Positions 1 through 64,000 of a DNA stretch of 64,000 nt are shown here, piece after piece. The notes under the pieces are model-generated. The model made no database searches and had not been told where the DNA came from. It was given only the letters and a program-made list of their open reading frames with translations. The DNA comes from Alphaproteobacteria bacterium (GTDB lineage: Bacteria > Pseudomonadota > Alphaproteobacteria > UBA7985), in contig OZ245893.1 of NCBI GenBank assembly GCA_965229645.1, positions 770,529 through 834,528 of the forward strand, given 5' to 3'. The position numbers were made by a program, and so were the translations under genes. The stretch's first letter is position 1; each line of letters begins with the position of its first letter.

Positions 1-640
1 AGGCGCCCAAATACGCGTCACTGTGCCCTTCTGACCTACGCGCGCCTCATCCTGAAACCAAACCTCAAGGGTTTTTTCGCGGGCGTAGTCAGGCAAAATA
101 TCCCTTATGATCTTTGAGAAGTTTTTTTTAGCGCCTCCTGGGCCTCTTTGTCGGTTTTGGGGTGTTCGGGCCGCACTGTCATACGCCGAAATCCCAGCTT
201 GTCCAAGTAGTTCCCCACTGTGCGCTCACTCACCTCGATCTTCATTTCTTGTTTGATCCGATCTGCTAAGTCTTTGCGTCGTCAACGTACAACGCATCGC
301 GCTCAACGTCAGGACCAGCCTTTACCCAAGCTGCAAGTTGGTCCATCTCAGATCCTTTGATGCGGGGCTTGGCTCCTGCGCCTTTGCGATCTTCCAAACC
401 CCCAACGCCTTCGTCATTATAGCGATGGATCCAATCACGTAGCGACTGTCGGTCCATGCCGCTACTTTCTGCTGCGTACTTACGAGACGCACCTTCCAAA
501 ACAAGTGCTATGGAAAGCAATCGCCCGCCAACTCGACCGTTCTTCGCCTTGCGTGCCAGCGCCCGCAAATCATCGGCACTCTTGTCAAGACGGGTAATGG
601 GAACCGCTGCACTCATATCAAACTCCTATTCAATGATCCC
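1..640 (-). mobile_element. IS630-family insertion sequence, truncated at the window edge; transposase split over two reading frames
   Basis: ORF 266..616 encodes an HTH-type transposase N-terminus. The reverse complement of 1..265 in another frame continues LADRIKQEMKIEVSERTVGNYLDKLGFRRMTVRPEHPKTDKEAQEALKKNF...WFQDEARVGQKGT, typical of the IS630/Tc1 transposase core. The element end and its IR were not located. Confidence 0.55.
266..616 (-). CDS. IS630-family transposase, N-terminal HTH part (orfA)
   Basis: GRLLSIALVLEGASRKYAAESSGMDRQSLRDWIHRYNDEGVGGLEDRKGAGAKPRI is a typical IS630 orfA; the downstream frame carries the catalytic part. Confidence 0.6.
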   Translation of the reverse strand: MSAAVPITRLDKSADDLRALARKAKNGRVGGRLLSIALVLEGASRKYAAESSGMDRQSLRDWIHRYNDEGVGGLEDRKGAGAKPRIKGSEMDQLAAWVKAGPDVERDALYVDDAKT

Positions 641-699
641 TGCATCGAATCAGAATTGGACCACCTTGGGAATCCCTAAAATTAAGAGTCGCTCATTCT

Positions 700-910
700 T
701 GCCGCTGGTATTATACCAGCGGCGAATGAAAATGACTCTTATGTTCGCTGGTATAAGGGCCGCGACTGCGGCCCCCGTAGCGGCCCCAAGAATAGCGCGA
801 AAGCGCCTCGGGGTATAAGCGAAGGCCCCGTCGGAGGCGAAACGCGAAGCGTTTCTGCCGTGAGACACAAAACGGACAAAAAAGTGTCAACTTTTTTGGC
901 CGTTGGTATT
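700..910 (-). repeat. MITE-like structured repeat, copy A (full length, reverse orientation)
   Basis: Near-identical to 25964..26160 and 52027..52285. Termini are ATACCAGCGGC / GCCGTTGGTAT. Internal hairpins include GAAACGC-ttc-GCGTTTC and GGGCCGC...GCGGCCC, plus a TTGACA hexamer. Confidence 0.75.
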
Positions 911-1107
911 ACCTCCTTCAAGTGTCCGCTCAGTTGAACGGGTGCCTAGCGAGCTAAATCGTCAGCACCAGAGCGCCTACAGCAGACGCTTACGAAAATA
1001 CAGAATTGCAAATTCAGTACTTATAAAGAACTAGTGACCAAGTTGGAGCGCAGCCTGCGTGGCGCCTGAACACCGTAAAAGGCTGATTGCTAATGACCCT
1101 TGGTTTC

Positions 1108-1239
1108 ATACCAGCCGCGGTAGCTTTTGACTCGTAAAAATGCTTGGAAACCTGGAACTTTTTCGCCAATGACAAACAGCGTATCACGTCAATCACACAA
1201 AGAAATTGGATACGCGTCAATTGATCCCGCCGTTGGTAT
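1108..1239. repeat. Divergent miniature copy of the MITE-like element
   Basis: Begins ATACCAGCCGCGG-tagc-TTTTGAC and ends CCGCCGTTGGTAT, i.e. the same inverted termini and TTGAC box as copies A/B/C, with a different interior. Confidence 0.4.
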
Positions 1240-1328
1240 CAGTCACTCTCAAACAGCGGAAAAGCGTCCCCATCTTGGGACCTTTGCGACGATGCCATCC
1301 CCGCCATCGACAGGATCGCCTAGGTCAA

Positions 1329-1418
1329 TGGCGGAGGGACAGGGATTCGAACCCTGGAAGGGCGTTAACCCTTGCCGGTTTTCAAGACCGGTGCATTCAA
1401 CCGCTCTGCCATCCCTCC
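1329..1418 (-). tRNA. tRNA-Ser (anticodon UGA), class II with long variable arm, CCA encoded
   Basis: Reverse complement reads GGAGGGATGGCAGAGCGGTTGAATGCACCGGTCTTGAAAACCGGCAAGGGTTAACGCCCTTCCAGGGTTCGAATCCCTGTCCCTCCGCCA. Anticodon stem CCGGT/ACCGG, loop CTTGAAA, T-loop GGTTCGAATCC. Confidence 0.85.
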
Positions 1419-1495
1419 GACACGCAAGGCGACTACCCCCAAGCCCCCGACCTGACAAGCGAAAAATCTGCTGGTCTTCGCGAGCGCGATGCGGT

Positions 1496-3922
1496 CTAGC
1501 TGCGCATCCGCGCGCCGTTGTGGTCGAACAAGGCGGTGCGTTGCGGGGTTGCGGCGTAGGTTTTGCCCAGAATTTCGACCGACCAACCCGTTTCCCGATC
1601 CGCCATTTCTTTGGGGACGTAGCCCATAGCGACTGAGACGGATGAAGTATGGGCATAACCACCCGATGTGACCCAACCGACGCACACATCGTTGAGCATG
1701 AGGGGCTCGTCGCCGATCACGTCGGCCTTGTTTGCTGCTACCGTGAAGGTCACCAAGCGATAGGCTGTGCCCCCTGCTGCCTTCTGTTCGACTGCGGCTT
1801 GCTTGCCGATAAAATCCGCGGATTTTTTCACGGCGACAAATCGACCAAGTCCGCATTCGTAGGCATCGTAAATCGGGCGGTACTCGCGCGCCCAGCTGCC
1901 GAAGGATTTTTCAAGCCGCAAGGCGTTGAGCGCCCGCAACCCAAAAGGTTTCAGGCCTAAGTCCTGACCCGCGACCATCAGCGCCTCCCATATGTGCAGT
2001 TGATCGTGCGGTTCCATCCATAACTCGTAGCCCAGATCGCCCGTAAAAGAGACACGGCCCACCAACGCCTGAGACAGGCCAAGGGTCATGGGGCGCAAAT
2101 CCATAAACTTCATCGCGTCCGCGCTGACGTCCGCGCGCGTAATTCGTTGCAGCAGATCGCGCGACTTGGGACCCGCAATCGACAAGCCGACCTTGCGCGG
2201 ACCGTAGGCCGTGATCCGCACATCAAAACCCTCGGCCTGCTGGTCGAACCAACGCCGATGATAGTCTTCGGCGACGCCCGACCCGATCAGCAGGTATTGC
2301 CCCGCAACAGGTTGGCCAAGGGAGAAATCCCCAATCACGCGCCCATCGTGTTTCAGCATGGGAGCGAGCGTCATGCGCCCGACGCCAGGGAGGCGGCAGG
2401 CGAGCAAGCGGTCGAGGTAAGCCGCCGCGTCGGGTCCCTCGATCCCGTACTTGGCGAAACCTGAGGTTTCGATCAGCCCGACCTTGTCGCGTACATTCTG
2501 CGCCTCGGCCGCCACATGGTCAAAGTCGGTCGAGCGATACCAGGAAAATTCATCCTGAACGCCTGCGGGGGCGTACCAGAGCGGCACCTCCAACCCATAG
2601 GAGGCCCCCATTTGCGCACCGAGTGCGCGTTGACGGTCATAGACGGGCGTGGTGCGCAAGGGCCGGGCGGCGGGCAGTTCCTCGTTCGGGAAGCGAATGG
2701 AAAAACGGCGCGAATAGTTTTCCCGCACTTTGGCGTTGGTATAGGCCAAGGTGGCAAAGTCGCCAAAGCGCGACACGTCCATGGCGAACACGTCAAATCC
2801 TGGATCGCCCTCGATCATCCAGTTCGCGAGCGCAAGGCCGACGCCGCCGCCCTGGCTAAAGCCCGCCATGACCCCGCACGCCATCCACAAGCCCCGCTTG
2901 CCCCGTATTGGGCCGACCAAGGGATTGCCGTCGGGGGCAAAGGTGAAGGGACCATTGATAATTTGCTTGATCCCCGTGTTCTGAAACGCGGGAAAGTGGG
3001 TGAAGCCGACCTCGAGTTCTTGCGTAATCCGATCCAAGTCGGGCTCGAGAAGTTCCTTCGAGAAGTCCCAACTGGTTTCGTAAGGCATCCAAGGGCGGCA
3101 GTCTTTCTCATAGGTGCCCATCAACATGCCGCCGCGTTCTTGGCGCAGATACAGCTCGCCATCGAAGTCCACCGCGTGCAGCATTTCTTTGCCTGTCTTG
3201 GCATTGAACTCCGCGACCTCGGGCATGTCTTCGGTAATGAGATACATGTGTTCCATGGCCAGAACTGGCAGCTCCAACCCTACCATGCGCCCAACCTCGC
3301 GCGCCCACAGTCCGCCCGCGTTCACGACGTGTTCGGCAATCAAGTCCCCCACGCTCGTATGAATTTTCCAGGTCTGGTCGGGCAATTGCTCAATAGCCTC
3401 GACCTTGGTCTGCTGATAGATTTCGGCGCCGTTCTTGCGCGCCGATTTGGCGTAGGCGTGCGTTGTGCCATAGGGATCGAGGTGTCCCTCAATTTCGTCG
3501 TAGAGCGCACCGACAAACTGATCGGGGTCGAGCAACGGCATGAGATCGTGGGCCTCTTTGGGCGTGATAATATGCGCCTTAAGGCCCAGGTACTTGCCCT
3601 TGCCCGCGATCGACTTGAGCCAATCGAACCGCGCTTCGGTGGCCGCCAGCATGACCCCACCCGTCATATGCAGGCCGATGTCTTGGCCGCTGGCCTCCTT
3701 GATTTCCTGGTAAAGGTCCACCGTATATTTTTGCAGCTTGGCCACATTGGGGTCACCGTTGATGGTGTGCATGCCGCCCGCCGCATGCCAGGTGGACCCT
3801 GCCGTTAGTTCGGCGCGCTCCAGCAAGACCACATCTGTCCAGCCAAACTTGGTCAGGTGGTATAGTACCGAGGCACCGACAACGCCGCCGCCAATGACCG
3901 CGACTTTCGCATGTGACTTCAT
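1496..3922 (-). CDS. dmgdh: Dimethylglycine/sarcosine dehydrogenase family protein (FAD oxidoreductase N-domain plus GcvT-like folate-binding C-domain)
   Basis: 808 aa. N-terminal VAVIGGGVVGASVLYHL dinucleotide fold. Long C-terminal aminomethyltransferase-like domain typical of DMGDH/SarDH. Confidence 0.75.
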   Translation of the reverse strand: MKSHAKVAVIGGGVVGASVLYHLTKFGWTDVVLLERAELTAGSTWHAAGGMHTINGDPNVAKLQKYTVDLYQEIKEASGQDIGLHMTGGVMLAATEARFDWLKSIAGKGKYLGLKAHIITPKEAHDLMPLLDPDQFVGALYDEIEGHLDPYGTTHAYAKSARKNGAEIYQQTKVEAIEQLPDQTWKIHTSVGDLIAEHVVNAGGLWAREVGRMVGLELPVLAMEHMYLITEDMPEVAEFNAKTGKEMLHAVDFDGELYLRQERGGMLMGTYEKDCRPWMPYETSWDFSKELLEPDLDRITQELEVGFTHFPAFQNTGIKQIINGPFTFAPDGNPLVGPIRGKRGLWMACGVMAGFSQGGGVGLALANWMIEGDPGFDVFAMDVSRFGDFATLAYTNAKVRENYSRRFSIRFPNEELPAARPLRTTPVYDRQRALGAQMGASYGLEVPLWYAPAGVQDEFSWYRSTDFDHVAAEAQNVRDKVGLIETSGFAKYGIEGPDAAAYLDRLLACRLPGVGRMTLAPMLKHDGRVIGDFSLGQPVAGQYLLIGSGVAEDYHRRWFDQQAEGFDVRITAYGPRKVGLSIAGPKSRDLLQRITRADVSADAMKFMDLRPMTLGLSQALVGRVSFTGDLGYELWMEPHDQLHIWEALMVAGQDLGLKPFGLRALNALRLEKSFGSWAREYRPIYDAYECGLGRFVAVKKSADFIGKQAAVEQKAAGGTAYRLVTFTVAANKADVIGDEPLMLNDVCVGWVTSGGYAHTSSVSVAMGYVPKEMADRETGWSVEILGKTYAATPQRTALFDHNGARMRS

Positions 3923-4155
3923 TCTTCTCTTCCTTGAGACTTGAGCTGTTGATGATAGGCCGCCGCCTCGGGCATACCTGCCTCAAGGGCGAAGACGTAG
4001 GCGTGGGTTAAATAGAAGGCCGCGCGCTCAGGGTCGCTGCCATAGTGCGCGGCGGCTTGGGCATAGAGCCTGGCGAGTTCCGGGCCTTGCCCATGCTCGT
4101 GGGCGGCCAGTAACCGCGCCTCGAGGTCCTTCACACCATGCGTTCTGCCACCCAT
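3919..4155 (-). CDS. Small hypothetical protein (78 aa) filling the Rieske-DMGDH gap
   Basis: Its stop overlaps the DMGDH start (ATGA at 3919-3922) and its start overlaps the Rieske gene end. No recognisable domain. Could be a spurious high-GC ORF. Confidence 0.3.
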   Translation of the reverse strand: MGGRTHGVKDLEARLLAAHEHGQGPELARLYAQAAAHYGSDPERAAFYLTHAYVFALEAGMPEAAAYHQQLKSQGREE

Positions 4156-5267
4156 TGGTGGAACAGGTGCGTCGGGCCGTCCATGGCCGGAGAAAACTTG
4201 CCCCCGTCGAAGTGAATGCCATAACGGCCCTTCTGCATGCCCTCGACGACAAAAATGTCTTCCTTAAACACCTCTTTCCACATGGCAGCGTTCTTCGCGC
4301 GCAGCTCATCGTAGGCGGTGCTGGTCATGTCGGGGCTGGCATAATAGAGCTCAATGTGCTCACGCGTTTGGTCTTGACCTAAGGGTTCCAAAATGATGGC
4401 GAAGGCATGATCCCGATGAACGCCGAATAGAACATTGGGCGCGACCGTGATATACTCCGCGGCCTTGTCCCAGTGGCCGCTAAGCCCCGCGAAGTCTTGG
4501 AACCGCCTGCCGTCGTCCGACAGCATGGGGCTATAAACCAAAGTACCCTGCCCCGAAAACTTGCCAGGCTGCTCAATGTTGTAGTGATCCTCCAAACGCG
4601 AGTAGGAGTTCAACCCAGGATGCACCCAGGGCAGGTGGTAGGACTCGCAGTAGTTCTCAGCCGCCAATTTCCAATTGCAATCGACGTTGAGCTTAAAAGA
4701 ACTCTCGGCACCGCCGTGGTAAAGCGGTTGCTCGAATTCAGCCCAACGCTGAATCAGGTCCCTATGCATTTGGTCAAATGGTTCCGCGTCGCCGCTCACA
4801 TTAACGAAAATCACATCGCGCCACACATGGGCTCGGATCGACGTTAGGCCGAGTTCCGAGCGGTCCATGTCGGGATGCGTATTCTGGCCAGGGCCGCCGA
4901 CGTGCGGGGTTGTTTTGAGATCGCCTTGCAAGGAATAGCACCAGGAGTGGTAGGGACACCGAATCACCCCGCGCACATTTTTGGGTTCCTCCACCAGAAT
5001 CATCCCCCGATGGCGGCAGGTATTCTGAAACACCCCGATCTCCCCCGCCTGATCGCGCACCGTAAGCAGGGGCATCCCTAGGAGCGAGACGGGTTTTACA
5101 TCGCCCGCCTCGGGAATATCTTTGCCAAAGGCGATGGCGGTCCAGCCCGCAAAGAATATTTTCTCGCGTTCGGCCCCAAACACCGACGGGTCAGTGTAGA
5201 ATTGGTTGGGCAAGCCCTTGGCTTGCGCGACAGGTTGTTGGACGAGAGACAAATCAAGCATAGGCAT
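4131..5267 (-). CDS. Rieske [2Fe-2S] non-heme iron oxygenase alpha subunit (GbcA/CntA/Stc2-like quaternary-amine demethylase family)
   Basis: Rieske motif CRHRG...CPYHSW. C-terminal catalytic domain with conserved His/Asp residues. Sits in an operon with a DMGDH-family gene. Confidence 0.7.
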   Translation of the reverse strand: MPMLDLSLVQQPVAQAKGLPNQFYTDPSVFGAEREKIFFAGWTAIAFGKDIPEAGDVKPVSLLGMPLLTVRDQAGEIGVFQNTCRHRGMILVEEPKNVRGVIRCPYHSWCYSLQGDLKTTPHVGGPGQNTHPDMDRSELGLTSIRAHVWRDVIFVNVSGDAEPFDQMHRDLIQRWAEFEQPLYHGGAESSFKLNVDCNWKLAAENYCESYHLPWVHPGLNSYSRLEDHYNIEQPGKFSGQGTLVYSPMLSDDGRRFQDFAGLSGHWDKAAEYITVAPNVLFGVHRDHAFAIILEPLGQDQTREHIELYYASPDMTSTAYDELRAKNAAMWKEVFKEDIFVVEGMQKGRYGIHFDGGKFSPAMDGPTHLFHQWVAERMV

Positions 5268-5320
5268 GACTTACCGCCTCTCCCCTCAAAAAACAGCCCC
5301 TTTGCGGCATGATTGCAATG

Positions 5321-6340
5321 CTACAGCGACTCCCCCGCGAGTTGCCGCATTCGTTCGAACACGCACAGTCCCTGCACGCTGAGATAGTGGGGGATATCGA
5401 TAAAGACCCAATTTTCCGCCAGCTTGTCGCCCTCGCGGCGATAGACGTCAACAACCCGCATGGGCGCCGCAGTTGGGTTCCCAACCATCCCTAAGAAACC
5501 GCCCGCATTCTTGTTGTTCAGATTTGGCCACCCAAAAAAGGCGCCAAAGGTCCCCTCTGCGATCCGCGCCACATGGCCATTAAATTGCTTGTCATAGAGA
5601 TTAAGGCGAAAGGGGTATTGGTGCTGTTGCTGATAGCGGGGGATGGTTCGTGTCGCGCCGATCCCGCACGGCCCGTACCAGGACATGTGTTCCGCCCAAT
5701 GCTTGCGCAACAAATCGGCTGGAAAAGGCACCGCATCGTCGAGGTTCGCCGCGCCCAAGTGGGTCGTCATCTCGTTGATCAAACGCAAGGTTCGTTGCCC
5801 CTCGGCCACTGGCTGTGCCTGCAACAACCGCCCTGTCCCCCCCTTGGGGCCTGGGTAGGTGAACCAACGTCCCGTCATGGGCGGTAAGGGATAGGCGCCG
5901 CAATCGTGCATCAACCCAATCAAATCAACCCAGAGCGCCGACTCAGCGATCCTGTCCTCTGTTACGCGGTGAAACTCGGCATAGCGCAGAAACGTCAAGC
6001 GACCCGTAGGGGGAATGCCTATGAGTGGCCGATCGTATAGACCTGCAAAATGTCCCATGGAGCAGGTCCAGACTTGCCCCGCTGTGCCCTGTTCACTTTC
6101 ACTTAGGCCCGCAAAGAATAGATCTTCGCGCCGCTCAAAGCCCCCAAAAGACTGCCGCAAAGGCCGCCAGAACGTGGCAACCGCTGCGGACGCGCAAGGG
6201 CATTCATAAAATGGCCGAACACCGCGCCAGCTATAGTGCGTGGACGCAAAGGCATGATGCACATCTTCCAAGTCTGTCGAGGTATCGAGACTTGTGGTGA
6301 AACGTTGAACCAGGTCCTTCGCGCTTTGAAGGTCCGTCAT
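5321..6340 (-). CDS. Tandem SnoaL-like/NTF2-like domain protein (ester-cyclase-like), function unknown
   Basis: 339 aa, two NTF2-like halves. Start ATG overlaps the stop of the upstream low-GC gene (ATGA at 6337-6340). Confidence 0.45.
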   Translation of the reverse strand: MTDLQSAKDLVQRFTTSLDTSTDLEDVHHAFASTHYSWRGVRPFYECPCASAAVATFWRPLRQSFGGFERREDLFFAGLSESEQGTAGQVWTCSMGHFAGLYDRPLIGIPPTGRLTFLRYAEFHRVTEDRIAESALWVDLIGLMHDCGAYPLPPMTGRWFTYPGPKGGTGRLLQAQPVAEGQRTLRLINEMTTHLGAANLDDAVPFPADLLRKHWAEHMSWYGPCGIGATRTIPRYQQQHQYPFRLNLYDKQFNGHVARIAEGTFGAFFGWPNLNNKNAGGFLGMVGNPTAAPMRVVDVYRREGDKLAENWVFIDIPHYLSVQGLCVFERMRQLAGESL

Positions 6341-7902
6341 GGCGAGCGCCCCTGGGACGCCTCGGCAAGAGACACAGTGCTCTGAACGGGTCTCGACTGC
6401 AAATAGTTGCGATACTCTTGTTGCGCAATTTCGATAAACTTGGGCTCAATTCGCAACAAATCGTTCTTAATAAAGGGCATGCCATGCAGCTTGGTATGGA
6501 CAAAGGTCGCCTCCCTCGTCGTGACGGTAAGATTCAAGAACTTCTTGAGCCATCGTCGAATAATCTTTGAATGCTCGTGAACCAATCTTGGGTTGTCCAT
6601 GATGAGTTTTCTTATACTCCAATTCAACTCAAACCAGGGAGTAGATCGAGGAATCATCAGAAGAGATTTTACAATCTCAAAAACCTCATCCGCTTTAGCT
6701 TCATCCAACTTCAACTTTTCTCTATTGAAAAGAGACCTATACGAGAGCCCCGCATTTCTTATCGATTTTGATAGTTCCTTTTCTCCAAGATATATGACTT
6801 CTGATTTTCTGGAATAGTAACCTAATTCCCTCCAGTAGTCTCGGAAGAACTTACTCCCAATTACCTTATCCTTACACAAAACGAGAAATGCACCCAGGTG
6901 AAAATTATCTTGGGTTGGAATATGGGTATTCTCCACAGCACCTGCAAAATCGCAGTCTAGGCTATTCAGTCGATCATACAAGTCGCTTAAAGCGCCTTCG
7001 TAAAGAAAGGTCTGCGAATCATTCGTAAGTAAGATTTTTGCTGGCTTTGCCTTCTGATCCAAAACCATCTCCATTGCGTCCTTATAGGCACCAAAATCAA
7101 TACCCAAATTGGGGCGCACTGCATAGTGAAAACTCTTGCTGCACAGATCGCATGGCAACGAGGGTTTCCGAAAAAGGCTATAGACAAAAGCAGAAAATCC
7201 AACATTGTGGATCAAAACAAACTGAACGTTGCGTTCAGATAAGCGTTTACACTCGGCCAAGAACACGGACTTATTTCCAATATCTCCGTGCAGGACAGCA
7301 ACCGCGATCATACTATCGGGTCCGATCTCATACCCCTTAGGACTAGAAACAACTGTTGACCCAAACAAGCCGAGTGCATATTTTATGATGCTGAATAGCA
7401 TCCCATAAATGAAGATCGACAGCGCGCGCAGATAGTTGGTTGTAAACAACTTTTTAAGGGCGCGCAATACCTCTCTAACAGGCCTATTTCTTTCCGAGAC
7501 ATAGGTGAGCTGTTCTATGATCCATCTCCATCCTGCCAGGGCCTTGGGTTTTTTGTCAAAGTTCCCAAATTCCAATGTCTGTTCTACATATGGTCTGAAC
7601 CGTCGATTTCCTGCCAACCGACTCGGATCATCCCAAAGGGAATTCTCAAAATCACTCTCTTGCATTCCCTTCGCAGTTCGTCCTTTACCGATTCCATCGA
7701 CCTCACCAAATCGCCCGATCTCAGAGCCTTGCATGTTTTCATTTAACCTTTTCTCATCTGCGAGCTCTTCGGAGGCGCCCTTAAGTTCTTCAAAAGTCGA
7801 TACGAACACATCGGAACTGCTCTTTATGGCGTTACGAGTTTGATAAAGACTTCGGTTTACTTTCAACCTCAGTTTATATTTCGCATATAGACCCAAAATC
7901 AT
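6337..7902 (-). CDS. Low-GC hypothetical protein, weak resemblance to RgpF-type (rhamnan synthesis F) polysaccharide biosynthesis proteins
   Basis: 521 aa. AT-rich codon usage in strong contrast to neighbouring genes. No DXD motif or other catalytic motif identified. Confidence 0.35.
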   Translation of the reverse strand: MILGLYAKYKLRLKVNRSLYQTRNAIKSSSDVFVSTFEELKGASEELADEKRLNENMQGSEIGRFGEVDGIGKGRTAKGMQESDFENSLWDDPSRLAGNRRFRPYVEQTLEFGNFDKKPKALAGWRWIIEQLTYVSERNRPVREVLRALKKLFTTNYLRALSIFIYGMLFSIIKYALGLFGSTVVSSPKGYEIGPDSMIAVAVLHGDIGNKSVFLAECKRLSERNVQFVLIHNVGFSAFVYSLFRKPSLPCDLCSKSFHYAVRPNLGIDFGAYKDAMEMVLDQKAKPAKILLTNDSQTFLYEGALSDLYDRLNSLDCDFAGAVENTHIPTQDNFHLGAFLVLCKDKVIGSKFFRDYWRELGYYSRKSEVIYLGEKELSKSIRNAGLSYRSLFNREKLKLDEAKADEVFEIVKSLLMIPRSTPWFELNWSIRKLIMDNPRLVHEHSKIIRRWLKKFLNLTVTTREATFVHTKLHGMPFIKNDLLRIEPKFIEIAQQEYRNYLQSRPVQSTVSLAEASQGRSP

Positions 7903-7984
7903 TTAATTATACCAACGCAAAGATACACTGATTCATTGACCAACCTGCGTCCAAGGACCAAACCTGAGGAGTGATGCCCCCACC

Positions 7985-8100
7985 AGTGTTCATCCTGCGC
8001 ACTGCGAAGCGAAGTCGCAGGATCCAGCACTCATCGGTTTCATGAAGTACAGACGGCATGAACCTTATACCAACGACTAAAAAAGTTGACACTTTTGTGG
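7985..8100. repeat. Junction with fragments of both repeat families (195-bp palindromic family fragment at ~7993-8040; MITE 5' end at 8067-8100)
   Basis: GCGAAGCGAAGTCGCAGGATCCAGCAC matches the inter-core segment of the tandem arrays at 44757-44810. ATACCAACGACTAAAAAAGTTGACACTTTTGTGGCCC matches the MITE 5' end. Confidence 0.5.
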
Positions 8101-8284
8101 CCCTTGGTGTCATGTGTTTACAAGTCCGAAGCACGTCAAAGCAGACCTTATGCGTTCCTCTCATTCTTTTGGTGTTCGTCAACCAAGTTCTATCAACACA
8201 AAGTAAAGAAACCAACGCGATCAAGAGTCAAATCGCATGAAGAGGACAGGAATTTTATTGGGGCGCAAGCAACGTATCGACACG

Positions 8285-9067
8285 CTAAGAACGATAAACC
8301 TGACTCGCGCCCGCGTTACTGGCACGTTTTCTGATGAGATCAAGGACCGCCGCATCCCGCTCTTGACCTTTTGCTGGCGCGAATAGAGCCTTGCCTCGGT
8401 TTTCCTCACCATCGGGAGGAACCGTCAAGTAATAGATCGCGATAGACTTGCGGCATTGACCCTCGGGCCCGTTCACGGGCCCAACAAGACCATGCCAACT
8501 ATTTTGGGTCGTATCAAACAAAACAGCTCGGTTGAACTTTGGAACAATGACTTCAATGAGGTCTTCGGGAGTCTTCTTTTTTGCTTTGGCTGACCAGAAC
8601 CCCAACTCACCTCCCCACGTATCTTGCCATTGGGCGTTCATATAGACAATTAGGTTCAGCTTTCGCTGCAAGCCCAACTTGGGATGGATGTTGTAATCAA
8701 GATGCTGGTTCAGCTTGCCCCCGCGCGCATGAATATGCCATCCACCGCCGTTCAATCCAGGGTCCGGAAATAAGGGAGAAATTCCCGTGAACGTCTCAAG
8801 ACAGGTAAGGAACCCAGGTGAGTTTAAGTAAGCGAATAGGGCATAGGTGAGCGGCGTAAACTCATTGTAATCGTTGCATGTCTTTTTAATTTCAATCGCA
8901 TTCCGATACTCGTGCCAAACTGGAGACTGAAATTCTGGAAATTCCTCACTTAAGGAACTGGCGACTTTAGGGTCGAAGAAATCGTCGAGAACAATGTGAT
9001 CAAAAGGCTTGCGATGCTGAAACTGATCAGGGGTAAAGGCGCGGATACCGTACTTGAGTTCCATCAC
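8285..9067 (-). CDS. 2-oxoglutarate/Fe(II)-dependent oxygenase superfamily protein (low GC)
   Basis: HxD...H facial triad (QHLDYNIH ... SWHGLV) and the basic RKS motif near the C-terminus. AT-rich. Confidence 0.6.
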   Translation of the reverse strand: MMELKYGIRAFTPDQFQHRKPFDHIVLDDFFDPKVASSLSEEFPEFQSPVWHEYRNAIEIKKTCNDYNEFTPLTYALFAYLNSPGFLTCLETFTGISPLFPDPGLNGGGWHIHARGGKLNQHLDYNIHPKLGLQRKLNLIVYMNAQWQDTWGGELGFWSAKAKKKTPEDLIEVIVPKFNRAVLFDTTQNSWHGLVGPVNGPEGQCRKSIAIYYLTVPPDGEENRGKALFAPAKGQERDAAVLDLIRKRASNAGASQVYRS

Positions 9068-9161
9068 AGTGCTCCAATTAAACCTGCGTGTCGTTCCCGT
9101 GTGTTCTTTGGATCAGCAAGGCGTGCGAGGGGTGGTGTTCCCCTTCGCACGACCAAGTTGT

Positions 9162-10235
9162 TTAGTTACCAGCGACAAACTCCGCCCAAATGGCGTCGAC
9201 AAACTCTTGCGTTTCGAAACTGTAAGGGGTGGTTGTGTAGAGTTTTGCTAAGGTTGCCTCGTCGGGGTAAATGGCGGGATCGCTCGTTACCTCTTCGTCG
9301 ATTAAACCGCTGTCGAACGCCGCCTGGTTGGCGTTGGCGTAGAACACATAGTTGGTGGCGGCGGCGATCACCTCTGGACGCAAAATGTAGTTGAGGAACG
9401 TATAGGCCTCGTCAACATTGGTCGCGTCGGCTGGAATCGCCATGAGGTCAAACCACATGAGTGCGCCCTCCTCTGGCACCACGTACTCAACTGTCACCTC
9501 CTCAGCGGCGTCACGCGCAATGAATATATCGCCCGACCAGCCGACGGCAACGCATATCTCACCCGCCGCCAAGGCATCGATATACTCGGAGCTATCGAAC
9601 TTGGTGATATAGGGGCGAATCGGGGTCAGAACCTCCAAGGCCCGCACCAAGTCAGCAGGATCGTTGCTGTCGGGATCGAGCCCCAAGTAATTCAATGCGG
9701 CGGGAATGACTTCGTCGGAGGCGTCGAGCATGTAAAAACCACACTCGGCCATCTTGGCGGCGTTCTCGGGGTCAAAGACCAGGTCCCAACTGTTGAGCGG
9801 CGCGTCGGTTCCCAAAGCGGCTTCCACGTTTTCGGCCACGTAACCAATGCCCGTTGTGCCCCACATGTAAGGAATTGAGTAAGTTTGGCCTGGGTCGAAG
9901 GTCTCCACTTTGTCCAAGACAAAGGCGCTCAAATTATCAAGACCAGTCAAGCGTGCCTTGTCGAGCGCCTGAAAAACGCCCAGTTCCGACTGGCGCTTCA
10001 AGAACGTCCCCGACGGTACGACGAGGTCGTAACCAGAGTTTCCCGCCAGCAGGAGTGCCTCAAGCGTCTCGTTTGAATCAAACGTATCATAGGTCGTATC
10101 GATGCCCGATTCTTCTATGAACTCTGGGATCGACTCCTCGTTGATGTAGTCCGACCAATTGAAGATATTGAGTTGCTGGGCCGAGGCTTGGGTCGCGGCG
10201 GTCAGCGCCAGGGCAGAAACCAAAAAAACGCGCAT
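9162..10235 (-). CDS. Polyamine (spermidine/putrescine) ABC transporter periplasmic substrate-binding protein, PotD/PotF family
   Basis: Start chosen at MRVFLVSALALTAATQASA (signal peptide); the ORF-track N-extension is rejected. Full-length PotD-like fold by composition and motif pattern. Confidence 0.7.
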   Translation of the reverse strand: MRVFLVSALALTAATQASAQQLNIFNWSDYINEESIPEFIEESGIDTTYDTFDSNETLEALLLAGNSGYDLVVPSGTFLKRQSELGVFQALDKARLTGLDNLSAFVLDKVETFDPGQTYSIPYMWGTTGIGYVAENVEAALGTDAPLNSWDLVFDPENAAKMAECGFYMLDASDEVIPAALNYLGLDPDSNDPADLVRALEVLTPIRPYITKFDSSEYIDALAAGEICVAVGWSGDIFIARDAAEEVTVEYVVPEEGALMWFDLMAIPADATNVDEAYTFLNYILRPEVIAAATNYVFYANANQAAFDSGLIDEEVTSDPAIYPDEATLAKLYTTTPYSFETQEFVDAIWAEFVAGN

Positions 10236-10315
10236 GGGGGCTCCTAAATCGATGAGTTGATGAAGGCACCTCAATCGCCGTCGAGGTGACAGCGCCATAA
10301 AGGCATTTGGTGCGT

Positions 10316-10942
10316 TCAAGTCAAGGTCTTGATGAGGGATTCCACGTGCTGGCGGAGCCCGTCCCAGTCTTTGGTCTGCACCAAGCCTGCGGGCGTCGCC
10401 AAGGACCCTCCTACACAAGCGACATTCTTGTTCGCCAAATAGGCACGTGCGTTGGCCACGGAAATACCCCCCGTGGGGCAAAACCGCGTGGTCGGGAACA
10501 CCGAAGCAAAGTCGCCCAACGCCTTGGCGCCGCCCGCCCGCTCGGCGGGAAAGAACTTGAGGTTCGCGTAGCCCAAGGCCTGCGCGCTCATGACCTCCGA
10601 CGCGGTGGCGCACCCAGGCAACAAAGGTATGCTTAGGTCCACCGCCGCCCTATGCAAGTCAGGGGTTAGACCTGGGGAAACGCAAAACTCGGCGCCTGCG
10701 TCCTGCGCGGCGGCCATTTGCGCGCGCGTCAGAACCGTTCCTGCCCCTAAGTGGGCGACGCGTCCCTTAAGACGCGCAATGACCTGCAGCGCGCTGGGCG
10801 TGCGCAAGACAACTTCAAACACCTGGATCCCGCCCGCGACCAGGGCCTCCGCCAAGGGTTCTAAGTCTGGATCGTCGTGCAAGGCCAAGACAGGAATGAC
10901 GGGACCTGCGGCCAGGATCGGGTCCGTCGCGGCAAACCTCAT
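10316..10942 (-). CDS. eda: 2-dehydro-3-deoxyphosphogluconate (KDPG) aldolase
   Basis: 208 aa KHG/KDPG aldolase. Lies directly downstream of edd, with overlap at 10939-10942. Confidence 0.85.
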   Translation of the reverse strand: MRFAATDPILAAGPVIPVLALHDDPDLEPLAEALVAGGIQVFEVVLRTPSALQVIARLKGRVAHLGAGTVLTRAQMAAAQDAGAEFCVSPGLTPDLHRAAVDLSIPLLPGCATASEVMSAQALGYANLKFFPAERAGGAKALGDFASVFPTTRFCPTGGISVANARAYLANKNVACVGGSLATPAGLVQTKDWDGLRQHVESLIKTLT

Positions 10943-12765
10943 GCGACAAAACTCCCGCCTTTGGCCGCCGCGCCCATGAGGCTGCGGACCCCCGCGAACA
11001 ACTCCCGTCCCATGCGCGACTCATCGCTGCGATCGGTCTTTTGAGCGGGGGGTCGGGCGCGCATATCGGCCTCGACATTCAAGGTTCCTGCGTCGGCGTC
11101 AAGATCAATCAGGTCCCCCTCCCGCAGTTGGGCGAGCGGTCCCCCCGTAGCGGCCTCGGGGCTCAAATGAATTGCGGCGGGCACTTTGCCGCTGGCCCCG
11201 GACATGCGCCCGTCCGTGACCAGGGCAACGGCGTACCCCAAACCTTGGAGAACCCCCAAGGCTGGCGTGAGCTTATGCAGTTCGGGCATCCCATTGGACT
11301 GCGGCCCCTGAAACCGCAAAATCGCTATATGGTCGCAGTGCAGGTCCCCCGCTTCAAAGGCCATCAAAAAAGCCGCCTGGCTTTCAAATATTTTGGCAGG
11401 CGCGCGAACGCGGCGGTGCTTGGGATCGACGGCGGAGACCTTGATCACCCCTTGCCCGAGGTTGCCAGACAAGACGTGAATGCCCCCCGTTGGGGCGAAC
11501 GGGTTGGTCGCGGGGCGCAAAATCTGATCGTCGCGCGGCAACTCGGGCGCCCTGGTCGTTTTGAGACCGTCGGCGCGCGTGCCTTGGGTTTTCTCTTGGT
11601 CGTCAAATACGGACTCAAAACCATAGGCGTCCAAACCCTCCCCCATCAAAGTCTTGATCTGCTCGCACAAATACCCTTCGCGCTTCAGCGTATTGATGAG
11701 GAACGGGAGGCCGCCCGCGGCGTCCATATGGTTCACGTCGGCGGGCCCGTTGGGATAGACTCGCGCCAGCAAGGGCACCGCCGCCGATATGTCGGCCATA
11801 TCGTCCAGCGTTAGCAAAATTCCCGCCGCCGCGGCCATGGGCATGAAGTGCAAAATCAAATTGGTTGAGCCGCCGGTGGCCATAAGGCCGACCAGCGCGT
11901 TCAGCACCGAGGCCTCGCTTACCACATCGCACAAGGGCGCGTAGTTTGCCCCCAAATCCGTGCAGCGTAGCACCTGGCGCGTGGTTTCCGCGACCACGGC
12001 GGCGCGATGGTCCGTATAGGGCGGGACGAAGGTTGTGCCTGGCAGCTGCAAGCCCATGAACTCGAGGATCATTTGATTGGTATTGGCCGTTCCGTAGAAC
12101 GTACAGGTGCCAGGAGCGTGGTAGGACTCGGCCTCCGCCTGCATCAGCGCCGCTTGGCCGACCTTACCCGCGGCATAGTCCTGGCGCACCTTGGCCTTGT
12201 CAGGATTGGGCAAGCCCGAGGGCATGGGCCCTGCCGGGAGAAAGGCCATGGGCAAGTGCCCGAAGGACAAGGCGCCGATAAAGAGGCCAGGAACAATTTT
12301 GTCGCAAGTCCCGAGCAGCAAGGCACCATCGAACATGTTGTGCGACAGGGCAATGGCGGTCGATAGGGCGATGACATCGCGACTGGCAAGCGACAAGTCC
12401 ATGCCTGGTTGCCCTTGGGTGACGCCGTCGCACATGGCGGGCACCGCCCCAGCCACTTGCGCGGTGCCGCCCGCCGCGCGGGCTGCTGCCTTGATAAGGT
12501 CAGGAAAGTGCTGCAGCGGTTCGTGCGCCGACAACATGTCGTTGTAGGCGGTAACGATCGCGAGGTTTGGCGTTTCTTGGCCCATGAGCGCGGCCTTGTC
12601 AGCGGCCCCGCAGGCGGCAAAGCCGTGCGCCAAATTCCCGCACGACAAAGCCCCCCGATTCGGTCCCTGGCGACGTTGCGCGGCCATACGGTCCAAATAG
12701 GCCGCGCGCGCCTCGGCGCTGCGATGGCAGATGCGATCAAGGATCCGTTGCAGGTCAGGGCGCAT
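10939..12765 (-). CDS. edd: Phosphogluconate dehydratase (ILVD/EDD family)
   Basis: Start at [19 protein letters not shown] motif typical of Edd. Roughly 608 aa. Confidence 0.85.
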
Positions 12766-13417
12766 AGTAAATATCCACGGGCGTGCTGGCATGACGCAAG
12801 AAGTGGGCGATGGGATGGACCTCTGGTTCGCCGGCCTGCGCCTCGACGAACAGGGTCCACTTGTCCTCGCCATGAAAATGCAGAACGAGCCTATCCGAGG
12901 CCAAGATCGGGGCGGCGGTCAGGGTTAGACGCGGCACCAGCGGCGCCATGGTCGGCGTCGAAACGATAAAGTCAGGCGCCTCAGGGTCCAAACCCCTGGC
13001 AAGGTCAGCACTGCCAGGAAACAGCGAAGCCGTATGTCCGTCTGGACCCAAGCCCAAGACGGTAAAGCGACTTAGTGCCAGCGCCCCTGCCCCAGCGTTG
13101 AGCGCCGCGGCGGAACCCTCTGGGCCAAGGTCCGCGTCGTACAGGGGCCGCAAACCCCGACTCCCCAGGGTTGCCCGAAACATACCGTAGTTGGACCTTG
13201 AATCGTCCACGGCGACGCACCGGTCGTCGACGGGCAGAATCTCCAAACCTGGCGGACGCGACGCTGCCGCCAAGGCGCCGAGCAATTCCCTGGGCGTTGA
13301 TCCCCCTGAGAGCAAGAGTTGGGCGGGAGCGGAGTCCTGTGCCCAACTCACTATGCTTTGACTAAGAACGCTGGCCAGTTCCAAGCGACTGTCGAAGCGG
13401 TGGATCTTCCCAATCAT
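12755..13417 (-). CDS. pgl: 6-phosphogluconolactonase
   Basis: 220 aa in the NagB/Pgl fold family. Sits between zwf and edd. Confidence 0.75.
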   Translation of the reverse strand: MIGKIHRFDSRLELASVLSQSIVSWAQDSAPAQLLLSGGSTPRELLGALAAASRPPGLEILPVDDRCVAVDDSRSNYGMFRATLGSRGLRPLYDADLGPEGSAAALNAGAGALALSRFTVLGLGPDGHTASLFPGSADLARGLDPEAPDFIVSTPTMAPLVPRLTLTAAPILASDRLVLHFHGEDKWTLFVEAQAGEPEVHPIAHFLRHASTPVDIYYAP

Positions 13418-14892
13418 GCGTCAGCGCCGTGCCAGCGATGGCCCTTGAGGCCGAGCAGCAAATCCGCTTGCGCAGGTCCCATGGTGCCCGCCGCGTAGGG
13501 ACTTGGTGGGGCCGCCAAGTCGTTCCAGGCCGCCAAGATCGGGTCGATCCAGGCCCAGGCCGCCTCGACTTCATCATCGCGCATAAACAAGGTGCGATTG
13601 CCGCGCACCACGTCCAAGAGCAGGCGTTCGTAGGCATCGGGAAAGCGACTTAAGTCAAATTGCTCGGCAAAGGACAGATCCAAACCCGCCTGGCGGAGGC
13701 GCATCCCCCCAGGGCCTGGGTCTTTGGTCATAAGGTTGAGCCGCACCCCCTCATCGGGTTGCAAGCGGATCACCAGGCGATTGCCGTAAAGACCCTGTCG
13801 ATTGTCGCCAAAAATGGAGTGCGGAACGCCCCGAAACTGGACCACAATTTCCGTATAGCGCGCACCCAACCGCTTGCCCGTGCGCAAGTAAAACGGCACG
13901 CCAGCCCAGCGCCAGTTGTCGATTTCGGCGCACAAGGCCACATACGTTTCGGTGGCGGAGTCGTTGCCCAGCTCGCTTGTGTAGGCGGGAACTACCTGCC
14001 CCGCCACTGCGCCGCCGCCGTATTGGCCGCGCACGGTCTTTTCCCCCGCGTTGGCCGCCGTGATAGGGCGCAGCGCCTTCAGGACTTTGCGTTTTTCATC
14101 GCGAATGGCGTCGGCCTCAAAGTCGTGCGGCGGCTCCATCGCGGTCAAACACATGAGCTGGAGCAAATGGTTCTGTACCATGTCGCGCAGCGCCCCAGCG
14201 GTATCGTAATAGGTTGCCCGACTGCCCAGGCCTACGGTTTCGGCGGCAGTGATCTGCACATGCTCAATGTTGGCGGCGTTCCAGATGCGTTCAAACAGAA
14301 CATTGCCAAACCGCAAGGCCAGCAGATTTTGCACCGATTCTTTGCCGAGGTAATGGTCGATACGATAAATCTGAGCTTCTTCAAAAAACGCGCCAACTTG
14401 GCGGTTGATGGCCTCGGAAGACCTTAGATCGTGCCCCAGAGGCTTTTCCAGCACCAGCCGCACCTGCGCTCGATTGAGCCCGACCGCCGCCAAATTGCGG
14501 GCCACATCGCCGTAAATCGCGGGCGGAAGCGCGAGATAGATCACTTGCGGGCGGGTCGGATCGTCGGTCGCCAGCGCCTTGACCAACCCCTTATAGTCGG
14601 CGGACTCGGTGACGTTGACACTGACATAGGACAGGCGCGCCAAAAACCGTTCGACAACGTCCTCCATCAAGTGTTCGCCCGCGACAAACTCCTTGAGCGC
14701 GCCATGGATGGCAAGGCGAAACGCCGCATCGTCCTGGGCCCGACGCCCGCACCCGATCAAGCGCGCGCCGTCGGGGAGCTGGCCGTCCAAATCGCGGTAG
14801 TAGAGGGCAGGAAACAGCTTGCGCTTAGCCAGGTCCCCCGAGGCACCAAAGACCACTTGGTCAAAGGGGTCAACAGGAATAATTTGCGCCAC
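13414..14892 (-). CDS. zwf: Glucose-6-phosphate 1-dehydrogenase
   Basis: N-terminal FGASGDLAKRK NADP-binding motif. Active-site RIDHYLGKE. Confidence 0.9.
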   Translation of the reverse strand: MAQIIPVDPFDQVVFGASGDLAKRKLFPALYYRDLDGQLPDGARLIGCGRRAQDDAAFRLAIHGALKEFVAGEHLMEDVVERFLARLSYVSVNVTESADYKGLVKALATDDPTRPQVIYLALPPAIYGDVARNLAAVGLNRAQVRLVLEKPLGHDLRSSEAINRQVGAFFEEAQIYRIDHYLGKESVQNLLALRFGNVLFERIWNAANIEHVQITAAETVGLGSRATYYDTAGALRDMVQNHLLQLMCLTAMEPPHDFEADAIRDEKRKVLKALRPITAANAGEKTVRGQYGGGAVAGQVVPAYTSELGNDSATETYVALCAEIDNWRWAGVPFYLRTGKRLGARYTEIVVQFRGVPHSIFGDNRQGLYGNRLVIRLQPDEGVRLNLMTKDPGPGGMRLRQAGLDLSFAEQFDLSRFPDAYERLLLDVVRGNRTLFMRDDEVEAAWAWIDPILAAWNDLAAPPSPYAAGTMGPAQADLLLGLKGHRWHGADA

Positions 14893-15002
14893 GGGAACTC
14901 CTCACGATATTGGTCGGGTTACAAGTTTTGTTCATATCTGAGCATAAAATTGTTCGCAAGTGAACAGGATCGCTTCGGCCCAAAAAAGTGCAGATTGCAG
15001 GG

Positions 15003-16394
15003 TCAGTGCGGGGAAGGATCAACGCCAGCCTCGCATAACAAATTGAAGAGGCGTTCCTGCAAACGCTCTCGATCCGCCGCGCTACGCGCTTCGACCCGAC
15101 CGACCAAGGCCGCTTCGGTGTTGGAGGGGCGGAGCAGCCACCAGCCTGCTTCGGTAACGCAGCGCACCCCATCCACGTCCACAAGCTGACCTGGATTCCC
15201 CTTGCCCAAGGCGGCCTTAACCGCCGCCATCGCTGGCCCCTTGTGATGGTCCGCGCACGCGAACCGCAATTCGGGCGTGTTGAATACCTGGGGCAAGGAC
15301 TTGCGAAAATCCGATAGCTTTAGGCCGCTGCGCGCGAGATACGACATGATCCGAACCGCCGTATAGAGCCCGTCGTCGTAGCCAAAATAGCGATCGGCAA
15401 AGAATACATGACCCGACATTTCGCCTGCGAGCGGGGCTTTGGTCTCCCGCATCTTCGCCTTGATCAGGGAATGACCCGTCTTCCACATGAGCGCCTCGCC
15501 GCCTGCGGCCCGTACACGATCAAATAGGACTTGGCTGGCCTTAACATCGGCAATGATCGTGGCCCTAGGGAAGCTGGCCAACACCTCTTCGGCCAAAAAA
15601 ATCAAGTACTGGTCGGCCCAAATCACCTCCCCCTCATCGTCGACCAAGCCGCAACGATCGCCATCGCCATCGAACGCGATTCCCATGTCGCAATTTTTGC
15701 GGCGAACGAGTTCTTGCAGTTGGACGAGGTTTTTGCGGACCGTTGGGTCGGGGTGATGGTTGGGAAAGGTGCCATCAACCTCCTCAAACAAGACATGATG
15801 CTGCCCTGGCAGGTGCGATATGACTTGGGCCAAGACCGCGCCTGCAGCGCCGTTGCCGCAGTCCCAGCCGACGCACAACGCTCGGCCCTCCTCGCCAGCA
15901 AACCCCTCCGCGACGCAGCGGGCGTACTCCGCTTGCACATCCAGCTGGTCGACCTCCGCCTGCCCGTCTTCGTAGTCCCCCTGGGCAGCAGTTTTTCCCA
16001 AAGCAATGATGTCGTCGCCGAAGAATGACTGGCCCCCAAGGACCAACTTAAAGCCATTGTAGGCGACGGGATTGTGCGACCCCGTAATCATGATCCCCCC
16101 TGCCAGTTCATGACTGTGGACCGCATAGTAGGTCATAGGCGTGGGGCCAAGGCCAAGATCGGCAACACGGCATCCCGTGGCCGCCAAGCCAGCGATCAGC
16201 GCCTTGCCCAAGTTAGGGCTGGTCAGGCGTCCATCGCGACCAACGGCTATGTGCGGCATGCCCCCCAGCCGCCGCCGCGCGATCGTGCCGAAGCTGCGCC
16301 CGACATGGTAAGCATCCTCGACGAACAGAGTCTGGTCGACCTGCCCGCGAATATCATAGGTCCGCAGAATGGAAGGGTGGAATGCATGGGTCAT
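15003..16394 (-). CDS. Phosphoglucomutase/phosphomannomutase (alpha-D-phosphohexomutase family)
   Basis: Start at MTHAFHPSIL. Phosphoserine loop TGSHNP. Confidence 0.8.
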   Translation of the reverse strand: MTHAFHPSILRTYDIRGQVDQTLFVEDAYHVGRSFGTIARRRLGGMPHIAVGRDGRLTSPNLGKALIAGLAATGCRVADLGLGPTPMTYYAVHSHELAGGIMITGSHNPVAYNGFKLVLGGQSFFGDDIIALGKTAAQGDYEDGQAEVDQLDVQAEYARCVAEGFAGEEGRALCVGWDCGNGAAGAVLAQVISHLPGQHHVLFEEVDGTFPNHHPDPTVRKNLVQLQELVRRKNCDMGIAFDGDGDRCGLVDDEGEVIWADQYLIFLAEEVLASFPRATIIADVKASQVLFDRVRAAGGEALMWKTGHSLIKAKMRETKAPLAGEMSGHVFFADRYFGYDDGLYTAVRIMSYLARSGLKLSDFRKSLPQVFNTPELRFACADHHKGPAMAAVKAALGKGNPGQLVDVDGVRCVTEAGWWLLRPSNTEAALVGRVEARSAADRERLQERLFNLLCEAGVDPSPH

Positions 16395-16556
16395 GGAACG
16401 CCTATAGGCCGCGAATTCAAGATTGGTAGCGGCGGATTTTTGGGGGAACGTCGGCCAAGGCCCGCAAGGGCTGACGAAAAATTTGAGCGGTAAAAAGCTA
16501 TAGAGACTGGACGTTTTCCTGTTTGCGGTGTTTTTTGCCCCCGCTACAGGACGGCG

Positions 16557-17594
16557 GTGACCTATTTTGTTCAGGCGCATCAGAAGCGCGATGGCCGCAC
16601 CCTTTGGCTCTTTAGTCGGGGGCCGCGCACCTACACCTTTACCAACGACCTGCCCCCAATCGATCAGGGGATGCCAACGCGCCGCTGGCATGATCTGCGC
16701 GGCGAATGGGTGTACTACAGCGCCGCCCGCAACACCCGCACCTTCGCGCCCCCTGCCGAGGTCAACCCCCTGGCCCCCGTCGCGCCCGACGGGTACCCTG
16801 GCGAGATCCCCGTCACGGATTTTGAGGTGGCGGTGTTCGACAACCGCTTTCCTGCCCTGCGCGCGCCCGACCCAAATGCCGATCTCAGTTCAGGTGTGCG
16901 CTTGCCCGCGGCGGGGCACTGCGAGGTTGTGGTCTATTCCACGGTCGATCACGGCAGCCTCGCGGATTTTAGCGACGCGCATGTCGCCCTGCTGCTCGAT
17001 GCTTGGGGGCATCGTGTCGATTACTTGCTTGCGCGACCCGAAACCGCTTACGTCATGCCGTTTGAAAATCGTGGGGCGGAAATCGGCGTCACCCTGCCCC
17101 ATCCCCACGGTCAAATCTACGCCTTCGACCAGGTGCCGCCGCAGATCGAACGCCAGGCCCGCAATCAGGCCCAAACCCAGTCGATCGAGCGGCAAAGCGA
17201 CCTACAAACCCATTGCATAGAGGACCATGGCCATGCGCGCGCGTTCGTGCCGACCTACGCTCGATATCCCTACGAGACCTGGATTGTGAGCGCGCACGCG
17301 GGCCCCTCCCCCTCGGCTTGGGGCGCCGCGCGGCTCGATATGGCCCGCGCGCTCAAGGCCGCATTAGCACGGCTCGATGCCTTGTTCGCTCAACCCATGC
17401 CGCTGGTCATGTGGGTTGCCACGGCGCCCAAGGGGTTCGAGCAAACGTGGCCCTGCCATATCCAAATCTACCCCCTGTTGCGCGGCTCGCAACGCCTGAA
17501 GTACTTGGCGGGCGTGGAACAGATCACGGGGCTCATGCTATCGGACGTGCCGCCAGAAACCGCTGCCGCGACCTTAAGAGACCTAAAACCATGA
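16557..17594 (+). CDS. galT: Galactose-1-phosphate uridylyltransferase
   Basis: HPHGQI active-site motif. Followed by galK with an ATGA overlap. Confidence 0.8.
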   Translation: MTYFVQAHQKRDGRTLWLFSRGPRTYTFTNDLPPIDQGMPTRRWHDLRGEWVYYSAARNTRTFAPPAEVNPLAPVAPDGYPGEIPVTDFEVAVFDNRFPALRAPDPNADLSSGVRLPAAGHCEVVVYSTVDHGSLADFSDAHVALLLDAWGHRVDYLLARPETAYVMPFENRGAEIGVTLPHPHGQIYAFDQVPPQIERQARNQAQTQSIERQSDLQTHCIEDHGHARAFVPTYARYPYETWIVSAHAGPSPSAWGAARLDMARALKAALARLDALFAQPMPLVMWVATAPKGFEQTWPCHIQIYPLLRGSQRLKYLAGVEQITGLMLSDVPPETAAATLRDLKP

Positions 17595-18679
17595 CCCCTC
17601 CGCCTCCCCCAACCCACCACGAGGCCCGTATCGCCTTCGACGCCTTGAATACGGGGCAACTTGCCCTTGAGGCGAGTGCCCCCGGGCGCGTCAATTTGAT
17701 CGGCGAACATACGGACACGAGCGGCGGGCTTGTCCTGCCTTTGACCCTGGCGCGGCGAACCTACGTTGCCCTCGCACTCAATGGCGGCCCCAAGGGACGC
17801 ATTCGGGCCAATTCCCGCGAGGAAGGACTGGCGGAGGCCGACCTGGACGCGCCAGCATCGGGCCAGTGGATCGACTATATTTGCGGTGCGGTGCGCCTTA
17901 TGCGGCAGGCGGGCGCTCAAATCGACTCGCTATGCGTCGGCCTCGCGTCCGACCTGCCTTTGGGCGCTGGTGTTTCGTCTTCGGCCGCCCTAGAAATCGC
18001 GCTCTTGCGCGCCCTGCGGCTGGCCACGGGCCTGACCCTGAGCGATTCAGATCTGGCCTACATGGCACAAAAAATCGAGAACAAGCATCTGGGCCTAAAA
18101 ACGGGCATCATGGACCAAATGGCGTCCAGTCTTGGCACCCCTGGCGCGCCCCTGCTGTTCGATACGCACACGGGCCATACCCGCGATCTACCCATGTTGT
18201 CCGACCATAGGTTTTTGACTTTCCATTCGGGAGTGTCGCGCCGCTTGGTCGATGGCGCCTACAATGACCGGCGCGCCGCCATCGACCTTGCCCTCAAAAC
18301 ACTTGGTCGAGTGCGGCTGATGGACGTTCCAGAGCGCGAGTTGGCGCAACTGCCCGCCGCCATCGTCCCGCGCGCGCGCCATGTCGTGAGCGAAAATGCC
18401 CGCGTCCAGGCGGCGGTGCAAGCCCTTATCGACCAAGACGCCGCCGCCCTCGGTCACCTGATGAACCAGGCCCATGCCTCCATGCGCGACGATTTTGCCG
18501 CCAGCCACGCGCGCGTCGACGCCCAGGTCGCCGCCGCAACAGCCGCTGGGGCCTTGGGCGCGCGCATCACGGGTGCTGGCTTTGGGGGATGCTTCGTGGC
18601 CTTGGTGCCCGAGGCGCGCGCCGCGCACATCTGCGCCGACCTGCTATCGCGGTTCCCCGAGGCCCAGCAAGTCGGCTAA
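17591..18679 (+). CDS. galK: Galactokinase (GHMP kinase)
   Basis: Signature GRVNLIGEHTD. GHMP ATP-binding loop PLGAGVSSSAA. Confidence 0.85.
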   Translation: MTPPPPPTHHEARIAFDALNTGQLALEASAPGRVNLIGEHTDTSGGLVLPLTLARRTYVALALNGGPKGRIRANSREEGLAEADLDAPASGQWIDYICGAVRLMRQAGAQIDSLCVGLASDLPLGAGVSSSAALEIALLRALRLATGLTLSDSDLAYMAQKIENKHLGLKTGIMDQMASSLGTPGAPLLFDTHTGHTRDLPMLSDHRFLTFHSGVSRRLVDGAYNDRRAAIDLALKTLGRVRLMDVPERELAQLPAAIVPRARHVVSENARVQAAVQALIDQDAAALGHLMNQAHASMRDDFAASHARVDAQVAAATAAGALGARITGAGFGGCFVALVPEARAAHICADLLSRFPEAQQVG

Positions 18680-18726
18680 GCGCGGTTGCACGGGGCTCAC
18701 CCCTGCTCTATAGCCCGCGCTTTGGC

Positions 18727-18811
18727 GCGGATGTGGTGGAATTGGTAGACACGCTAGATTTAGGTTCTAGTGCCGCAAGGCGTGGGGGTTCGAGTCCCTT
18801 CATCCGTACCA
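18727..18811 (+). tRNA. tRNA-Leu (anticodon UAG), class II, CCA encoded
   Basis: GCGGATGTGGTGGAATTGGTAGACACGCTAGATTTAGGTTCTAGTGCCGCAAGGCGTGGGGGTTCGAGTCCCTTCATCCGTACCA. Anticodon stem CTAGA/TCTAG, loop TTTAGGT. Confidence 0.8.
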
Positions 18812-18852
18812 AGCAAATATTAACCTTCCAGAGACGTGAGAGCCAAGCCCTT

Positions 18853-20175
18853 ATGGACGCCAAATTGATCGCCGAAGACGGCCTGAACCGGAAACTCGCC
18901 ATCCATGTCGCGGCCGCAGATGTGACGGAAAAAACCGATACAAAACTGAAGGATCTGGGCAAGAAGGTAAAAATTCAAGGCTTTAGACCTGGGAAAGTTC
19001 CCCTATCGATCTTGCGGCAACGCTACTTGGACAATGTGCTGACCGAAGTGCTGGCGGACACGATGCAAGCAAGCGTTGCCCAAGCGCTGGAACAGCACGA
19101 CTTGCAACCCGCCATGCAACCCAAGGTAACCAAAAACGACTTTGAAAAAGGCAAAGATCTAGATTTTGAGATCGAATTGGACGTCTTGCCGACGATTGAG
19201 TTGGCCGACTACACAGCATTCGAGATCGTCGCCTACGAGGTCGAGGTCACCGACAAGGAGATCGACGACACGCTGACCCGCCTTGCGGAACAACACAAAG
19301 GCTCAGAAAAAATCGCCGATGACCGCGCCGCTGCAAACGGTGACATCCTTATGATTGACTTCAAGGGCACCGTCGATGGCGAAGCCAAGCCAGGTATGGA
19401 CGCCGAAGACTTTAAGCTCGTCATCGGTTCGGGCCAGTTCATTCCTGGATTTGAGGAGCAGCTGATCGGCGTGAAAGCCAGCGAGCAAACGGCCGTTACC
19501 GTGACCTTCCCGCAAGACTATCAGGCGACCGACCTGGCGGGAAAAGAAGCCGTTTTTGACGTCGTGTTAAAGGAAATTCATCAAGAAAAAGCGGCTGAAA
19601 TCAACGAAGAGCTCGCCAAAAACCTGGGCAAAGATTCTTTAGACGCGCTCAAGGCCGACGTTGCCGCCGACCTCAAGCGGAATTTTCAGAGTTTGGCGCG
19701 CAACGTGACCAAGCGCAAACTGCTCGACCAACTGGACGCAGCGCATAAATTCGACTGCCCTGCCTCCATGATCGAGGCGGAATTTGAAACGGTCTGGCGG
19801 CAGGTCGAGCGCGACAAGGAGATGGACCGTCTGGACCAGGAGGATCGCGACAAGTCGGAGGAGGACCTAAGGGCCGAGTATCGCGCCATCTGCGAGCGCC
19901 GCGTACGCCTTGGCCTCGTGCTTGCGGAAATCGGTAAGGTGGCGAAAATTGAGATCACTGACGAAGAGATGCGCGAGGCCCTACGGCGCGAAGCGCAACG
20001 CTACCCGGGTCAACGCCAACAAGTCGTTGACTTCTATCGACAAAACCCCGCCGCCGTTCAAGCCCTGCGCGCGCCCTTGCTCGAGGAAAAGGCGGTCGAC
20101 GAAATCCTCGCCAAGGCGCAAACGACCCACGAGTCCGTCGATGTGGAGAGTTTACAAAAGCAGTTTGCGGCTTGA
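18853..20175 (+). CDS. tig: Trigger factor (ribosome-associated peptidyl-prolyl isomerase/chaperone)
   Basis: 440 aa. Start after tRNA-Leu at MDAKLIAEDGLNRKL. Central FKBP-like domain (FIPGFEEQLIG). Followed by clpP-clpX. Confidence 0.85.
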   Translation: MDAKLIAEDGLNRKLAIHVAAADVTEKTDTKLKDLGKKVKIQGFRPGKVPLSILRQRYLDNVLTEVLADTMQASVAQALEQHDLQPAMQPKVTKNDFEKGKDLDFEIELDVLPTIELADYTAFEIVAYEVEVTDKEIDDTLTRLAEQHKGSEKIADDRAAANGDILMIDFKGTVDGEAKPGMDAEDFKLVIGSGQFIPGFEEQLIGVKASEQTAVTVTFPQDYQATDLAGKEAVFDVVLKEIHQEKAAEINEELAKNLGKDSLDALKADVAADLKRNFQSLARNVTKRKLLDQLDAAHKFDCPASMIEAEFETVWRQVERDKEMDRLDQEDRDKSEEDLRAEYRAICERRVRLGLVLAEIGKVAKIEITDEEMREALRREAQRYPGQRQQVVDFYRQNPAAVQALRAPLLEEKAVDEILAKAQTTHESVDVESLQKQFAA

Positions 20176-20405
20176 GCGCTCCTTAGAGAGCCGCGTTGGT
20201 GGACGCTCAATCGAGCAAATTGGAGCTTTCACGGACGCGCGACCAGGGGGGAGCCTAGCCCATGTAGCGCTTGAACGCAGTTGAGGCGCTGGTGCAAACG
20301 ACCCCTGGTATTTGCCGTCTCGGCCCTTGTATTTGTCCGAGGGCCAACCCACTTCCCCTTCCAATTCCCTGGGACCCTCCCCCGCGTCCCCTATTTGGAG
20401 AACCT

Positions 20406-21038
20406 ATGACCCAGATCGCGTTTGACTCAAGCCTTCTTTCCCCCACGGCCGCCGTCGTGCCCAATGTCGTTGAGCGTACGAGCAACGGCAAGGAAGGTTA
20501 CGATATTTTCACCCGTTTGCTGATGGAACGGATCATTTTTTTGACGGGCCCGATCAACGATATGGTCTCCACGGCGGTTTGCGCCCAGCTTCTGTACCTG
20601 GAATCGCAAAATCCCAAAAAAGATATTATGCTCTATATCAACTCGCCTGGCGGTTCCGTTTCTGCGGGCCTTGCCATGTACGATACCATGCAGTTGGTGA
20701 AGGCCCCCGTAAATACTTTTTGCGTGGGACTTGCCGCGTCCGCGGGCTCCTTGCTGCTGATGGCGGGCACCAAAGGCAAGCGATTTGCCCTGCCGAACTC
20801 CAAAGTCATGATCCACCAGCCGTCCGCAGGCTTTCAAGGTCAGGCTTCGGACATTGAAATCCATGCCAAGGAAGTGTTGCGCACACGTGCGACCCTGAAC
20901 GAGCTTTATGCCCATCACACGGGGCGCAATTTGGACGAGGTGGAGCGCGGCATGGAACGGGACAACTTCATGACCCCGCAAGAGGCCCTAGACTTCGGAT
21001 TGGTCGATGAAATTTTGTCTTCCCGCGAGGCCCAATAA
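20406..21038 (+). CDS. clpP: ATP-dependent Clp protease proteolytic subunit
   Basis: Start MTQIAFD. Catalytic Ser context GLAASAGS and His context MIHQP. Confidence 0.9.
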
Positions 21039-21054
21039 GGTCTAAGCCGCTCGA

Positions 21055-22299
21055 ATGAGTAAAGAAAAAACTGACGACAAGGGCACCCTTTACTGCTCAT
21101 TTTGTGGCAAGTCGCAGCACGATGTCCGAAAGTTGATTGCGGGACCCAACGTCTTCATTTGCGATGAATGCGTTGAGTTGTGCACTGAAATCATCCGCGA
21201 GGAAATCAAGGAAGCCGCCCTTGCCAGCAAGGATGGCGTCCCGTCCCCGCAAACAATCATGCAGACCTTGGACGATTTTGTCATTGGTCAGGCCCAGGCT
21301 AAGCGCATTCTGTCGGTGGCCGTGCATAACCACTACAAGCGTCTGAACCACGCCAAGGAAACAGGCGACGACGTCGAACTGTCCAAATCCAACATCCTGC
21401 TGGTCGGCCCCACGGGGTGCGGCAAGACCTTGCTGGCGCAAACTCTGGCGCGCATCATCGACGTGCCCTTCACCATGGCCGACGCGACCAGCCTCACCGA
21501 GGCGGGATACGTTGGCGAAGATGTCGAAAACATCATCCTAAAACTGCTGCAAGCCGCCGAGCACAATGTGGAGCGCGCCGAACGCGGTATCGTCTATATC
21601 GACGAGGTCGACAAGATCAGCCGAAAGTCCGACAACCCCTCGCTTACCCGCGATGTGTCAGGCGAAGGGGTACAACAGGCCCTTTTGAAGTTGATGGAGG
21701 GAACCGTCGCCTCGGTGCCCCCCCAAGGCGGCCGCAAACACCCACAACAAGAGTTCATCAACGTCGATACCTCCAACGTTCTGTTTATCTGCGGCGGGGC
21801 CTTTGCGGGGCTCGAAAAAATCATCTCCGACCGAGGTCAGGGCCAGGCTGTTGGCTTTGGCGCTGACGTGCGGGATGTCGATGAGCGCGGCGCGGGCCAG
21901 ATCCTCGCCGATGTTCAGCCCGAGGATTTGCAAAAATTCGGTCTGATCCCTGAATTTATCGGCCGTCTTCCTGTTGTTGCGACCTTGGAAGATCTGGATG
22001 AATCCGCCCTCGTGCGCATTCTGACCGAACCCAAAAACGCCTTGGTCAAACAATATGAGCGTTTGTTTGATATGGACGAAACCAGACTTAAGTTCACCAA
22101 AGAGGCCTTGTCCGCCATTGCCAAACGCGCCATCGCACGCAAAACGGGCGCGCGCGGCCTGCGCTCGATCATGGAGGCCATATTGCTCGATACCATGTTC
22201 GACCTGCCTGGGTACGAAAATGTCGAGGAAGTCGTTGTGAGCGCTGAAGTTGTCGATGGCGACGCTCAGCCACTCCTAGTACATAAGAAAGCTGCCTGA
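21055..22299 (+). CDS. clpX: ATP-dependent Clp protease ATP-binding subunit ClpX
   Basis: N-terminal zinc ribbon CSFCGK...CDEC. Walker A GPTGCGKT. Confidence 0.9.
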
Positions 22300-22400
22300 G
22301 GCCATTCAACCCTCCCCACTCACGCGCCGGGTGGCGTCAAGACAACAAGACAAGATCTAGGCCCCTTGCCTCGCCCCATAAACTCGCCTAGGCTGCGTGC

Positions 22401-23069
22401 ATGACCCGTCTTGTCGCTTGTTTGGTGTTCGCCCTGCTCCCTAGTGCCGCCTTAGCGATCGGTCATGGCGATCCTTTGGGCTCGGGGGAATCTTTTTTCG
22501 CGGGTCTGACCCATACCCTATTGGGGCTCGATCATTTAATTGCCATGATCGCCATTGGCTTGCTGTCGGCCCAAATCGGTCGCGCCGCTGTTATCCAGGT
22601 GCCGCTCGTCTTCGTGATTGCCCTCGTGATCGGCGGCTTTGTAGGCCTCGTTTTGGGCGTCGGCCCCATTCGTGAATGGCTCCTATCCACTTCTGAAGTT
22701 GTGATTATGCTCTCGGACCTCTTGCTGGTCCTAGCCATTATATGGATGGCTCCACACGAGAAGAGCTTCAACGCCGTGTCGCTTGTTGGTCTCTTTGTCG
22801 TGACCTTTGGCCTGTTTCACGGTTTTGCCCACGGCGGGGAAATTCCCGACGGCGCCATCGCCCTATTCTATGTTCTTGGGTTCGCCACCACGTCGCTTTC
22901 AATGCATATCCTGGGCCTGCTGATCGGGGAAATCGGTCAAGTGTTTCGCCAACCCCGCGTCGCACGTGGGGTGTTCGCCGCTGTTTTGCTTGGGGTCTCC
23001 ATCCATCTCCAAGTGGATTTTTGGAACGCGATCATGCCAGATTTCGTCCTCGAAATTTTCGAACTCTGA
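22401..23069 (+). CDS. HupE/UreJ family metal (Ni/Co) transporter
   Basis: 222 aa with about six TM segments. Conserved His motifs (LGLDHL, HGFAHG). Confidence 0.65.
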   Translation: MTRLVACLVFALLPSAALAIGHGDPLGSGESFFAGLTHTLLGLDHLIAMIAIGLLSAQIGRAAVIQVPLVFVIALVIGGFVGLVLGVGPIREWLLSTSEVVIMLSDLLLVLAIIWMAPHEKSFNAVSLVGLFVVTFGLFHGFAHGGEIPDGAIALFYVLGFATTSLSMHILGLLIGEIGQVFRQPRVARGVFAAVLLGVSIHLQVDFWNAIMPDFVLEIFEL

Positions 23070-23271
23070 CCCTGTTTTGACGCCTGTCGATGAGATAAGA
23101 CCAGCGGCCATAGCACACGGCATTGACGCGTCGGAATAGACCTGCTTCGCGATTAGGTGATTTTCTTTGCGGTGGTCCAATTTTCGTGATTTTGCGCTTG
23201 TGATGAAAGCTCTGAAAGTCCGTAAGCGTCCGCTCTGGAAGCCCTCAATTTTGCGGTTTTTAATGACGCTC

Positions 23272-24720
23272 TCAATGCAGTGTTCTGATGGCATGAGACA
23301 AAGATCGGTAGCGCGCCAAAGCGTCTTGATAGGCTGCGGCGAATTCTGCGCGCGGGGAGATGGTCCGAAGGTTTTGCGGCAAGGGGCTGGCCTCGACTAT
23401 GTTCTGTATCGTCGCACCCGCTTCGGCAGCGTAGGCGAGCCGTGCCGCGCCTAAGGCCGCGGCATGGTCCGACAGCGGGTTCAACCTTAGGGGGTGTTGC
23501 AAGACATCGACAAGAGTTTGCACCCAAAACGGGGATCGCGCCCCGCCCCCGACGGCGGTGAGCTGATCCAGGTTCGCCCCAGCCTTCTTTAGCGCATCGG
23601 CGCAATCGGCGAGGCTGTAGGCGACACCTTCCATCACCGCCTGGGTCAGATGACGAAAGCCGTGCGTGCGGCCCAGACCAATGAACGCGCCTGCAGGCAT
23701 GTTCAGGTTATGGGGCGTTCGCTCGCCCAGGAGGTAAGGCAGGTAGATCAAATCGCCTGGCCCACGGCTACGTTGGGGTAAGAGACTTGCCAAGTCAGCG
23801 CTGTCCTTGCCAAGCGCGTCGGCAAGCCATGTCAAACTATCCGTGGCGGCGAGGGTCACACCCATTTGGATAAAGCTGCCGGCAACAGCGTGATTGAAAC
23901 TATGGACCGCCGTTTCCGCCTTGGGCATCCAGGAGTCGTTGACCGCCAAGACAACGCCCGAGGTACCCAAGGAAATCTGGCCCTGACCGTCGCGGACCGC
24001 GCCAATCCCAAGGCTCGCCGCCGCGTTGTCCCCTGCCCCGCCCGCGACCAGACAGGTAGGATTGAGCCCGAATTCCGCAGCAACTGCGGGAGCGACCCGC
24101 CCTCGCACCTCGTCGCTTCGCACCAGGGGAGGCAATAGGCCCTGGGGGAGCGCCGCAGCGTCGCAAAGGGCTGCACTCCAACGCGACGCCGCGCAGTCGA
24201 ATAGGGCGGAGCCCGCGGCGTCCGAAGGTTCGCTATGCTGCAAACCCGTGAGCCAAAAAGCGAGGTAATCCTTTGGAAACAAGACCGAAGCGGCGCGAGA
24301 CCAGGCTTCAGGTTCTTCGTCACGGACCCAGGCCAGCTTGGAGGCTGAGAAACCTGGGAACACCATGGTTCCCGTCGTGCCCCTGAACAGGGGGTTTGCA
24401 TCGAGCTGGGCCGCCTGCACCCTTGCCCGGGTATCGTTCCAAAGCAAGCACGGACGCACGACCTGTCCCTGGCTGTCGAGCAGAACAACCCCGTGCATAT
24501 GCCCCGAGATGGCGAGGGACTTGAGCGATGGGAGGCGTCTCGCGATTTTTTTGAAGACAGCCCGTAGGGCCTGGATCCAATCGACTGGGTTCTGCTCGCA
24601 CCAGCCATCTCGAAGACGCGACACCTTGAGCGGCACCGTTGCCACGTCCAAAATCTCGTGCTGATCGTTGATCAGCAAGGCTTTGAGACCCGAGGTTCCG
24701 AGATCTAAGCCGAGGTACAT
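23272..24720 (-). CDS. FGGY-family carbohydrate kinase (xylulokinase-like)
   Basis: N-terminal LGLDLGTSGLKA, typical of the FGGY N-domain. 482 aa. Confidence 0.7.
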   Translation of the reverse strand: MYLGLDLGTSGLKALLINDQHEILDVATVPLKVSRLRDGWCEQNPVDWIQALRAVFKKIARRLPSLKSLAISGHMHGVVLLDSQGQVVRPCLLWNDTRARVQAAQLDANPLFRGTTGTMVFPGFSASKLAWVRDEEPEAWSRAASVLFPKDYLAFWLTGLQHSEPSDAAGSALFDCAASRWSAALCDAAALPQGLLPPLVRSDEVRGRVAPAVAAEFGLNPTCLVAGGAGDNAAASLGIGAVRDGQGQISLGTSGVVLAVNDSWMPKAETAVHSFNHAVAGSFIQMGVTLAATDSLTWLADALGKDSADLASLLPQRSRGPGDLIYLPYLLGERTPHNLNMPAGAFIGLGRTHGFRHLTQAVMEGVAYSLADCADALKKAGANLDQLTAVGGGARSPFWVQTLVDVLQHPLRLNPLSDHAAALGAARLAYAAEAGATIQNIVEASPLPQNLRTISPRAEFAAAYQDALARYRSLSHAIRTLH

Positions 24721-24765
24721 ACGACCGCCATAGCCCCACCCCGAAGTTTGGGCGCGACGCCCCGA

Positions 24766-25950
24766 TCAAGCCTCGGGCGCGTCATATAGCTCCGCCAAAA
24801 TCTCCGCCTCGTGCTCGCCGAACAGGGGTGGCGGGCAGTCGTAGGTGACGGGGGTTTTGGAGAATTTGAGCGGGTTCCCGATCAACGGGATCTGGCCGCT
24901 GGCGACGTGGGGGCTGGGGACTTGGGGGTGCATGTTGCGGGCGCTGACTTGGTCGCTGGCGAAAACTTGCGCCAGATTGTTGACGGGGCCTGCGGGGACG
25001 CCGATGGCTTCTAGGCTTTCGACCACGGCGTCGGTGGTCAGGCCGCCGACGGTTTTGGCGATGGCGGGGATCAAGTGATCGCGGTGCTTTAGGCGTGCGG
25101 GGTTGGTGGCGAATTGAGGGTCGCTGGCCCAGTCCTCCTGCCCCAGCCAAGTCGCGAAACGGGCGAATTGGCGATCATTGCCAACGGCGATGACCACGTG
25201 CCCGTCGGCGGTGTCAAACACCTCGTAGGGCACGATGCTCGGGTGGGCATTGCCGCGCCGGGGCGGGACTTGGCCCGTGACCAGATGGGCGCTGCCTTGG
25301 TTGATGAGCCAGGCGATTTGGGTATCGACCAGGGCCAGGTCCAGATGCTGCCCCTGCCCTGTCTGGGTGCGATGGTGCAGGGCCGCCAGGATGCCGCTGG
25401 CCGCGTAGAGGCCGCACACCACATCGGCGACCGCGACCCCGACTTTCATGGGTTGGCCCTCAGGGGTTCCTGTCAAGGACATGAGCCCGCCGTAGGCTTG
25501 CGCCATCAGGTCATAACCCGGTTTGGCGGCGTTGGGGCCCGTTTGACCAAAGCCCGTGATGGAACAGTATAGGAGCGCGGGGTTGAGCGCGCTCAGGCTG
25601 TCGTAGTCCAACCCGTAAGCAGCGAGGCCCCCGACCTTGAAATTTTCGACCAAGATGTCGCTGTGCTTTGCCAGTTGGCGCACGATCCGTTGGCCTTCCT
25701 CAGTTGTCAAGTCGAGCGGCAACGAGCGTTTGCCGCGATTGGCGCTGACGAAGTAGGCGCTTAGGTCCTGACCGCCATCGACCTGTTCCAGGAACGGCGG
25801 CCCCCAGGTGCGCGTGTCGTCGCCACGCGTTTTCGGGTTTTCGACCTTGATCACGTCGGCGCCCAGGTCGGCGAGCAGTTGCGTGCAGCTAGGCCCTGCC
25901 AAAATGCGCGAAAGGTCGAGGACGCGCAGCCCCGTCAAAGGTCCTGCCAT
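24766..25950 (-). CDS. CoA-transferase family III protein (CaiB/BaiF-like)
   Basis: N-terminal LTGLRVLDLSRILAGPSCTQLLADLGADVIKVE signature. Confidence 0.75.
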   Translation of the reverse strand: MAGPLTGLRVLDLSRILAGPSCTQLLADLGADVIKVENPKTRGDDTRTWGPPFLEQVDGGQDLSAYFVSANRGKRSLPLDLTTEEGQRIVRQLAKHSDILVENFKVGGLAAYGLDYDSLSALNPALLYCSITGFGQTGPNAAKPGYDLMAQAYGGLMSLTGTPEGQPMKVGVAVADVVCGLYAASGILAALHHRTQTGQGQHLDLALVDTQIAWLINQGSAHLVTGQVPPRRGNAHPSIVPYEVFDTADGHVVIAVGNDRQFARFATWLGQEDWASDPQFATNPARLKHRDHLIPAIAKTVGGLTTDAVVESLEAIGVPAGPVNNLAQVFASDQVSARNMHPQVPSPHVASGQIPLIGNPLKFSKTPVTYDCPPPLFGEHEAEILAELYDAPEA

Positions 25951-25963
25951 CCGTCAATCCCTA

Positions 25964-26160
25964 ATACCAACGGCCAAAAAAGTTGACACTTTTTTGTCCG
26001 TTTTGTGTCTCACGGCAGAAACGCTTCGCGTTTCGCCTCCGACGGGGCCTTCGCTTATACCCCGAGGCGCTTTCGCGCTATTCTCGGGGCCGCTACGGGG
26101 GCCGCAGTCGCGGCCCTTATGCCAGCGACTAAAAGAGTCATTCTCATTCGCCGCTGGTAT
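25964..26160 (+). repeat. MITE-like structured repeat, copy B
   Basis: ATACCAACGGCC...GCCGCTGGTAT with the same internal hairpins as copy A. Begins 14 bp upstream of the CoA-transferase start codon. Confidence 0.75.
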
Positions 26161-26199
26161 ATGAGGTGTTGCCCTGCAATCCAAGCCTTGTCCAAGCCC

Positions 26200-27549
26200 T
26201 CAAAACTCTGCGCCCGCGCGCCGTTCCTTCCACCGCAGAAAGGTATTGGCGCCCAAGTTGGCTAAGGACTTGGGGGGCAAGCGGCGCAGGTCTGTTTGCT
26301 CGACCTGCAGGGCGGCGAGGTCGTCGCTGAGACGGCCTGCGACCCGATCCGCCGCCGCTAGACCTAGCAAGGTGCCCTTGGTGACGCCGATGCCCAGCTG
26401 ACAGCAGGCGGAAACGAGGCCTGGTTCCAACTCGGCGAAGCCTTGCCGATTGTTCCAGGAAAGGCAGAGACGCCCGCCCCAGCGGTGCGCCATCTTGACC
26501 TCGGGCAGCATGGGAAACCGCGCCCGAAACGAGCGATCGTGGGCGGCATAGACCGACCGCAAGGCAGCGCCTGAACTGACCATCGACTGGCGCAGCCGAA
26601 AGGTGTTGCGCACCACCAGGCGATCACCGTTGATCCCCGTGATCCGACGCAAGGTCGAGCCCATGGGGTCGGCGGGGGTACAGCCCCATTTGGGGTGGCC
26701 GCCCAAGCGCGCCTGTTCTGCCGCGCTCAAGGGTCGCGTCATGGAAGCGTAAGTGAAGATGTGCATGAGGCGGCCCGTGAAGTAGCCAAACTTTTCCGCC
26801 ATGCCGTTGACGGCCAGGATCACGTAGCCCGCGCTGACCGCGCCTTGGTCGGTTTCCGCCCGCCATGCTGCGCCTTGGCGCTGCAAGGCTCGCACGGGCG
26901 AGCGTTCGTGGAGCTGCGCCGTCGTCGCGACCGCCTTGCCCAATTCGCGGATGTAGAGCGCGGGCTGCAGCATGACCGCCCCTGGGGTATAGAGGCCCTC
27001 CAGATAAAAATCCGTGCCCGTTAGCGCGCGCATGGCCTCGGCGTCCAGGCGTTCGCTCGCCTCGCCCAAACGGGTCAAGTGCGCCGCGTAGGCGGCGTTG
27101 TGCGCCGCGCCCGTGGGCGTTGCTGCGGCGTTGATTTTGCCGCTCGGGTCAAAGGCCTCGCCGAGGTATCCAAACTCCGCCGCAGTTTCGTAGGCAAAGG
27201 CGATAGCTTGGCGGTTGAGCTTGATTTGGGCCTGGTCGGCCGCCACCTTGCCGCCGTAGTCGCTGGAGCTAAGGTCGTGGGGCAGATCGACCATGAAGCC
27301 CGAGTTGCGCCCAGCGGGTCCCTCGGCCAAGACGCGCGCTTCTAAGACCCGCACCTTAAGGTGCGGCGCTTGCACGGCCAAGCGCCGCGCCGCCGTCAGG
27401 CCCGCGAAGCCCGCGCCGATGATCAGGACATCGCAGGTCGCTTCGCCCGCCAGTTGCGGGTAGGACGGCCCTGGCGGCAGGATGGCGTTCCAAGCGGCAG
27501 GGCCTGGGTCGCCTGCGATGAACTCGATGGGGCGGGCGCTCGCGGTCAC
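26200..27549 (-). CDS. FAD-dependent oxidoreductase (DadA/HypO-like amino-acid or amine dehydrogenase)
   Basis: VLIIGAGFAGLTAARRL dinucleotide-binding motif. 449 aa. Confidence 0.65.
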   Translation of the reverse strand: MTASARPIEFIAGDPGPAAWNAILPPGPSYPQLAGEATCDVLIIGAGFAGLTAARRLAVQAPHLKVRVLEARVLAEGPAGRNSGFMVDLPHDLSSSDYGGKVAADQAQIKLNRQAIAFAYETAAEFGYLGEAFDPSGKINAAATPTGAAHNAAYAAHLTRLGEASERLDAEAMRALTGTDFYLEGLYTPGAVMLQPALYIRELGKAVATTAQLHERSPVRALQRQGAAWRAETDQGAVSAGYVILAVNGMAEKFGYFTGRLMHIFTYASMTRPLSAAEQARLGGHPKWGCTPADPMGSTLRRITGINGDRLVVRNTFRLRQSMVSSGAALRSVYAAHDRSFRARFPMLPEVKMAHRWGGRLCLSWNNRQGFAELEPGLVSACCQLGIGVTKGTLLGLAAADRVAGRLSDDLAALQVEQTDLRRLPPKSLANLGANTFLRWKERRAGAEF

Positions 27550-27553
27550 CGCG

Positions 27554-29053
27554 CTAGGCCACCTCGTCCCCCGTGCGGTCGCTCAGGTCAACCCAAATGG
27601 TCTTGGTTTCGCAATACTGGTCGTGGGCCTGCAGGGACTTGTCCCGTCCCCAGAACCCTGATTGTTTATAGCCGCCGAAGGGCGTTGTGATGTCCCCTTC
27701 GCCGTAGCAATTCACCGTCACTGTCCCCGCCCGCACCGCGCGCGCGGCGCGCAGGGCGGTCTTGATGTTGGCCGAGAATACCGAGGCGGCCAGGCCATAG
27801 TCGGTCTGGTTGGCGATCTGGAGCGCTTCGTCGGTGGACTGAACCTCAATAACCGCCAGGACCGGCCCAAACACTTCGGCCTGGGCCAGCGGATCGTCGG
27901 CCTTGACCCCGTCGATCAGGGTCGGGGTGATAAAGCATCCATCGCGTTCTTCGCCGCACAGGCGCGTGCCCGTGGCCGAGCTAATCGCTGCGGTGACCTT
28001 GGCGAAATGGTCGGCGTCGATCAGGGCACCCAGGGCATTGGCGGGGTCGAGGGGGTCGCCCGTGCGCCAGTCGCGTAAGCGCGCCGCGACGCGATCCAAC
28101 AGGTCTTGCTTGCGCGCGCGGTGGACGATCAGGCGGGACGCCGCCGAACAGTTTTCGCCCATGTTCCAAAAGGCCGCGTTCACCACGTGCTCGGCCACCA
28201 GATCCAATTGCTCGGCGTCTTCCAAAACCAGCAGCGGGTTTTTGCCGCCGCATTCCAGGGCGATGTTCTTTAAGTTGGAGTCGGCGGCGTACCTTAGGAA
28301 CCGACGGCCCGTTTCGGTCGAACCCGTGAAGCCGATCATGTCGATGCCTGGATGCAAGCCCATGGGCTGCCCGACGCTGGGACCATCGCCGACCAGAACA
28401 TTCAAGACGCCTAGGGGAACCCCTGCCTCCATAGCCAACTCGGCGACGCGCAGGGCCGTTAGGCTGGTTTGTTCGGCAGGCTTGACGATCAGGGAATTGC
28501 CCGCCGCCAGCGCTGGCCCCAGCTTCCAGGCCAGCATGAGCAAAGGGAAATTCCAGGGCAGCACGAGGCCTACGACCCCGACGGGCTCGCGGACGATGAA
28601 CGATAAGGCCTCATCCCCCACGGGCGCGGTTTGATCGTAGATCTTGTCGATGGCTTCGGCGTGCCACTTGATCGTCGTGATGGCCTCGGGGATGTCGATG
28701 CGTTCGCAGTCGGCGATGGGCTTGCCCGAATCGAGGCTTTCCATCACGGCCAGTTCGCGGCGGTTGCGCTGCATGAGCTTGGCCAGTTTGATCAGGGTTT
28801 CCTTGCGCTCGGCAGGCGCGCGCAGCGCCCAGCGCCCGTCGTCAAAGGCCTCGCGCGCCTTCTGCACGGCAAAATCAACGTCGCGGGCGTCGGCCGCCGA
28901 CAAGTGGGTAAGTACCTGCCCCGTCGCGGGATTGAGGGTCGGCAGATCGCCGCCCGCGCCTTTGCGGAAGCTGCCGTCGATAAAGGAACAGCGCGGCAGG
29001 GTAAGACCGCCGGCCAGCGCGCCGTATTCTTCGCGTGTTAAGAGATCGGTCAT
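27554..29053 (-). CDS. NAD(P)-dependent aldehyde dehydrogenase
   Basis: 499 aa. ALDH catalytic Cys context (ENCSAASR-like) and Glu motif. Confidence 0.8.
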   Translation of the reverse strand: MTDLLTREEYGALAGGLTLPRCSFIDGSFRKGAGGDLPTLNPATGQVLTHLSAADARDVDFAVQKAREAFDDGRWALRAPAERKETLIKLAKLMQRNRRELAVMESLDSGKPIADCERIDIPEAITTIKWHAEAIDKIYDQTAPVGDEALSFIVREPVGVVGLVLPWNFPLLMLAWKLGPALAAGNSLIVKPAEQTSLTALRVAELAMEAGVPLGVLNVLVGDGPSVGQPMGLHPGIDMIGFTGSTETGRRFLRYAADSNLKNIALECGGKNPLLVLEDAEQLDLVAEHVVNAAFWNMGENCSAASRLIVHRARKQDLLDRVAARLRDWRTGDPLDPANALGALIDADHFAKVTAAISSATGTRLCGEERDGCFITPTLIDGVKADDPLAQAEVFGPVLAVIEVQSTDEALQIANQTDYGLAASVFSANIKTALRAARAVRAGTVTVNCYGEGDITTPFGGYKQSGFWGRDKSLQAHDQYCETKTIWVDLSDRTGDEVA

Positions 29054-29973
29054 GCGCCGCCCCCTCCTCTCTGTTCTGCTGAAATCGTGGCGACGGCCCG
29101 ATCCATGACTTCAAGGGTCATGGCCAGTTCGCGTTTTTCGTCTTTGTTAAGCGGGCGCAAGGGATAGCGCGGCGGTCCGACGGGAAGCCCGCGCAGGGTC
29201 AGCCCGTACTTGATACACTGCACGAACTTGCCGCCCTGCTCCAAGACCCGCATCAGCGGCATCATAGCGGACATGAGGCGCCGCCCGCGGTCAAAATCGC
29301 CCTCAACGACGCAGGCCTGGTAGAGCGCCAGGTGCGCCTCGGGAGCAAAATTGGAACCCGCGCAGACCCAGGAGCGCGCGCCCCAGGCGAAGAATTCCAG
29401 CGCCTGATCGTCCATGCCGCACGACAGTTGGATGTGGTGGTAGTCGCGCGCCAGCAGGTGCACGCGGTTGATGTCGCCGCTCGATTCCTTGATGGCGCAA
29501 AAATTGGGGCTGCGCCCGACCCGATCCAAGTAGGTTTGGTCCATCTCGGCGGCCATGCGGCCTGGATAGTTGTAGAGCATGATCGGCAAGTTGGCGGCCC
29601 GATCGATGGCGAGGGCGTGCAGCGCGTTTTCGCGGCCCGTCGGCACGCCGTAGGGCGGCGTTGCAATCAAAATCGCGTCGGCACCGATCGCCTTGGCCCG
29701 TTCGGCGTAGAGGATCGATTCCTCGGTGCGCATGGCCCCCGTGCCGACGATCAGCGGCAGGCGGCCCTTGATCAGGTCCTTGGCTAGGGCCATGAGCGCC
29801 AGGCGTTCTTCGGGGGTTTGCACATAGTACTCGCCCGTCGTGCCCGCGACGATCAGGCCCTGGACGCCGCGCTCAATCAGATGGTCGATGACGACCGCGA
29901 ACCGATCCTGGTCGATGGAAAAATCCTCCCCGTAGGGGGTCACAACGGGGGTATAGATGCCCTCAAACTTCAT
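29050..29973 (-). CDS. DapA-family (dihydrodipicolinate synthase/N-acetylneuraminate lyase-like) Schiff-base enzyme
   Basis: TPYGEDFSIDQDRF...GLIVAGTTGEY N-terminal signature. 307 aa. Confidence 0.75.
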   Translation of the reverse strand: MKFEGIYTPVVTPYGEDFSIDQDRFAVVIDHLIERGVQGLIVAGTTGEYYVQTPEERLALMALAKDLIKGRLPLIVGTGAMRTEESILYAERAKAIGADAILIATPPYGVPTGRENALHALAIDRAANLPIMLYNYPGRMAAEMDQTYLDRVGRSPNFCAIKESSGDINRVHLLARDYHHIQLSCGMDDQALEFFAWGARSWVCAGSNFAPEAHLALYQACVVEGDFDRGRRLMSAMMPLMRVLEQGGKFVQCIKYGLTLRGLPVGPPRYPLRPLNKDEKRELAMTLEVMDRAVATISAEQRGGGGA

Positions 29974-29985
29974 TGGATCCTCTCC

Positions 29986-31533
29986 CTAATAGGTTTGGTT
30001 CAACCAGTCACCAGCAGGAATTTCCCGCTCCCGCCGCGCGATGTAGTCGCGCAAGGCCTCGTCCGTGGCTGGGTCGAGCTTTGGTTCCTCATAGTCTTGC
30101 AACAGTTTTTTGGCGCGGGCAAGGGCGCGGTCTTTGGTCGTCAACTCCCCTTCGGCGATCCATTGTTCGATGGAATTGTTGTCGAACAGGTCGGGCATGA
30201 AGAAGGCTTGCTGGAACTTCTCCATCGTATGGGGATGGCCCAGGTAGTGCCCGCCAGGGCCGACATCGGCGACGGCCTTGAGCGCCTCGTCAAAATCGGA
30301 CCAATCAATGCCCTGGGCCATGCGATAGCCCATGGCGCACTGTTCGGCATCGACGATAAATTTGGCCATGGAACAGTGCATCCCCGCCTCGTTCCACCCC
30401 GCCGAATGCCAAACGTAGTTGGCGCCAGCCATGAGGACGGCCATGAGCGTCGTCGCGCTCTCGTAGCCTGCCTGGGCATCAAAAACTTTCGCCCCGCCCA
30501 AGGTGTTGGAGGTGCGCCAGGGGACGTCGTAGAACCGCGCCATTTGCCCGATCATGAAGTTCATGAGGCTGATCTCGGGCGTCCCTGCCATGGGCGCGCC
30601 CGATTTCATATTCACCGTCGAGAGATAGTGCCCATAGATGGCGGGCGCGCCCTTGCGGATCACTTGGGTATAGGCGAGCGCGCTCAAGGCCTCGGCGTTC
30701 AGTTGCGCCACCGCGGGGGCCACGCCCGCCGGGGTATTGGCGCCGCCGAGCACGAAGGGTGAGCAGAGGACGGGCTGGTTGCGCTTGCAGAACGCGCGCA
30801 TGGCCCCGAGCATGGTCTCGTCCCAGACCAGCGGGCTGTTGCCGTTGCAGTTGCCCGTGCAGACAGGGTGGGTTTCCAAATAGGCCTCCCCGAACAAGAC
30901 CGCGCACATGGCCATGACATCTTCGGCATTTTTGGGCGAGGTGGTCATGCCCATGAAGGTCTTGTCGGAATACTTCATGGAGGAATAGGTGATGCGCAGG
31001 TGCCGTTGGCTGATCGGGTGGTCGCCCGGTTCGACGATATGGTGGGCGCTGGAATGGAGCGCGGGCAGCATGTGGCTCAATTTGTGAAAATTCGCCAAGT
31101 CGTCCAAGGTCGGTTCGCGCCGCCGATCCTCCAAATCGCGCAAGTAGGGCGCGCCGGTCATGGGGACAAACATGGCCCGATCACCGCCGAACGGCAGGTT
31201 CTTGGCGGGATTGCGTGCATGGTAAGTAAAGCTCGAGGGAATGGTGGCGATCAACTCGCGTACCAATCCGCGGTCCAGATAGACCAACTCCCCCACCACC
31301 TTGGCCCCTGCCTGGCGCCAATCGGCCAGGGCGATGGGATCGCGGAATTGGACGCCGACGTTTTCCAAGATGTCCATGCTGGCCGCATCGAGGCGGGCGA
31401 TCTGCTCGGCGTCCATGGGTTCGGTCAGGGGCAAGCGCCGTTTGAGCGCGGGCAGCATGGCCGTGTCCGTAACCTGGCGCGCGGCCTTGCGTGCCCCACG
31501 CCCGCGTCGTTCTGTTCCCACCGCCTCAACCAT
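29986..31533 (-). CDS. MttB-superfamily methyltransferase (non-pyrrolysine homolog; quaternary amine:corrinoid methyltransferase candidate)
   Basis: 515-aa TIM-barrel family member with no in-frame amber codon. Neighbours suit betaine or methylated amino acid catabolism. Confidence 0.65.
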   Translation of the reverse strand: MVEAVGTERRGRGARKAARQVTDTAMLPALKRRLPLTEPMDAEQIARLDAASMDILENVGVQFRDPIALADWRQAGAKVVGELVYLDRGLVRELIATIPSSFTYHARNPAKNLPFGGDRAMFVPMTGAPYLRDLEDRRREPTLDDLANFHKLSHMLPALHSSAHHIVEPGDHPISQRHLRITYSSMKYSDKTFMGMTTSPKNAEDVMAMCAVLFGEAYLETHPVCTGNCNGNSPLVWDETMLGAMRAFCKRNQPVLCSPFVLGGANTPAGVAPAVAQLNAEALSALAYTQVIRKGAPAIYGHYLSTVNMKSGAPMAGTPEISLMNFMIGQMARFYDVPWRTSNTLGGAKVFDAQAGYESATTLMAVLMAGANYVWHSAGWNEAGMHCSMAKFIVDAEQCAMGYRMAQGIDWSDFDEALKAVADVGPGGHYLGHPHTMEKFQQAFFMPDLFDNNSIEQWIAEGELTTKDRALARAKKLLQDYEEPKLDPATDEALRDYIARREREIPAGDWLNQTY

Positions 31534-31854
31534 GGTGTTGCCTTCAAATATGTTTATTCGCGCCCGTTCTTGGGCTTGTTTCTATGAGCCTTTCATAGGG
31601 CAAATCAAGGCGCATGGTTAGCGAATTCGCGTCAGTTGAATCATGAAGTGCCGTCGCTCAAAAGTCGATAAATTGGCAGCAAAAACCTGGAAACAGGGAA
31701 TTTTGCCAGATTTCGTACAAATCGGGGGATTTTGCGGGGGATTCGGGGGTTTTCACGGGCCCGAAACCCTTATTCTAGGCGGACTTTTGGCAAGTTTCCT
31801 GTTATTCGGAAAAAATCCCTGTTAACTCGGTTTTGCCGCCTGTTTTGGGGCCGT

Positions 31855-32703
31855 TCATTTGGATAAATCCCTATAGAACTCGGGCCGTCGGTCGCGAAAC
31901 AGACCCCAGGCCGCGCGGTCTTGACGGATCGTTTCGAGGTCAAATGTTGCCTGGGTCACCCCTGGTGCCTCGTCGCATTGGGCGACAATCGCGCCCTTGT
32001 GGTCGGCGATGAAGCTGTGCCCGTAAAAGGTCAGGTCCGCGCCGACCGTTTCGCGCCCGACCCGATTGGCCGCCGCGACGATGGACATGTTGGCCGCGGC
32101 GTGCCCCTGCATGGTGCGTTGCCAATGCGCCCGCGAGTGCAGCTGCGGGGCCGCAGGTTCTGACCCGATGGCGGTGGGATAGAGCAAGATGTCCGCGCCT
32201 TGGAGGGCCATGGCGCGCGCGGCCTCGGGAAACCATTGGTCCCAGCAGACGCCGACCCCGATGCGTCCCTTTGCGGTCTGCCAAGTGCGGAACCCCGTGT
32301 TGCCAGGGGTGAAGTAGAATTTTTCCTGATAGCCTGGGCCGTCGGGAATATGGGTCTTGCGATAGAGCCCCAGGACGGTGCCATCGGCGTCGATCATGGC
32401 AAGCGAATTGAAGAACTGCCGCGGCGTGCGCTCAAAAAAACTGATCGGCAGCACCACGCCAAGGTCCTTGGCGAGTTGGGCGAACCGCGCGATCAGCGGA
32501 TGGCCCTCAAAGGGTTTGGCCAAAGCAAAGTGGTCGGGGTTCTGTTCGCTGCAAAAATACGGCGTCTCGAACAGTTCCTGCAGCAAGACCAGGTCGGCGC
32601 CTTCCGACGCCGCCACGCGAACCAGCGCCTCGGCCTTCGCAAGATTGTTCTCCAGGTTCCAAGAACAGGCCATTTGGGTGACCGCCACCGTCACGTGCGT
32701 CAT
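31855..32703 (-). CDS. Carbon-nitrogen hydrolase (N-carbamoylputrescine amidase / beta-ureidopropionase-like)
   Basis: Start MTHVTVAVTQ. Nitrilase-superfamily Glu-Lys-Cys triad context (CWDQWFPE). Confidence 0.7.
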   Translation of the reverse strand: MTHVTVAVTQMACSWNLENNLAKAEALVRVAASEGADLVLLQELFETPYFCSEQNPDHFALAKPFEGHPLIARFAQLAKDLGVVLPISFFERTPRQFFNSLAMIDADGTVLGLYRKTHIPDGPGYQEKFYFTPGNTGFRTWQTAKGRIGVGVCWDQWFPEAARAMALQGADILLYPTAIGSEPAAPQLHSRAHWQRTMQGHAAANMSIVAAANRVGRETVGADLTFYGHSFIADHKGAIVAQCDEAPGVTQATFDLETIRQDRAAWGLFRDRRPEFYRDLSK

Positions 32704-33479
32704 GGCGCGTCCCTGATGTCTGCGAGGATGCCAAAGAGCTCCTGCTGCGAACCGATGTCCAGTTTGCGGTAAAGCGAGCGGCGATGGACCTTGACCGTGT
32801 GCATGGAAATCCCGAGGTTCAAGCCGATGGAGCGGCTGGAATGGCCCTGGACGATGTGCGCCGCGACCTCGGCCTCCCGCGCTGTTACGGGTTTGGACAT
32901 GGCTTGGCAACGATCCTGAAAGCGCTGCTCAAGCGGGGTGGAATGGGCCTTGATGTGCCTCGTTGGTTGGTCCAACATGTCGAACAGTTTGGGAACCAGG
33001 ACCGTCGATAGCTGCGTAAAGGATTTAAGGTCGCGCGCGCTAAAGCGGCGCTGCCCGCGCCCGCGGCCTAGGGACAGGTGCAAGACCGCGCGCTGGTTCA
33101 GGGGACTTAGCAAGCCCATATCATCGACCATGAAAGTAGCGCTGAAATAGGAATCGTAGTAGCGGCTGCTTTCAAACCGATCAGGCGCGATGTCGCGCAG
33201 CAAGAAACACTGGCTGCGGTCGATTTTCCAGGAGTGGAGGTAGAACGGGTCCAGCAAAAAGCCAAAATCGACGTAGGACTTATCGAAGGTTTGGCGCAGG
33301 TCGGGATCGGGGATCCATCGGAACAGAATTTCTGGTTTCATGTCCTGTTCAAAGCGCATGAGCAAGACCGACTGGGCCTGGAAACGATCGCGCAAGTACG
33401 GGACCACCAAGGCCTGAAAGTCGGTCAGATGCCGCGCCGCGACCAACTTGCCGAAGAAGTCGTACTCAGTTGTGTTCAT
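32700..33479 (-). CDS. LuxR-family transcriptional regulator (C-terminal HTH, N-terminal ligand-binding-like domain)
   Basis: C-terminal LTAREAEVAAHIVQGHSSRSIGLNLGISMHTVKVHRRSLYRKLD. Stop overlaps the hydrolase start. Confidence 0.7.
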   Translation of the reverse strand: MNTTEYDFFGKLVAARHLTDFQALVVPYLRDRFQAQSVLLMRFEQDMKPEILFRWIPDPDLRQTFDKSYVDFGFLLDPFYLHSWKIDRSQCFLLRDIAPDRFESSRYYDSYFSATFMVDDMGLLSPLNQRAVLHLSLGRGRGQRRFSARDLKSFTQLSTVLVPKLFDMLDQPTRHIKAHSTPLEQRFQDRCQAMSKPVTAREAEVAAHIVQGHSSRSIGLNLGISMHTVKVHRRSLYRKLDIGSQQELFGILADIRDAP

Positions 33480-33515
33480 TGACCGACGCCCACATGATCT
33501 TCCCCCATCGCAGTG

Positions 33516-33552
33516 CCAGATTTTTGATCTGGCTATACCCCTTTAGGGGTAT
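33516..33552. promoter_or_regulatory. Two adjacent palindromic candidate operator sites in the LuxR / ABC-transporter divergent promoter region
   Basis: CCAGAT-ttttg-ATCTGG (33516-33532) and the near-perfect ATACCCCT-tt-AGGGGTAT (33535-33552). Confidence 0.4.
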
Positions 33553-33646
33553 TGGTTTTTTAATTGAACCCTCTAAGCCCTGAGCGAGGAGCGAAACCTA
33601 TGGAGCAGAGCCAAGACGCCTTGGGCGTTTCTGAACATCGAGTCCC

Positions 33647-34735
33647 ATGACGTCAGGTCAGGCAACCGAGCCTGCCGCGAGGTCGAACGCCACTGCGGCG
33701 GTCGGAATCGAGGACCTGCAAAAGGTCTATCCTGGCCCGCCGCCCGTCGAGGCGCTGGTGCGGGCCAACCTAGAGATCCAGGACAACGAATTTTTTACCC
33801 TGCTCGGCCCCTCGGGCTGCGGCAAAACGACGCTGCTGCGCCTGATCGCGGGGTTTGAGACGCCCACCCGCGGCGCGCTGACTTTGTTCGGGGAGCCGAT
33901 TGTGCATCTGCCGCCCGAGGCGCGGCCCGTGAATACGGTGTTCCAGCATTACGCCCTGTTCCCGCACATGAGCGTGCTGGAAAACATCGCCTTTGGCCTG
34001 CGCCGCCTCGGGCGCACGCGCGCGCACGCCGACAAGACGGCCCAAGACATGCTCGACCTAGTGCAACTGCAGGATTTTGGCGCGCGCAAGCCCGGCCAGC
34101 TGTCGGGCGGTCAGCAGCAACGCGTCGCCCTGGCGCGGGCGCTGGCCCCGCACCCCAAGGTGCTGCTGCTCGACGAGCCCCTATCGGCCCTCGACCTCAA
34201 ATTGCGGCAGTCCATGCGCTCAGAACTAAAGCGCCTGCAGCAAGAAACCGGCATCACCTTCGTGTTCGTGACCCACGATCAGGACGAGGCCCTGGCCATG
34301 TCCGACCGCATCGCCGTCATGTCGGCGGGGGAAATCCAACAAGTCGGCGACCCGAGCCGCGTCTATGAGCATCCCGAAAATCGCTTCGTCGCCGAGTTTA
34401 TCGGGGACGCTAATTTTATAGAGGCTGAGGCCCTGGGCGGGACCGCCTATGCCCTGGCAGGCGGCGCGAAGCTCGAAGGACCCGAGCAAGCCCCTGGTCC
34501 CGTCACGCTGTTTTTCCGCCCCGAGAAGGCCAGCTTTGCCGACCAAGGGTTGGCGGGCGAAGTGCGCGAGATTCTCTACATGGGCGGCAGCACCGACTAT
34601 AGCGTGGCCTTGCAAGCGGGCGAGCGCGTGCGCGTGCGCACCGAAAATCGCGCCGACGGCGCGGCGCGCGCGCAGATCGGCGACCAGGTACAGGTCCGCA
34701 TCGCGCCTGCGGCGGTTCGGGTGCTGGCGCGATGA
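33647..34735 (+). CDS. ABC transporter ATP-binding protein, PotA-like (polyamine/opine type)
   Basis: Walker A GPSGCGKTT, LSGGQQQRV signature, C-terminal TOBE-like domain. Confidence 0.8.
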   Translation: MTSGQATEPAARSNATAAVGIEDLQKVYPGPPPVEALVRANLEIQDNEFFTLLGPSGCGKTTLLRLIAGFETPTRGALTLFGEPIVHLPPEARPVNTVFQHYALFPHMSVLENIAFGLRRLGRTRAHADKTAQDMLDLVQLQDFGARKPGQLSGGQQQRVALARALAPHPKVLLLDEPLSALDLKLRQSMRSELKRLQQETGITFVFVTHDQDEALAMSDRIAVMSAGEIQQVGDPSRVYEHPENRFVAEFIGDANFIEAEALGGTAYALAGGAKLEGPEQAPGPVTLFFRPEKASFADQGLAGEVREILYMGGSTDYSVALQAGERVRVRTENRADGAARAQIGDQVQVRIAPAAVRVLAR

Positions 34736-35622
34736 CGGCGCTGGCCCGCGCCGTGCGCGCCTATGCAGGCGTGATCCCCGCCAGCCTCATGATCGGCCTG
34801 TTCATGATCGTCCCGATCCTGATCATCCTGGTCTATTCGTTTTTGGCACCTGGCGACTACGGCGGGGTCAGGGCCGAATTTTCGCTCGCGGCCTACCAAA
34901 AACTGCTCTACCAACGGAACCTGTTCGACCAGCTGGAGTTTAATCCTGCCTATCTGCAGATCACCTTTCGCTCGCTCTGGGTCGCCACCGTCGCCGTGGT
35001 CGGGTGCCTCCTGATCGGGTTTCCCGTCGCCTACTATATCGCGGGGCAACCCGAACAGCGCCGCAATACGCTGCTGCTGCTGATTACGATTCCGTTTTGG
35101 ACGAATCTTCTGATCCGCACCTACTGCTGGATCCTCGTGCTGCGCGATACGGGATTGATCAACAACGCCCTGATCGGCAGCGGCTTGATCGACGAACCCC
35201 TGACCTTGCTCTATACCGAAGGGGCGATCGCGCTGGGGCTAATCTATACCTACATCCCGTTCATGGTCTTGCCGATCTATGCGGCCTTGGAGCGGGTGGA
35301 CCTGCGCCTGATCGAGGCCTCGCGCGACCTCTATTGCAGCCGATGGAGCGCGCTGCGCTTTGTGGTGATCCCGCTCGCCATGCCAGGCCTGATTGCGGGC
35401 GCGATTCTGGTCTTCATCCCCGCCCTCGGCGCCTTCATCGCGCCCGATATGCTGGGCGGTGGTAAGAATTTGATGCTGGGGTCCTTGGTGCAACTGCAAT
35501 TTTCCAGCGCGCGCAATTGGCCCTTTGGGTCGGCGCTTGCCATGGTGCTGATGGCCGCGGTGCTGCTCTGCCTCCTGGCCTATGCCCGCAATGCCCGACG
35601 CGGCGGGGGCGGACACCCATGA
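34732..35622 (+). CDS. ABC transporter permease, PotB-like
   Basis: About six TM segments and an EAA-like loop. Overlaps its neighbours. Confidence 0.75.
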   Translation: MTALARAVRAYAGVIPASLMIGLFMIVPILIILVYSFLAPGDYGGVRAEFSLAAYQKLLYQRNLFDQLEFNPAYLQITFRSLWVATVAVVGCLLIGFPVAYYIAGQPEQRRNTLLLLITIPFWTNLLIRTYCWILVLRDTGLINNALIGSGLIDEPLTLLYTEGAIALGLIYTYIPFMVLPIYAALERVDLRLIEASRDLYCSRWSALRFVVIPLAMPGLIAGAILVFIPALGAFIAPDMLGGGKNLMLGSLVQLQFSSARNWPFGSALAMVLMAAVLLCLLAYARNARRGGGGHP

Positions 35623-36401
35623 CCCGCGATATGCGCTGGCTGCCTGGGTTCAACTGGATCACCCTCGCCTTCTTCCTGTTTCTCTACCTGCCCCTGATCA
35701 TCTTGGTGGTCTTTTCCTTCAACGACTCGCGCTCGGCAACCGTATGGAGCGGCTTTTCGCTCGACTGGTATGCCAAGGCCTTCGCCAACGACGACATCCA
35801 GCGGGCGACGAAAAACAGCCTGGTGATCGCCCTATGCGCCACCGTGGGTGCCACCCTGATCGCGACCATGGCCGCCCTCGCGCTCGGCCGCAGCCGCCTG
35901 ATCCAGCGCAAAGCCCTATTCTCTGGGGCGCTGATCTTGCCGCTCATGATCCCCGAGATCGTGACGGCGGTGGCGACCTTGACGTTTTTTTCGACCCTTG
36001 GGCTCGCGCTCGGCATCGGCAACATCATCATCGCGCATACGGTGTTTTGCATTCCCTTTGCTTACCTACCGATCCGCGCGCGGCTGGAAGGCATGGACGA
36101 AGGGCTGGAAGTCGCTGCCGCCGATCTTTACGCCAGCAAGTGGCAGACCCTGCGCCGCATTACCCTGCCCTTGCTTGCGCCTGGGATCGTGTCGGGCGCG
36201 ATGCTCGCCTTCATTATTTCCCTTGACGATTTCATCATTACCCTCATGGTGGCCGATGCAGGGTCCACAACGCTGCCGATCTATATCTACAGCCTTGTGC
36301 GCATCGGCATTACACCCGAGGTTAACGCCATCTCGACCGTTCTTTTGGGGGTTTCGATCCTCATTGTCACCGTGTCCTACCTGATTGGAAACAAGAAGTG
36401 A
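35619..36401 (+). CDS. ABC transporter permease, PotC-like
   Basis: Start MTRDMRWL (ATGA overlap with the previous gene). About six TM segments. Confidence 0.75.
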   Translation: MTRDMRWLPGFNWITLAFFLFLYLPLIILVVFSFNDSRSATVWSGFSLDWYAKAFANDDIQRATKNSLVIALCATVGATLIATMAALALGRSRLIQRKALFSGALILPLMIPEIVTAVATLTFFSTLGLALGIGNIIIAHTVFCIPFAYLPIRARLEGMDEGLEVAAADLYASKWQTLRRITLPLLAPGIVSGAMLAFIISLDDFIITLMVADAGSTTLPIYIYSLVRIGITPEVNAISTVLLGVSILIVTVSYLIGNKK

Positions 36402-36433
36402 GGGCACAATCCCAAACCTTAAAGGAGGTATCC

Positions 36434-37456
36434 ATGAAAAACCTATCCATTTCCTTATTGGCCCTATCCTGTGCCAGCGGGGTCGCCGCCGCAGAGGGCG
36501 ACCTGTTCCTTTACAACTGGACCGACTATACGGCACCCGATTTGATCGAGAAGTTTGAGGCCGAAACGGGCATTTCCGTGACGCTCGACACCTACGATTC
36601 CAACGAGACCTTGCTGGCCAAATTGCAAGCGGGCGCGACGGGCTACGACATCGTGGTACCATCGCACAATTTCGTGGAAATCATGGTCGGCGAAGGACTG
36701 CTGCAGCCGATCAACGCCGCTGACCTCGCGGGCTACGACAATCTGAACGCGGACTTCACCAGCCCGTCGTGGGACGAGAACAATGCCTACACCGTTCCCT
36801 GGCAGTGGGGCACCACTTCCTTCACCGTCAATACGGACGTGTTTGGCGGCGATATCAATACCTACGAGGTGCTGTTCCAACCGCCTGAAGAACTGCAAGG
36901 CAAGATCGGCATGTTCAAGTCGCCTGACGAGGTCATATCGATGGCGCTGATTTCGCTCGGTCTGCCGTTGTGCAACGAAAACCCTGAGGACATGCAGCAG
37001 GTGCTGGAGCTGCTCGAAAGCCAAAAGCCCCATGTCAAAACCTACAACTCGGACGGGATTTTGGAGCGGCTGGTGTCGGGCGATACGGCGGTGCATCAGA
37101 ACTGGAACGGCTATTCGATCCGCGCGCGCGATGAGAATGCCGCCATGCAGTACGCCTTCCCCAAGGAAGGGGTAATTGCCTGGGCCGACAATGTTGCGGT
37201 GCCAGTCGGCGCGCCCAACTACGACAACGCGATCAAGTTCATCGAGTTCCTCATGGACCCGCAGAACATCGCCGTGCAGTCCAACTTCGCAGGCTACTCC
37301 AACGGCATCACGGGATCCGAGGCCTATATGGACGAGGCGCTGAAGGCGGCGCACGAGTTGTCTCCGCCCGCAGGCACACCGCTCGTGTTCTCGCAAACTT
37401 GCTCGCCCACTGCGGTTGATTTGCAAAACCGTGTTTGGACGGCTCTGCTTCAGTAG
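36434..37456 (+). CDS. ABC transporter periplasmic substrate-binding protein, PotD/PotF-like
   Basis: Start MKNLSISLLALSCASGVAA, preceded by AAGGAGG. Paralogous to the 9162..10235 product. Confidence 0.75.
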   Translation: MKNLSISLLALSCASGVAAAEGDLFLYNWTDYTAPDLIEKFEAETGISVTLDTYDSNETLLAKLQAGATGYDIVVPSHNFVEIMVGEGLLQPINAADLAGYDNLNADFTSPSWDENNAYTVPWQWGTTSFTVNTDVFGGDINTYEVLFQPPEELQGKIGMFKSPDEVISMALISLGLPLCNENPEDMQQVLELLESQKPHVKTYNSDGILERLVSGDTAVHQNWNGYSIRARDENAAMQYAFPKEGVIAWADNVAVPVGAPNYDNAIKFIEFLMDPQNIAVQSNFAGYSNGITGSEAYMDEALKAAHELSPPAGTPLVFSQTCSPTAVDLQNRVWTALLQ

Positions 37457-37501
37457 CTCCTTAATTTAGGCGGCGGGGCCTGTGCCCCGCCGCTGTACCC
37501 T

Positions 37502-39175
37502 ATGATCTCGCTTGTGATCTTCAATGCCCGCGTCCTAACCATGGCGCGGGACACCCCCGTGGCGCAGGCGGTGGCGATTGCGGGCGACCGTATCGCCGCC
37601 GTCGGCAGCACCGCGGACATGCGGGCGCTCGCGACCCCAGGGACGCGCCAGATCGACGCGGGCGGGCGCACGGTCTTGCCTGGGTTCATCGACAGCCATG
37701 TGCATCTGTTCCAGGGTTCGGCAGAACTGGACTTCCTGCCCGTCGGCGGCCTCAGCAATTTGACCCATGTGGTACCCAAGGTGCAAGCCTATGTCCTTGA
37801 TCGGCCCGACGAGCCGCTGGTGCTCGGCGTCGGCGCGTTCTACGATCTGTTTTTGGGGACCGACGCCGACCCGCGCCACCTCCTGGATCGGATCCTGCCC
37901 GACCGCCCCTTCGCCCTGCTGGCGGCGGATCTCCATACCCTGTGGGCCAATACCCGCGCGCTCGATCGTGCGGGGCTGCTGCACGGGGCGGACATGCCCG
38001 AGGGCTCCACCGTGGTCATGGGCGCCGACGGCTGCGCCACGGGCACCCTGCTCGAAACCGGGGCCTTCGGCCCCGTCTTGGCGCTGTCGCGCACAGGCGG
38101 GCGCGATATGCTCGGCTACGTAACGGGCAAGGACCCCGACCCGCCCGCCACCGCCGCTGAGCGCGCGGCAGACAAGGACATGCTGGTCAAGGGCCTCGGG
38201 CATGTTGCCCAGCACGGCATCACGACGCTGCACAATATGGACGGCAACTTCTACCAGTTGGAATTGCTCAGCGAACTGGAAGCCCAAGGCCGCTTGACGG
38301 CGCGGGTGCAAGTCCCGTTTCACCTCAAGAACTTCGATCCCCTCGACCGCCTGGAGGAGGCCGCCGCCATGCACGCCCAATACCGGGGCGCCAAAGTTTG
38401 GTCGGGCCGAGTCAAGATGTTCATGGACGGGGTCATGGAAAGCCGCACCGCGCTCAAGTCCAAAGCCTATCCCGACGCGCCGACCCGCCAGGGCGAGGCC
38501 CTGTTCGCGCCCGATCACTTCAACGAAGCCTGCCGCCGCGCCGACGCGCTGGGCCTGCAAATCAGCGTCCATGCCGTCGGCGATCTCGCGGTCACGCGCG
38601 TGCTCGACGGCTACGAAGCCGCCCGCACCGCCAACGGCCCGCGCGACGCGCGCCATCGCGTTGAGCACATCGAACTGATCACCGACGCAGATCTGGTACG
38701 GATGCGGCGCTTAGACGTGGTCGCCTCCATGCAGCCGCGCCACGCCGCCTTCGCAGGGTTCTTCGAGCCCCCGCAGCCGAACACGATCTTGTTCGACCAC
38801 GAATGCGCGCGCGCCTACGCCTGGCAAACGATTCGGGAACGGGGCATCACGCTGGCCTTCTCAACCGACTGGCCCGTCGTGCCCGTCCATGTGTTGGCGA
38901 ACATCCAAAGCGCCGTCGCCCCCTTGGACTTGGGGCCTGGATGGCCCGATCAGCGCCAATCGCTCATGGATACCTTGCGCAGCTACACGGCCATGAACGC
39001 CTGGCTCGGCTTTCAGGAAGGCCACACGGGCCAGATTCGGCAGGGCTTGGCGGCGGACCTGGTGGTCTTGGACGGTTCGATTGAGGACACGGCCCCGACG
39101 CAGATCGGCGATCTCGGCGTTGCGTTGACCTTGTGCGATGGTCGGGTGACTTATGATGGGGGTCGGGTGACTTGA
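37502..39175 (+). CDS. Metal-dependent amidohydrolase (Amidohydro_3-like family)
   Basis: GFIDSHVHLF metal-binding start of the barrel. 557 aa. The last ~130 codons are duplicated at 44297-44697. Confidence 0.7.
   Translation: MISLVIFNARVLTMARDTPVAQAVAIAGDRIAAVGSTADMRALATPGTRQIDAGGRTVLPGFIDSHVHLFQGSAELDFLPVGGLSNLTHVVPKVQAYVLDRPDEPLVLGVGAFYDLFLGTDADPRHLLDRILPDRPFALLAADLHTLWANTRALDRAGLLHGADMPEGSTVVMGADGCATGTLLETGAFGPVLALSRTGGRDMLGYVTGKDPDPPATAAERAADKDMLVKGLGHVAQHGITTLHNMDGNFYQLELLSELEAQGRLTARVQVPFHLKNFDPLDRLEEAAAMHAQYRGAKVWSGRVKMFMDGVMESRTALKSKAYPDAPTRQGEALFAPDHFNEACRRADALGLQISVHAVGDLAVTRVLDGYEAARTANGPRDARHRVEHIELITDADLVRMRRLDVVASMQPRHAAFAGFFEPPQPNTILFDHECARAYAWQTIRERGITLAFSTDWPVVPVHVLANIQSAVAPLDLGPGWPDQRQSLMDTLRSYTAMNAWLGFQEGHTGQIRQGLAADLVVLDGSIEDTAPTQIGDLGVALTLCDGRVTYDGGRVT
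38773..39162 (+). repeat. Left copy of a ~390-bp imperfect direct repeat (3' end of the amidohydrolase gene); att-like boundary of the integrase islet
   Basis: About 97% identical to 44297..44687 over the whole length. Identity ends at 39162, followed by a 12-bp local duplication GTCGGGTGACTT (39141-39152 and 39163-39174). Confidence 0.7.
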
Positions 39176-39256
39176 TCTGATATGCGCGGCTGCGTTGATT
39201 TTGACGACGGCGGCTGCTGAAGGTCCAAGCAAGGTTGGGTGAACATTTCATGCTGA

Positions 39257-39469
39257 ATGCTGCGACTGTTCACAGGATGGCGTTTGGCTAGAAGACTGAA
39301 GTCACCCGAAGATACGAGACTCCTTAGATTTCCGCCCTCCGCGCGAGAACTCAACTCTATGGAAAACGTCTGGCCGAATCCACAAGCCAACAACCGCTCG
39401 GCAACCGTTTTCGAACGTTGCGATGACATTCTCCAAAGCGTGCACGTCATGGAGCTTCTCGGCAAATGA
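39257..39469 (+). pseudogene. Remnant of an IS630/Tc1-family transposase C-terminus
   Basis: Translation FPPSARELNSMENVWPNPQANNRSATVFERCDDIL matches the conserved LPPYSP(E/D)LNPIENVW...N...F C-terminal block of IS630 transposases. No catalytic upstream part is present. Confidence 0.5.
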
Positions 39470-39606
39470 CCTGGAGCGCATAGAATCAATAGCCGCGCGT
39501 AGATGAGCAACGGTCGTCTGATTTTTGCACTGGAGTTGCGCACAAGGTGGGTCGCGCATCGACTTCTCGTGCAAGGGAGCGAACACCTACAAAATGGAGT
39601 TCCCCA

Positions 39607-40506
39607 ATGTCAGAATTCACTGAACAAATTACAACCTATCTCACCCATTGTGAAAGATCGCGCAGTCTAAGCCCCCACTCCCTTAGGGCCTATGCGCAAG
39701 ACTTGTTTGATTTTCTCTCCTTCAGAGCTGTGCACGACAAAGAAGATGCAGTAAAACCAGAAACCCTTATCGATTACGTATATCACTTAAGACATGATCG
39801 TAATCTTAAACCAGCTACGGTGCGCAGAAGGCTGACTTGTGTTCGCGCGATGTTGCTTTGGACTTATCAAGACAACTCAGCGCTTTGTTCCAGAATTCGA
39901 GAACAAGACCTTGAACTGCGAGTTCCAAAAACCCTACCCAAGCCCATAGAGCGGCAAGACATACGGCATATTCTGCAAATTGGCGAAACAGTTTTATCCA
40001 AGTCAACCTGGAAACAAACTGCTCTGCTCATACGTCTCATTGTCGCAACAGGACTCAGGATCAGCGAAATTCTCAACATCAAACTCAAAGATGTTAGCAC
40101 CGACGGCAGAACAATCCGCGTGATGGGTAAAGGGAGCCGTGAGCGCACGGTTTACGTGGTCAATATCGATGTTCTCCAAGAGTTTACTGAAATGCTCTGC
40201 GGTAGGCAGAACCACAATCCAAATGATCACGTGTTTCAGAATGCCTGGGGTCGGCCTCTAAGTGCAAGCGCATTTCGAAAACGCCTAAAGGACTTGACAT
40301 CCAGGCCAAATGTGCCGGCGCATCTATCTCCACATAAGCTTCGACACTCCGCGGCAACCCTGCTGATTGAGGAAGGGGTGGATATTCGCTTGATTCAAAG
40401 GTTGCTTGGTCATGCCAGTATCGCGACTACGGAACTCTATACCAAGGTTACCGACACATCTCTCCGCGCAGCGCTTGAGTGTGCGGACACAATTTCAACG
40501 ATTTAG
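39607..40506 (+). CDS. Tyrosine-type site-specific recombinase/integrase (XerC/D-like fold)
   Basis: Start MSEFTEQ. Catalytic residues in GLRISEIL, HKLRHSAAT and LLGHASIATTELYTKV. Intermediate GC. Confidence 0.8.
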   Translation: MSEFTEQITTYLTHCERSRSLSPHSLRAYAQDLFDFLSFRAVHDKEDAVKPETLIDYVYHLRHDRNLKPATVRRRLTCVRAMLLWTYQDNSALCSRIREQDLELRVPKTLPKPIERQDIRHILQIGETVLSKSTWKQTALLIRLIVATGLRISEILNIKLKDVSTDGRTIRVMGKGSRERTVYVVNIDVLQEFTEMLCGRQNHNPNDHVFQNAWGRPLSASAFRKRLKDLTSRPNVPAHLSPHKLRHSAATLLIEEGVDIRLIQRLLGHASIATTELYTKVTDTSLRAALECADTISTI

Positions 40507-40531
40507 AGAGGAGTGGCGATAACAAAGAATT

Positions 40532-41644
40532 ATGGGCAGAGATGACCAGCTAATAGTGATTTCAAAACACTATGACAATTTCAAAAATTACGCCCTGGCT
40601 AGTGACGCCTACAAGTATATCGCTTTTTCTGGAAGTCCTATTCTAACAGAAAAAATTTGGGTTAGGGGAGCTGAAACGGGCAGAAGCAGTAAACAATTTA
40701 TGTCTTCATTGACGATAGGAGACATCGGCATTTACGATAAAGGCAGATTCCAGATATTCTTTAACCAACCGTCGATGTTATCTCAGCAATGGAGTTACTT
40801 GCCGAATGTTACTGTTCTAGCGCCCAACTTACACTCATATCAGCAAGCCGCAGACAAATTTAACTTCTACAGCTGGATAGTCAAGTATGGAAATTCAGCG
40901 ATTAAAGAAGTAATGCTAAATCAAATTTCACAATTTAACATCCATTTCAGAGTAGGTAGACCAAAGCCAAATGACAGAAAAATAAGCTCATCTCAAAAGG
41001 GAGAAGGGGGAAGTTCCTATCAATCAAGTGCTCCTAAAGACTGTGATAGTGTATATAGAACATCAAGTTTCTGCAACTACGAGGTTGGTCTAATAATGCA
41101 ATCAGTAGCATATCAAGATGGATGTATTCATGGACCTGTAGGTAGAGTTTGGAGTGGACATGAAGAAAACCCCTACAGGAATAGCTGCATATATTATGAC
41201 CCGAATGTAGAGAATATGATTGATTTAGATAGAATGTATCAGCTTCAAACCGATGTATTCTGCCTCTTAAGAGAAATGAAGTTCACTGGCGCATTCAGCA
41301 CTGATTGGCTTTATACAACAAACGGAGGAAAATTCTATTTTCTCGAAGTCAATCCAAGATTTTCAAGCGACGTGTGCTTGTTTGATCAAAGCTACAAAAA
41401 CAATGGAATTCAAAATCAAATTGCGGTTAATCATCAAATGTCGACATCTGAGAGTTTCCTAGGGAGGCGTATTGAGATAGTGAGTTTTTGTGAGTTTGGT
41501 GGCAGTGAAGAGTTTCGAGCATACTTTCCGCTGGAGAGGACACATGAAAACCATAATTTTGCACTTAATATGTCTCGGAGAGTTCCAGAGTACCTCCTGG
41601 ATTTTCATACAAACCATATGCTTCTCCATTTATCTGAAACTTGA
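40532..41644 (+). CDS. ATP-grasp-like protein, low GC (function unknown)
   Basis: 370 aa. GKFYFLEVNPRFSSD resembles the ATP-grasp E-x-N motif region. Strongly AT-rich. Starts 26 bp after the integrase stop. Confidence 0.45.
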   Translation: MGRDDQLIVISKHYDNFKNYALASDAYKYIAFSGSPILTEKIWVRGAETGRSSKQFMSSLTIGDIGIYDKGRFQIFFNQPSMLSQQWSYLPNVTVLAPNLHSYQQAADKFNFYSWIVKYGNSAIKEVMLNQISQFNIHFRVGRPKPNDRKISSSQKGEGGSSYQSSAPKDCDSVYRTSSFCNYEVGLIMQSVAYQDGCIHGPVGRVWSGHEENPYRNSCIYYDPNVENMIDLDRMYQLQTDVFCLLREMKFTGAFSTDWLYTTNGGKFYFLEVNPRFSSDVCLFDQSYKNNGIQNQIAVNHQMSTSESFLGRRIEIVSFCEFGGSEEFRAYFPLERTHENHNFALNMSRRVPEYLLDFHTNHMLLHLSET

Positions 41645-42998
41645 TTTGTGAAGTTTCTATCAATTTCATCTCTCTGTTTCTCAAATTATGTATTTCTATC
41701 TGCAGTTGAAGTTCTTCAGCCTGATCTTTCAATTTCTCTAACGTTGAATAGTTAAGTGAATCAACAACTTCTGTTGTCATTTCGCTTAGCTGATCAAGGA
41801 GTTCATTAATGTCTAAGTGAATTGTCGACGCTCCTAACACAGAAGAGGCAACCCAAGCCCAGCGAAGTGCATATGCCAACTTCATGGCTCTTCTGAAGAC
41901 TATGCTTCCTTCATATATTTCAGAACTTTGAATCGATTGATATTTTATACAGCTATCAATTGCACTAATTATTTGTGCACACTTTTTCCAGTCTTCAGGG
42001 GAGGCTAAATTGGCGGAGCCAAACCGTACGTGTAAAATGACCTCTCCCCAATACAGTGCTTCCAATTCAGCGCCTGCACGTTTTGCCCTGGAAAAAATCA
42101 CCCCAGGGATTTTTCCCTCTTGATTGCCACTTATGCTTAAGGAGTCTTTTAATAGAGGAGCGAGAATTTGTTTAGCTTTAACATTATCTCGAAGTGACTT
42201 TATAATATTGATTGATTGATCTAATCGATATAGCAGGTCTTGCGATTGCAGCCTATCCAATAAATCCTTAATCCAAGCAAAATTGATTTCGGATTGCTCA
42301 AGTTCAGAAATTCTAATTGACAAGTTTATTTTTTGGAAAAAATCAAGATTTTCGGAGTTTATAAAATTTTGCAAAACTTCGATTAATTTTTCTTTGGAGT
42401 GTATATTTTGGGAGTCATTTGGTTCATTCAAACTGGAAATCTCAAATGATGAAACGCTTCCTAAAAAATCTCTTGGTCCAATTATATAGGACAAATTTTC
42501 CAATGAGATCTCCAGTGACTCGATCACCGTATTGTCCAAAATCAATGCAGTTGCAGATACAGACCTGAGGTCAAGTTTGTTAAATCTGCAACTCCTAAAC
42601 AAACTATCCTCGAGACCGTTTGATGTCATATCTATGTCATTAAACTTACATCTCTCATATATAGTTTCGCGCATATTGCTATGTTTGTAACGAATCCGAC
42701 CCTCACCTAAGAAGTCACAGTCGCTAAATCGTGCTCCAAAAAAGCTGCAGTCTCTTATTTCTGTATCATCAGTAAAAATGAAATCGCAACTCTCAAATAT
42801 TGAGAAAACAAAGTTGCAGTTAACAAATTTACAATCTATAAACTTGCATTTTATGTATGTAGTAAGGCGTGCCTCAATACGCCGGAAATCGATATTCGGG
42901 AAAGTATATCCGACAAATGATTGATAGGATACTGTTCTGCGAAATAGAGATTCCTTCCAAACCAGATCAGTTTCAGGCACGCTCGTTAGATCATTCAT
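41565..42998 (-). CDS. Pentapeptide-repeat protein with a C-terminal coiled-coil-rich domain of unknown function, low GC
   Basis: N-terminal runs of CKFIDCKFVNCNFVFSIFESCDFIFTDD...CSFFGARFSDCDF...CKFNDIDM...CRFNKLDL (A(D/N)LXX-type pentapeptide repeats). 477 aa. Convergent with the ATP-grasp gene; their 3' ends overlap by 80 bp. Confidence 0.6.
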   Translation of the reverse strand: MNDLTSVPETDLVWKESLFRRTVSYQSFVGYTFPNIDFRRIEARLTTYIKCKFIDCKFVNCNFVFSIFESCDFIFTDDTEIRDCSFFGARFSDCDFLGEGRIRYKHSNMRETIYERCKFNDIDMTSNGLEDSLFRSCRFNKLDLRSVSATALILDNTVIESLEISLENLSYIIGPRDFLGSVSSFEISSLNEPNDSQNIHSKEKLIEVLQNFINSENLDFFQKINLSIRISELEQSEINFAWIKDLLDRLQSQDLLYRLDQSINIIKSLRDNVKAKQILAPLLKDSLSISGNQEGKIPGVIFSRAKRAGAELEALYWGEVILHVRFGSANLASPEDWKKCAQIISAIDSCIKYQSIQSSEIYEGSIVFRRAMKLAYALRWAWVASSVLGASTIHLDINELLDQLSEMTTEVVDSLNYSTLEKLKDQAEELQLQIEIHNLRNREMKLIETSQIKFQINGEAYGLYENPGGTLELSETY

Positions 42999-43242
42999 AA
43001 TTCTTTGTTATCGCTAAATTTCGTTTCGGTTAGCATGGCTGGGTCGACTTTGCAACCTACGAGTGATGACTGATTTTCGCAGTGTACCACCTCTGTTCCT
43101 GAAACGCACAATAGCGCTTCACTGGGGAAGGTCAACATATCCAGTTTAACTGCAAATTTAGAGACCGTGTCCAAGTACAGATCATACTCACGGCTAAGGA
43201 GAGGAGTTCGACTTTGCGGGGTGGAGCCTTCCGTTTTTTTGT

Positions 43243-44010
43243 CTGGTGTTCCGTGATGGATGCTGCGACTGCGCGCAGCATGACATCGGAAGGGGTGTCG
43301 GGGTTTCGGAACACCGTCATCCAGCGCGTTGCGAAGCGATGTCGCAGGGTCCAGCGCCCGCCGTTTTCAGCCTGGGTGGAACTTGGTGACACAGAGCAGA
43401 ACAGGCATCGCGCGGTCGGCACCGTCTGCTCTTGTGGCCTGTGTTCCGTGATGGATGCTGCGACTGCGCGCAGCATGACATCGGAAGGGGTGTCGGGGTT
43501 TCCGAACACCGTCGTCCAGCGCTTCGCGACGCGACTTCGCGGATCCAGCGCCTGCCGTTTTCAGCCTGGGCGGAACTTGGTGACATAAAGCAGAACGGGC
43601 AAGGCGCGGTCGGCACAGTCTGCTCTTGTGGTCGGTGTTCCGTGATCGATGCTGCGACTGCGCGCAGCATGACATCGGAAGGGGTGTCGGGGTTTCCGAA
43701 CACCGTCGTCCAGCGCGTCGCGACGCGATGTCGCGGATCCGGCGCCTGCCGTTTTCAGCCTGGGTTTAACTTGGTGACATAGAGCGGAGCAGGCAAGGCG
43801 CGGTCGGCACCGTCTGCTCTTGTGGCCTGTGTTCCGTGATGGATGCTGCGACTGCGCGCAGCATGACCTCGGAAGGGGTGTCGGGTTTCGGAACACCGTT
43901 ATCCAGCGCGTCGCGACGCGACGTCGCAGGATCCAACGCCTGCCGTTTTCAGCTTGGACAGAACGTGGTGACATATAGCCGAACGGGCAAGGCGCGGTCG
44001 GCACCATCCG
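43243..44010. repeat. Tandem array 1 of a ~192-198-bp high-GC nested-palindrome repeat (4 units)
   Basis: Units start at 43243, 43441, 43633 and 43829. Core is GTGTTCCG-TGATGG-ATGCTGCG-actgcg-CGCAGCAT-...-CGGAACAC, followed by a conserved segment with the CGTCGCGACG / GCGACGTCGC palindromes. Confidence 0.85.
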
Positions 44011-44254
44011 TTCGTAGGGTCAGCGTGCTGGGGTGGATGTGGCGGGGCCAAGCAGCGCTTTGTTATTTGACTTCGACCCTGGGATGGAACAGCAGGGCGA
44101 TGGGAATATCCAACGCCGACGGAGCATTCGATGGACCGACGCGAGCAGGCCGCCTGCGTTCGCCAGTACTTTGAGTATTTGACCGCTTCCAATTAAGCTG
44201 CGATCCTCGACTTGTTCGATCCCGATGGGGATGTCGATTCTCCCTATCTGGACA
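44003..44254 (+). repeat. Copy 1 of a ~255-bp segmental duplication (array terminus plus decayed 5' part of a small SnoaL-like ORF); copy 2 at 47343..47605
   Basis: Collinear near-identity with 47343-47605. The small ORF is interrupted here by TAA (..FEYLTASN*) but is intact in copy 2. Confidence 0.7.
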
Positions 44255-44296
44255 GGATGCGCGCTTGCGAATTCTTCGCCAAACTCGCCGAGGCCT

Positions 44297-44697
44297 CGCA
44301 GCCTAACACGATCCTGTTCGACCACGAATGCGCGCGCGCCTACGCCTGGCAAACGATCCGGGAACGGGGCATCACGCTGGCCTTCTCAACGGACTGGCCC
44401 GTCGTGCCCGTCCATGTACTGGCGAACATCCAAAGCGCGGTCGCCCCCTTGGACTTGGGGCCTGGATGGCCCGATCAGCGCCAATCGCTCATGGATACCT
44501 TGCGCAGCTACACGGCCATGAACGCCTGGCTCGGCTTTCAGGAAGCCCACACGGGCCAGATTCGGCAGGGCTTGGCGGCGGACCTGGTGGTCTTGGACGG
44601 TTCGATTGAAGACACGGCCCCGACGCAGATCGGCGATCTCGGCGTTGCGTTGACCTTATGCGATGGTCAGGTGACTTATGATGGGGGAAGGTTTTGA
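44297..44697 (+). pseudogene. Displaced duplicate of the amidohydrolase 3' end (right att-like repeat), fused in frame to a SnoaL-like leader fragment (chimeric ORF 44212..44697)
   Basis: ..QPNTILFDHECARAYAWQTIRERGITLAFSTDWPVVPVHVLANIQSAVAPLDLGPGWPDQRQSL.. is near-identical to residues encoded at 38773-39175. It lacks the N-terminal ~420 aa. Confidence 0.7.
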
Positions 44698-44756
44698 TAC
44701 TCACGAGAACATGAGTTAGGCTACCCACACCCTCGACGTCCGCCCCCTGCCCGACG

Positions 44757-45690
44757 TCATCCAGCGCGGAGCGAAGCGAAGTCGCAGGATCCATCACCCG
44801 CTGTTTCCCCTGAAACGGAACGCGGCCACAAGGAGAGAAGCACGCAACCCAAGAGTCGGTCCCGTCCGCTTTCGCGACAGACGTTCAGTGATGGATGCTG
44901 CGACTGCGCGCAGCATGACATCGGAAGGGGGTGTTGGGGTTTCGGAACACCGTAATCCAGCGCTTCGCGACGCGACGTCGCAGGATCCAGCGCCTGCCGT
45001 TTTGAGCCTGGGCGGAACGTGGTGACACAGAGCAGAACAGGCATCGCGCGGTCGGCACCGTCTGCTCTTGTGGTCGGTGTTCCGTGATGGATGCTGCGAC
45101 TGCGCGCAGCATGACGTCGGAAGGGGTGTCGGGGTTTTGGAACACCGTCATTCAGCGCGTCGCGACGCGACGTTGCAGGGTCCATGGCCTGCTGTTTCGT
45201 CCTAGGCTGAACGTGGTGACATAGAGCGGAACGGGCAAGGAGTGGTCGGTACCGTTTGCTGTTGTGGTCGGTGTTCCGTGATGGATGCTGCGACTGCGCG
45301 CAGCATGACACCAGGAGGGGCGTCGGGGTTTCGGAACACCGTAATCCAGCGCTTCGCGACGCGACGTCGCAGGATCCAGCGCCTGCTGTTTTGAGCCTGG
45401 GCGGAACGTGGTGACAAAGAGCGGAACAGGCAAGGCGCGGTCGGTACCGTCCGTTCTTGTGGCCTGTGTTCCGTGATGGATGCTGCGACTGCGCGCAGCA
45501 TGACATCGGAAGGGGGTGTTGGGACTCTGAACCAGCGTCATCCGGCGCGGAGCGAAGCGAAGTCGCAGGGTCCATCACCTGCTGTTTTCAGCCTGGGCGG
45601 AACTTGGTGACATAAAGCGGAACGGGCAAGGCGCGGTCGGCACTGTCCGCGCTTGTGGCCAGTGGTCCGTGATGGATGCTGCGATTGTTT
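44757..45690. repeat. Tandem array 2 of the ~195-bp nested-palindrome repeat (~5 units, last truncated)
   Basis: Same core GTGATGGATGCTGCGACTGCGCGCAGCATGAC recurring at ~44888, 45084, 45279, 45473 and 45668. Confidence 0.85.
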
Positions 45691-45797
45691 TGTGATGCGG
45701 ACGTTCCTTGCGCCTTTGGGGATTGGAGCCCGCTTGCAAACCGCAGCCGTGGCCCTACACCAGATCCAACAAGAATTTTTCGCAATAGGGTTTGTCC

Positions 45798-46166
45798 CTA
45801 TCGAGCCATCCAGCCTCTATCGGCGGCCAGAGCCCGCAACCGCTTTGCCCTTATTGTGACTTGATTATTGGTTAGGCCCGAAAAATCAATAAGAAAGTGG
45901 GCAGGATTTTCAGGGACAGGATCCGCCTCAAATGGCAAATCAAGACGACGATATTCCTCCTCACTAAGACTCTGAACGCCGATACTATCGAAACCACGCG
46001 CGAGAAAATTAGCCAAACTGCCTTGAGCAGAAACCAAGGCTTCATGATCTACCGACAAGCATGATTGGTTTTTGAGCATAGGTTTGAACGCAAGGCTCAT
46101 AACCCTTCCATCTTTTTCATGATCGGCGCAAATATTCCTCATAAGACACTTCTTCCCAGCATTCAT
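45798..46166 (-). CDS. Hypothetical protein (122 aa), lower GC, second gene of a two-gene cassette
   Basis: ATGA overlap with the upstream ORF at 46163-46166. No recognisable motif. Confidence 0.4.
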   Translation of the reverse strand: MNAGKKCLMRNICADHEKDGRVMSLAFKPMLKNQSCLSVDHEALVSAQGSLANFLARGFDSIGVQSLSEEEYRRLDLPFEADPVPENPAHFLIDFSGLTNNQVTIRAKRLRALAADRGWMAR

Positions 46167-46654
46167 CGTGAGTTAAAGCGTAAAGGTGAACTACGAATTT
46201 TCTCAACTGAGTGCTTGAGCAGTTGAGCATCTGGATTTTTCAATGATGTTTCTGTTTCATGATTTGAAGATAAGTCGATTCCACACATATCAACATCTCC
46301 AGAATCTAAAAATTCAATCGAGAAATCCCATCCATTTTCCTGAAATTCAAAATGAATATCCCCGTCTGGAGTCGAGGCCACACACAAATTTTGTGGCAGA
46401 GATCGCGCTGTGTAGAGGAAGAACAAACTCTTACTAAGAGTTAACTTCCTCGGCGCTTTTCCAACGCCATTGTGCCAACCCTTGGGCAAGTTACCATAGC
46501 TTTGAATTTTTTTTGTTGGCTCACTCAAAGGATGTTGGGGATCTTGTGATCTTAGCTCTTCAACGACCCACGGATCCATTCTGTTTCGTTGCGCTTGTGT
46601 CGCACGCGAAACGCTTTGTGGGTCATATGTGCTTTGATGGACTTGGGCGTTCAT
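46163..46654 (-). CDS. Hypothetical protein (~163 aa), lower GC, first gene of a two-gene cassette
   Basis: Start taken at MNAQVHQ. The ORF-track N-extension runs into the LysR-fragment scar and is rejected. No recognisable motif. Confidence 0.4.
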   Translation of the reverse strand: MNAQVHQSTYDPQSVSRATQAQRNRMDPWVVEELRSQDPQHPLSEPTKKIQSYGNLPKGWHNGVGKAPRKLTLSKSLFFLYTARSLPQNLCVASTPDGDIHFEFQENGWDFSIEFLDSGDVDMCGIDLSSNHETETSLKNPDAQLLKHSVEKIRSSPLRFNSR

Positions 46655-46702
46655 TGAACTTGTATGGCATATGGGAAGCAAGCGGTCAATTCGGGGGACA
46701 AA

Positions 46703-46758
46703 AGACGTACCTCCACGCCCTTCTCCAGCAAACTTGTGCCGACGCAGGGCGCATCTGA
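46703..46758 (+). pseudogene. Fragment duplicating the last ~17 codons of the LysR gene at 50929..50981
   Basis: ACGTACCTCCACGCCCTTCTCCAGCAAACTTGTGCCGA(C/T)GCA(G/A)GG is shared; it encodes ..TYLHALLQQTCADA.. in both places. Confidence 0.6.
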
Positions 46759-46825
46759 TTGGATGGAGCCATTGCCGCGAGCCGCGGACCACGCTCAAGC
46801 GCCCCGCGTTCAGCTTGACATCTTG

Positions 46826-47345
46826 GGGGGTGTCGGGACTCTAAAACACCGTCATCCAGCGCGTCGCGACGCGACGTCGCGGGATTCAGCGTCTGCCGTT
46901 TTCAGCCTGGGTTGAACTTGGTGACGTAGAGCGGAGCAGGCAAGGCACGGTCGGCGCCGTCCGTTCTTGTGGCCTGTGTTCCGTGATGGATGCTGCGACT
47001 GCGCGCAGCATGACATCGGAAGGAACGTCGGGTTTCGGAACACCGTCGTCCAGCGCGTCGCGACGCGACGTCGCAGGGTCCAGCGCCTGCCGTTTTCAGC
47101 CTGGGCGGAACGTGCTGACATAGAGCCGAACGGGCAAGGCATGGTCGGCGCCGTCCGTTCTTGTGGCCTGTGTTCCGTGATGGATGCTGCGACTGCGCGC
47201 AGCATGACGTCGGGAGGGGTGTCGGGGTTTCGGAACACCGTCGTCTGGCGCGTTGCGACGCGACGTCGCAGGGTCCATCGGCTGCTGTTTCGTCCTGGGC
47301 GGAACGTGGTGACATCGAGCGGAACGGGCAACGCACGCTCAGCAC
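46826..47345. repeat. Tandem array 3 of the ~195-bp nested-palindrome repeat (~2.5 units)
   Basis: Cores at ~46981 and 47175. Array ends in the same terminal segment as array 1 and runs into segmental-duplication copy 2. Confidence 0.85.
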
Positions 47346-47471
47346 CATCCGTTCGTAGGGTCAGCGTGCTGGGGTGGATGTGGCGGGGCCAAGCAGCGCT
47401 TTCTTATTTGACTTCGACCCTTGGATGGAACAGCAGAGCGATGGGACTATCCAACGCCGAAGGAGCAGTCG

Positions 47472-47621
47472 ATGAACCAACGCGATCATGCCGTCTGCGT
47501 TCGCCACTACTTTGAGTATTTGACCGCCTCCAACTACGCTACGATCCTCGACTTGTTCGATCCCGATGGGGAGGTCGATTCTCCCTATCTGGGCAGGATG
47601 CGCGCGCTTACCTTGCCATGA
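47472..47621 (+). CDS. Small SnoaL/NTF2-like fragment protein (49 aa), translationally coupled to the FAD monooxygenase
   Basis: MNQRDHAVCVRHYFEYLTASNYATILDLFDPDGEVDSPYLGRMRALTLP. Stop overlaps the monooxygenase ATG (ATGA at 47618-47621). A degenerate copy is at 44108-44175. Confidence 0.35.
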   Translation: MNQRDHAVCVRHYFEYLTASNYATILDLFDPDGEVDSPYLGRMRALTLP

Positions 47622-48865
47622 CCCTCCTCATCTGCGGGGCGGGAATCGCTGGCTTGACCATGGGACTGACGCTGCATCAGATCGAGGTGCCGTTTCAAAT
47701 CTTTGAAACCGTGTCGCGGCCCAAACCCTTAGGCGTTGGGATCAACTTGCAGCCGCCCGCCGTCCGAGAACTCTATGCACTGGGACTGGAGGAAGCTCTG
47801 GATCGGATCGGCGTGCAGACCCGCGACTATGGGTTTTATACGCGCACCGGCCTTGAGATATGGACCGAACCGCGCGGGCGTCGGGCTGGATACAAATGGC
47901 CGCAATATTCCGTGCATCGAGGGCACTTGCAGATGGCGCTGCTCGCCGCCTTGCGTGCGCGTTGTGGCGAAGACTGCCTTAGGTTCGGCGCGAAAGTGCT
48001 GGGTTACGAAAACACCAGGGACGGCGTCAGGTTGCGCTACGAGATGGGTGGGACGACCTGGTGGGCGACGGGTCCTATGGTGGTCGGTGCTGACGGCATT
48101 CATTCGGCGATACGGGCGCGCATGTATCCGAACGAAGGGCCGCCCGTTTGGGGCGGCGCGCTCATGTGGCGGGGGACGTCGCAGGCCAAGCCGTTTTTGA
48201 GTGGCGCATCGATGATCTTAGCGGGCAACGACAGGCAGCGCTTTGTTTCCTATCCCATTTCCAAACCGGACCCCGAAACCGGCCTCTCGACCCTCAACTG
48301 GATTGCGGAAACAACTCCCAACGCCTCGACGCCCATCGATCGAGGGGATTGGAACCGCCGCGTCGAGTCTTCTCGATTTGCGTCGGATTTTGCCGATTGG
48401 GATTTTGGCTGGATCGACGTTCCAGGCTTGATCGGGTCGGCCGCCGAGGTTTTTGAGTACCCCATGGTGGACCGCGAACCGGTCGAGAGCTGGACCGACG
48501 GTAACGTTACGCTGATCGGCGACGCGGCCCATGCGACCTATCCCGTTGGCTCAAGCGGCGCGAGCCAGGCTATTGTCGATGCGCGGATCCTCGGCGCTGA
48601 GATCAGGACCCATGGCCCTGGGGCCGACGCCGCGCACGCCTATGAGGCCCGCGTGCGCCCCATGGCCAACAAAGTAACCCTCGCCAATCGCGGCACCGGA
48701 GGGCCAGATGCGATCATGCAGCTTGCCGAAGACCGATGCGCAGGCGATTTCAGCCGCCTCGACGCCGCCCTGCCCACGGCGGAGCGCGCGGCCCATGCGG
48801 CTGCCTTCAAGAAAATCGCGGGGCTCAGCGTTGAGGAGACAAATCGCACGAATGGCCTATTGTGA
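47618..48865 (+). CDS. FAD-dependent aromatic-ring monooxygenase (salicylate/3-hydroxybenzoate hydroxylase-like)
   Basis: N-terminal LICGAGIAGLTMGL, a GADGIHSAIR block and a DAAH-containing C-terminal motif (GDAAHATYP). Confidence 0.75.
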   Translation: MTLLICGAGIAGLTMGLTLHQIEVPFQIFETVSRPKPLGVGINLQPPAVRELYALGLEEALDRIGVQTRDYGFYTRTGLEIWTEPRGRRAGYKWPQYSVHRGHLQMALLAALRARCGEDCLRFGAKVLGYENTRDGVRLRYEMGGTTWWATGPMVVGADGIHSAIRARMYPNEGPPVWGGALMWRGTSQAKPFLSGASMILAGNDRQRFVSYPISKPDPETGLSTLNWIAETTPNASTPIDRGDWNRRVESSRFASDFADWDFGWIDVPGLIGSAAEVFEYPMVDREPVESWTDGNVTLIGDAAHATYPVGSSGASQAIVDARILGAEIRTHGPGADAAHAYEARVRPMANKVTLANRGTGGPDAIMQLAEDRCAGDFSRLDAALPTAERAAHAAAFKKIAGLSVEETNRTNGLL

Positions 48866-48973
48866 GTGTCCGTAACCTACGCGATCAGGTCTCAACTTAG
48901 GCCGTATCTGGTTGATCTGGCAGCATGGGGCACTCGGGCGCGTTGGTGGCGGAGGACCACTTGTACGCTTTCC

Positions 48974-49963
48974 TCAGCGTGGCTGGTCCGGTTCGTTGGG
49001 ATTGCGCGTGATGAGTGTCTCAATTTGCTCCATGGTTTCTGCTGGCAAGGGACCCAAGCTCAAAGCATCGGTGATTTCGTTCATTTGTTCTGCTGTTCGC
49101 GCGCCTGGGACTGGAACATGATCTTCGCGCTGCCCCCAAATCCATGCCAGCGCGCCCTGGACAGGCGTTCGGCCCCCTTGGGTCAAAAGATCGCGGACAG
49201 CCGCGAGGGTCTCCAGAAACGCTGGATTGGCCCGCCCATCGCGGTAGTATTCCATCCAATCTTCACGCGACGCGCGAATGTCGTTGGCTGGCAAGGTCGT
49301 TGCGGCGTTGTACTTTCCCGAGAGCAAGCCCATGGCGAGCGGGGATCGGATCAATGACAAGAGCCCCTGATCGCGCGCCACGTTCTGCATGCGCGGGGCG
49401 TCGAAGAATAGGTTCATGGCGTATTCCACCGCGACAAAATTGGGTTGCGAGGCCACCGCCGATGCGCGCTCAGAATAGTCCGTGCTCCACCCATAGGCGC
49501 GCAACTTACCCGCCGCCCGCAAGCCGTCCATCGCATGGAAGATGGTTTGCGCCTCGGCCACGGGCATGTCGTTGATATGGAGCAACACAAGATCAAGACA
49601 CTCGCGGTTCAAGCGACGCAAGCAACCCTCCACGGCTGGCACCACGTCCTCGGGCTTGAAGGGTTGAAACGAAATTTGCTTGCTCTGTTCGTCGATCCCG
49701 ATGCCAATTTTGGTTATGATCAGCGCGTCGGGCCGCCCTTTGAGCGCCTGGGCCAGCAGACGCTCTGAATGGCCCGCCCCGTAAGCTGCCGCCGTATCGT
49801 ATACCCTGATACCCCCGTCCCAGGCTGCATGGATTGTGCGGATTGAGGCCCCGTCGTCCGCCTTAGCGTAGCCCAAGGACTGAGTGCCGTGGTACATGGT
49901 CCCCCCTATGGGCCAGCACCCCATCCCCAAAGCGGGGATTTGTGTGTCAAAAATTCGGATCAT
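48974..49963 (-). CDS. Aldo/keto reductase
   Basis: Start MIRIFDTQIPALGMGCWPIGG. AKR catalytic-tetrad context. Coordinates of the start are +/- 1 because of an indexing ambiguity. Confidence 0.7.
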   Translation of the reverse strand: MIRIFDTQIPALGMGCWPIGGTMYHGTQSLGYAKADDGASIRTIHAAWDGGIRVYDTAAAYGAGHSERLLAQALKGRPDALIITKIGIGIDEQSKQISFQPFKPEDVVPAVEGCLRRLNRECLDLVLLHINDMPVAEAQTIFHAMDGLRAAGKLRAYGWSTDYSERASAVASQPNFVAVEYAMNLFFDAPRMQNVARDQGLLSLIRSPLAMGLLSGKYNAATTLPANDIRASREDWMEYYRDGRANPAFLETLAAVRDLLTQGGRTPVQGALAWIWGQREDHVPVPGARTAEQMNEITDALSLGPLPAETMEQIETLITRNPNEPDQPR

Positions 49964-50144
49964 TGCGGATCTCCCATCGCAGGCCGCAAGTTGAAGGGAA
50001 CACCCAACGTCGAACAGACCCGCCTTAAGTGTGACAACGAAAGTAAAATTAGGAGACAACTGGTCCCCCATGTGCCTTCGCGGAACCTGCTTGAAACAGC
50101 CTTTGGCTCTTTTCATCAACAAAAGAAAATGAAATTATCATTTC

Positions 50145-50981
50145 ATGAATGAACGTTGTTTGGATTGGGACAACCTAAAGTTGTTCCTGGCTGTCGCACG
50201 CGCTGGCGGTTTGGGACCCGCAGCGGCGCGAACGGGCAAGAGCCCACCAACGCTCGGGCGGCGCATGGTTGAGCTGGAACGCGACCTGGGAAGAGACTTA
50301 TTTGTCCGCAAACCTCGCGGTTACAGCCTGACCCAGGAGGGTGAGGGTTTGCTCGTGAAAGCTGAATCGATGGAAGCCCTGGTTCAACCCCTGCTCGCAA
50401 CCAGTCCAGCGGAGGCGCCGCCGCTTGTGAAAATTGCCGCTGGGACTTGGGTAACGCAAGTCTTGCTGCAGGCGGTAGATCAGCTCCTGGCCACTGCCCC
50501 CGTGCGGCTGCGGTTTATTGCCGAAGAAAGCCTGACGGACATCGCCCGACGCGAAGCTGTGATTGGTGTACGCAACCGTGCGCCTGTCCAAGTTGGTTTG
50601 GCGGGTCGCAAAATTGGCGGTGTCCAATTTGCCGTCTACGCCCGCGATCCCAGCGTCACCCCGTGGGCGCGGGTTTTAAACGAGACGCCATCCGCGCTTT
50701 GGGTGAGGCGTATGTCCCAAGGCGCGCCCGCCATCGAGGTCAGCGCGCCGCACCATGCCCTCACCCTGGCAAAGGCTGGCCTCGCACGCGCGGTTCTGCC
50801 AACCTTCATAGGAAACCAGCAAGCAGGCCTTCGACCCGTTTCCGATCCCATCCACGCCTTAAACCACGATCAATGGTTGGTAGCGCACCATGAAGACCGC
50901 TTTCTTCCCGAAATCCGGAAGTTGATGACGTACCTCCACGCCCTTCTCCAGCAAACTTGTGCCGATGCAAGGTACGTGTGA
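50145..50981 (+). CDS. LysR-family transcriptional regulator
   Basis: N-terminal wHTH LKLFLAVARAGGLGPAAARTGKSPPTLGRRMVELERDLGRDLF. Confidence 0.8.
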   Translation: MNERCLDWDNLKLFLAVARAGGLGPAAARTGKSPPTLGRRMVELERDLGRDLFVRKPRGYSLTQEGEGLLVKAESMEALVQPLLATSPAEAPPLVKIAAGTWVTQVLLQAVDQLLATAPVRLRFIAEESLTDIARREAVIGVRNRAPVQVGLAGRKIGGVQFAVYARDPSVTPWARVLNETPSALWVRRMSQGAPAIEVSAPHHALTLAKAGLARAVLPTFIGNQQAGLRPVSDPIHALNHDQWLVAHHEDRFLPEIRKLMTYLHALLQQTCADARYV

Positions 50982-51061
50982 AACCAAGGGTCATAAAATT
51001 TGACTTTTTTATGGCCCTTGTACCAGCGAACATACGAGTCATTCTGGGTCGCCGCTGGTAT
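50981..51061. repeat. Miniature (~80 bp) copy of the MITE-like element exactly filling the gap between two convergent LysR genes
   Basis: AAACCAAGGGTCATAAAATTTGACTTTTTT...TACCAGCGAACATACGAGTCATTCTGGGTCGCCGCTGGTAT retains both termini of the full element but lacks its centre. Confidence 0.6.
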
Positions 51062-52005
51062 CAGTCGGCTTCATCGCGGCCTGCGCCTACGAAATGCCGC
51101 TTTCCGTCCGACGAGGCGAAATAGTCGCGGCAGACGGTTTCAAACAGCGTGACCGCAGGGCTCACGAAACTGTCGGCGCGCCGCATTGTTCCGAAGATCG
51201 GGGCGGGCACGGCGTCGGAGAGGGGGATACTGTGAACAGCGCGTCCTGTGTAGGCAACATCGACGGCAGGTTTCAGATTCAACAAGGCATAGCCCAAGCC
51301 ATAGGACACGAAACTGCGCAGCGTTTGAAACGTTCCTGCGCGGTACACCACATGCGGCGCGATATTGGCAACCCGAAACAGCATGTCGAAGTAAGTGCGC
51401 GATTCTGGCAAGTCCAACAAGATCATGGGGAACGGTGCAAGCTCGGCCAACGTCACGGACTTGCGCGCGGCGAACGGATGCGCGGCGTCGATCAAGGCAT
51501 AGGGTCGCGCAAGCCCGAAGCCCTTGAAATCCGTCCCATCTGGTTTCCCCAAGTCGTAGGTCAGCGACACGTCCACCGCGCCGCTTAGCACTAGATCGGC
51601 GACATAGATCAGGTCGCCCTCGATGACTTTAATTTTCAGTTTCGGGTGTCGTTCGGACATTTTCTGCACCGCGTAGGGCAAAGCCAGCGGCGCGAGAGGG
51701 GCGAAGCAACCAATTGCGAACTCCCCCGTCAGTTCGCTTTGCGCGCTGGCCATATGGTCCTCAAGTTCGCGCGCCTGATCGAGCAGTGCGCGCACCTTGT
51801 TGACCAACCTTTGCCCGTCGGAGGTCAGCAAGATTCCCTTGCTGGGGCGTCGCACGAACAACTGGACATTGAATTGGTCCTCGAACGCGTCGATGGCCGC
51901 CGCAATCGAGGATTTGGAGATCCGTTGGCTGGTCGCAGCAGCAGCGATGGACCCGTGGCTTGCTGCGGCCTCGATATAGATCAGTTGCCTTAGATTTAAT
52001 CGCAT
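51061..52005 (-). CDS. LysR-family transcriptional regulator
   Basis: Start MRLNLRQLIYIEAAASHGSIAAAATSQRISKSSIAAAIDAFEDQFNVQLF (wHTH). Confidence 0.8.
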   Translation of the reverse strand: MRLNLRQLIYIEAAASHGSIAAAATSQRISKSSIAAAIDAFEDQFNVQLFVRRPSKGILLTSDGQRLVNKVRALLDQARELEDHMASAQSELTGEFAIGCFAPLAPLALPYAVQKMSERHPKLKIKVIEGDLIYVADLVLSGAVDVSLTYDLGKPDGTDFKGFGLARPYALIDAAHPFAARKSVTLAELAPFPMILLDLPESRTYFDMLFRVANIAPHVVYRAGTFQTLRSFVSYGLGYALLNLKPAVDVAYTGRAVHSIPLSDAVPAPIFGTMRRADSFVSPAVTLFETVCRDYFASSDGKRHFVGAGRDEAD

Positions 52006-52026
52006 GGGCGCGCGCCTTTCAGAAAC

Positions 52027-52285
52027 AGACGCCTTTATGCCAACGACCAAAAAAGTTGACACTTTTTTGGCCGTTTTGTGTCTCGCGGCAGAAACGCTTC
52101 GCGTTTCGGCTTTTCTGGGTTGCGGTCTCTACTCGCTCGCTATGCTTGCTCAGCCCGACCTCAGGACGGGACCTTCGTTTTACCTCGAGGCGCTTTCCTT
52201 GTTTGTCTCGGGGCCGCTGCGGGGGCCGCAGTCGCGGCCCTTAATACCAGCTATCATTAGAGTCATTCTGGGTCGCCGCTGGTAT
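52027..52285 (+). repeat. MITE-like structured repeat, copy C (longest, with a ~60-bp internal insertion)
   Basis: ATGCCAACGACCAAAAAAGTTGACAC...GCCGCTGGTAT. Starts 22 bp upstream of the LysR start codon. Confidence 0.75.
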
Positions 52286-52383
52286 TAAAGGTCGGAAAAA
52301 CCGTGCATCTTGTCATGAATAAACTATCTTTCCCACTAAGGGACCTCGCCCTAGGCTGCCTTCACAATCGTGTGAAGGGACTT

Positions 52384-53808
52384 ATGGCTGAGCTTGAGAC
52401 CACCGACGCCCACGACCTGACGGCGGCATTCGCATCGGGGGAACTGTCGCCCGTTGAGGTGACCAAGGCTGTGTTGAGTCAGATTGATCAGATCAATGGC
52501 CGTCTCAATGCCTTCACCGAGGTGGGTTACGAGGCGGCGCTGGCGGACGCGAAAGCCTCGGAAACGCGCTGGCAACGCGGCGCCCCCTTGTCGCCTTGGG
52601 ACGGCGTTCCCGCGACGGTCAAGGATTTGATCGCCACCAAGACCTGGCAGCCTGCCTTTGGAAGCCATGTCATTCAGTCCGAGCTTGTCGGTGAAGATGG
52701 ACCGGCGGTCGCGCGGCTGCGCGAAGCGGGCTGTGTCCTGTTGGGCATGACGACGTCGCCCGAATTGGGATGGAAAGGGGTGAACGACAGCCCGCGCTTT
52801 GGGAACACGCGCAATGCTTGGAATTCAGACAAAACGCCTGGCGGCTCAAGCGGCGGGGCGGCAGTTGCCGCCGCACTGAACCTCGGGTGGTTCCATATCG
52901 GCACGGACGGCGGCGGATCGATCCGGATGCCCGCGGCGTTCAGCGGCGTTTTTGGCCTCAAGCCAACATTCGGGCGCGTACCCGCCTACCCTGCCAGCAT
53001 TATGGGAACGCTTGCGCATGTCGGGCCGATCACCCGCAGTGTTCGGGATGCAACCGCCATGTTGAACCTCGTATCGCGCCAGGACCCAAGGGACTGGTAC
53101 GCGGGACCAGAGTTGTCCGAAATCCGACTGCCGCCGCTTGGCGACCTACGCGGTTTCAAGATCGCATTCAGCCCTAACCTTGGACACCTTAAGGTTGATG
53201 CCGAAGTGGCCGCTGCCGTGAAGCGTGCCGCAGAAACCCTAACCGACCTGGGCGTGACGGTGGTCGAGAGTCCCTTTTCGACGATTGGCGCGCAGAAAAC
53301 TTTTGAAACCCTTTGGTTTGGTGCGGCGCGACATCGCCTTGCAAAACTCAGCGACGCCGAACGGGCGCGGGTTGATCCCGACCTGATCGCCGCCGCCGAA
53401 AGCGCCGCGCACCTAAGCGTCGCCGACCACTTGGACGCCAATCTGCATCGCGCAGAATTGGGGCGGAAGGCGGAGGCGCTTTTGAACCAATACGATGCCT
53501 TGATCACACCGACGGTTCCAGTTCCCGCCTTTGACGTAGGGCGTGAAACCCCTTCGGGTCGGGGACGTTGGACCGATTGGGCCGCCTTCAACTATCCATT
53601 TAACCTGACCCAGCAGCCAGCCTGTTCGGTGCCTTGCGGCTTCACGGCGGCGGGCTTGCCAATCGGGCTCCAGGTTATTTCCAGAAAGTACCGGGATGAT
53701 TGTGTGCTCAAAATCGCCGCAGCTTATCAAGCCGCGTCCCCGGTGCCGTGGCCAAGGACCAAGCAGGTCATCGAGCCAGCACAAGACCCAATACTTGAAC
53801 CCGCATAG
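52384..53808 (+). CDS. Amidase-signature family amidase (GatA-like)
   Basis: GGSSGGAAVAAALNLGWFHIGTDGGGSIRMPAAFSGVFGLKPTFGRV Gly/Ser-rich signature. Confidence 0.85.
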   Translation: MAELETTDAHDLTAAFASGELSPVEVTKAVLSQIDQINGRLNAFTEVGYEAALADAKASETRWQRGAPLSPWDGVPATVKDLIATKTWQPAFGSHVIQSELVGEDGPAVARLREAGCVLLGMTTSPELGWKGVNDSPRFGNTRNAWNSDKTPGGSSGGAAVAAALNLGWFHIGTDGGGSIRMPAAFSGVFGLKPTFGRVPAYPASIMGTLAHVGPITRSVRDATAMLNLVSRQDPRDWYAGPELSEIRLPPLGDLRGFKIAFSPNLGHLKVDAEVAAAVKRAAETLTDLGVTVVESPFSTIGAQKTFETLWFGAARHRLAKLSDAERARVDPDLIAAAESAAHLSVADHLDANLHRAELGRKAEALLNQYDALITPTVPVPAFDVGRETPSGRGRWTDWAAFNYPFNLTQQPACSVPCGFTAAGLPIGLQVISRKYRDDCVLKIAAAYQAASPVPWPRTKQVIEPAQDPILEPA

Positions 53809-53878
53809 AGCACCAACCAGCAAGGGAGATGACAACATGAAACAGCTTAGAGCGCACACCAACCAAGGAGACGACGAC

Positions 53879-55195
53879 ATGAACCAATCCAATAAGATGA
53901 GCCGACGCGACATTTTGAAACGCGGTGCGGTGACAGCGACGGGCGCGGGCCTTTTGTCCACGCTGAACGCTGGAACCGCCAGCGCCCAATCGAGCGATCC
54001 CGTGCGTGTTGGCGCGGCCCTGCCCATGTCGGGCCCAGCGGCGGCGGACGGAATCGAGTTTGAGCGGGGTCTGCAACTGGCAGCGAACGAAATCAACGCA
54101 AATGGCGGTGTTTTGGGACGGTCTGTTGAGATCGTCATTGAAGACACGGCGGACATGGGGGCCGACAAGGTTAGCCAAGCCATGCAGCGGCTGGTTGACC
54201 GGTCCGAAGTTTCCGCGATCATCAACGGCTACAATATCGGCACCAATATGATCGAAATGGACGTGGCGGCGGATTCGGATATTATCTTCATCCATTTTAA
54301 CACGCTGATCCTGCACAATACCAAATTCAAAACCGACCCAGACCGCTACTATGGGTGTTTCCAGGGCGACCCTCCTGAGTTCTGGTACGGGCCAGGTTTT
54401 GTAAAATTCCTCGCCACGCTCGAGGCCGAAGGAAAGTGGACACGACCGAACAACAAACTGGCGGTCATTCCGTCAGCCAACGAGTACTCGGTCGTGATCG
54501 CCAACGCGATCCGAGACACAGCTGCCGAGTATGGCTTCGAGATCAGCCTCTATGAAACCGTACCCTACCCCAACAACCAATGGGGTCCGGTGTTGGCCAA
54601 GCTGCGCGACGACCCCCCCGCGGCCATCGCCGTGACGCATTTCCTGCCGCAAGACTTGGCGCAATTCATGATCGAGTTTGTTCCCGATCCGACCAACTCT
54701 TTGGTCTATATGCAGTACGGCCCGTCCTTGCCTGCCTTCCGCGAAATCGGGGGTGAAGCGGTGAATGGCACGCTCTATTCCACCGTCATAGGCGCGCTGC
54801 CCGATGACTATGCTGCCCCGTTTTGGGAGAACTATTATGCGGCCTATGGCGAGAACTCAGCGCCGCTTACGGGGTCGCAGACCTACGACGCCCTTTGGCA
54901 CTGGGCCCTATCGGCGGCCATCGCCGGAGGCCCCGGCGACGCCTACGATCCCGAGCAGAACCGCAAAGTGGCTGGGGCCATGCGCAAGCTCGTCCATCGC
55001 GGCGTAAACGGGACATGCCGTTACATCGAAGGTGAGCAGTCGGCCTACTGCTATCCGACGCAAGAGGGCGACCCGTCGCTCGGCATGCCGCACCAGTTCC
55101 TGCAGCATCAGGACCGTCGACAAGGGCCCAAACTGATCGCGCCCGATCTTTACAAGACGGACGCGTTTGTCGCGCCACCCTGGCTCCAAACCTAG
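53879..55195 (+). CDS. ABC transporter periplasmic substrate-binding protein (LivK/urea/amide type) with twin-arginine signal
   Basis: MNQSNKMSRRDILKRGAVTATGAGLLS. Start chosen for the AAGGAG at -8; an alternative start is at 53837. Confidence 0.7.
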   Translation: MNQSNKMSRRDILKRGAVTATGAGLLSTLNAGTASAQSSDPVRVGAALPMSGPAAADGIEFERGLQLAANEINANGGVLGRSVEIVIEDTADMGADKVSQAMQRLVDRSEVSAIINGYNIGTNMIEMDVAADSDIIFIHFNTLILHNTKFKTDPDRYYGCFQGDPPEFWYGPGFVKFLATLEAEGKWTRPNNKLAVIPSANEYSVVIANAIRDTAAEYGFEISLYETVPYPNNQWGPVLAKLRDDPPAAIAVTHFLPQDLAQFMIEFVPDPTNSLVYMQYGPSLPAFREIGGEAVNGTLYSTVIGALPDDYAAPFWENYYAAYGENSAPLTGSQTYDALWHWALSAAIAGGPGDAYDPEQNRKVAGAMRKLVHRGVNGTCRYIEGEQSAYCYPTQEGDPSLGMPHQFLQHQDRRQGPKLIAPDLYKTDAFVAPPWLQT

Positions 55196-55201
55196 GCGAT
55201 C

Positions 55202-55975
55202 ATGCCGAAACCTGCCGACATTTTGCAGGTTTCAGGTCTGACCAAGACCTATGGCAGCTTGCAAGCTGTCAACGGCCTCAACTTTGCTGTACGCCAGGGA
55301 GAGATCTTTGGCGTCAGCGGGCCCAACGGCGCCGGGAAGACCACCATGTTCGATCTGGTCTCTGGCGCCACGCCCGCGACTTCGGGCGACGTACAATTCA
55401 ACGGACGCAGCCTATTGGGCCAGAGTCCCGACCATATTTGCCACGCTGGATTGGTGCGAACCTTTCAGTTGAATGCCGCGTTCGCGGGCCTCAGCTTGTT
55501 CGAAAGTGTTCTGATCGGCGCGACATTTGGATCGCACAAGATGCGGGCAAGTACCTGGTTCCGCATCGACAAAGCAGCGCGCAAACGCGCGCAGGAAGCC
55601 ATCGACTTCGTCGGCCTTGGGTCGGCGCAAGACACGCGCGCAGGGCAGGCCAACGTCTTTGACCTCAAGCGGACCATGATCGCTTGCGCCCTGGCGACCG
55701 AACCAAAATTGTTGCTCATGGACGAACCCGTCGGCGGACTGGTGCCCGATGAAATTGACATGATCGCGCGACTGGTTGAAAATCTGCGCGATTCGGGCAT
55801 CACCATACTTCTGATCGAACATGTGATGCGTTTCCTAACGTCTTTGTCCGACCGCATCTTGGTCATACATCAGGGCGCGAGCCTGTTTGAAGGCACGCCC
55901 GACGCCATGCTGCGCGACCCGCAAGTGCGCCAAGTCTATTTGGGAACATCCATCCCAGAGGCCGCCAATGCCTGA
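55202..55975 (+). CDS. ABC transporter ATP-binding protein (LivG-like)
   Basis: Walker A GPNGAGKTT and ABC signature. Confidence 0.8.
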   Translation: MPKPADILQVSGLTKTYGSLQAVNGLNFAVRQGEIFGVSGPNGAGKTTMFDLVSGATPATSGDVQFNGRSLLGQSPDHICHAGLVRTFQLNAAFAGLSLFESVLIGATFGSHKMRASTWFRIDKAARKRAQEAIDFVGLGSAQDTRAGQANVFDLKRTMIACALATEPKLLLMDEPVGGLVPDEIDMIARLVENLRDSGITILLIEHVMRFLTSLSDRILVIHQGASLFEGTPDAMLRDPQVRQVYLGTSIPEAANA

Positions 55976-56686
55976 GGCCCTGACCATCCGCGCGCTGACC
56001 GGCGGCTATGGCCCCCACCCTGTCTTGCATGGTTTGGTTCTTGGCCTGGACGAAGGAAGCCTGATGGCCGTCGTCGGACCGAACGGGCATGGCAAGTCCA
56101 CGCTTTTGCGGGCAATCTCTGGCATCTTGCCGAAAGCTGCAGGCCAGATCCGCCTGCACGACATGCGCATTGATGACCTTTGCGCAGACCAACGCGCACG
56201 GGCGGGCTTGGTCCATATTCCCCAGGGCGATCTGCTGTTCAAAGACCTAAGCGTTTGCGAGAATTTGAGCGCGGGAGGGTTCTTTCGTCGGGGGGCGGAT
56301 TTGCAGCAGGGATTTGACGAGGTCTACGCCCTATTCCCAGCGCTGGCCGAGCGGAGGCATCAACGGGCGGCGTCCCTGTCGGGGGGGAGCGACGCATGGT
56401 CGGGATCGGGCGCGGGCTCATGCAAAAGGGGCGCGTCCTGATGATCGACGAACCGTCCTTGGGACTGGCGCCAGCGATCATCGAGCAGATTTATGGGGCG
56501 CTATTGCAAATCAAGTCCAGCGGGCGCGCGATCTTGCTGGTCGAAGAGACGCCCGCACGGATCGAGGCGATCGCCGACACCGTGATGCTGATCGACGACG
56601 GACGGTGCGTCTGGCGCGGAGAGCCGAACGTTTTGATGCAGGATCGGGCCCTATTGGCAACCTATCTGGGAGGGGTCGAGCCGTGA
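55968..56686 (+). pseudogene. LivF-like ABC ATP-binding gene interrupted by a frameshift in a G7 homopolymer (56380-56386)
   Basis: The two ORFs 55968..56441 and 56396..56686 together give a complete LivF-like protein. Restoring one G after LSGG yields E-R-R-M-V-G-I-G-R-G-L-M. Confidence 0.65.
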
Positions 56687-57561
56687 GTGCCATTCCGCAA
56701 ATTCTGGTCACGGGCCTAACCCTCGGCGCGCTCTACGCTGTTGCAACGCTCGGTCTTTCTTTGGTTTGGGCGGCGGTGCGTATGCTCAATCTGGCGCATG
56801 GCGCCTTACTGGCGCTCGGTGGATACGCGGCCTATGCGGGTGCAACGCATCTGGGATTGCCTGGCTTGCTCGCCTTTGGCTTTGCTCTGCTCTTGGGCGG
56901 GCTCATGGGTTGGATCATGTATTGGGGCTTGGTCCGTCCGATTTTGGATGCACCAGGGTTTGAGACCAATATTCTGATCGTTACCGTTGGCCTGGGCATC
57001 ATCATTGAAAACGGGCTCCTGCAGGTTTTTGGCGGCCAACCCTACGGCCAACCCGTCGCCGTCAGCGGCGCGATGGATTTTCTCGGCGTCCGCTTCCCGA
57101 CACAAAATATGGTCACCATCGGAATCTCGGTGCTGCCGGTCGGGGTTGTCGCGCTGATTCTGAACCGCACGCGGATTGGGCTGGCCTTAAGGGCCGCCGC
57201 GCAGGGGCGCGAAGCGGCGCTTTTGATGGGGCTTCCGGTCAACCAGCTGTTTGCGACGACGATGGCAATGGCGGGCATGTTGACGGCGGCGTCGGGCGTT
57301 CTTGTCAGTTCGATCACACAACTGTCACCGCTTCTTGGCACAGACCCCATGCTCAAAGCACTGATCATGTGCATCCTTGCAGGACTCGGCAATGTCAGCG
57401 GCGCGATCATGGCGGCGTTCCTGCTGGCAACGATCGAGGTTGCTGCGCAGTACTACTTTGGCGCACGCTGGGGTTTTCCTGTGCTGCTGATGTTGGTGAT
57501 CGGTGTCCTGATCTGGCGGCCCAGCGGTCTGTTCTCGGCCGCACCGGTGGAGCGCGCATGA
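56683..57561 (+). CDS. Branched-chain-type ABC transporter permease (LivH-like)
   Basis: GTG start overlapping the livF-like stop. About eight TM segments. Confidence 0.7.
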   Translation: MSAIPQILVTGLTLGALYAVATLGLSLVWAAVRMLNLAHGALLALGGYAAYAGATHLGLPGLLAFGFALLLGGLMGWIMYWGLVRPILDAPGFETNILIVTVGLGIIIENGLLQVFGGQPYGQPVAVSGAMDFLGVRFPTQNMVTIGISVLPVGVVALILNRTRIGLALRAAAQGREAALLMGLPVNQLFATTMAMAGMLTAASGVLVSSITQLSPLLGTDPMLKALIMCILAGLGNVSGAIMAAFLLATIEVAAQYYFGARWGFPVLLMLVIGVLIWRPSGLFSAAPVERA

Positions 57562-58583
57562 ACGGGCTCTTCGCCTCCCCCGCGCGCCGTGACCTCGTGA
57601 TCGGGATCGTGTTTCTCGCGGCCCTTGCGCTTGTCCCCACGATGGATGTGAACCGCTATACGCTGGGTCAGATCGTCTTGTTCATGATCTACGGCGCGGT
57701 TGCCATGCACTGGAACCTGCTGTTCGGCTATGCAGGGATCTTTTCGCTGGCGCAGCTGATGCTGTTCGGCATCGGAGCCTATGCCATGGCCATGCTAAAC
57801 TTTTACCTAGGTTTTTCGATTTGGCTGGCGATCCCGTTGGCGGCTGGGGTGGCGATGCTCGCCAGTCTTGTGCTGGGCCTTGCGACCTTGCGTCTGCGCG
57901 GTGTCTATACTGCGCTGTTGACCCTGGCGGTGGCGCAGATGGTCACCGTGTTGATCGTCACCGATACGCAGTGTTTTGTGCAAACCGAAACATCCTGCAG
58001 GATGTTCACAGGAGGTGCGGCTGGATTTTACGGCTTTGACGATTTCGGCACCCGCGCCATCTATCGCGGCCAATGGCTGGTTGCGAACTACTACATCGTG
58101 CTAACCGCCGCCGCGGCAACAGTCATCGCCACGCTGATTGTGATCCACTCAGGCTTGGGCCTCAGTCTGCGCGCTATGCGCGACAATCCAAGCTATGCGC
58201 AGGCACTTGGGGTCAATCGGTTCCGGCTCCACCTTAGGGTATTCGCCGTTACCGCTTTGCTGACCGGATTTATGGGTGCCATCTACGCGGGGCATATCCG
58301 CACCGTATCGCCGAGCGTCATGTCCTTGAACCAGATGCTGTATCTTATCGCCGCCCTTATCATCGGCGGTGCAGGCCGCAGTTGGGGCGCGCCGCTGGGG
58401 TTGGCCGTCCTCATGATCGCTGATGAGATTTTGCGCGACTATGGCAACCTTCGGCAAATTGGGATTGGCCTCATGCTGGTGCTTGTCCCCATCTTCTTCC
58501 GCGACGGACTTTTGGGCCTTACCTTGCCCCGCCTCGCAACCAAAACCCGCAACCCGACCCCACCAAACTCAGAGGAGGAATAA
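57558..58583 (+). CDS. Branched-chain-type ABC transporter permease (LivM-like)
   Basis: Start MNGLFASP with ATGA overlap. Multi-TM. Confidence 0.7.
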   Translation: MNGLFASPARRDLVIGIVFLAALALVPTMDVNRYTLGQIVLFMIYGAVAMHWNLLFGYAGIFSLAQLMLFGIGAYAMAMLNFYLGFSIWLAIPLAAGVAMLASLVLGLATLRLRGVYTALLTLAVAQMVTVLIVTDTQCFVQTETSCRMFTGGAAGFYGFDDFGTRAIYRGQWLVANYYIVLTAAAATVIATLIVIHSGLGLSLRAMRDNPSYAQALGVNRFRLHLRVFAVTALLTGFMGAIYAGHIRTVSPSVMSLNQMLYLIAALIIGGAGRSWGAPLGLAVLMIADEILRDYGNLRQIGIGLMLVLVPIFFRDGLLGLTLPRLATKTRNPTPPNSEEE

Positions 58584-59939
58584 ATGAAACAAGATTGGCT
58601 TGGAAATATCGTAACCGGTGCGAATGACGCGACACTCGCTGGGATCAATGACTTTATCGAAGGATTTTTGGCCTACGAGAACAAGGCCGCAAACATCCTA
58701 AAGGCCGTTGAAGAAGACCCCGACAATTGCCTGGCGAACGCCTACGCTGGGTTGTTTTACATGTTCCTCGAGAGCAAGGACGCGCCAGGATTGGCAAGGC
58801 CCTACGTGGAAAAAGCCGAAGCTGTGGCCAAGGACGCAACACGCCGTGAGCAAATGAACGTGGCCGCCGTCCGCGCTTGGGTCGACAATGATATTCCCCA
58901 GGCAATCAGACTGTCTGAGGAGATTGCGACCGAATTCCCACGCGATCTCGCCATTGTTAAATCAGCCCAATACCACCAGTTCAACCTTGGTAATTGCGCG
59001 GGCATGTTGAAACTGGCTGAGTTGGTTTATGACAAGAACGCCGACGTTCCCTATATGCACGGCTTGGCAGCATTCGGCTACGAGCAATGCCATCTCCTCG
59101 ACGAGGCCGAAGCCTCTGCGCGCAAAGCAATCGAGATCAGGCGTAAGGAACCTTGGGCGCATCATGCCCTTGCGCATGTTATGATCACCCAAGGGCGAAT
59201 TCAGGAGAGCATTCAATTCCTCAACGACGTGAGCGACACATGGGTCGATTTGAACTCGTTCATGCTCACGCATAATTGGTGGCATCTAGGGTTAAATTTG
59301 ATCAGCCGAGGACGCAATGACGAAACCTTGAAGCTCTATGACGAAAAGGTCTGGGGTGTATGGAAGGAATACTCGCAAGACCAAGTCGGGGCGGTATCGC
59401 TGTTGATGCGACTGGAACTGGTTGGCGTCGATGTGGGAGACCGCTGGAAGGACCTCGGGGAGTACTTGAAGGTACGAACCGATGATTTTGTCCAACCGTT
59501 CCTTACCATGCAGTATCTCTACGGCTTGGCCAGGGCAGAACTCGCAGAGGCAGATACGTTGATGGACAATTTGCGAAACTTTGCCGATCAAGCCCCAGAC
59601 TTTGTTCGCGACGCTTGGCAGAATGTCGCCCTGATCGCCTGCGAAGGCCTCTTGGCCCATGCGCGCGGCGATTACTCGACAGCCTTCGCAAAAATGTCGG
59701 TGGCGGGACCACGCTTGCTCGAGATTGGCGGCAGTCATGCGCAACGGGCCCTGTTCGACCAAGTTCTGCTCGACTGCATGATCAAGACCGGTCGCTACGG
59801 GCAGGCTCAGCAAGTCCTCGAATCTGGTCGCGCGCATAACCCGCTCGACCGGCCAACGAACAACAAACTCGTCAACGTTTACACTCAACTGGGTCTGGGA
59901 CGTGAGGCCGCCCAAGCACGCGCACGTTTGGTCGCCTAA
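58584..59939 (+). CDS. TPR-repeat protein, TTC38-like family
   Basis: 451 aa, all-helical. Strong GAGGAGG RBS. Starts 1 nt after the permease stop. Confidence 0.5.
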   Translation: MKQDWLGNIVTGANDATLAGINDFIEGFLAYENKAANILKAVEEDPDNCLANAYAGLFYMFLESKDAPGLARPYVEKAEAVAKDATRREQMNVAAVRAWVDNDIPQAIRLSEEIATEFPRDLAIVKSAQYHQFNLGNCAGMLKLAELVYDKNADVPYMHGLAAFGYEQCHLLDEAEASARKAIEIRRKEPWAHHALAHVMITQGRIQESIQFLNDVSDTWVDLNSFMLTHNWWHLGLNLISRGRNDETLKLYDEKVWGVWKEYSQDQVGAVSLLMRLELVGVDVGDRWKDLGEYLKVRTDDFVQPFLTMQYLYGLARAELAEADTLMDNLRNFADQAPDFVRDAWQNVALIACEGLLAHARGDYSTAFAKMSVAGPRLLEIGGSHAQRALFDQVLLDCMIKTGRYGQAQQVLESGRAHNPLDRPTNNKLVNVYTQLGLGREAAQARARLVA

Positions 59940-59955
59940 ACTAAGACGCGCCAGT

Positions 59956-60000
59956 ATGAAAGATCAGCGCTGCGACGGTTCCGTGATGGATGCTGCGACT
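59956..60000. repeat. Solitary fragment of the nested-palindrome repeat core
   Basis: GGTTCCGTGATGGATGCTGCGACTGCGCGCAGCATGAC matches the array cores. The flanking array-type sequence is absent. Confidence 0.7.
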
Positions 60001-60197
60001 GCGCGCAGCATGACTTCTCGTTGGGGGTCTTCGTTCTTGGGGCTGATGCGTCTTTGCGGGTGGCAAAATCGCAAACCACCCCGTCGGGCGTCACCTCTAC
60101 CCCTTCTGGGAGAGGAAAATTGGAATGCAGGAGGCTGCTGATATTAATGTGATTGCCAGTGATTTTGTTCGCGCCTGGTCTCGTCTTAGAAGGGCCT

Positions 60198-61007
60198 ATG
60201 GTTTCGCGTGCTACTATTCTCGTTTCCCTACTAACCCTCGTTCTGGGACTGGGGGCTGGGGCTTATGGGTTTCGGCTTTACTTGGGCAGTTTGCAGTTCA
60301 CCGATTTGAGTGGCGATCCGCAGAGTCTGTTGACGGTCGATCATGGCCAGTTTCAGGATCTGCTCGACGCGCATCTCAAGACCGACTTTGACGACGGTAT
60401 TCACCGCTTTGACTATCGCGCCGCCCTGGCCGACAAGGCGCAGTTGGCGGCCTATTTGGCTGGGCTGCAAGCCATTGACCCCGCGGCCTTGGGCACCGAC
60501 GAGGCGCTGGCCTACTGGCTCAACTTTTACAATGCGGGCATGATCCACCTGATCTTGACGCGCGGGGAGTTTGGGCGGGTCATCGATCAGCAAGCCTACT
60601 ACTTTTTGACCGACCATTTCACCGTGGCGGACCAGGGCGTGTCGCTCGACAAGATCGAGAATCAGATCATCCGCCAGCAATGGGCCGAACCGCGCATTCA
60701 CTACGGCCTGAATTGCGCGAGCCTGTCGTGCCCCAATTTGCAGCCGCGCGTCTTTATGGGCGCGACGCTTGAGGCGCAACTGGACGCTGCGGCTCGCGCC
60801 TATATCAATCATCCGCGCGGGGTTGAGGGGTTGCAAGGGCGTCGCCTCGTGGTTTCGGAGATTTTTGATTGGTTCGCCGACGACTTCGGCGGCACCGACG
60901 CCGCGACCCTCGCGCACCTAGCGACCTATGCCGAGGCTGACCTGAGCCCCGCGCGGCGCTTGCGGTTTTTACCCTACGACTGGACCTTGAACATCATCCC
61001 AGAATGA
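60198..61007 (+). CDS. DUF547-domain protein with N-terminal membrane anchor
   Basis: YWLNFYNAGMI and GLNCASLSCPNL are the DUF547 hallmark blocks. Confidence 0.6.
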   Translation: MVSRATILVSLLTLVLGLGAGAYGFRLYLGSLQFTDLSGDPQSLLTVDHGQFQDLLDAHLKTDFDDGIHRFDYRAALADKAQLAAYLAGLQAIDPAALGTDEALAYWLNFYNAGMIHLILTRGEFGRVIDQQAYYFLTDHFTVADQGVSLDKIENQIIRQQWAEPRIHYGLNCASLSCPNLQPRVFMGATLEAQLDAAARAYINHPRGVEGLQGRRLVVSEIFDWFADDFGGTDAATLAHLATYAEADLSPARRLRFLPYDWTLNIIPE

Positions 61008-62260
61008 GTCTTCCGCTCGCGCTCTGCGCGCTCGGCGGTCTTTGGTGCCTCTGGCTTTGGCACGTCTCCCGCGCGGCTTGGCGACCCAGCGGCACGGCAA
61101 GCGTTTGGGCTTTGCTTGCCGTGGTACTGGTGGCCGTGGCGCTTCGCGTCCTCGCCGTCGCCCTACCAGCTTATGAGGAGGTCGATTTCTACCGCTATTT
61201 CTGGGACGCCAAGCAGGTGCTGAACGGGTTTAGCCCCTATGCCCATCCCATAAGCGACGCGCTCGGCCCCCTGCCCGCAGATTTGGCGGCCTTGCAAGAC
61301 CAAGAAGCTGCTTTGCTCTCCCACATCCGTCAGGATACCTTGCTGTTTTCAACCCTCTACGCGCCGCTAGCCCTCGGCGTTTTTGCGGGGCTCGACCTGC
61401 TCCCTGGCCCCCTGCCTCTGGCGTTCGTTTGCAGTTTTGTCCTCGCCGAAGCGGCGACACTGCTCCTGCTGCGCCGACACGCCGACAATCCATCGGTCCG
61501 TTGGTTCGGGCTTGGGGCGCTGACGCTCAACCCTCTGCTGATTCTTGTTACCTACAACGGTTTGCACTTTGACATTTGGTTGCTGCCCCTCTTGGTCGGA
61601 TGGGTTTTGACGCTGCGCGCGGGCGCGCCGACGCGGGCGCTGCTGCTGCTCGGGCTGGCCATCGCCCTGCGCCATTGGGCGATCGTGCTGCTGCCCTTAA
61701 GCCTCATGGCCTTGCCAACCTGGCGCGCGCGCGTGGTGAGTGGGCTCGCCATGGGCTGTGTTCTCCTGATCGTGTTTCTCCCCCAAGGTCTGCACTTCTT
61801 TTCCGATCACTCGGGGCTGCGCGTCTATGGACGCCAGTGGGAGATGAACGATGCCTTGTTCCTCTTGCTCGACGCCGCAATGGGTCAGTCCCCCGCCCGT
61901 GCTGTCGCCCTAGGGGTGCCGCTGGTCCTGGCCCTGATCTTGCCCTTCACCAGGCTGCGCGACCCCGCCCTTTTGGGGCTCATCCTCGTCGGTGCCTTGC
62001 TGCTGCTGAGCCCGACGTTCTTTCCCTGGTACTGGCTTTGGCTCGTGCCCTATTGCCTGCTCTCATCGCATCCGCTACGCTGGCCTGGGTTGGCCCTCGG
62101 CGCAAGTCTCCCCCTCTACTACGCGCGGTTTTGGTTTGACGCGCGAGGGCAGAGCGCGCTGTTCGATCAGGTCCTGGTCTGGATCGAGTTTGGGCCGATT
62201 TTGGTCTTGGTAATTTTGGCTTTTTGGAAGGCGCTTGACGCCCCAACCAAGACATCTTAG
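61004..62260 (+). CDS. Polytopic membrane protein, GT-C-fold glycosyltransferase-like (DUF2029-like)
   Basis: 418 aa with more than 10 predicted TM segments. ATGA overlap with the DUF547 gene. Confidence 0.4.
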   Translation: MSLPLALCALGGLWCLWLWHVSRAAWRPSGTASVWALLAVVLVAVALRVLAVALPAYEEVDFYRYFWDAKQVLNGFSPYAHPISDALGPLPADLAALQDQEAALLSHIRQDTLLFSTLYAPLALGVFAGLDLLPGPLPLAFVCSFVLAEAATLLLLRRHADNPSVRWFGLGALTLNPLLILVTYNGLHFDIWLLPLLVGWVLTLRAGAPTRALLLLGLAIALRHWAIVLLPLSLMALPTWRARVVSGLAMGCVLLIVFLPQGLHFFSDHSGLRVYGRQWEMNDALFLLLDAAMGQSPARAVALGVPLVLALILPFTRLRDPALLGLILVGALLLLSPTFFPWYWLWLVPYCLLSSHPLRWPGLALGASLPLYYARFWFDARGQSALFDQVLVWIEFGPILVLVILAFWKALDAPTKTS

Positions 62261-62311
62261 CGCGGTCGAAGGGAAGATAGACTTCCCTAGTCTAAACTGG
62301 AAGAGTTTTAG

Positions 62312-63343
62312 ATGTCTTATCAGTTCGATATAGTGACCTTCATTGGAAGGTTTCAGCCGTTTCACAGCGGTCACAAATCTGTTGTTGATCGGGCGCTCGG
62401 CGTCTCTGAACAAGTGAACCTTGTCGTCGGGTGTTATGGCGAGCCCAGATCTCCGCGCAACCCCTTCACATTCGACGAACGGGTCGAGATGGTTAAGTCC
62501 TGCTACCCTGACCTTGTCAGCGCTGGCAGGCTGCATTTCACCGCGCAAGTTGACCATACCTATAACGACGCGCGCTGGATTTCAGATATCCAAAAATCGG
62601 TCGATACCCTGGCCAAAGCGCGCGAAGACTTGCGGCATCCGCGCGTCGGCCTCATCGGGCATTCCAAAGATCATACCAGCTATTACTTGCGGTCGTTTCC
62701 CAACTGGGAAAGTGTCGAGGTTGAGAACTATCAAGACATCAACGCGACCCAGCTCCGAAGCCACATATTCGGCGGTCGTGTCGAGAAATTGAAGGTTCCA
62801 GACGCTGTCAGCCTTTGGATCCAGAGGTGGGTTCGCGACCAGAGCCAGGTCTTTCAATCCGTCGCTGAAGAGCATCAGTATGTCCGCGCCTATAAAAAAC
62901 AATGGGAAAGCGCGCCCTACCCGCCAACCTTTGTGACGACGGGCGCGCTCGTCGTTCAGTCGGGTCATATCCTGATGGTGCGGCGGCGGTCGAAGCCTGG
63001 AAAGGGATTGCTGGCCCTGCCTGGCGGGTTTCTTACCCAAGACGAGACTCTGATCGACTGTGCCATCGCCCAGCTCAAACAAGAGACCCAGATTGGCATT
63101 CATCCCATCGACCTCAAGCGGTCTATGAACAAAACACGCATATTCGACGATCCGCACCGATCGCAGAGAGGACGGACACTCGCCGTTGCCTTTTTGTTTG
63201 AACTTCAAAATCGCCTCAAACTCCCTAAAGTCAAAGGTTCAGACGAGGCCGAACAGGTCAGTTGGGTACCGCTCGGGCGACTGAAGCGATCCGAGTGCTT
63301 TGAAGACCACTATTGCATCATTGAAGAGATGGTACAGATTTGA
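62312..63343 (+). CDS. nadM: Bifunctional NMN adenylyltransferase / Nudix hydrolase (NadM-type)
   Basis: N-terminal GRFQPFHSGH nucleotidyltransferase motif. C-terminal Nudix-like box (GGFLTQDETLIDCAIAQLKQETQIG). Confidence 0.65.
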   Translation: MSYQFDIVTFIGRFQPFHSGHKSVVDRALGVSEQVNLVVGCYGEPRSPRNPFTFDERVEMVKSCYPDLVSAGRLHFTAQVDHTYNDARWISDIQKSVDTLAKAREDLRHPRVGLIGHSKDHTSYYLRSFPNWESVEVENYQDINATQLRSHIFGGRVEKLKVPDAVSLWIQRWVRDQSQVFQSVAEEHQYVRAYKKQWESAPYPPTFVTTGALVVQSGHILMVRRRSKPGKGLLALPGGFLTQDETLIDCAIAQLKQETQIGIHPIDLKRSMNKTRIFDDPHRSQRGRTLAVAFLFELQNRLKLPKVKGSDEAEQVSWVPLGRLKRSECFEDHYCIIEEMVQI

Positions 63344-63400
63344 CGCCGTTCGCCCGTGCGCTTGTTCCAATCGATCTAGAACTCGCTATAGGGGCCGCTC

Positions 63401-64000
63401 ATGCCCGAGCCCGCATCCTTGCCCGTCAGCCTGATTATTCCTGCCTTGAACGAAGCGCAGAGCCTGCCCTTGCTCGCCCCTCGGATTCCGACCTGGGTCG
63501 ATGAGGTGATCGTGGTGGACAACGCCAGTAGCGATGCCACAGGGCGCGTCGCGACCGACCTGGGGTTTCGCTGCGTTTATGAAGCCCAGCGCGGCTACGG
63601 TGCGGCGGCTTGGGCGGGGGCGCAAGCGGCGACGGGGCAGATCTTTGCCTTCGCCGCTGCCGATGGCAGCGACCCTGTCGATCTGCTCGGGCAGATTCTT
63701 GCCCCTATTCGCGCGGGCCAAGCGGCCTTTGTACTCTCCGCGCGCCAACCAGCCCCTGGCGCGCTGACGTTGGCGCAACGCTGGGGCAATGCCTTGGCCT
63801 GCGCGCTGATCCGCCTGCGCTGGGGCGTCAAGTTCATGGACTTAGGCGCCTTTCGGGCCTTGCGGCGCGACACCTTCGCGGCGCTGGCCATGGCCGATCG
63901 CGGCTTTGGCTGGACTTTCGAGATGCAAGCCAAGGTCGCGGCCCGCGGTGTGCCCTGGCGACACGTCCCCCTGCCCTACGGCGTGCGCCAGGCGGGTGCG
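63401..64000 (+). CDS. Family 2 glycosyltransferase (Dpm1/GtrB-like), 3' end beyond window
   Basis: VSLIIPALNEAQSLP...VIVVDNASSDATG; open to the window end. Confidence 0.65.
   Translation, partial: MPEPASLPVSLIIPALNEAQSLPLLAPRIPTWVDEVIVVDNASSDATGRVATDLGFRCVYEAQRGYGAAAWAGAQAATGQIFAFAAADGSDPVDLLGQILAPIRAGQAAFVLSARQPAPGALTLAQRWGNALACALIRLRWGVKFMDLGAFRALRRDTFAALAMADRGFGWTFEMQAKVAARGVPWRHVPLPYGVRQAGA

Follow-up and report, generated by a model that had tools for sequence, protein, structure and literature searches.

The 64-kb stretch of DNA that was analysed as a whole (hereafter the window) contains three arrays of non-coding DNA with a repeat period of 194-196 bp, which foreign islands adjoin or break up. 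Each repeat unit is a head-to-head pair of hairpin modules, H1 (minus strand) and H2 (plus strand), whose tags face each other. The features are listed below with the analyses that delimited the repeats.

7989-8030, plus strand: solo H2-type module GTTC-ATCCTGCG-CACTGCGAAGCGAAGT-CGCAGGAT-CCA, intergenic, perfect stem
39249-39276: J1, hybrid H1-like site ATGCTGCG-ACTGTT-CACAGGAT, left boundary of island A
39277-43242: island A, low GC
39547-40506: Xer-like tyrosine recombinase (island A)
40532-41644: ATP-grasp-like ORF (island A)
41565-42998, minus strand: pentapeptide-repeat protein (island A)
43243-44010: array 1, 4 units of 194-195 bp each (TRF, unit alignment, sequence)
43455-43476, minus strand: representative H1, TGTC-ATGCTGCG-CGCAGT-CGCAGCAT-CCA (exact-match count, invariance test, DNA folding)
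43510-43548, plus strand: representative H2, CGTC-(A/G)TCCAGCG, 15-16-nt loop, CGC(A)GG(A/G)T-CCA (unit alignment)
44011-44754, plus strand: duplication joint, fused copies of the start of gene X and the 3' end of an amidohydrolase gene
44755-45687: array 2, a degenerate unit, 4 units and a cut H1 (TRF, blastn, unit alignment)
45688-46700, minus strand: island B, low GC; same junction occupied in the related strain L148
45798-46166: PDC-M32B, candidate anti-phage gene (island B)
46163-46798: PDC-M32A, 5'-truncated candidate anti-phage gene (island B)
46797-47345: array 3, ~2.7 units after a degenerate H1 half (TRF, blastn, unit alignment)
59978-60017, minus strand: solo H1 module, intergenic, with 40 nt of unit flank (blastn)

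Three tandem arrays of a ~195-bp unit had been claimed in a preliminary description of the locus, and TRF bore them out at 43245-44005 (period 194, 3.9 copies, 90% matches), 44883-45684 (period 196, 4.1 copies, 85% matches) and 46845-47354 (period 194, 2.6 copies, 88% matches). With blastn, the start of array 2 was pushed back to 44755 via a degenerate first unit (44755-44877) that holds the ancestral H2 loop GGAGCGAAGCGAAGT, and the start of array 3 to ~46811. Array 1 begins at the right edge of the low-GC island A and finishes with a "natural" array end, common to arrays 1 and 3, after which comes a copy of the gene X upstream region. The last H1 of array 2 breaks off after GATGCTGCGA at 45687, the junction J2 with island B, and array 3 opens with the degenerate right half of an H1, gcgttcagcttgacatc. 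Within the unit a short spacer of ~31 nt lies between H1 and H2 and the long spacer measures ~100 nt; the outer inverted repeat GTGTTCCG...CGGAACAC and a segment rich in the self-complementary hexamers CGTCGCGACG/GCGACGTCGC are present in the sequence as first described.

The hairpin modules share the form (C/T)GTC, an 8-bp stem starting with AT, loop, stem and CCA, with a loop of 6 nt in H1 and 16 nt in H2 (15-16 nt in the arrays). The perfect 8-bp stem-loop reported earlier was confirmed, as the 22-nt H1 ATGCTGCG-ACTGCG-CGCAGCAT occurs in 11 exact copies in the window, all on the plus strand, with none expected in shuffles; the array copies start at 43260, 43455, 43649, 43843, 44895, 45091, 45285, 45480, 46990 and 47184. 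H1 is identical in 10/10 array units, with none of its 22 columns variable versus 84 of 173 in the rest of the unit (Fisher p=2.6e-6), where units diverge by 8-18%. In all ten array copies the palindrome is directly preceded by GTC and directly followed by C, and H1 folds as a DNA hairpin of -10.7 kcal/mol (z -2.4). H2 is decaying inside the arrays, since most array units have mutations in its tag or stem; the array copies fold as DNA no better than shuffles. Both of the dispersed fragments noted previously are real, as solo hairpin modules and not as array pieces. The solo H1 is a 40-nt match of 97.5% identity, ~40 nt past the stop codon of the ORF at 58584-59939, and the solo H2-type module has a 16-nt loop, folds as a DNA hairpin of -11.7 kcal/mol (z -3.0) and has a homologue present as a solo copy in L065.

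Judging by sequence, H1 and H2 belong to the CGTC-tagged REP superfamily, in the form of Di Nocera, De Gregorio & Rocco 2013. In that CGTC-REP report (PMC3733652), these elements are defined by a CGTC/TGTC tag, an 8-9 bp stem starting with AT and a CCA tail, head-to-head dimers predominate, alpha-proteobacteria are the main hosts, and the superfamily takes in Rickettsia RPE-4/-6 and Neisseria dRS3, which equals CGTC-1. We found the exact 25-nt H1 core at 67 loci in ~26 genomes of several phyla, set in each genome in short (60-210 nt) genome-specific repeats that are mostly intergenic. Across these loci there were 146 perfect hairpins with a TCAT flank versus 2 in reversed-sequence controls; G precedes the flank in 142 of the 146 and the tail is mostly CCA. 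Pairing is kept across stem variants (e.g. ATGCTGCG, ATTCTGCG, ATCCTGCG, ATTCCGCG, ATTCCCGC) and loops are 4 to 16 nt long or longer. At another place on the 3.25-Mb contig that contains the window, a further repeat ORF, P0002, carries H1-like and H2-like motifs.

Small GIY-YIG single-stranded DNA nucleases (Ssn) recognise CGTC-type hairpins (Chenal 2025, PMC11893778), and cleavage and binding by SsnA reportedly depend critically on GTC 5' and C 3' of the palindrome (PMC11893778). The GIY-YIG family also recurs among ORFs near H1 in the 67 loci. Nitrococcus mobilis Nb-231 has an Ssn-like GIY-YIG gene of 97 aa with exact H1 and H2-type hairpins on both sides, and an H1/H2 head-to-head dimer immediately precedes its ATG. 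Upstream hairpins also occur in L062, where exact H1 is 20 nt from an Ssn-like pseudogene, and in L030, where a CGTC hairpin is at 17 nt. In 80 metagenome loci of the Ssn-like GIY-YIG family, a forward CGTC hairpin ends <=120 nt upstream of the gene in 31, and the bin -100..0 holds 36 hairpin matches versus ~0-1 per 100-nt bin far off. A second peak lies just downstream of the gene, so that hairpin peaks on both sides independently reproduce the NTS-ssnA-NTS architecture (PMC11893778). Exact H1 was present in 0 of these 80 loci. No Ssn/GIY-YIG gene lies within the window, none of the best 120 homologues listed for the family comes from the 3.25-Mb contig, and the published degenerate search pattern for Ssn-related motifs (SRM) had no match in the window, as neither H1 nor H2 fits it. 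By analogy with Neisseria, a cognate Ssn nuclease would be encoded in the host genome.

Comparison with strain L148, whose flanks are 97.4-97.8% identical to the window, revealed a difference in array length: ~2 units versus ~11.5 in the window, although L148 is represented by a low-coverage (4.25x) metagenome contig in which repeat collapse during assembly could lower the unit count. L148 holds one full unit and one unit split by island B, and is without 2.2 kb of sequence (43243-45462) and two of the array 3 units. Every array difference is in register, and the arrays thus appear to expand and contract by recombination. H1 is mutated in the sole full unit of L148, so its conservation is not universal. 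Junction J2 (array 2/island B) is common to both strains and the J1 site is conserved; island A in L148 keeps its integrase and ends and has different cargo. The changed unit number, in register, and the islands with different cargo at the same place support the earlier proposal of a recombination hotspot. The claim that each rearrangement junction falls at an array end was overstated. The duplication joint combines gene X upstream sequence and first codons, ~88% identical to 47346-47605, with the amidohydrolase 3' end (44289-44687 = 38764-39162, 96.7%), and its fusion point at ~44262-44289 is ~260 nt from the array end; the right edge of island B (~46700) adjoins a 46-nt piece of another gene's 3' end (46704-46749 = 50927-50972). 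Island A also holds an IS630-like transposase fragment.

We interpret the arrays, with a probability of roughly 0.8, as BIME/NIME-like non-coding mosaic repeats of a dimeric CGTC-REP unit that act at the DNA level. They resemble E. coli BIME-2 and Neisseria NIME because a dimeric unit is amplified in tandem, and two opposed REP-type hairpins with a short and a long spacer match the BIME/RIME-like element already considered in the preliminary description, which listed real features of the unit and missed its make-up as a dimer in which both modules come from one family, the wide spread of that family and the link to Ssn. H1 may be kept intact because a small GIY-YIG nuclease of the Ssn type, encoded at another place in the genome, would recognise it when extruded as a single-stranded DNA hairpin; the Neisseria NTS hairpin has been shown experimentally to be such a recognition site (PMC11893778). 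Unit number would shift by unequal homologous recombination or slippage between units, whose homology could make the arrays landing or exchange points for islands, and site-specific action at the H1 loop possibly adds to island capture. Built from a known and widespread hairpin family, copied head-to-tail with strain-variable copy number, the arrays are a tidy but otherwise ordinary case of a known repeat kind and of modest interest.

Against the Ssn reading, the islands join the arrays within the H1 loop, whereas SsnA cuts several nt 5' of the tag (PMC11893778). An unlikely alternative is that H1 serves primarily as the Xer-like recombinase's core attachment site, the recombinase being that of island A, and that the arrays are att-site arrays capturing islands. 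A 6-bp crossover spacer between inverted 8-bp arms fits a tyrosine-recombinase core site, but family loops of 4 to 16 nt or more are ill-suited to a fixed crossover spacer. The hybrid J1 bounds island A on the left, 285 nt before the start of the integrase gene, and ~23 nt of it (TTYCRTGMTGR-ATGCTGCGACTG) are directly repeated at the right edge (43249-43271; 19/23 identical), yet the right junction is a complete H1 unit and not the expected reciprocal hybrid. Island B starts inside an H1 loop, and the degenerate H1 right half stands just before array 3; against this, the right edge of island B is a truncation inside a gene and the island is without a recombinase. The cargo exchange behind the same integrase and ends in L148 would suit this model, as would an integrase in L149, 59% identical, with CGTC hairpins 350-400 nt upstream, but no integrase recurs beside H1 in the 67 genome loci. 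In Neisseria, dRS3 is the target of filamentous phages. Attachment-site activity would be compatible with the mosaic-repeat interpretation.

It is improbable that the arrays act as RNA, either as 3' UTR hairpins stabilising or terminating mRNAs or as a tandem structured non-coding RNA, an option raised initially. PMC3733652 reports REPs of other bacteria as mRNA stabilisers or terminators and places CGTC REPs mostly downstream of coding regions; the arrays lie downstream of amidohydrolase gene copies, and H1 in other genomes is commoner between convergent (14) than divergent genes (6). However, H1 orientation relative to transcription is unbiased in those genomes (10 versus 9 among co-directional gene pairs), Rfam gave no match even at E<=10, no T-run follows H1, and folding of the whole unit was no stronger than that of shuffled sequence (z = -1.6 as DNA, +0.27 and -0.85 as RNA on the two strands). 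Moreover, H1 is kept at the sequence level, without compensatory variation inside the genome, and in the case of the NTS hairpin SsnA binds the ssDNA form, not the RNA form (PMC11893778). Very improbable is mobilisation of REPIN-type hairpins by a RAYT (IS200/IS605-type Y1 transposase), as for GTAG-tagged REPs: the overall likeness is strong, with an unpaired 5' tag that is conserved, dimers arranged head-to-head and clusters resembling BIMEs, but CGTC REPs are described in PMC3733652 as not flanking RAYT or other transposase genes, and no Y1 transposase family recurs among the ORFs near H1 in the 67 loci, where the GIY-YIG family was found instead. That the arrays encode a repetitive protein can practically be dismissed despite minus-strand open frames of 273, 159 and 148 aa and a 272-aa ORF across array 2 deposited in a public collection as a predicted protein, since neither period, 194 or 196, is divisible by 3 and the frame shifts every unit, a search of 5.8 billion proteins matched only the ORF itself and one repeat ORF of the same contig, no Pfam domain was present and L148 is without most of the ORF; the original statement that the units are not CRISPR-like, not coding and keep no reading frame was correct.

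Taken as mosaic repeats of a dimeric CGTC-REP unit, the arrays are close to the CGTC-tagged REPs in unpaired 5' tag, AT-start 8-bp stem, CCA tail, head-to-head dimers, intergenic sites, alpha-proteobacterial predominance and the lack of an adjacent transposase gene (PMC3733652). According to that report, the four described families have loops of 4-5 nt, as against 6 (H1) and 16 (H2) here, and tandem arrays are called rare outside Neisseria and Wolbachia, unlike the regular arrays here; the stem ATGCTGCG, compared by description only, was not matched to any of the four. Neisseria NTS/SRM with SsnA (PMC11893778) is alike in the oriented CGTC flank of the hairpin and the C after the palindrome, in hundreds of copies clustered around particular genes, and in hairpins, including exact H1, flanking small single-domain GIY-YIG genes, but differs in the SRM pattern missed by H1/H2 and the ssn gene lacking in the window. 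Neisseria NIME (PMC1797815) shares arrays of short palindromes (dRS3) with 50-150-bp repeat segments between them, strain-variable array length, adjoining variable genes and a role as target of integrating elements. NIME mixes >100 RS families, whereas a single composite unit repeats regularly here, the palindromes differ (ATTCCC-N8-GGGAAT versus ATGCTGCG...CGCAGCAT), and the host is Neisseria versus an alpha-proteobacterium-like genome here; according to the 2007 paper, no other genus had by then been seen to have NIME arrays (PMC1797815). E. coli BIMEs likewise have regularly spaced REPs of alternating orientation with short and long spacers (PMC2817692). Their dimer is also iterated in tandem. 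BIME-2 reaches about 12 repeats. The REPs of E. coli BIMEs are GTAG-tagged and RAYT-linked, whereas those here are CGTC-tagged, in a longer unit (195 bp) with one of its two hairpins decaying.

Tandem Repeats Finder detected the three tandem arrays of a ~195-bp unit reported in the preliminary description, and blastn with one unit as query extended two of them, moving the start of array 2 to 44755 by a degenerate first unit and that of array 3 to ~46811; every motif named in that description was likewise present in the sequence. The 64-kb window holds ten copies in the arrays and two solo copies. The latter had been taken for dispersed fragments of the unit; both exist, but they are solo hairpins, one of each of the two hairpin modules of the unit (H1 and H2). 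The locus and the solo copies comprise the following features.

7989-8030: solo H2-type hairpin, a perfect copy (ATCCTGCG, 16-nt loop, CGCAGGAT)
37502-39175: amidohydrolase gene
39249-39276: J1, a hybrid H1-like site between the amidohydrolase gene and island A
39277-43242: island A (low GC), with an IS630-like fragment, a Xer-like tyrosine recombinase, an ATP-grasp-like ORF and a pentapeptide-repeat protein
43245-44005: array 1, period 194, 3.9 copies, 90% matches (Tandem Repeats Finder)
~44262-44289: joint between arrays 1 and 2, a fusion of the copied gene X start with a copied amidohydrolase 3' end
44883-45684: array 2, period 196, 4.1 copies, 85% matches (Tandem Repeats Finder)
45687: end of array 2, cut inside the H1 loop and followed by island B
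45688-46700: island B (low GC), with PDC-M32B and truncated PDC-M32A, candidate defence genes
46704-46749: 46-nt piece of the 3' end of another gene (= 50927-50972), before array 3
46845-47354: array 3, period 194, 2.6 copies, 88% matches (Tandem Repeats Finder)
After array 3: gene X, then an FAD monooxygenase
59978-60017: solo H1 with 40 nt of unit flank, hairpin at 59990-60011

On the minus strand H1 reads TGTC-ATGCTGCG-CGCAGT-CGCAGCAT-CCA and on the plus strand H2 reads CGTC-ATCCAGCG-(16 nt)-CGCAGGAT-CCA, so that both have the same form, each on its own strand. Their tagged ends face one another across ~31 nt and a spacer of ~100 nt precedes the next H1; each unit thus combines two related palindromes, joined head to head as a heterodimer, with a long spacer and is iterated in tandem, the order H1(-), 31 nt, H2(+), ~100 nt being repeated 4, 5 and 2.7 times in the arrays.

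The palindrome ATGCTGCG-ACTGCG-CGCAGCAT (22 nt) was found in 11 mismatch-free copies, all on the plus strand (ten in the arrays and one solo), and in none of 100 shuffles, with perfect pairing of the ATGCTGCG/CGCAGCAT arms in 11/11 copies. H1 was shown to be under sequence-level constraint: among the ten units, which are 82-92% identical pairwise, variable columns number 0/22 in H1 versus 84/173 elsewhere in the unit (Fisher p = 2.6e-6), and 2 in the 35 nt surrounding H1. The H1 tag, read on the minus strand, is TGTC in eight copies, CGTC in two and GGTC in one, with GTC in every copy; 9/10 units have the tail CCA and the remaining one CGA. Folded as DNA, H1 reaches -10.7 kcal/mol (z = -2.4) and the solo H2 -11.7 kcal/mol (z = -3.0), the ATCCTGCG/CGCAGGAT arms of the latter pairing perfectly (7990-8023). 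Inside the arrays H2 is decaying: the tag is CGTC in the ancestral and solo copies, most array units carry a mutated GTC tag or a mutated A-T stem start, and the array H2 copies fold no better than shuffled sequence.

The form of H1 and H2, as read from their sequence, matches the CGTC-tagged REP superfamily. Members of this superfamily have an unpaired CGTC or TGTC tag (CCTC is allowed), a stem of 8-9 bp whose first two positions are complementary A-T, a loop of 4-5 nt and a CCA 3' tail; they are present in high copy number, dispersed and mostly intergenic, form mostly head-to-head dimers, predominate in alpha-proteobacteria and lack an associated transposase (Di Nocera et al. 2013, PMC3733652). 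The two modules carry the tag, an 8-bp stem starting with A-T and the CCA tail, and depart from the description only in their loops of 6 nt (H1, CGCAGT) and 16 nt (H2); other loop lengths were noted for some Bradyrhizobium, Kosmotoga and Marinitoga families, and the Neisseria family CGTC-1 is dRS3 (PMC3733652). At the level of organisation, BIMEs are defined by regularly spaced REPs of alternating orientation (PMC2817692), and the NIMEs of Neisseria are arrays of dRS3 with 50-150-bp repeats between them, variable in length among strains and proposed to promote recombination (PMC1797815). The suggestion of a BIME/RIME-like mosaic element was borne out, since H1 and H2 alternate in orientation at regular spacing and in tandem, with repeated spacers and in intergenic position, and the array length at the syntenic position is strain-dependent, as judged from one low-coverage metagenome contig of a related strain (L148). 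Thus, the arrays are CGTC-tagged REP/NTS-like hairpins (NTS being the Neisseria hairpin recognised by the nuclease SsnA) in a BIME/NIME-like organisation, a known kind of element, and regular arrays of this type exist beyond Neisseria and Wolbachia.

They are not NIMEs in the strict sense, in which the palindrome is ATTCCC-N8-GGGAAT and many RS families occur, in Neisseria; the palindrome in the window differs, a single unit type is present, and the closest relative carrying the unit is an Alphaproteobacteria MAG (L065), not Neisseria. As REPINs they would be expected to carry GTAG and to flank a RAYT gene; this reading was rejected, their tag being (C/T)GTC and no recurrent Y1 transposase having been found beside H1 in 67 loci bearing its core. 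An integron cassette array, which requires an IntI-type integrase and attC sites separating single-gene cassettes, was rejected, with the recombinase scoring 98 bits against the TIGR02249 cut-off of 265, the R boxes of attC (RYYYAAC...GTTRRRY) absent from the units and the units standing in tandem with no cassettes between them. The arrays are not CRISPR-like either, as had been stated, the full 195-bp period being conserved at 82-92% and unique spacers being absent.

Furthermore, the arrays were shown to be non-coding and non-RNA-structured. A structured RNA array, one of the options first offered, found no support, since the whole unit has no fold beyond chance against shuffles (DNA z = -1.6; RNA strands +0.27 and -0.85) and Rfam returned nothing relevant, at the gathering threshold or at E <= 10. 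A coding repeat was dropped as well, because periods of 194 and 196 shift the frame with every unit, in agreement with the earlier remark that no reading frame is kept. The source genome annotation nevertheless places a 272-aa protein (P0001) over array 2 at 44757-45578 (-) and a 179-aa protein (P0002) over another repeat locus of the same genome. Among 5.8 billion sequences, the only relatives of the 272-aa ORF were itself and one other repeat ORF on the same 3,254,998-bp contig. Both annotated proteins look like spurious ORFs over REP arrays, and the 272-aa "protein" across array 2 should be treated as such. The second repeat ORF is encoded outside the window and bears H1-like and H2-like motifs, from which the repeat family would appear to be dispersed in the source genome.

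The contig L148 is 97.4% identical to the window over 30123-40534 and 97.8% over 47200-50313, and has the same J1, integrase, island A ends and island B junction. The comparison of array length proposed earlier gave one full unit plus one split by island B (~2 units) in L148, versus 11.5 in the window: L148 is without 43243-45462 and without two units of array 3, all differences being in register. As far as this single metagenome contig of 4.25x coverage shows, the arrays thus expand and contract by unit-to-unit recombination. Array copy number is five-fold different between strains ~97.5% identical in the flanks, and the arrays adjoin exchangeable islands. The only full unit of L148 has a mutated H1. 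The cargo of island A differs between the strains (window 39277-43242 versus L148 9150-12800), with an ATP-grasp-like ORF and a 477-aa pentapeptide-repeat protein in the window, and a methyltransferase and unknown ORFs in L148, whose integrase is annotated as a truncated product of 232 aa. A further strain-specific rearrangement follows closely downstream of the arrays, an IS3-family element (rve domain) at L148 17268-18621 in place of window 50314-52979.

The layout of the locus reads as a tandem duplication of [amidohydrolase-array-X] with a novel joint and two island insertions, so not all junctions lie at array ends. The preliminary claim that every rearrangement junction coincides with an array end was too strong, exceptions being the fusion joint at ~44262-44289 and the right border of island B (~46700), which adjoins the 46-nt gene piece. 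While the association of the arrays with the islands is shown, the islands may have arrived by homologous exchange through the arrays, as one possibility. Alternatively, the recombinase of island A may have acted site-specifically at the H1 loop, as suggested by the hybrid H1-like site J1 at island A, by a direct repeat of ~23 nt at both ends of this island and by the start of island B inside the H1 loop. Around integrases 59-61% identical to it (L149-L151), hairpins were seen near that of L149, and no common junction. An apparent crossover signature "TGTT" shared by J1 and J2 (the junction of array 2 and island B) was weakened by L148, in which J1 reads TGCT.

Island B encodes, at 45798-46798 (-), PDC-M32B (E=1.8e-25) and a 5'-truncated PDC-M32A (E=2.3e-08, profile 257-357 of 375), a PADLOC candidate anti-phage pair wedged between two arrays by an insertion that is also in L148. 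In island A, the 477-aa pentapeptide-repeat protein has weak similarity to the Hailong effector HalA. At its left edge, a 70-aa ORF at 39257-39469 (+) is probably a transposase remnant, resembling by eye the C-terminal part of IS630-family transposases (..ELNSMENVW..), with no Pfam match.

In the species-representative genome collection, the exact 25-nt H1 core was found at 67 loci, in Alcanivorax, Thiopseudomonas, Methylibium, other Burkholderiales, Nitrococcus mobilis Nb-231, a Neisseria isolate, Alphaproteobacteria, Desulfobulbus, Propionibacteriaceae, Cellulomonadaceae, Demequina and UBP8. It is often multi-copy (up to ~10 contigs per MAG), frequently at contig ends, and within each genome lies inside genome-specific short repeats (60-210 nt), often beside an H2-type hairpin, with flanks not common to different genomes. 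Perfect TCAT-stem-loop-stem hairpins numbered 146 in these loci versus 2 in reversed-sequence controls; G precedes 142/146 of them, giving the GTC tag, CCA follows 100/146, and pairing is kept across the stem variants ATGCTGCG, ATTCTGCG, ATCCTGCG, ATTCCGCG and ATTCCCGC. The copies in other genomes are mostly intergenic, 14 between convergent genes versus 6 between divergent ones, with no preference of orientation relative to transcription (10 vs 9). The full 195-bp unit was not found elsewhere, a plasmid search with two units as query gave no match, and a 32-nt lineage-specific H1 pattern had 0 matches in a metagenome scan. The nearest relative is L065, which carries one H2-spacer-H1 unit and a solo H2 whose homologue in the window lies at ~8 kb.

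REPs are normally lineage-specific, and identity across phyla is unusual for them. The 25-nt H1 core is identical across Pseudomonadota, Actinomycetota, Desulfobacterota and UBP8 while every flank differs (e.g. L050 842-866 and 1324-1348; L062 1191-1215), though some of the MAG contigs may be mis-binned; this identity suggests either a cognate factor that spreads horizontally or very strong constraint.

A search of the 67 loci for recurrent neighbours showed only one gene family specifically positioned beside H1, a small GIY-YIG protein (PF01541); ABC ATPases, Y-family polymerases and thioredoxins were discarded as chance co-occurrence of common families. In Nitrococcus, a 97-aa GIY-YIG gene has exact H1 and H2-type hairpins on both sides, with an H1/H2 head-to-head dimer immediately before its start codon. 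A homologous pseudogene in L062 is preceded by an exact H1 that ends 20 nt before it, and a gene of the GIY-YIG family in L030 by a CGTC hairpin that ends 17 nt before it. Moreover, 31/80 metagenome loci encoding the small GIY-YIG family have a forward hairpin ending <=120 nt upstream, and the last 100 nt upstream hold 36 hairpin matches versus ~0-1 per 100 nt farther away; a second peak lies immediately downstream of the gene. SsnA of Neisseria (GIY-YIG, cd10448) binds only the ssDNA form of the NTS hairpin (CGTCATTCCCGCGMAVGCGGGAATCYRG, containing dRS3), makes its cut a few nt to the 5' side of the hairpin and reduces transformation by DNA that bears the NTS, and Ssn homologues across bacteria are flanked by "Ssn-related motifs" (SRM) (Chenal et al. 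2025, PMC11893778). The hairpins flanking small single-domain GIY-YIG genes in other genomes resemble this arrangement, and the positions critical in the NTS, the three nt preceding the palindrome on its 5' side and the C directly following it (PMC11893778), are both kept in 10/10 H1 copies. The SRM pattern, HGTCWYN(0-2)YYVSBRHN(0-5)WNVSBRGN(0-2)RNCYNB (PMC11893778), has 0 matches in the window: H1, H2 and the solo copies fail where the canonical NTS passes, and permitting loops of up to 16 nt gave no match either. While the association of Ssn nucleases with hairpins and the CGTC-tagged REP form are already published (Chenal et al. 2025; Di Nocera et al. 2013), new here is a hairpin variant missed by the published pattern and strikingly identical across phyla. 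This H1 variant (ATGCTGCG stem, 6-nt loop), identical in several phyla, flanks Ssn-like genes and escapes the SRM pattern; therefore, motif counts and the specificity range of Ssn proteins are probably underestimated.

The window itself contains no GIY-YIG ORF, and none of the best 120 of 1385 Ssn homologues came from the 3,254,998-bp contig. We infer that H1 is maintained because its ssDNA hairpin would be recognised by an Ssn-type nuclease whose gene lies elsewhere in the genome. That H1 is the live hairpin of a horizontally spreading Ssn-type ssDNA nuclease, missed by the SRM pattern, and the arrays not passive, we consider rather improbable. Units with intact H1 could be preferentially amplified through nuclease-triggered nicking and repair, which, if true, would explain the perfect H1 in 10/10 units differing by <=18% and the identity of the 25-mer across phyla. 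Alternatively, the arrays could act as single-strand "restriction fences" cutting incoming homologous ssDNA, in which case the adjacent accessory and defence islands would be protected from replacement or curing by transformation.

In an Alcanivorax MAG (L001, L003, L017, L020, L042, L047, L051), H1 is preceded by tandem 17-mers (GATGCTGCGACTGCGCA)n, repeats of one arm and the loop, as if slippage had extended the hairpin. A 136-nt non-coding stretch of the window beside tRNA-Ser (1108-1243) is 90% identical to L065 6641-6776, directly beside the H1/H2 unit of L065, and has no Rfam match; it may represent a further dispersed repeat, or else an att or sRNA region that is conserved. The solo H2-type hairpin at 7989-8030 lies within a second low-GC stretch, at 6000-9000 (45-48% vs ~60%), which is possibly another island bordered by a REP.
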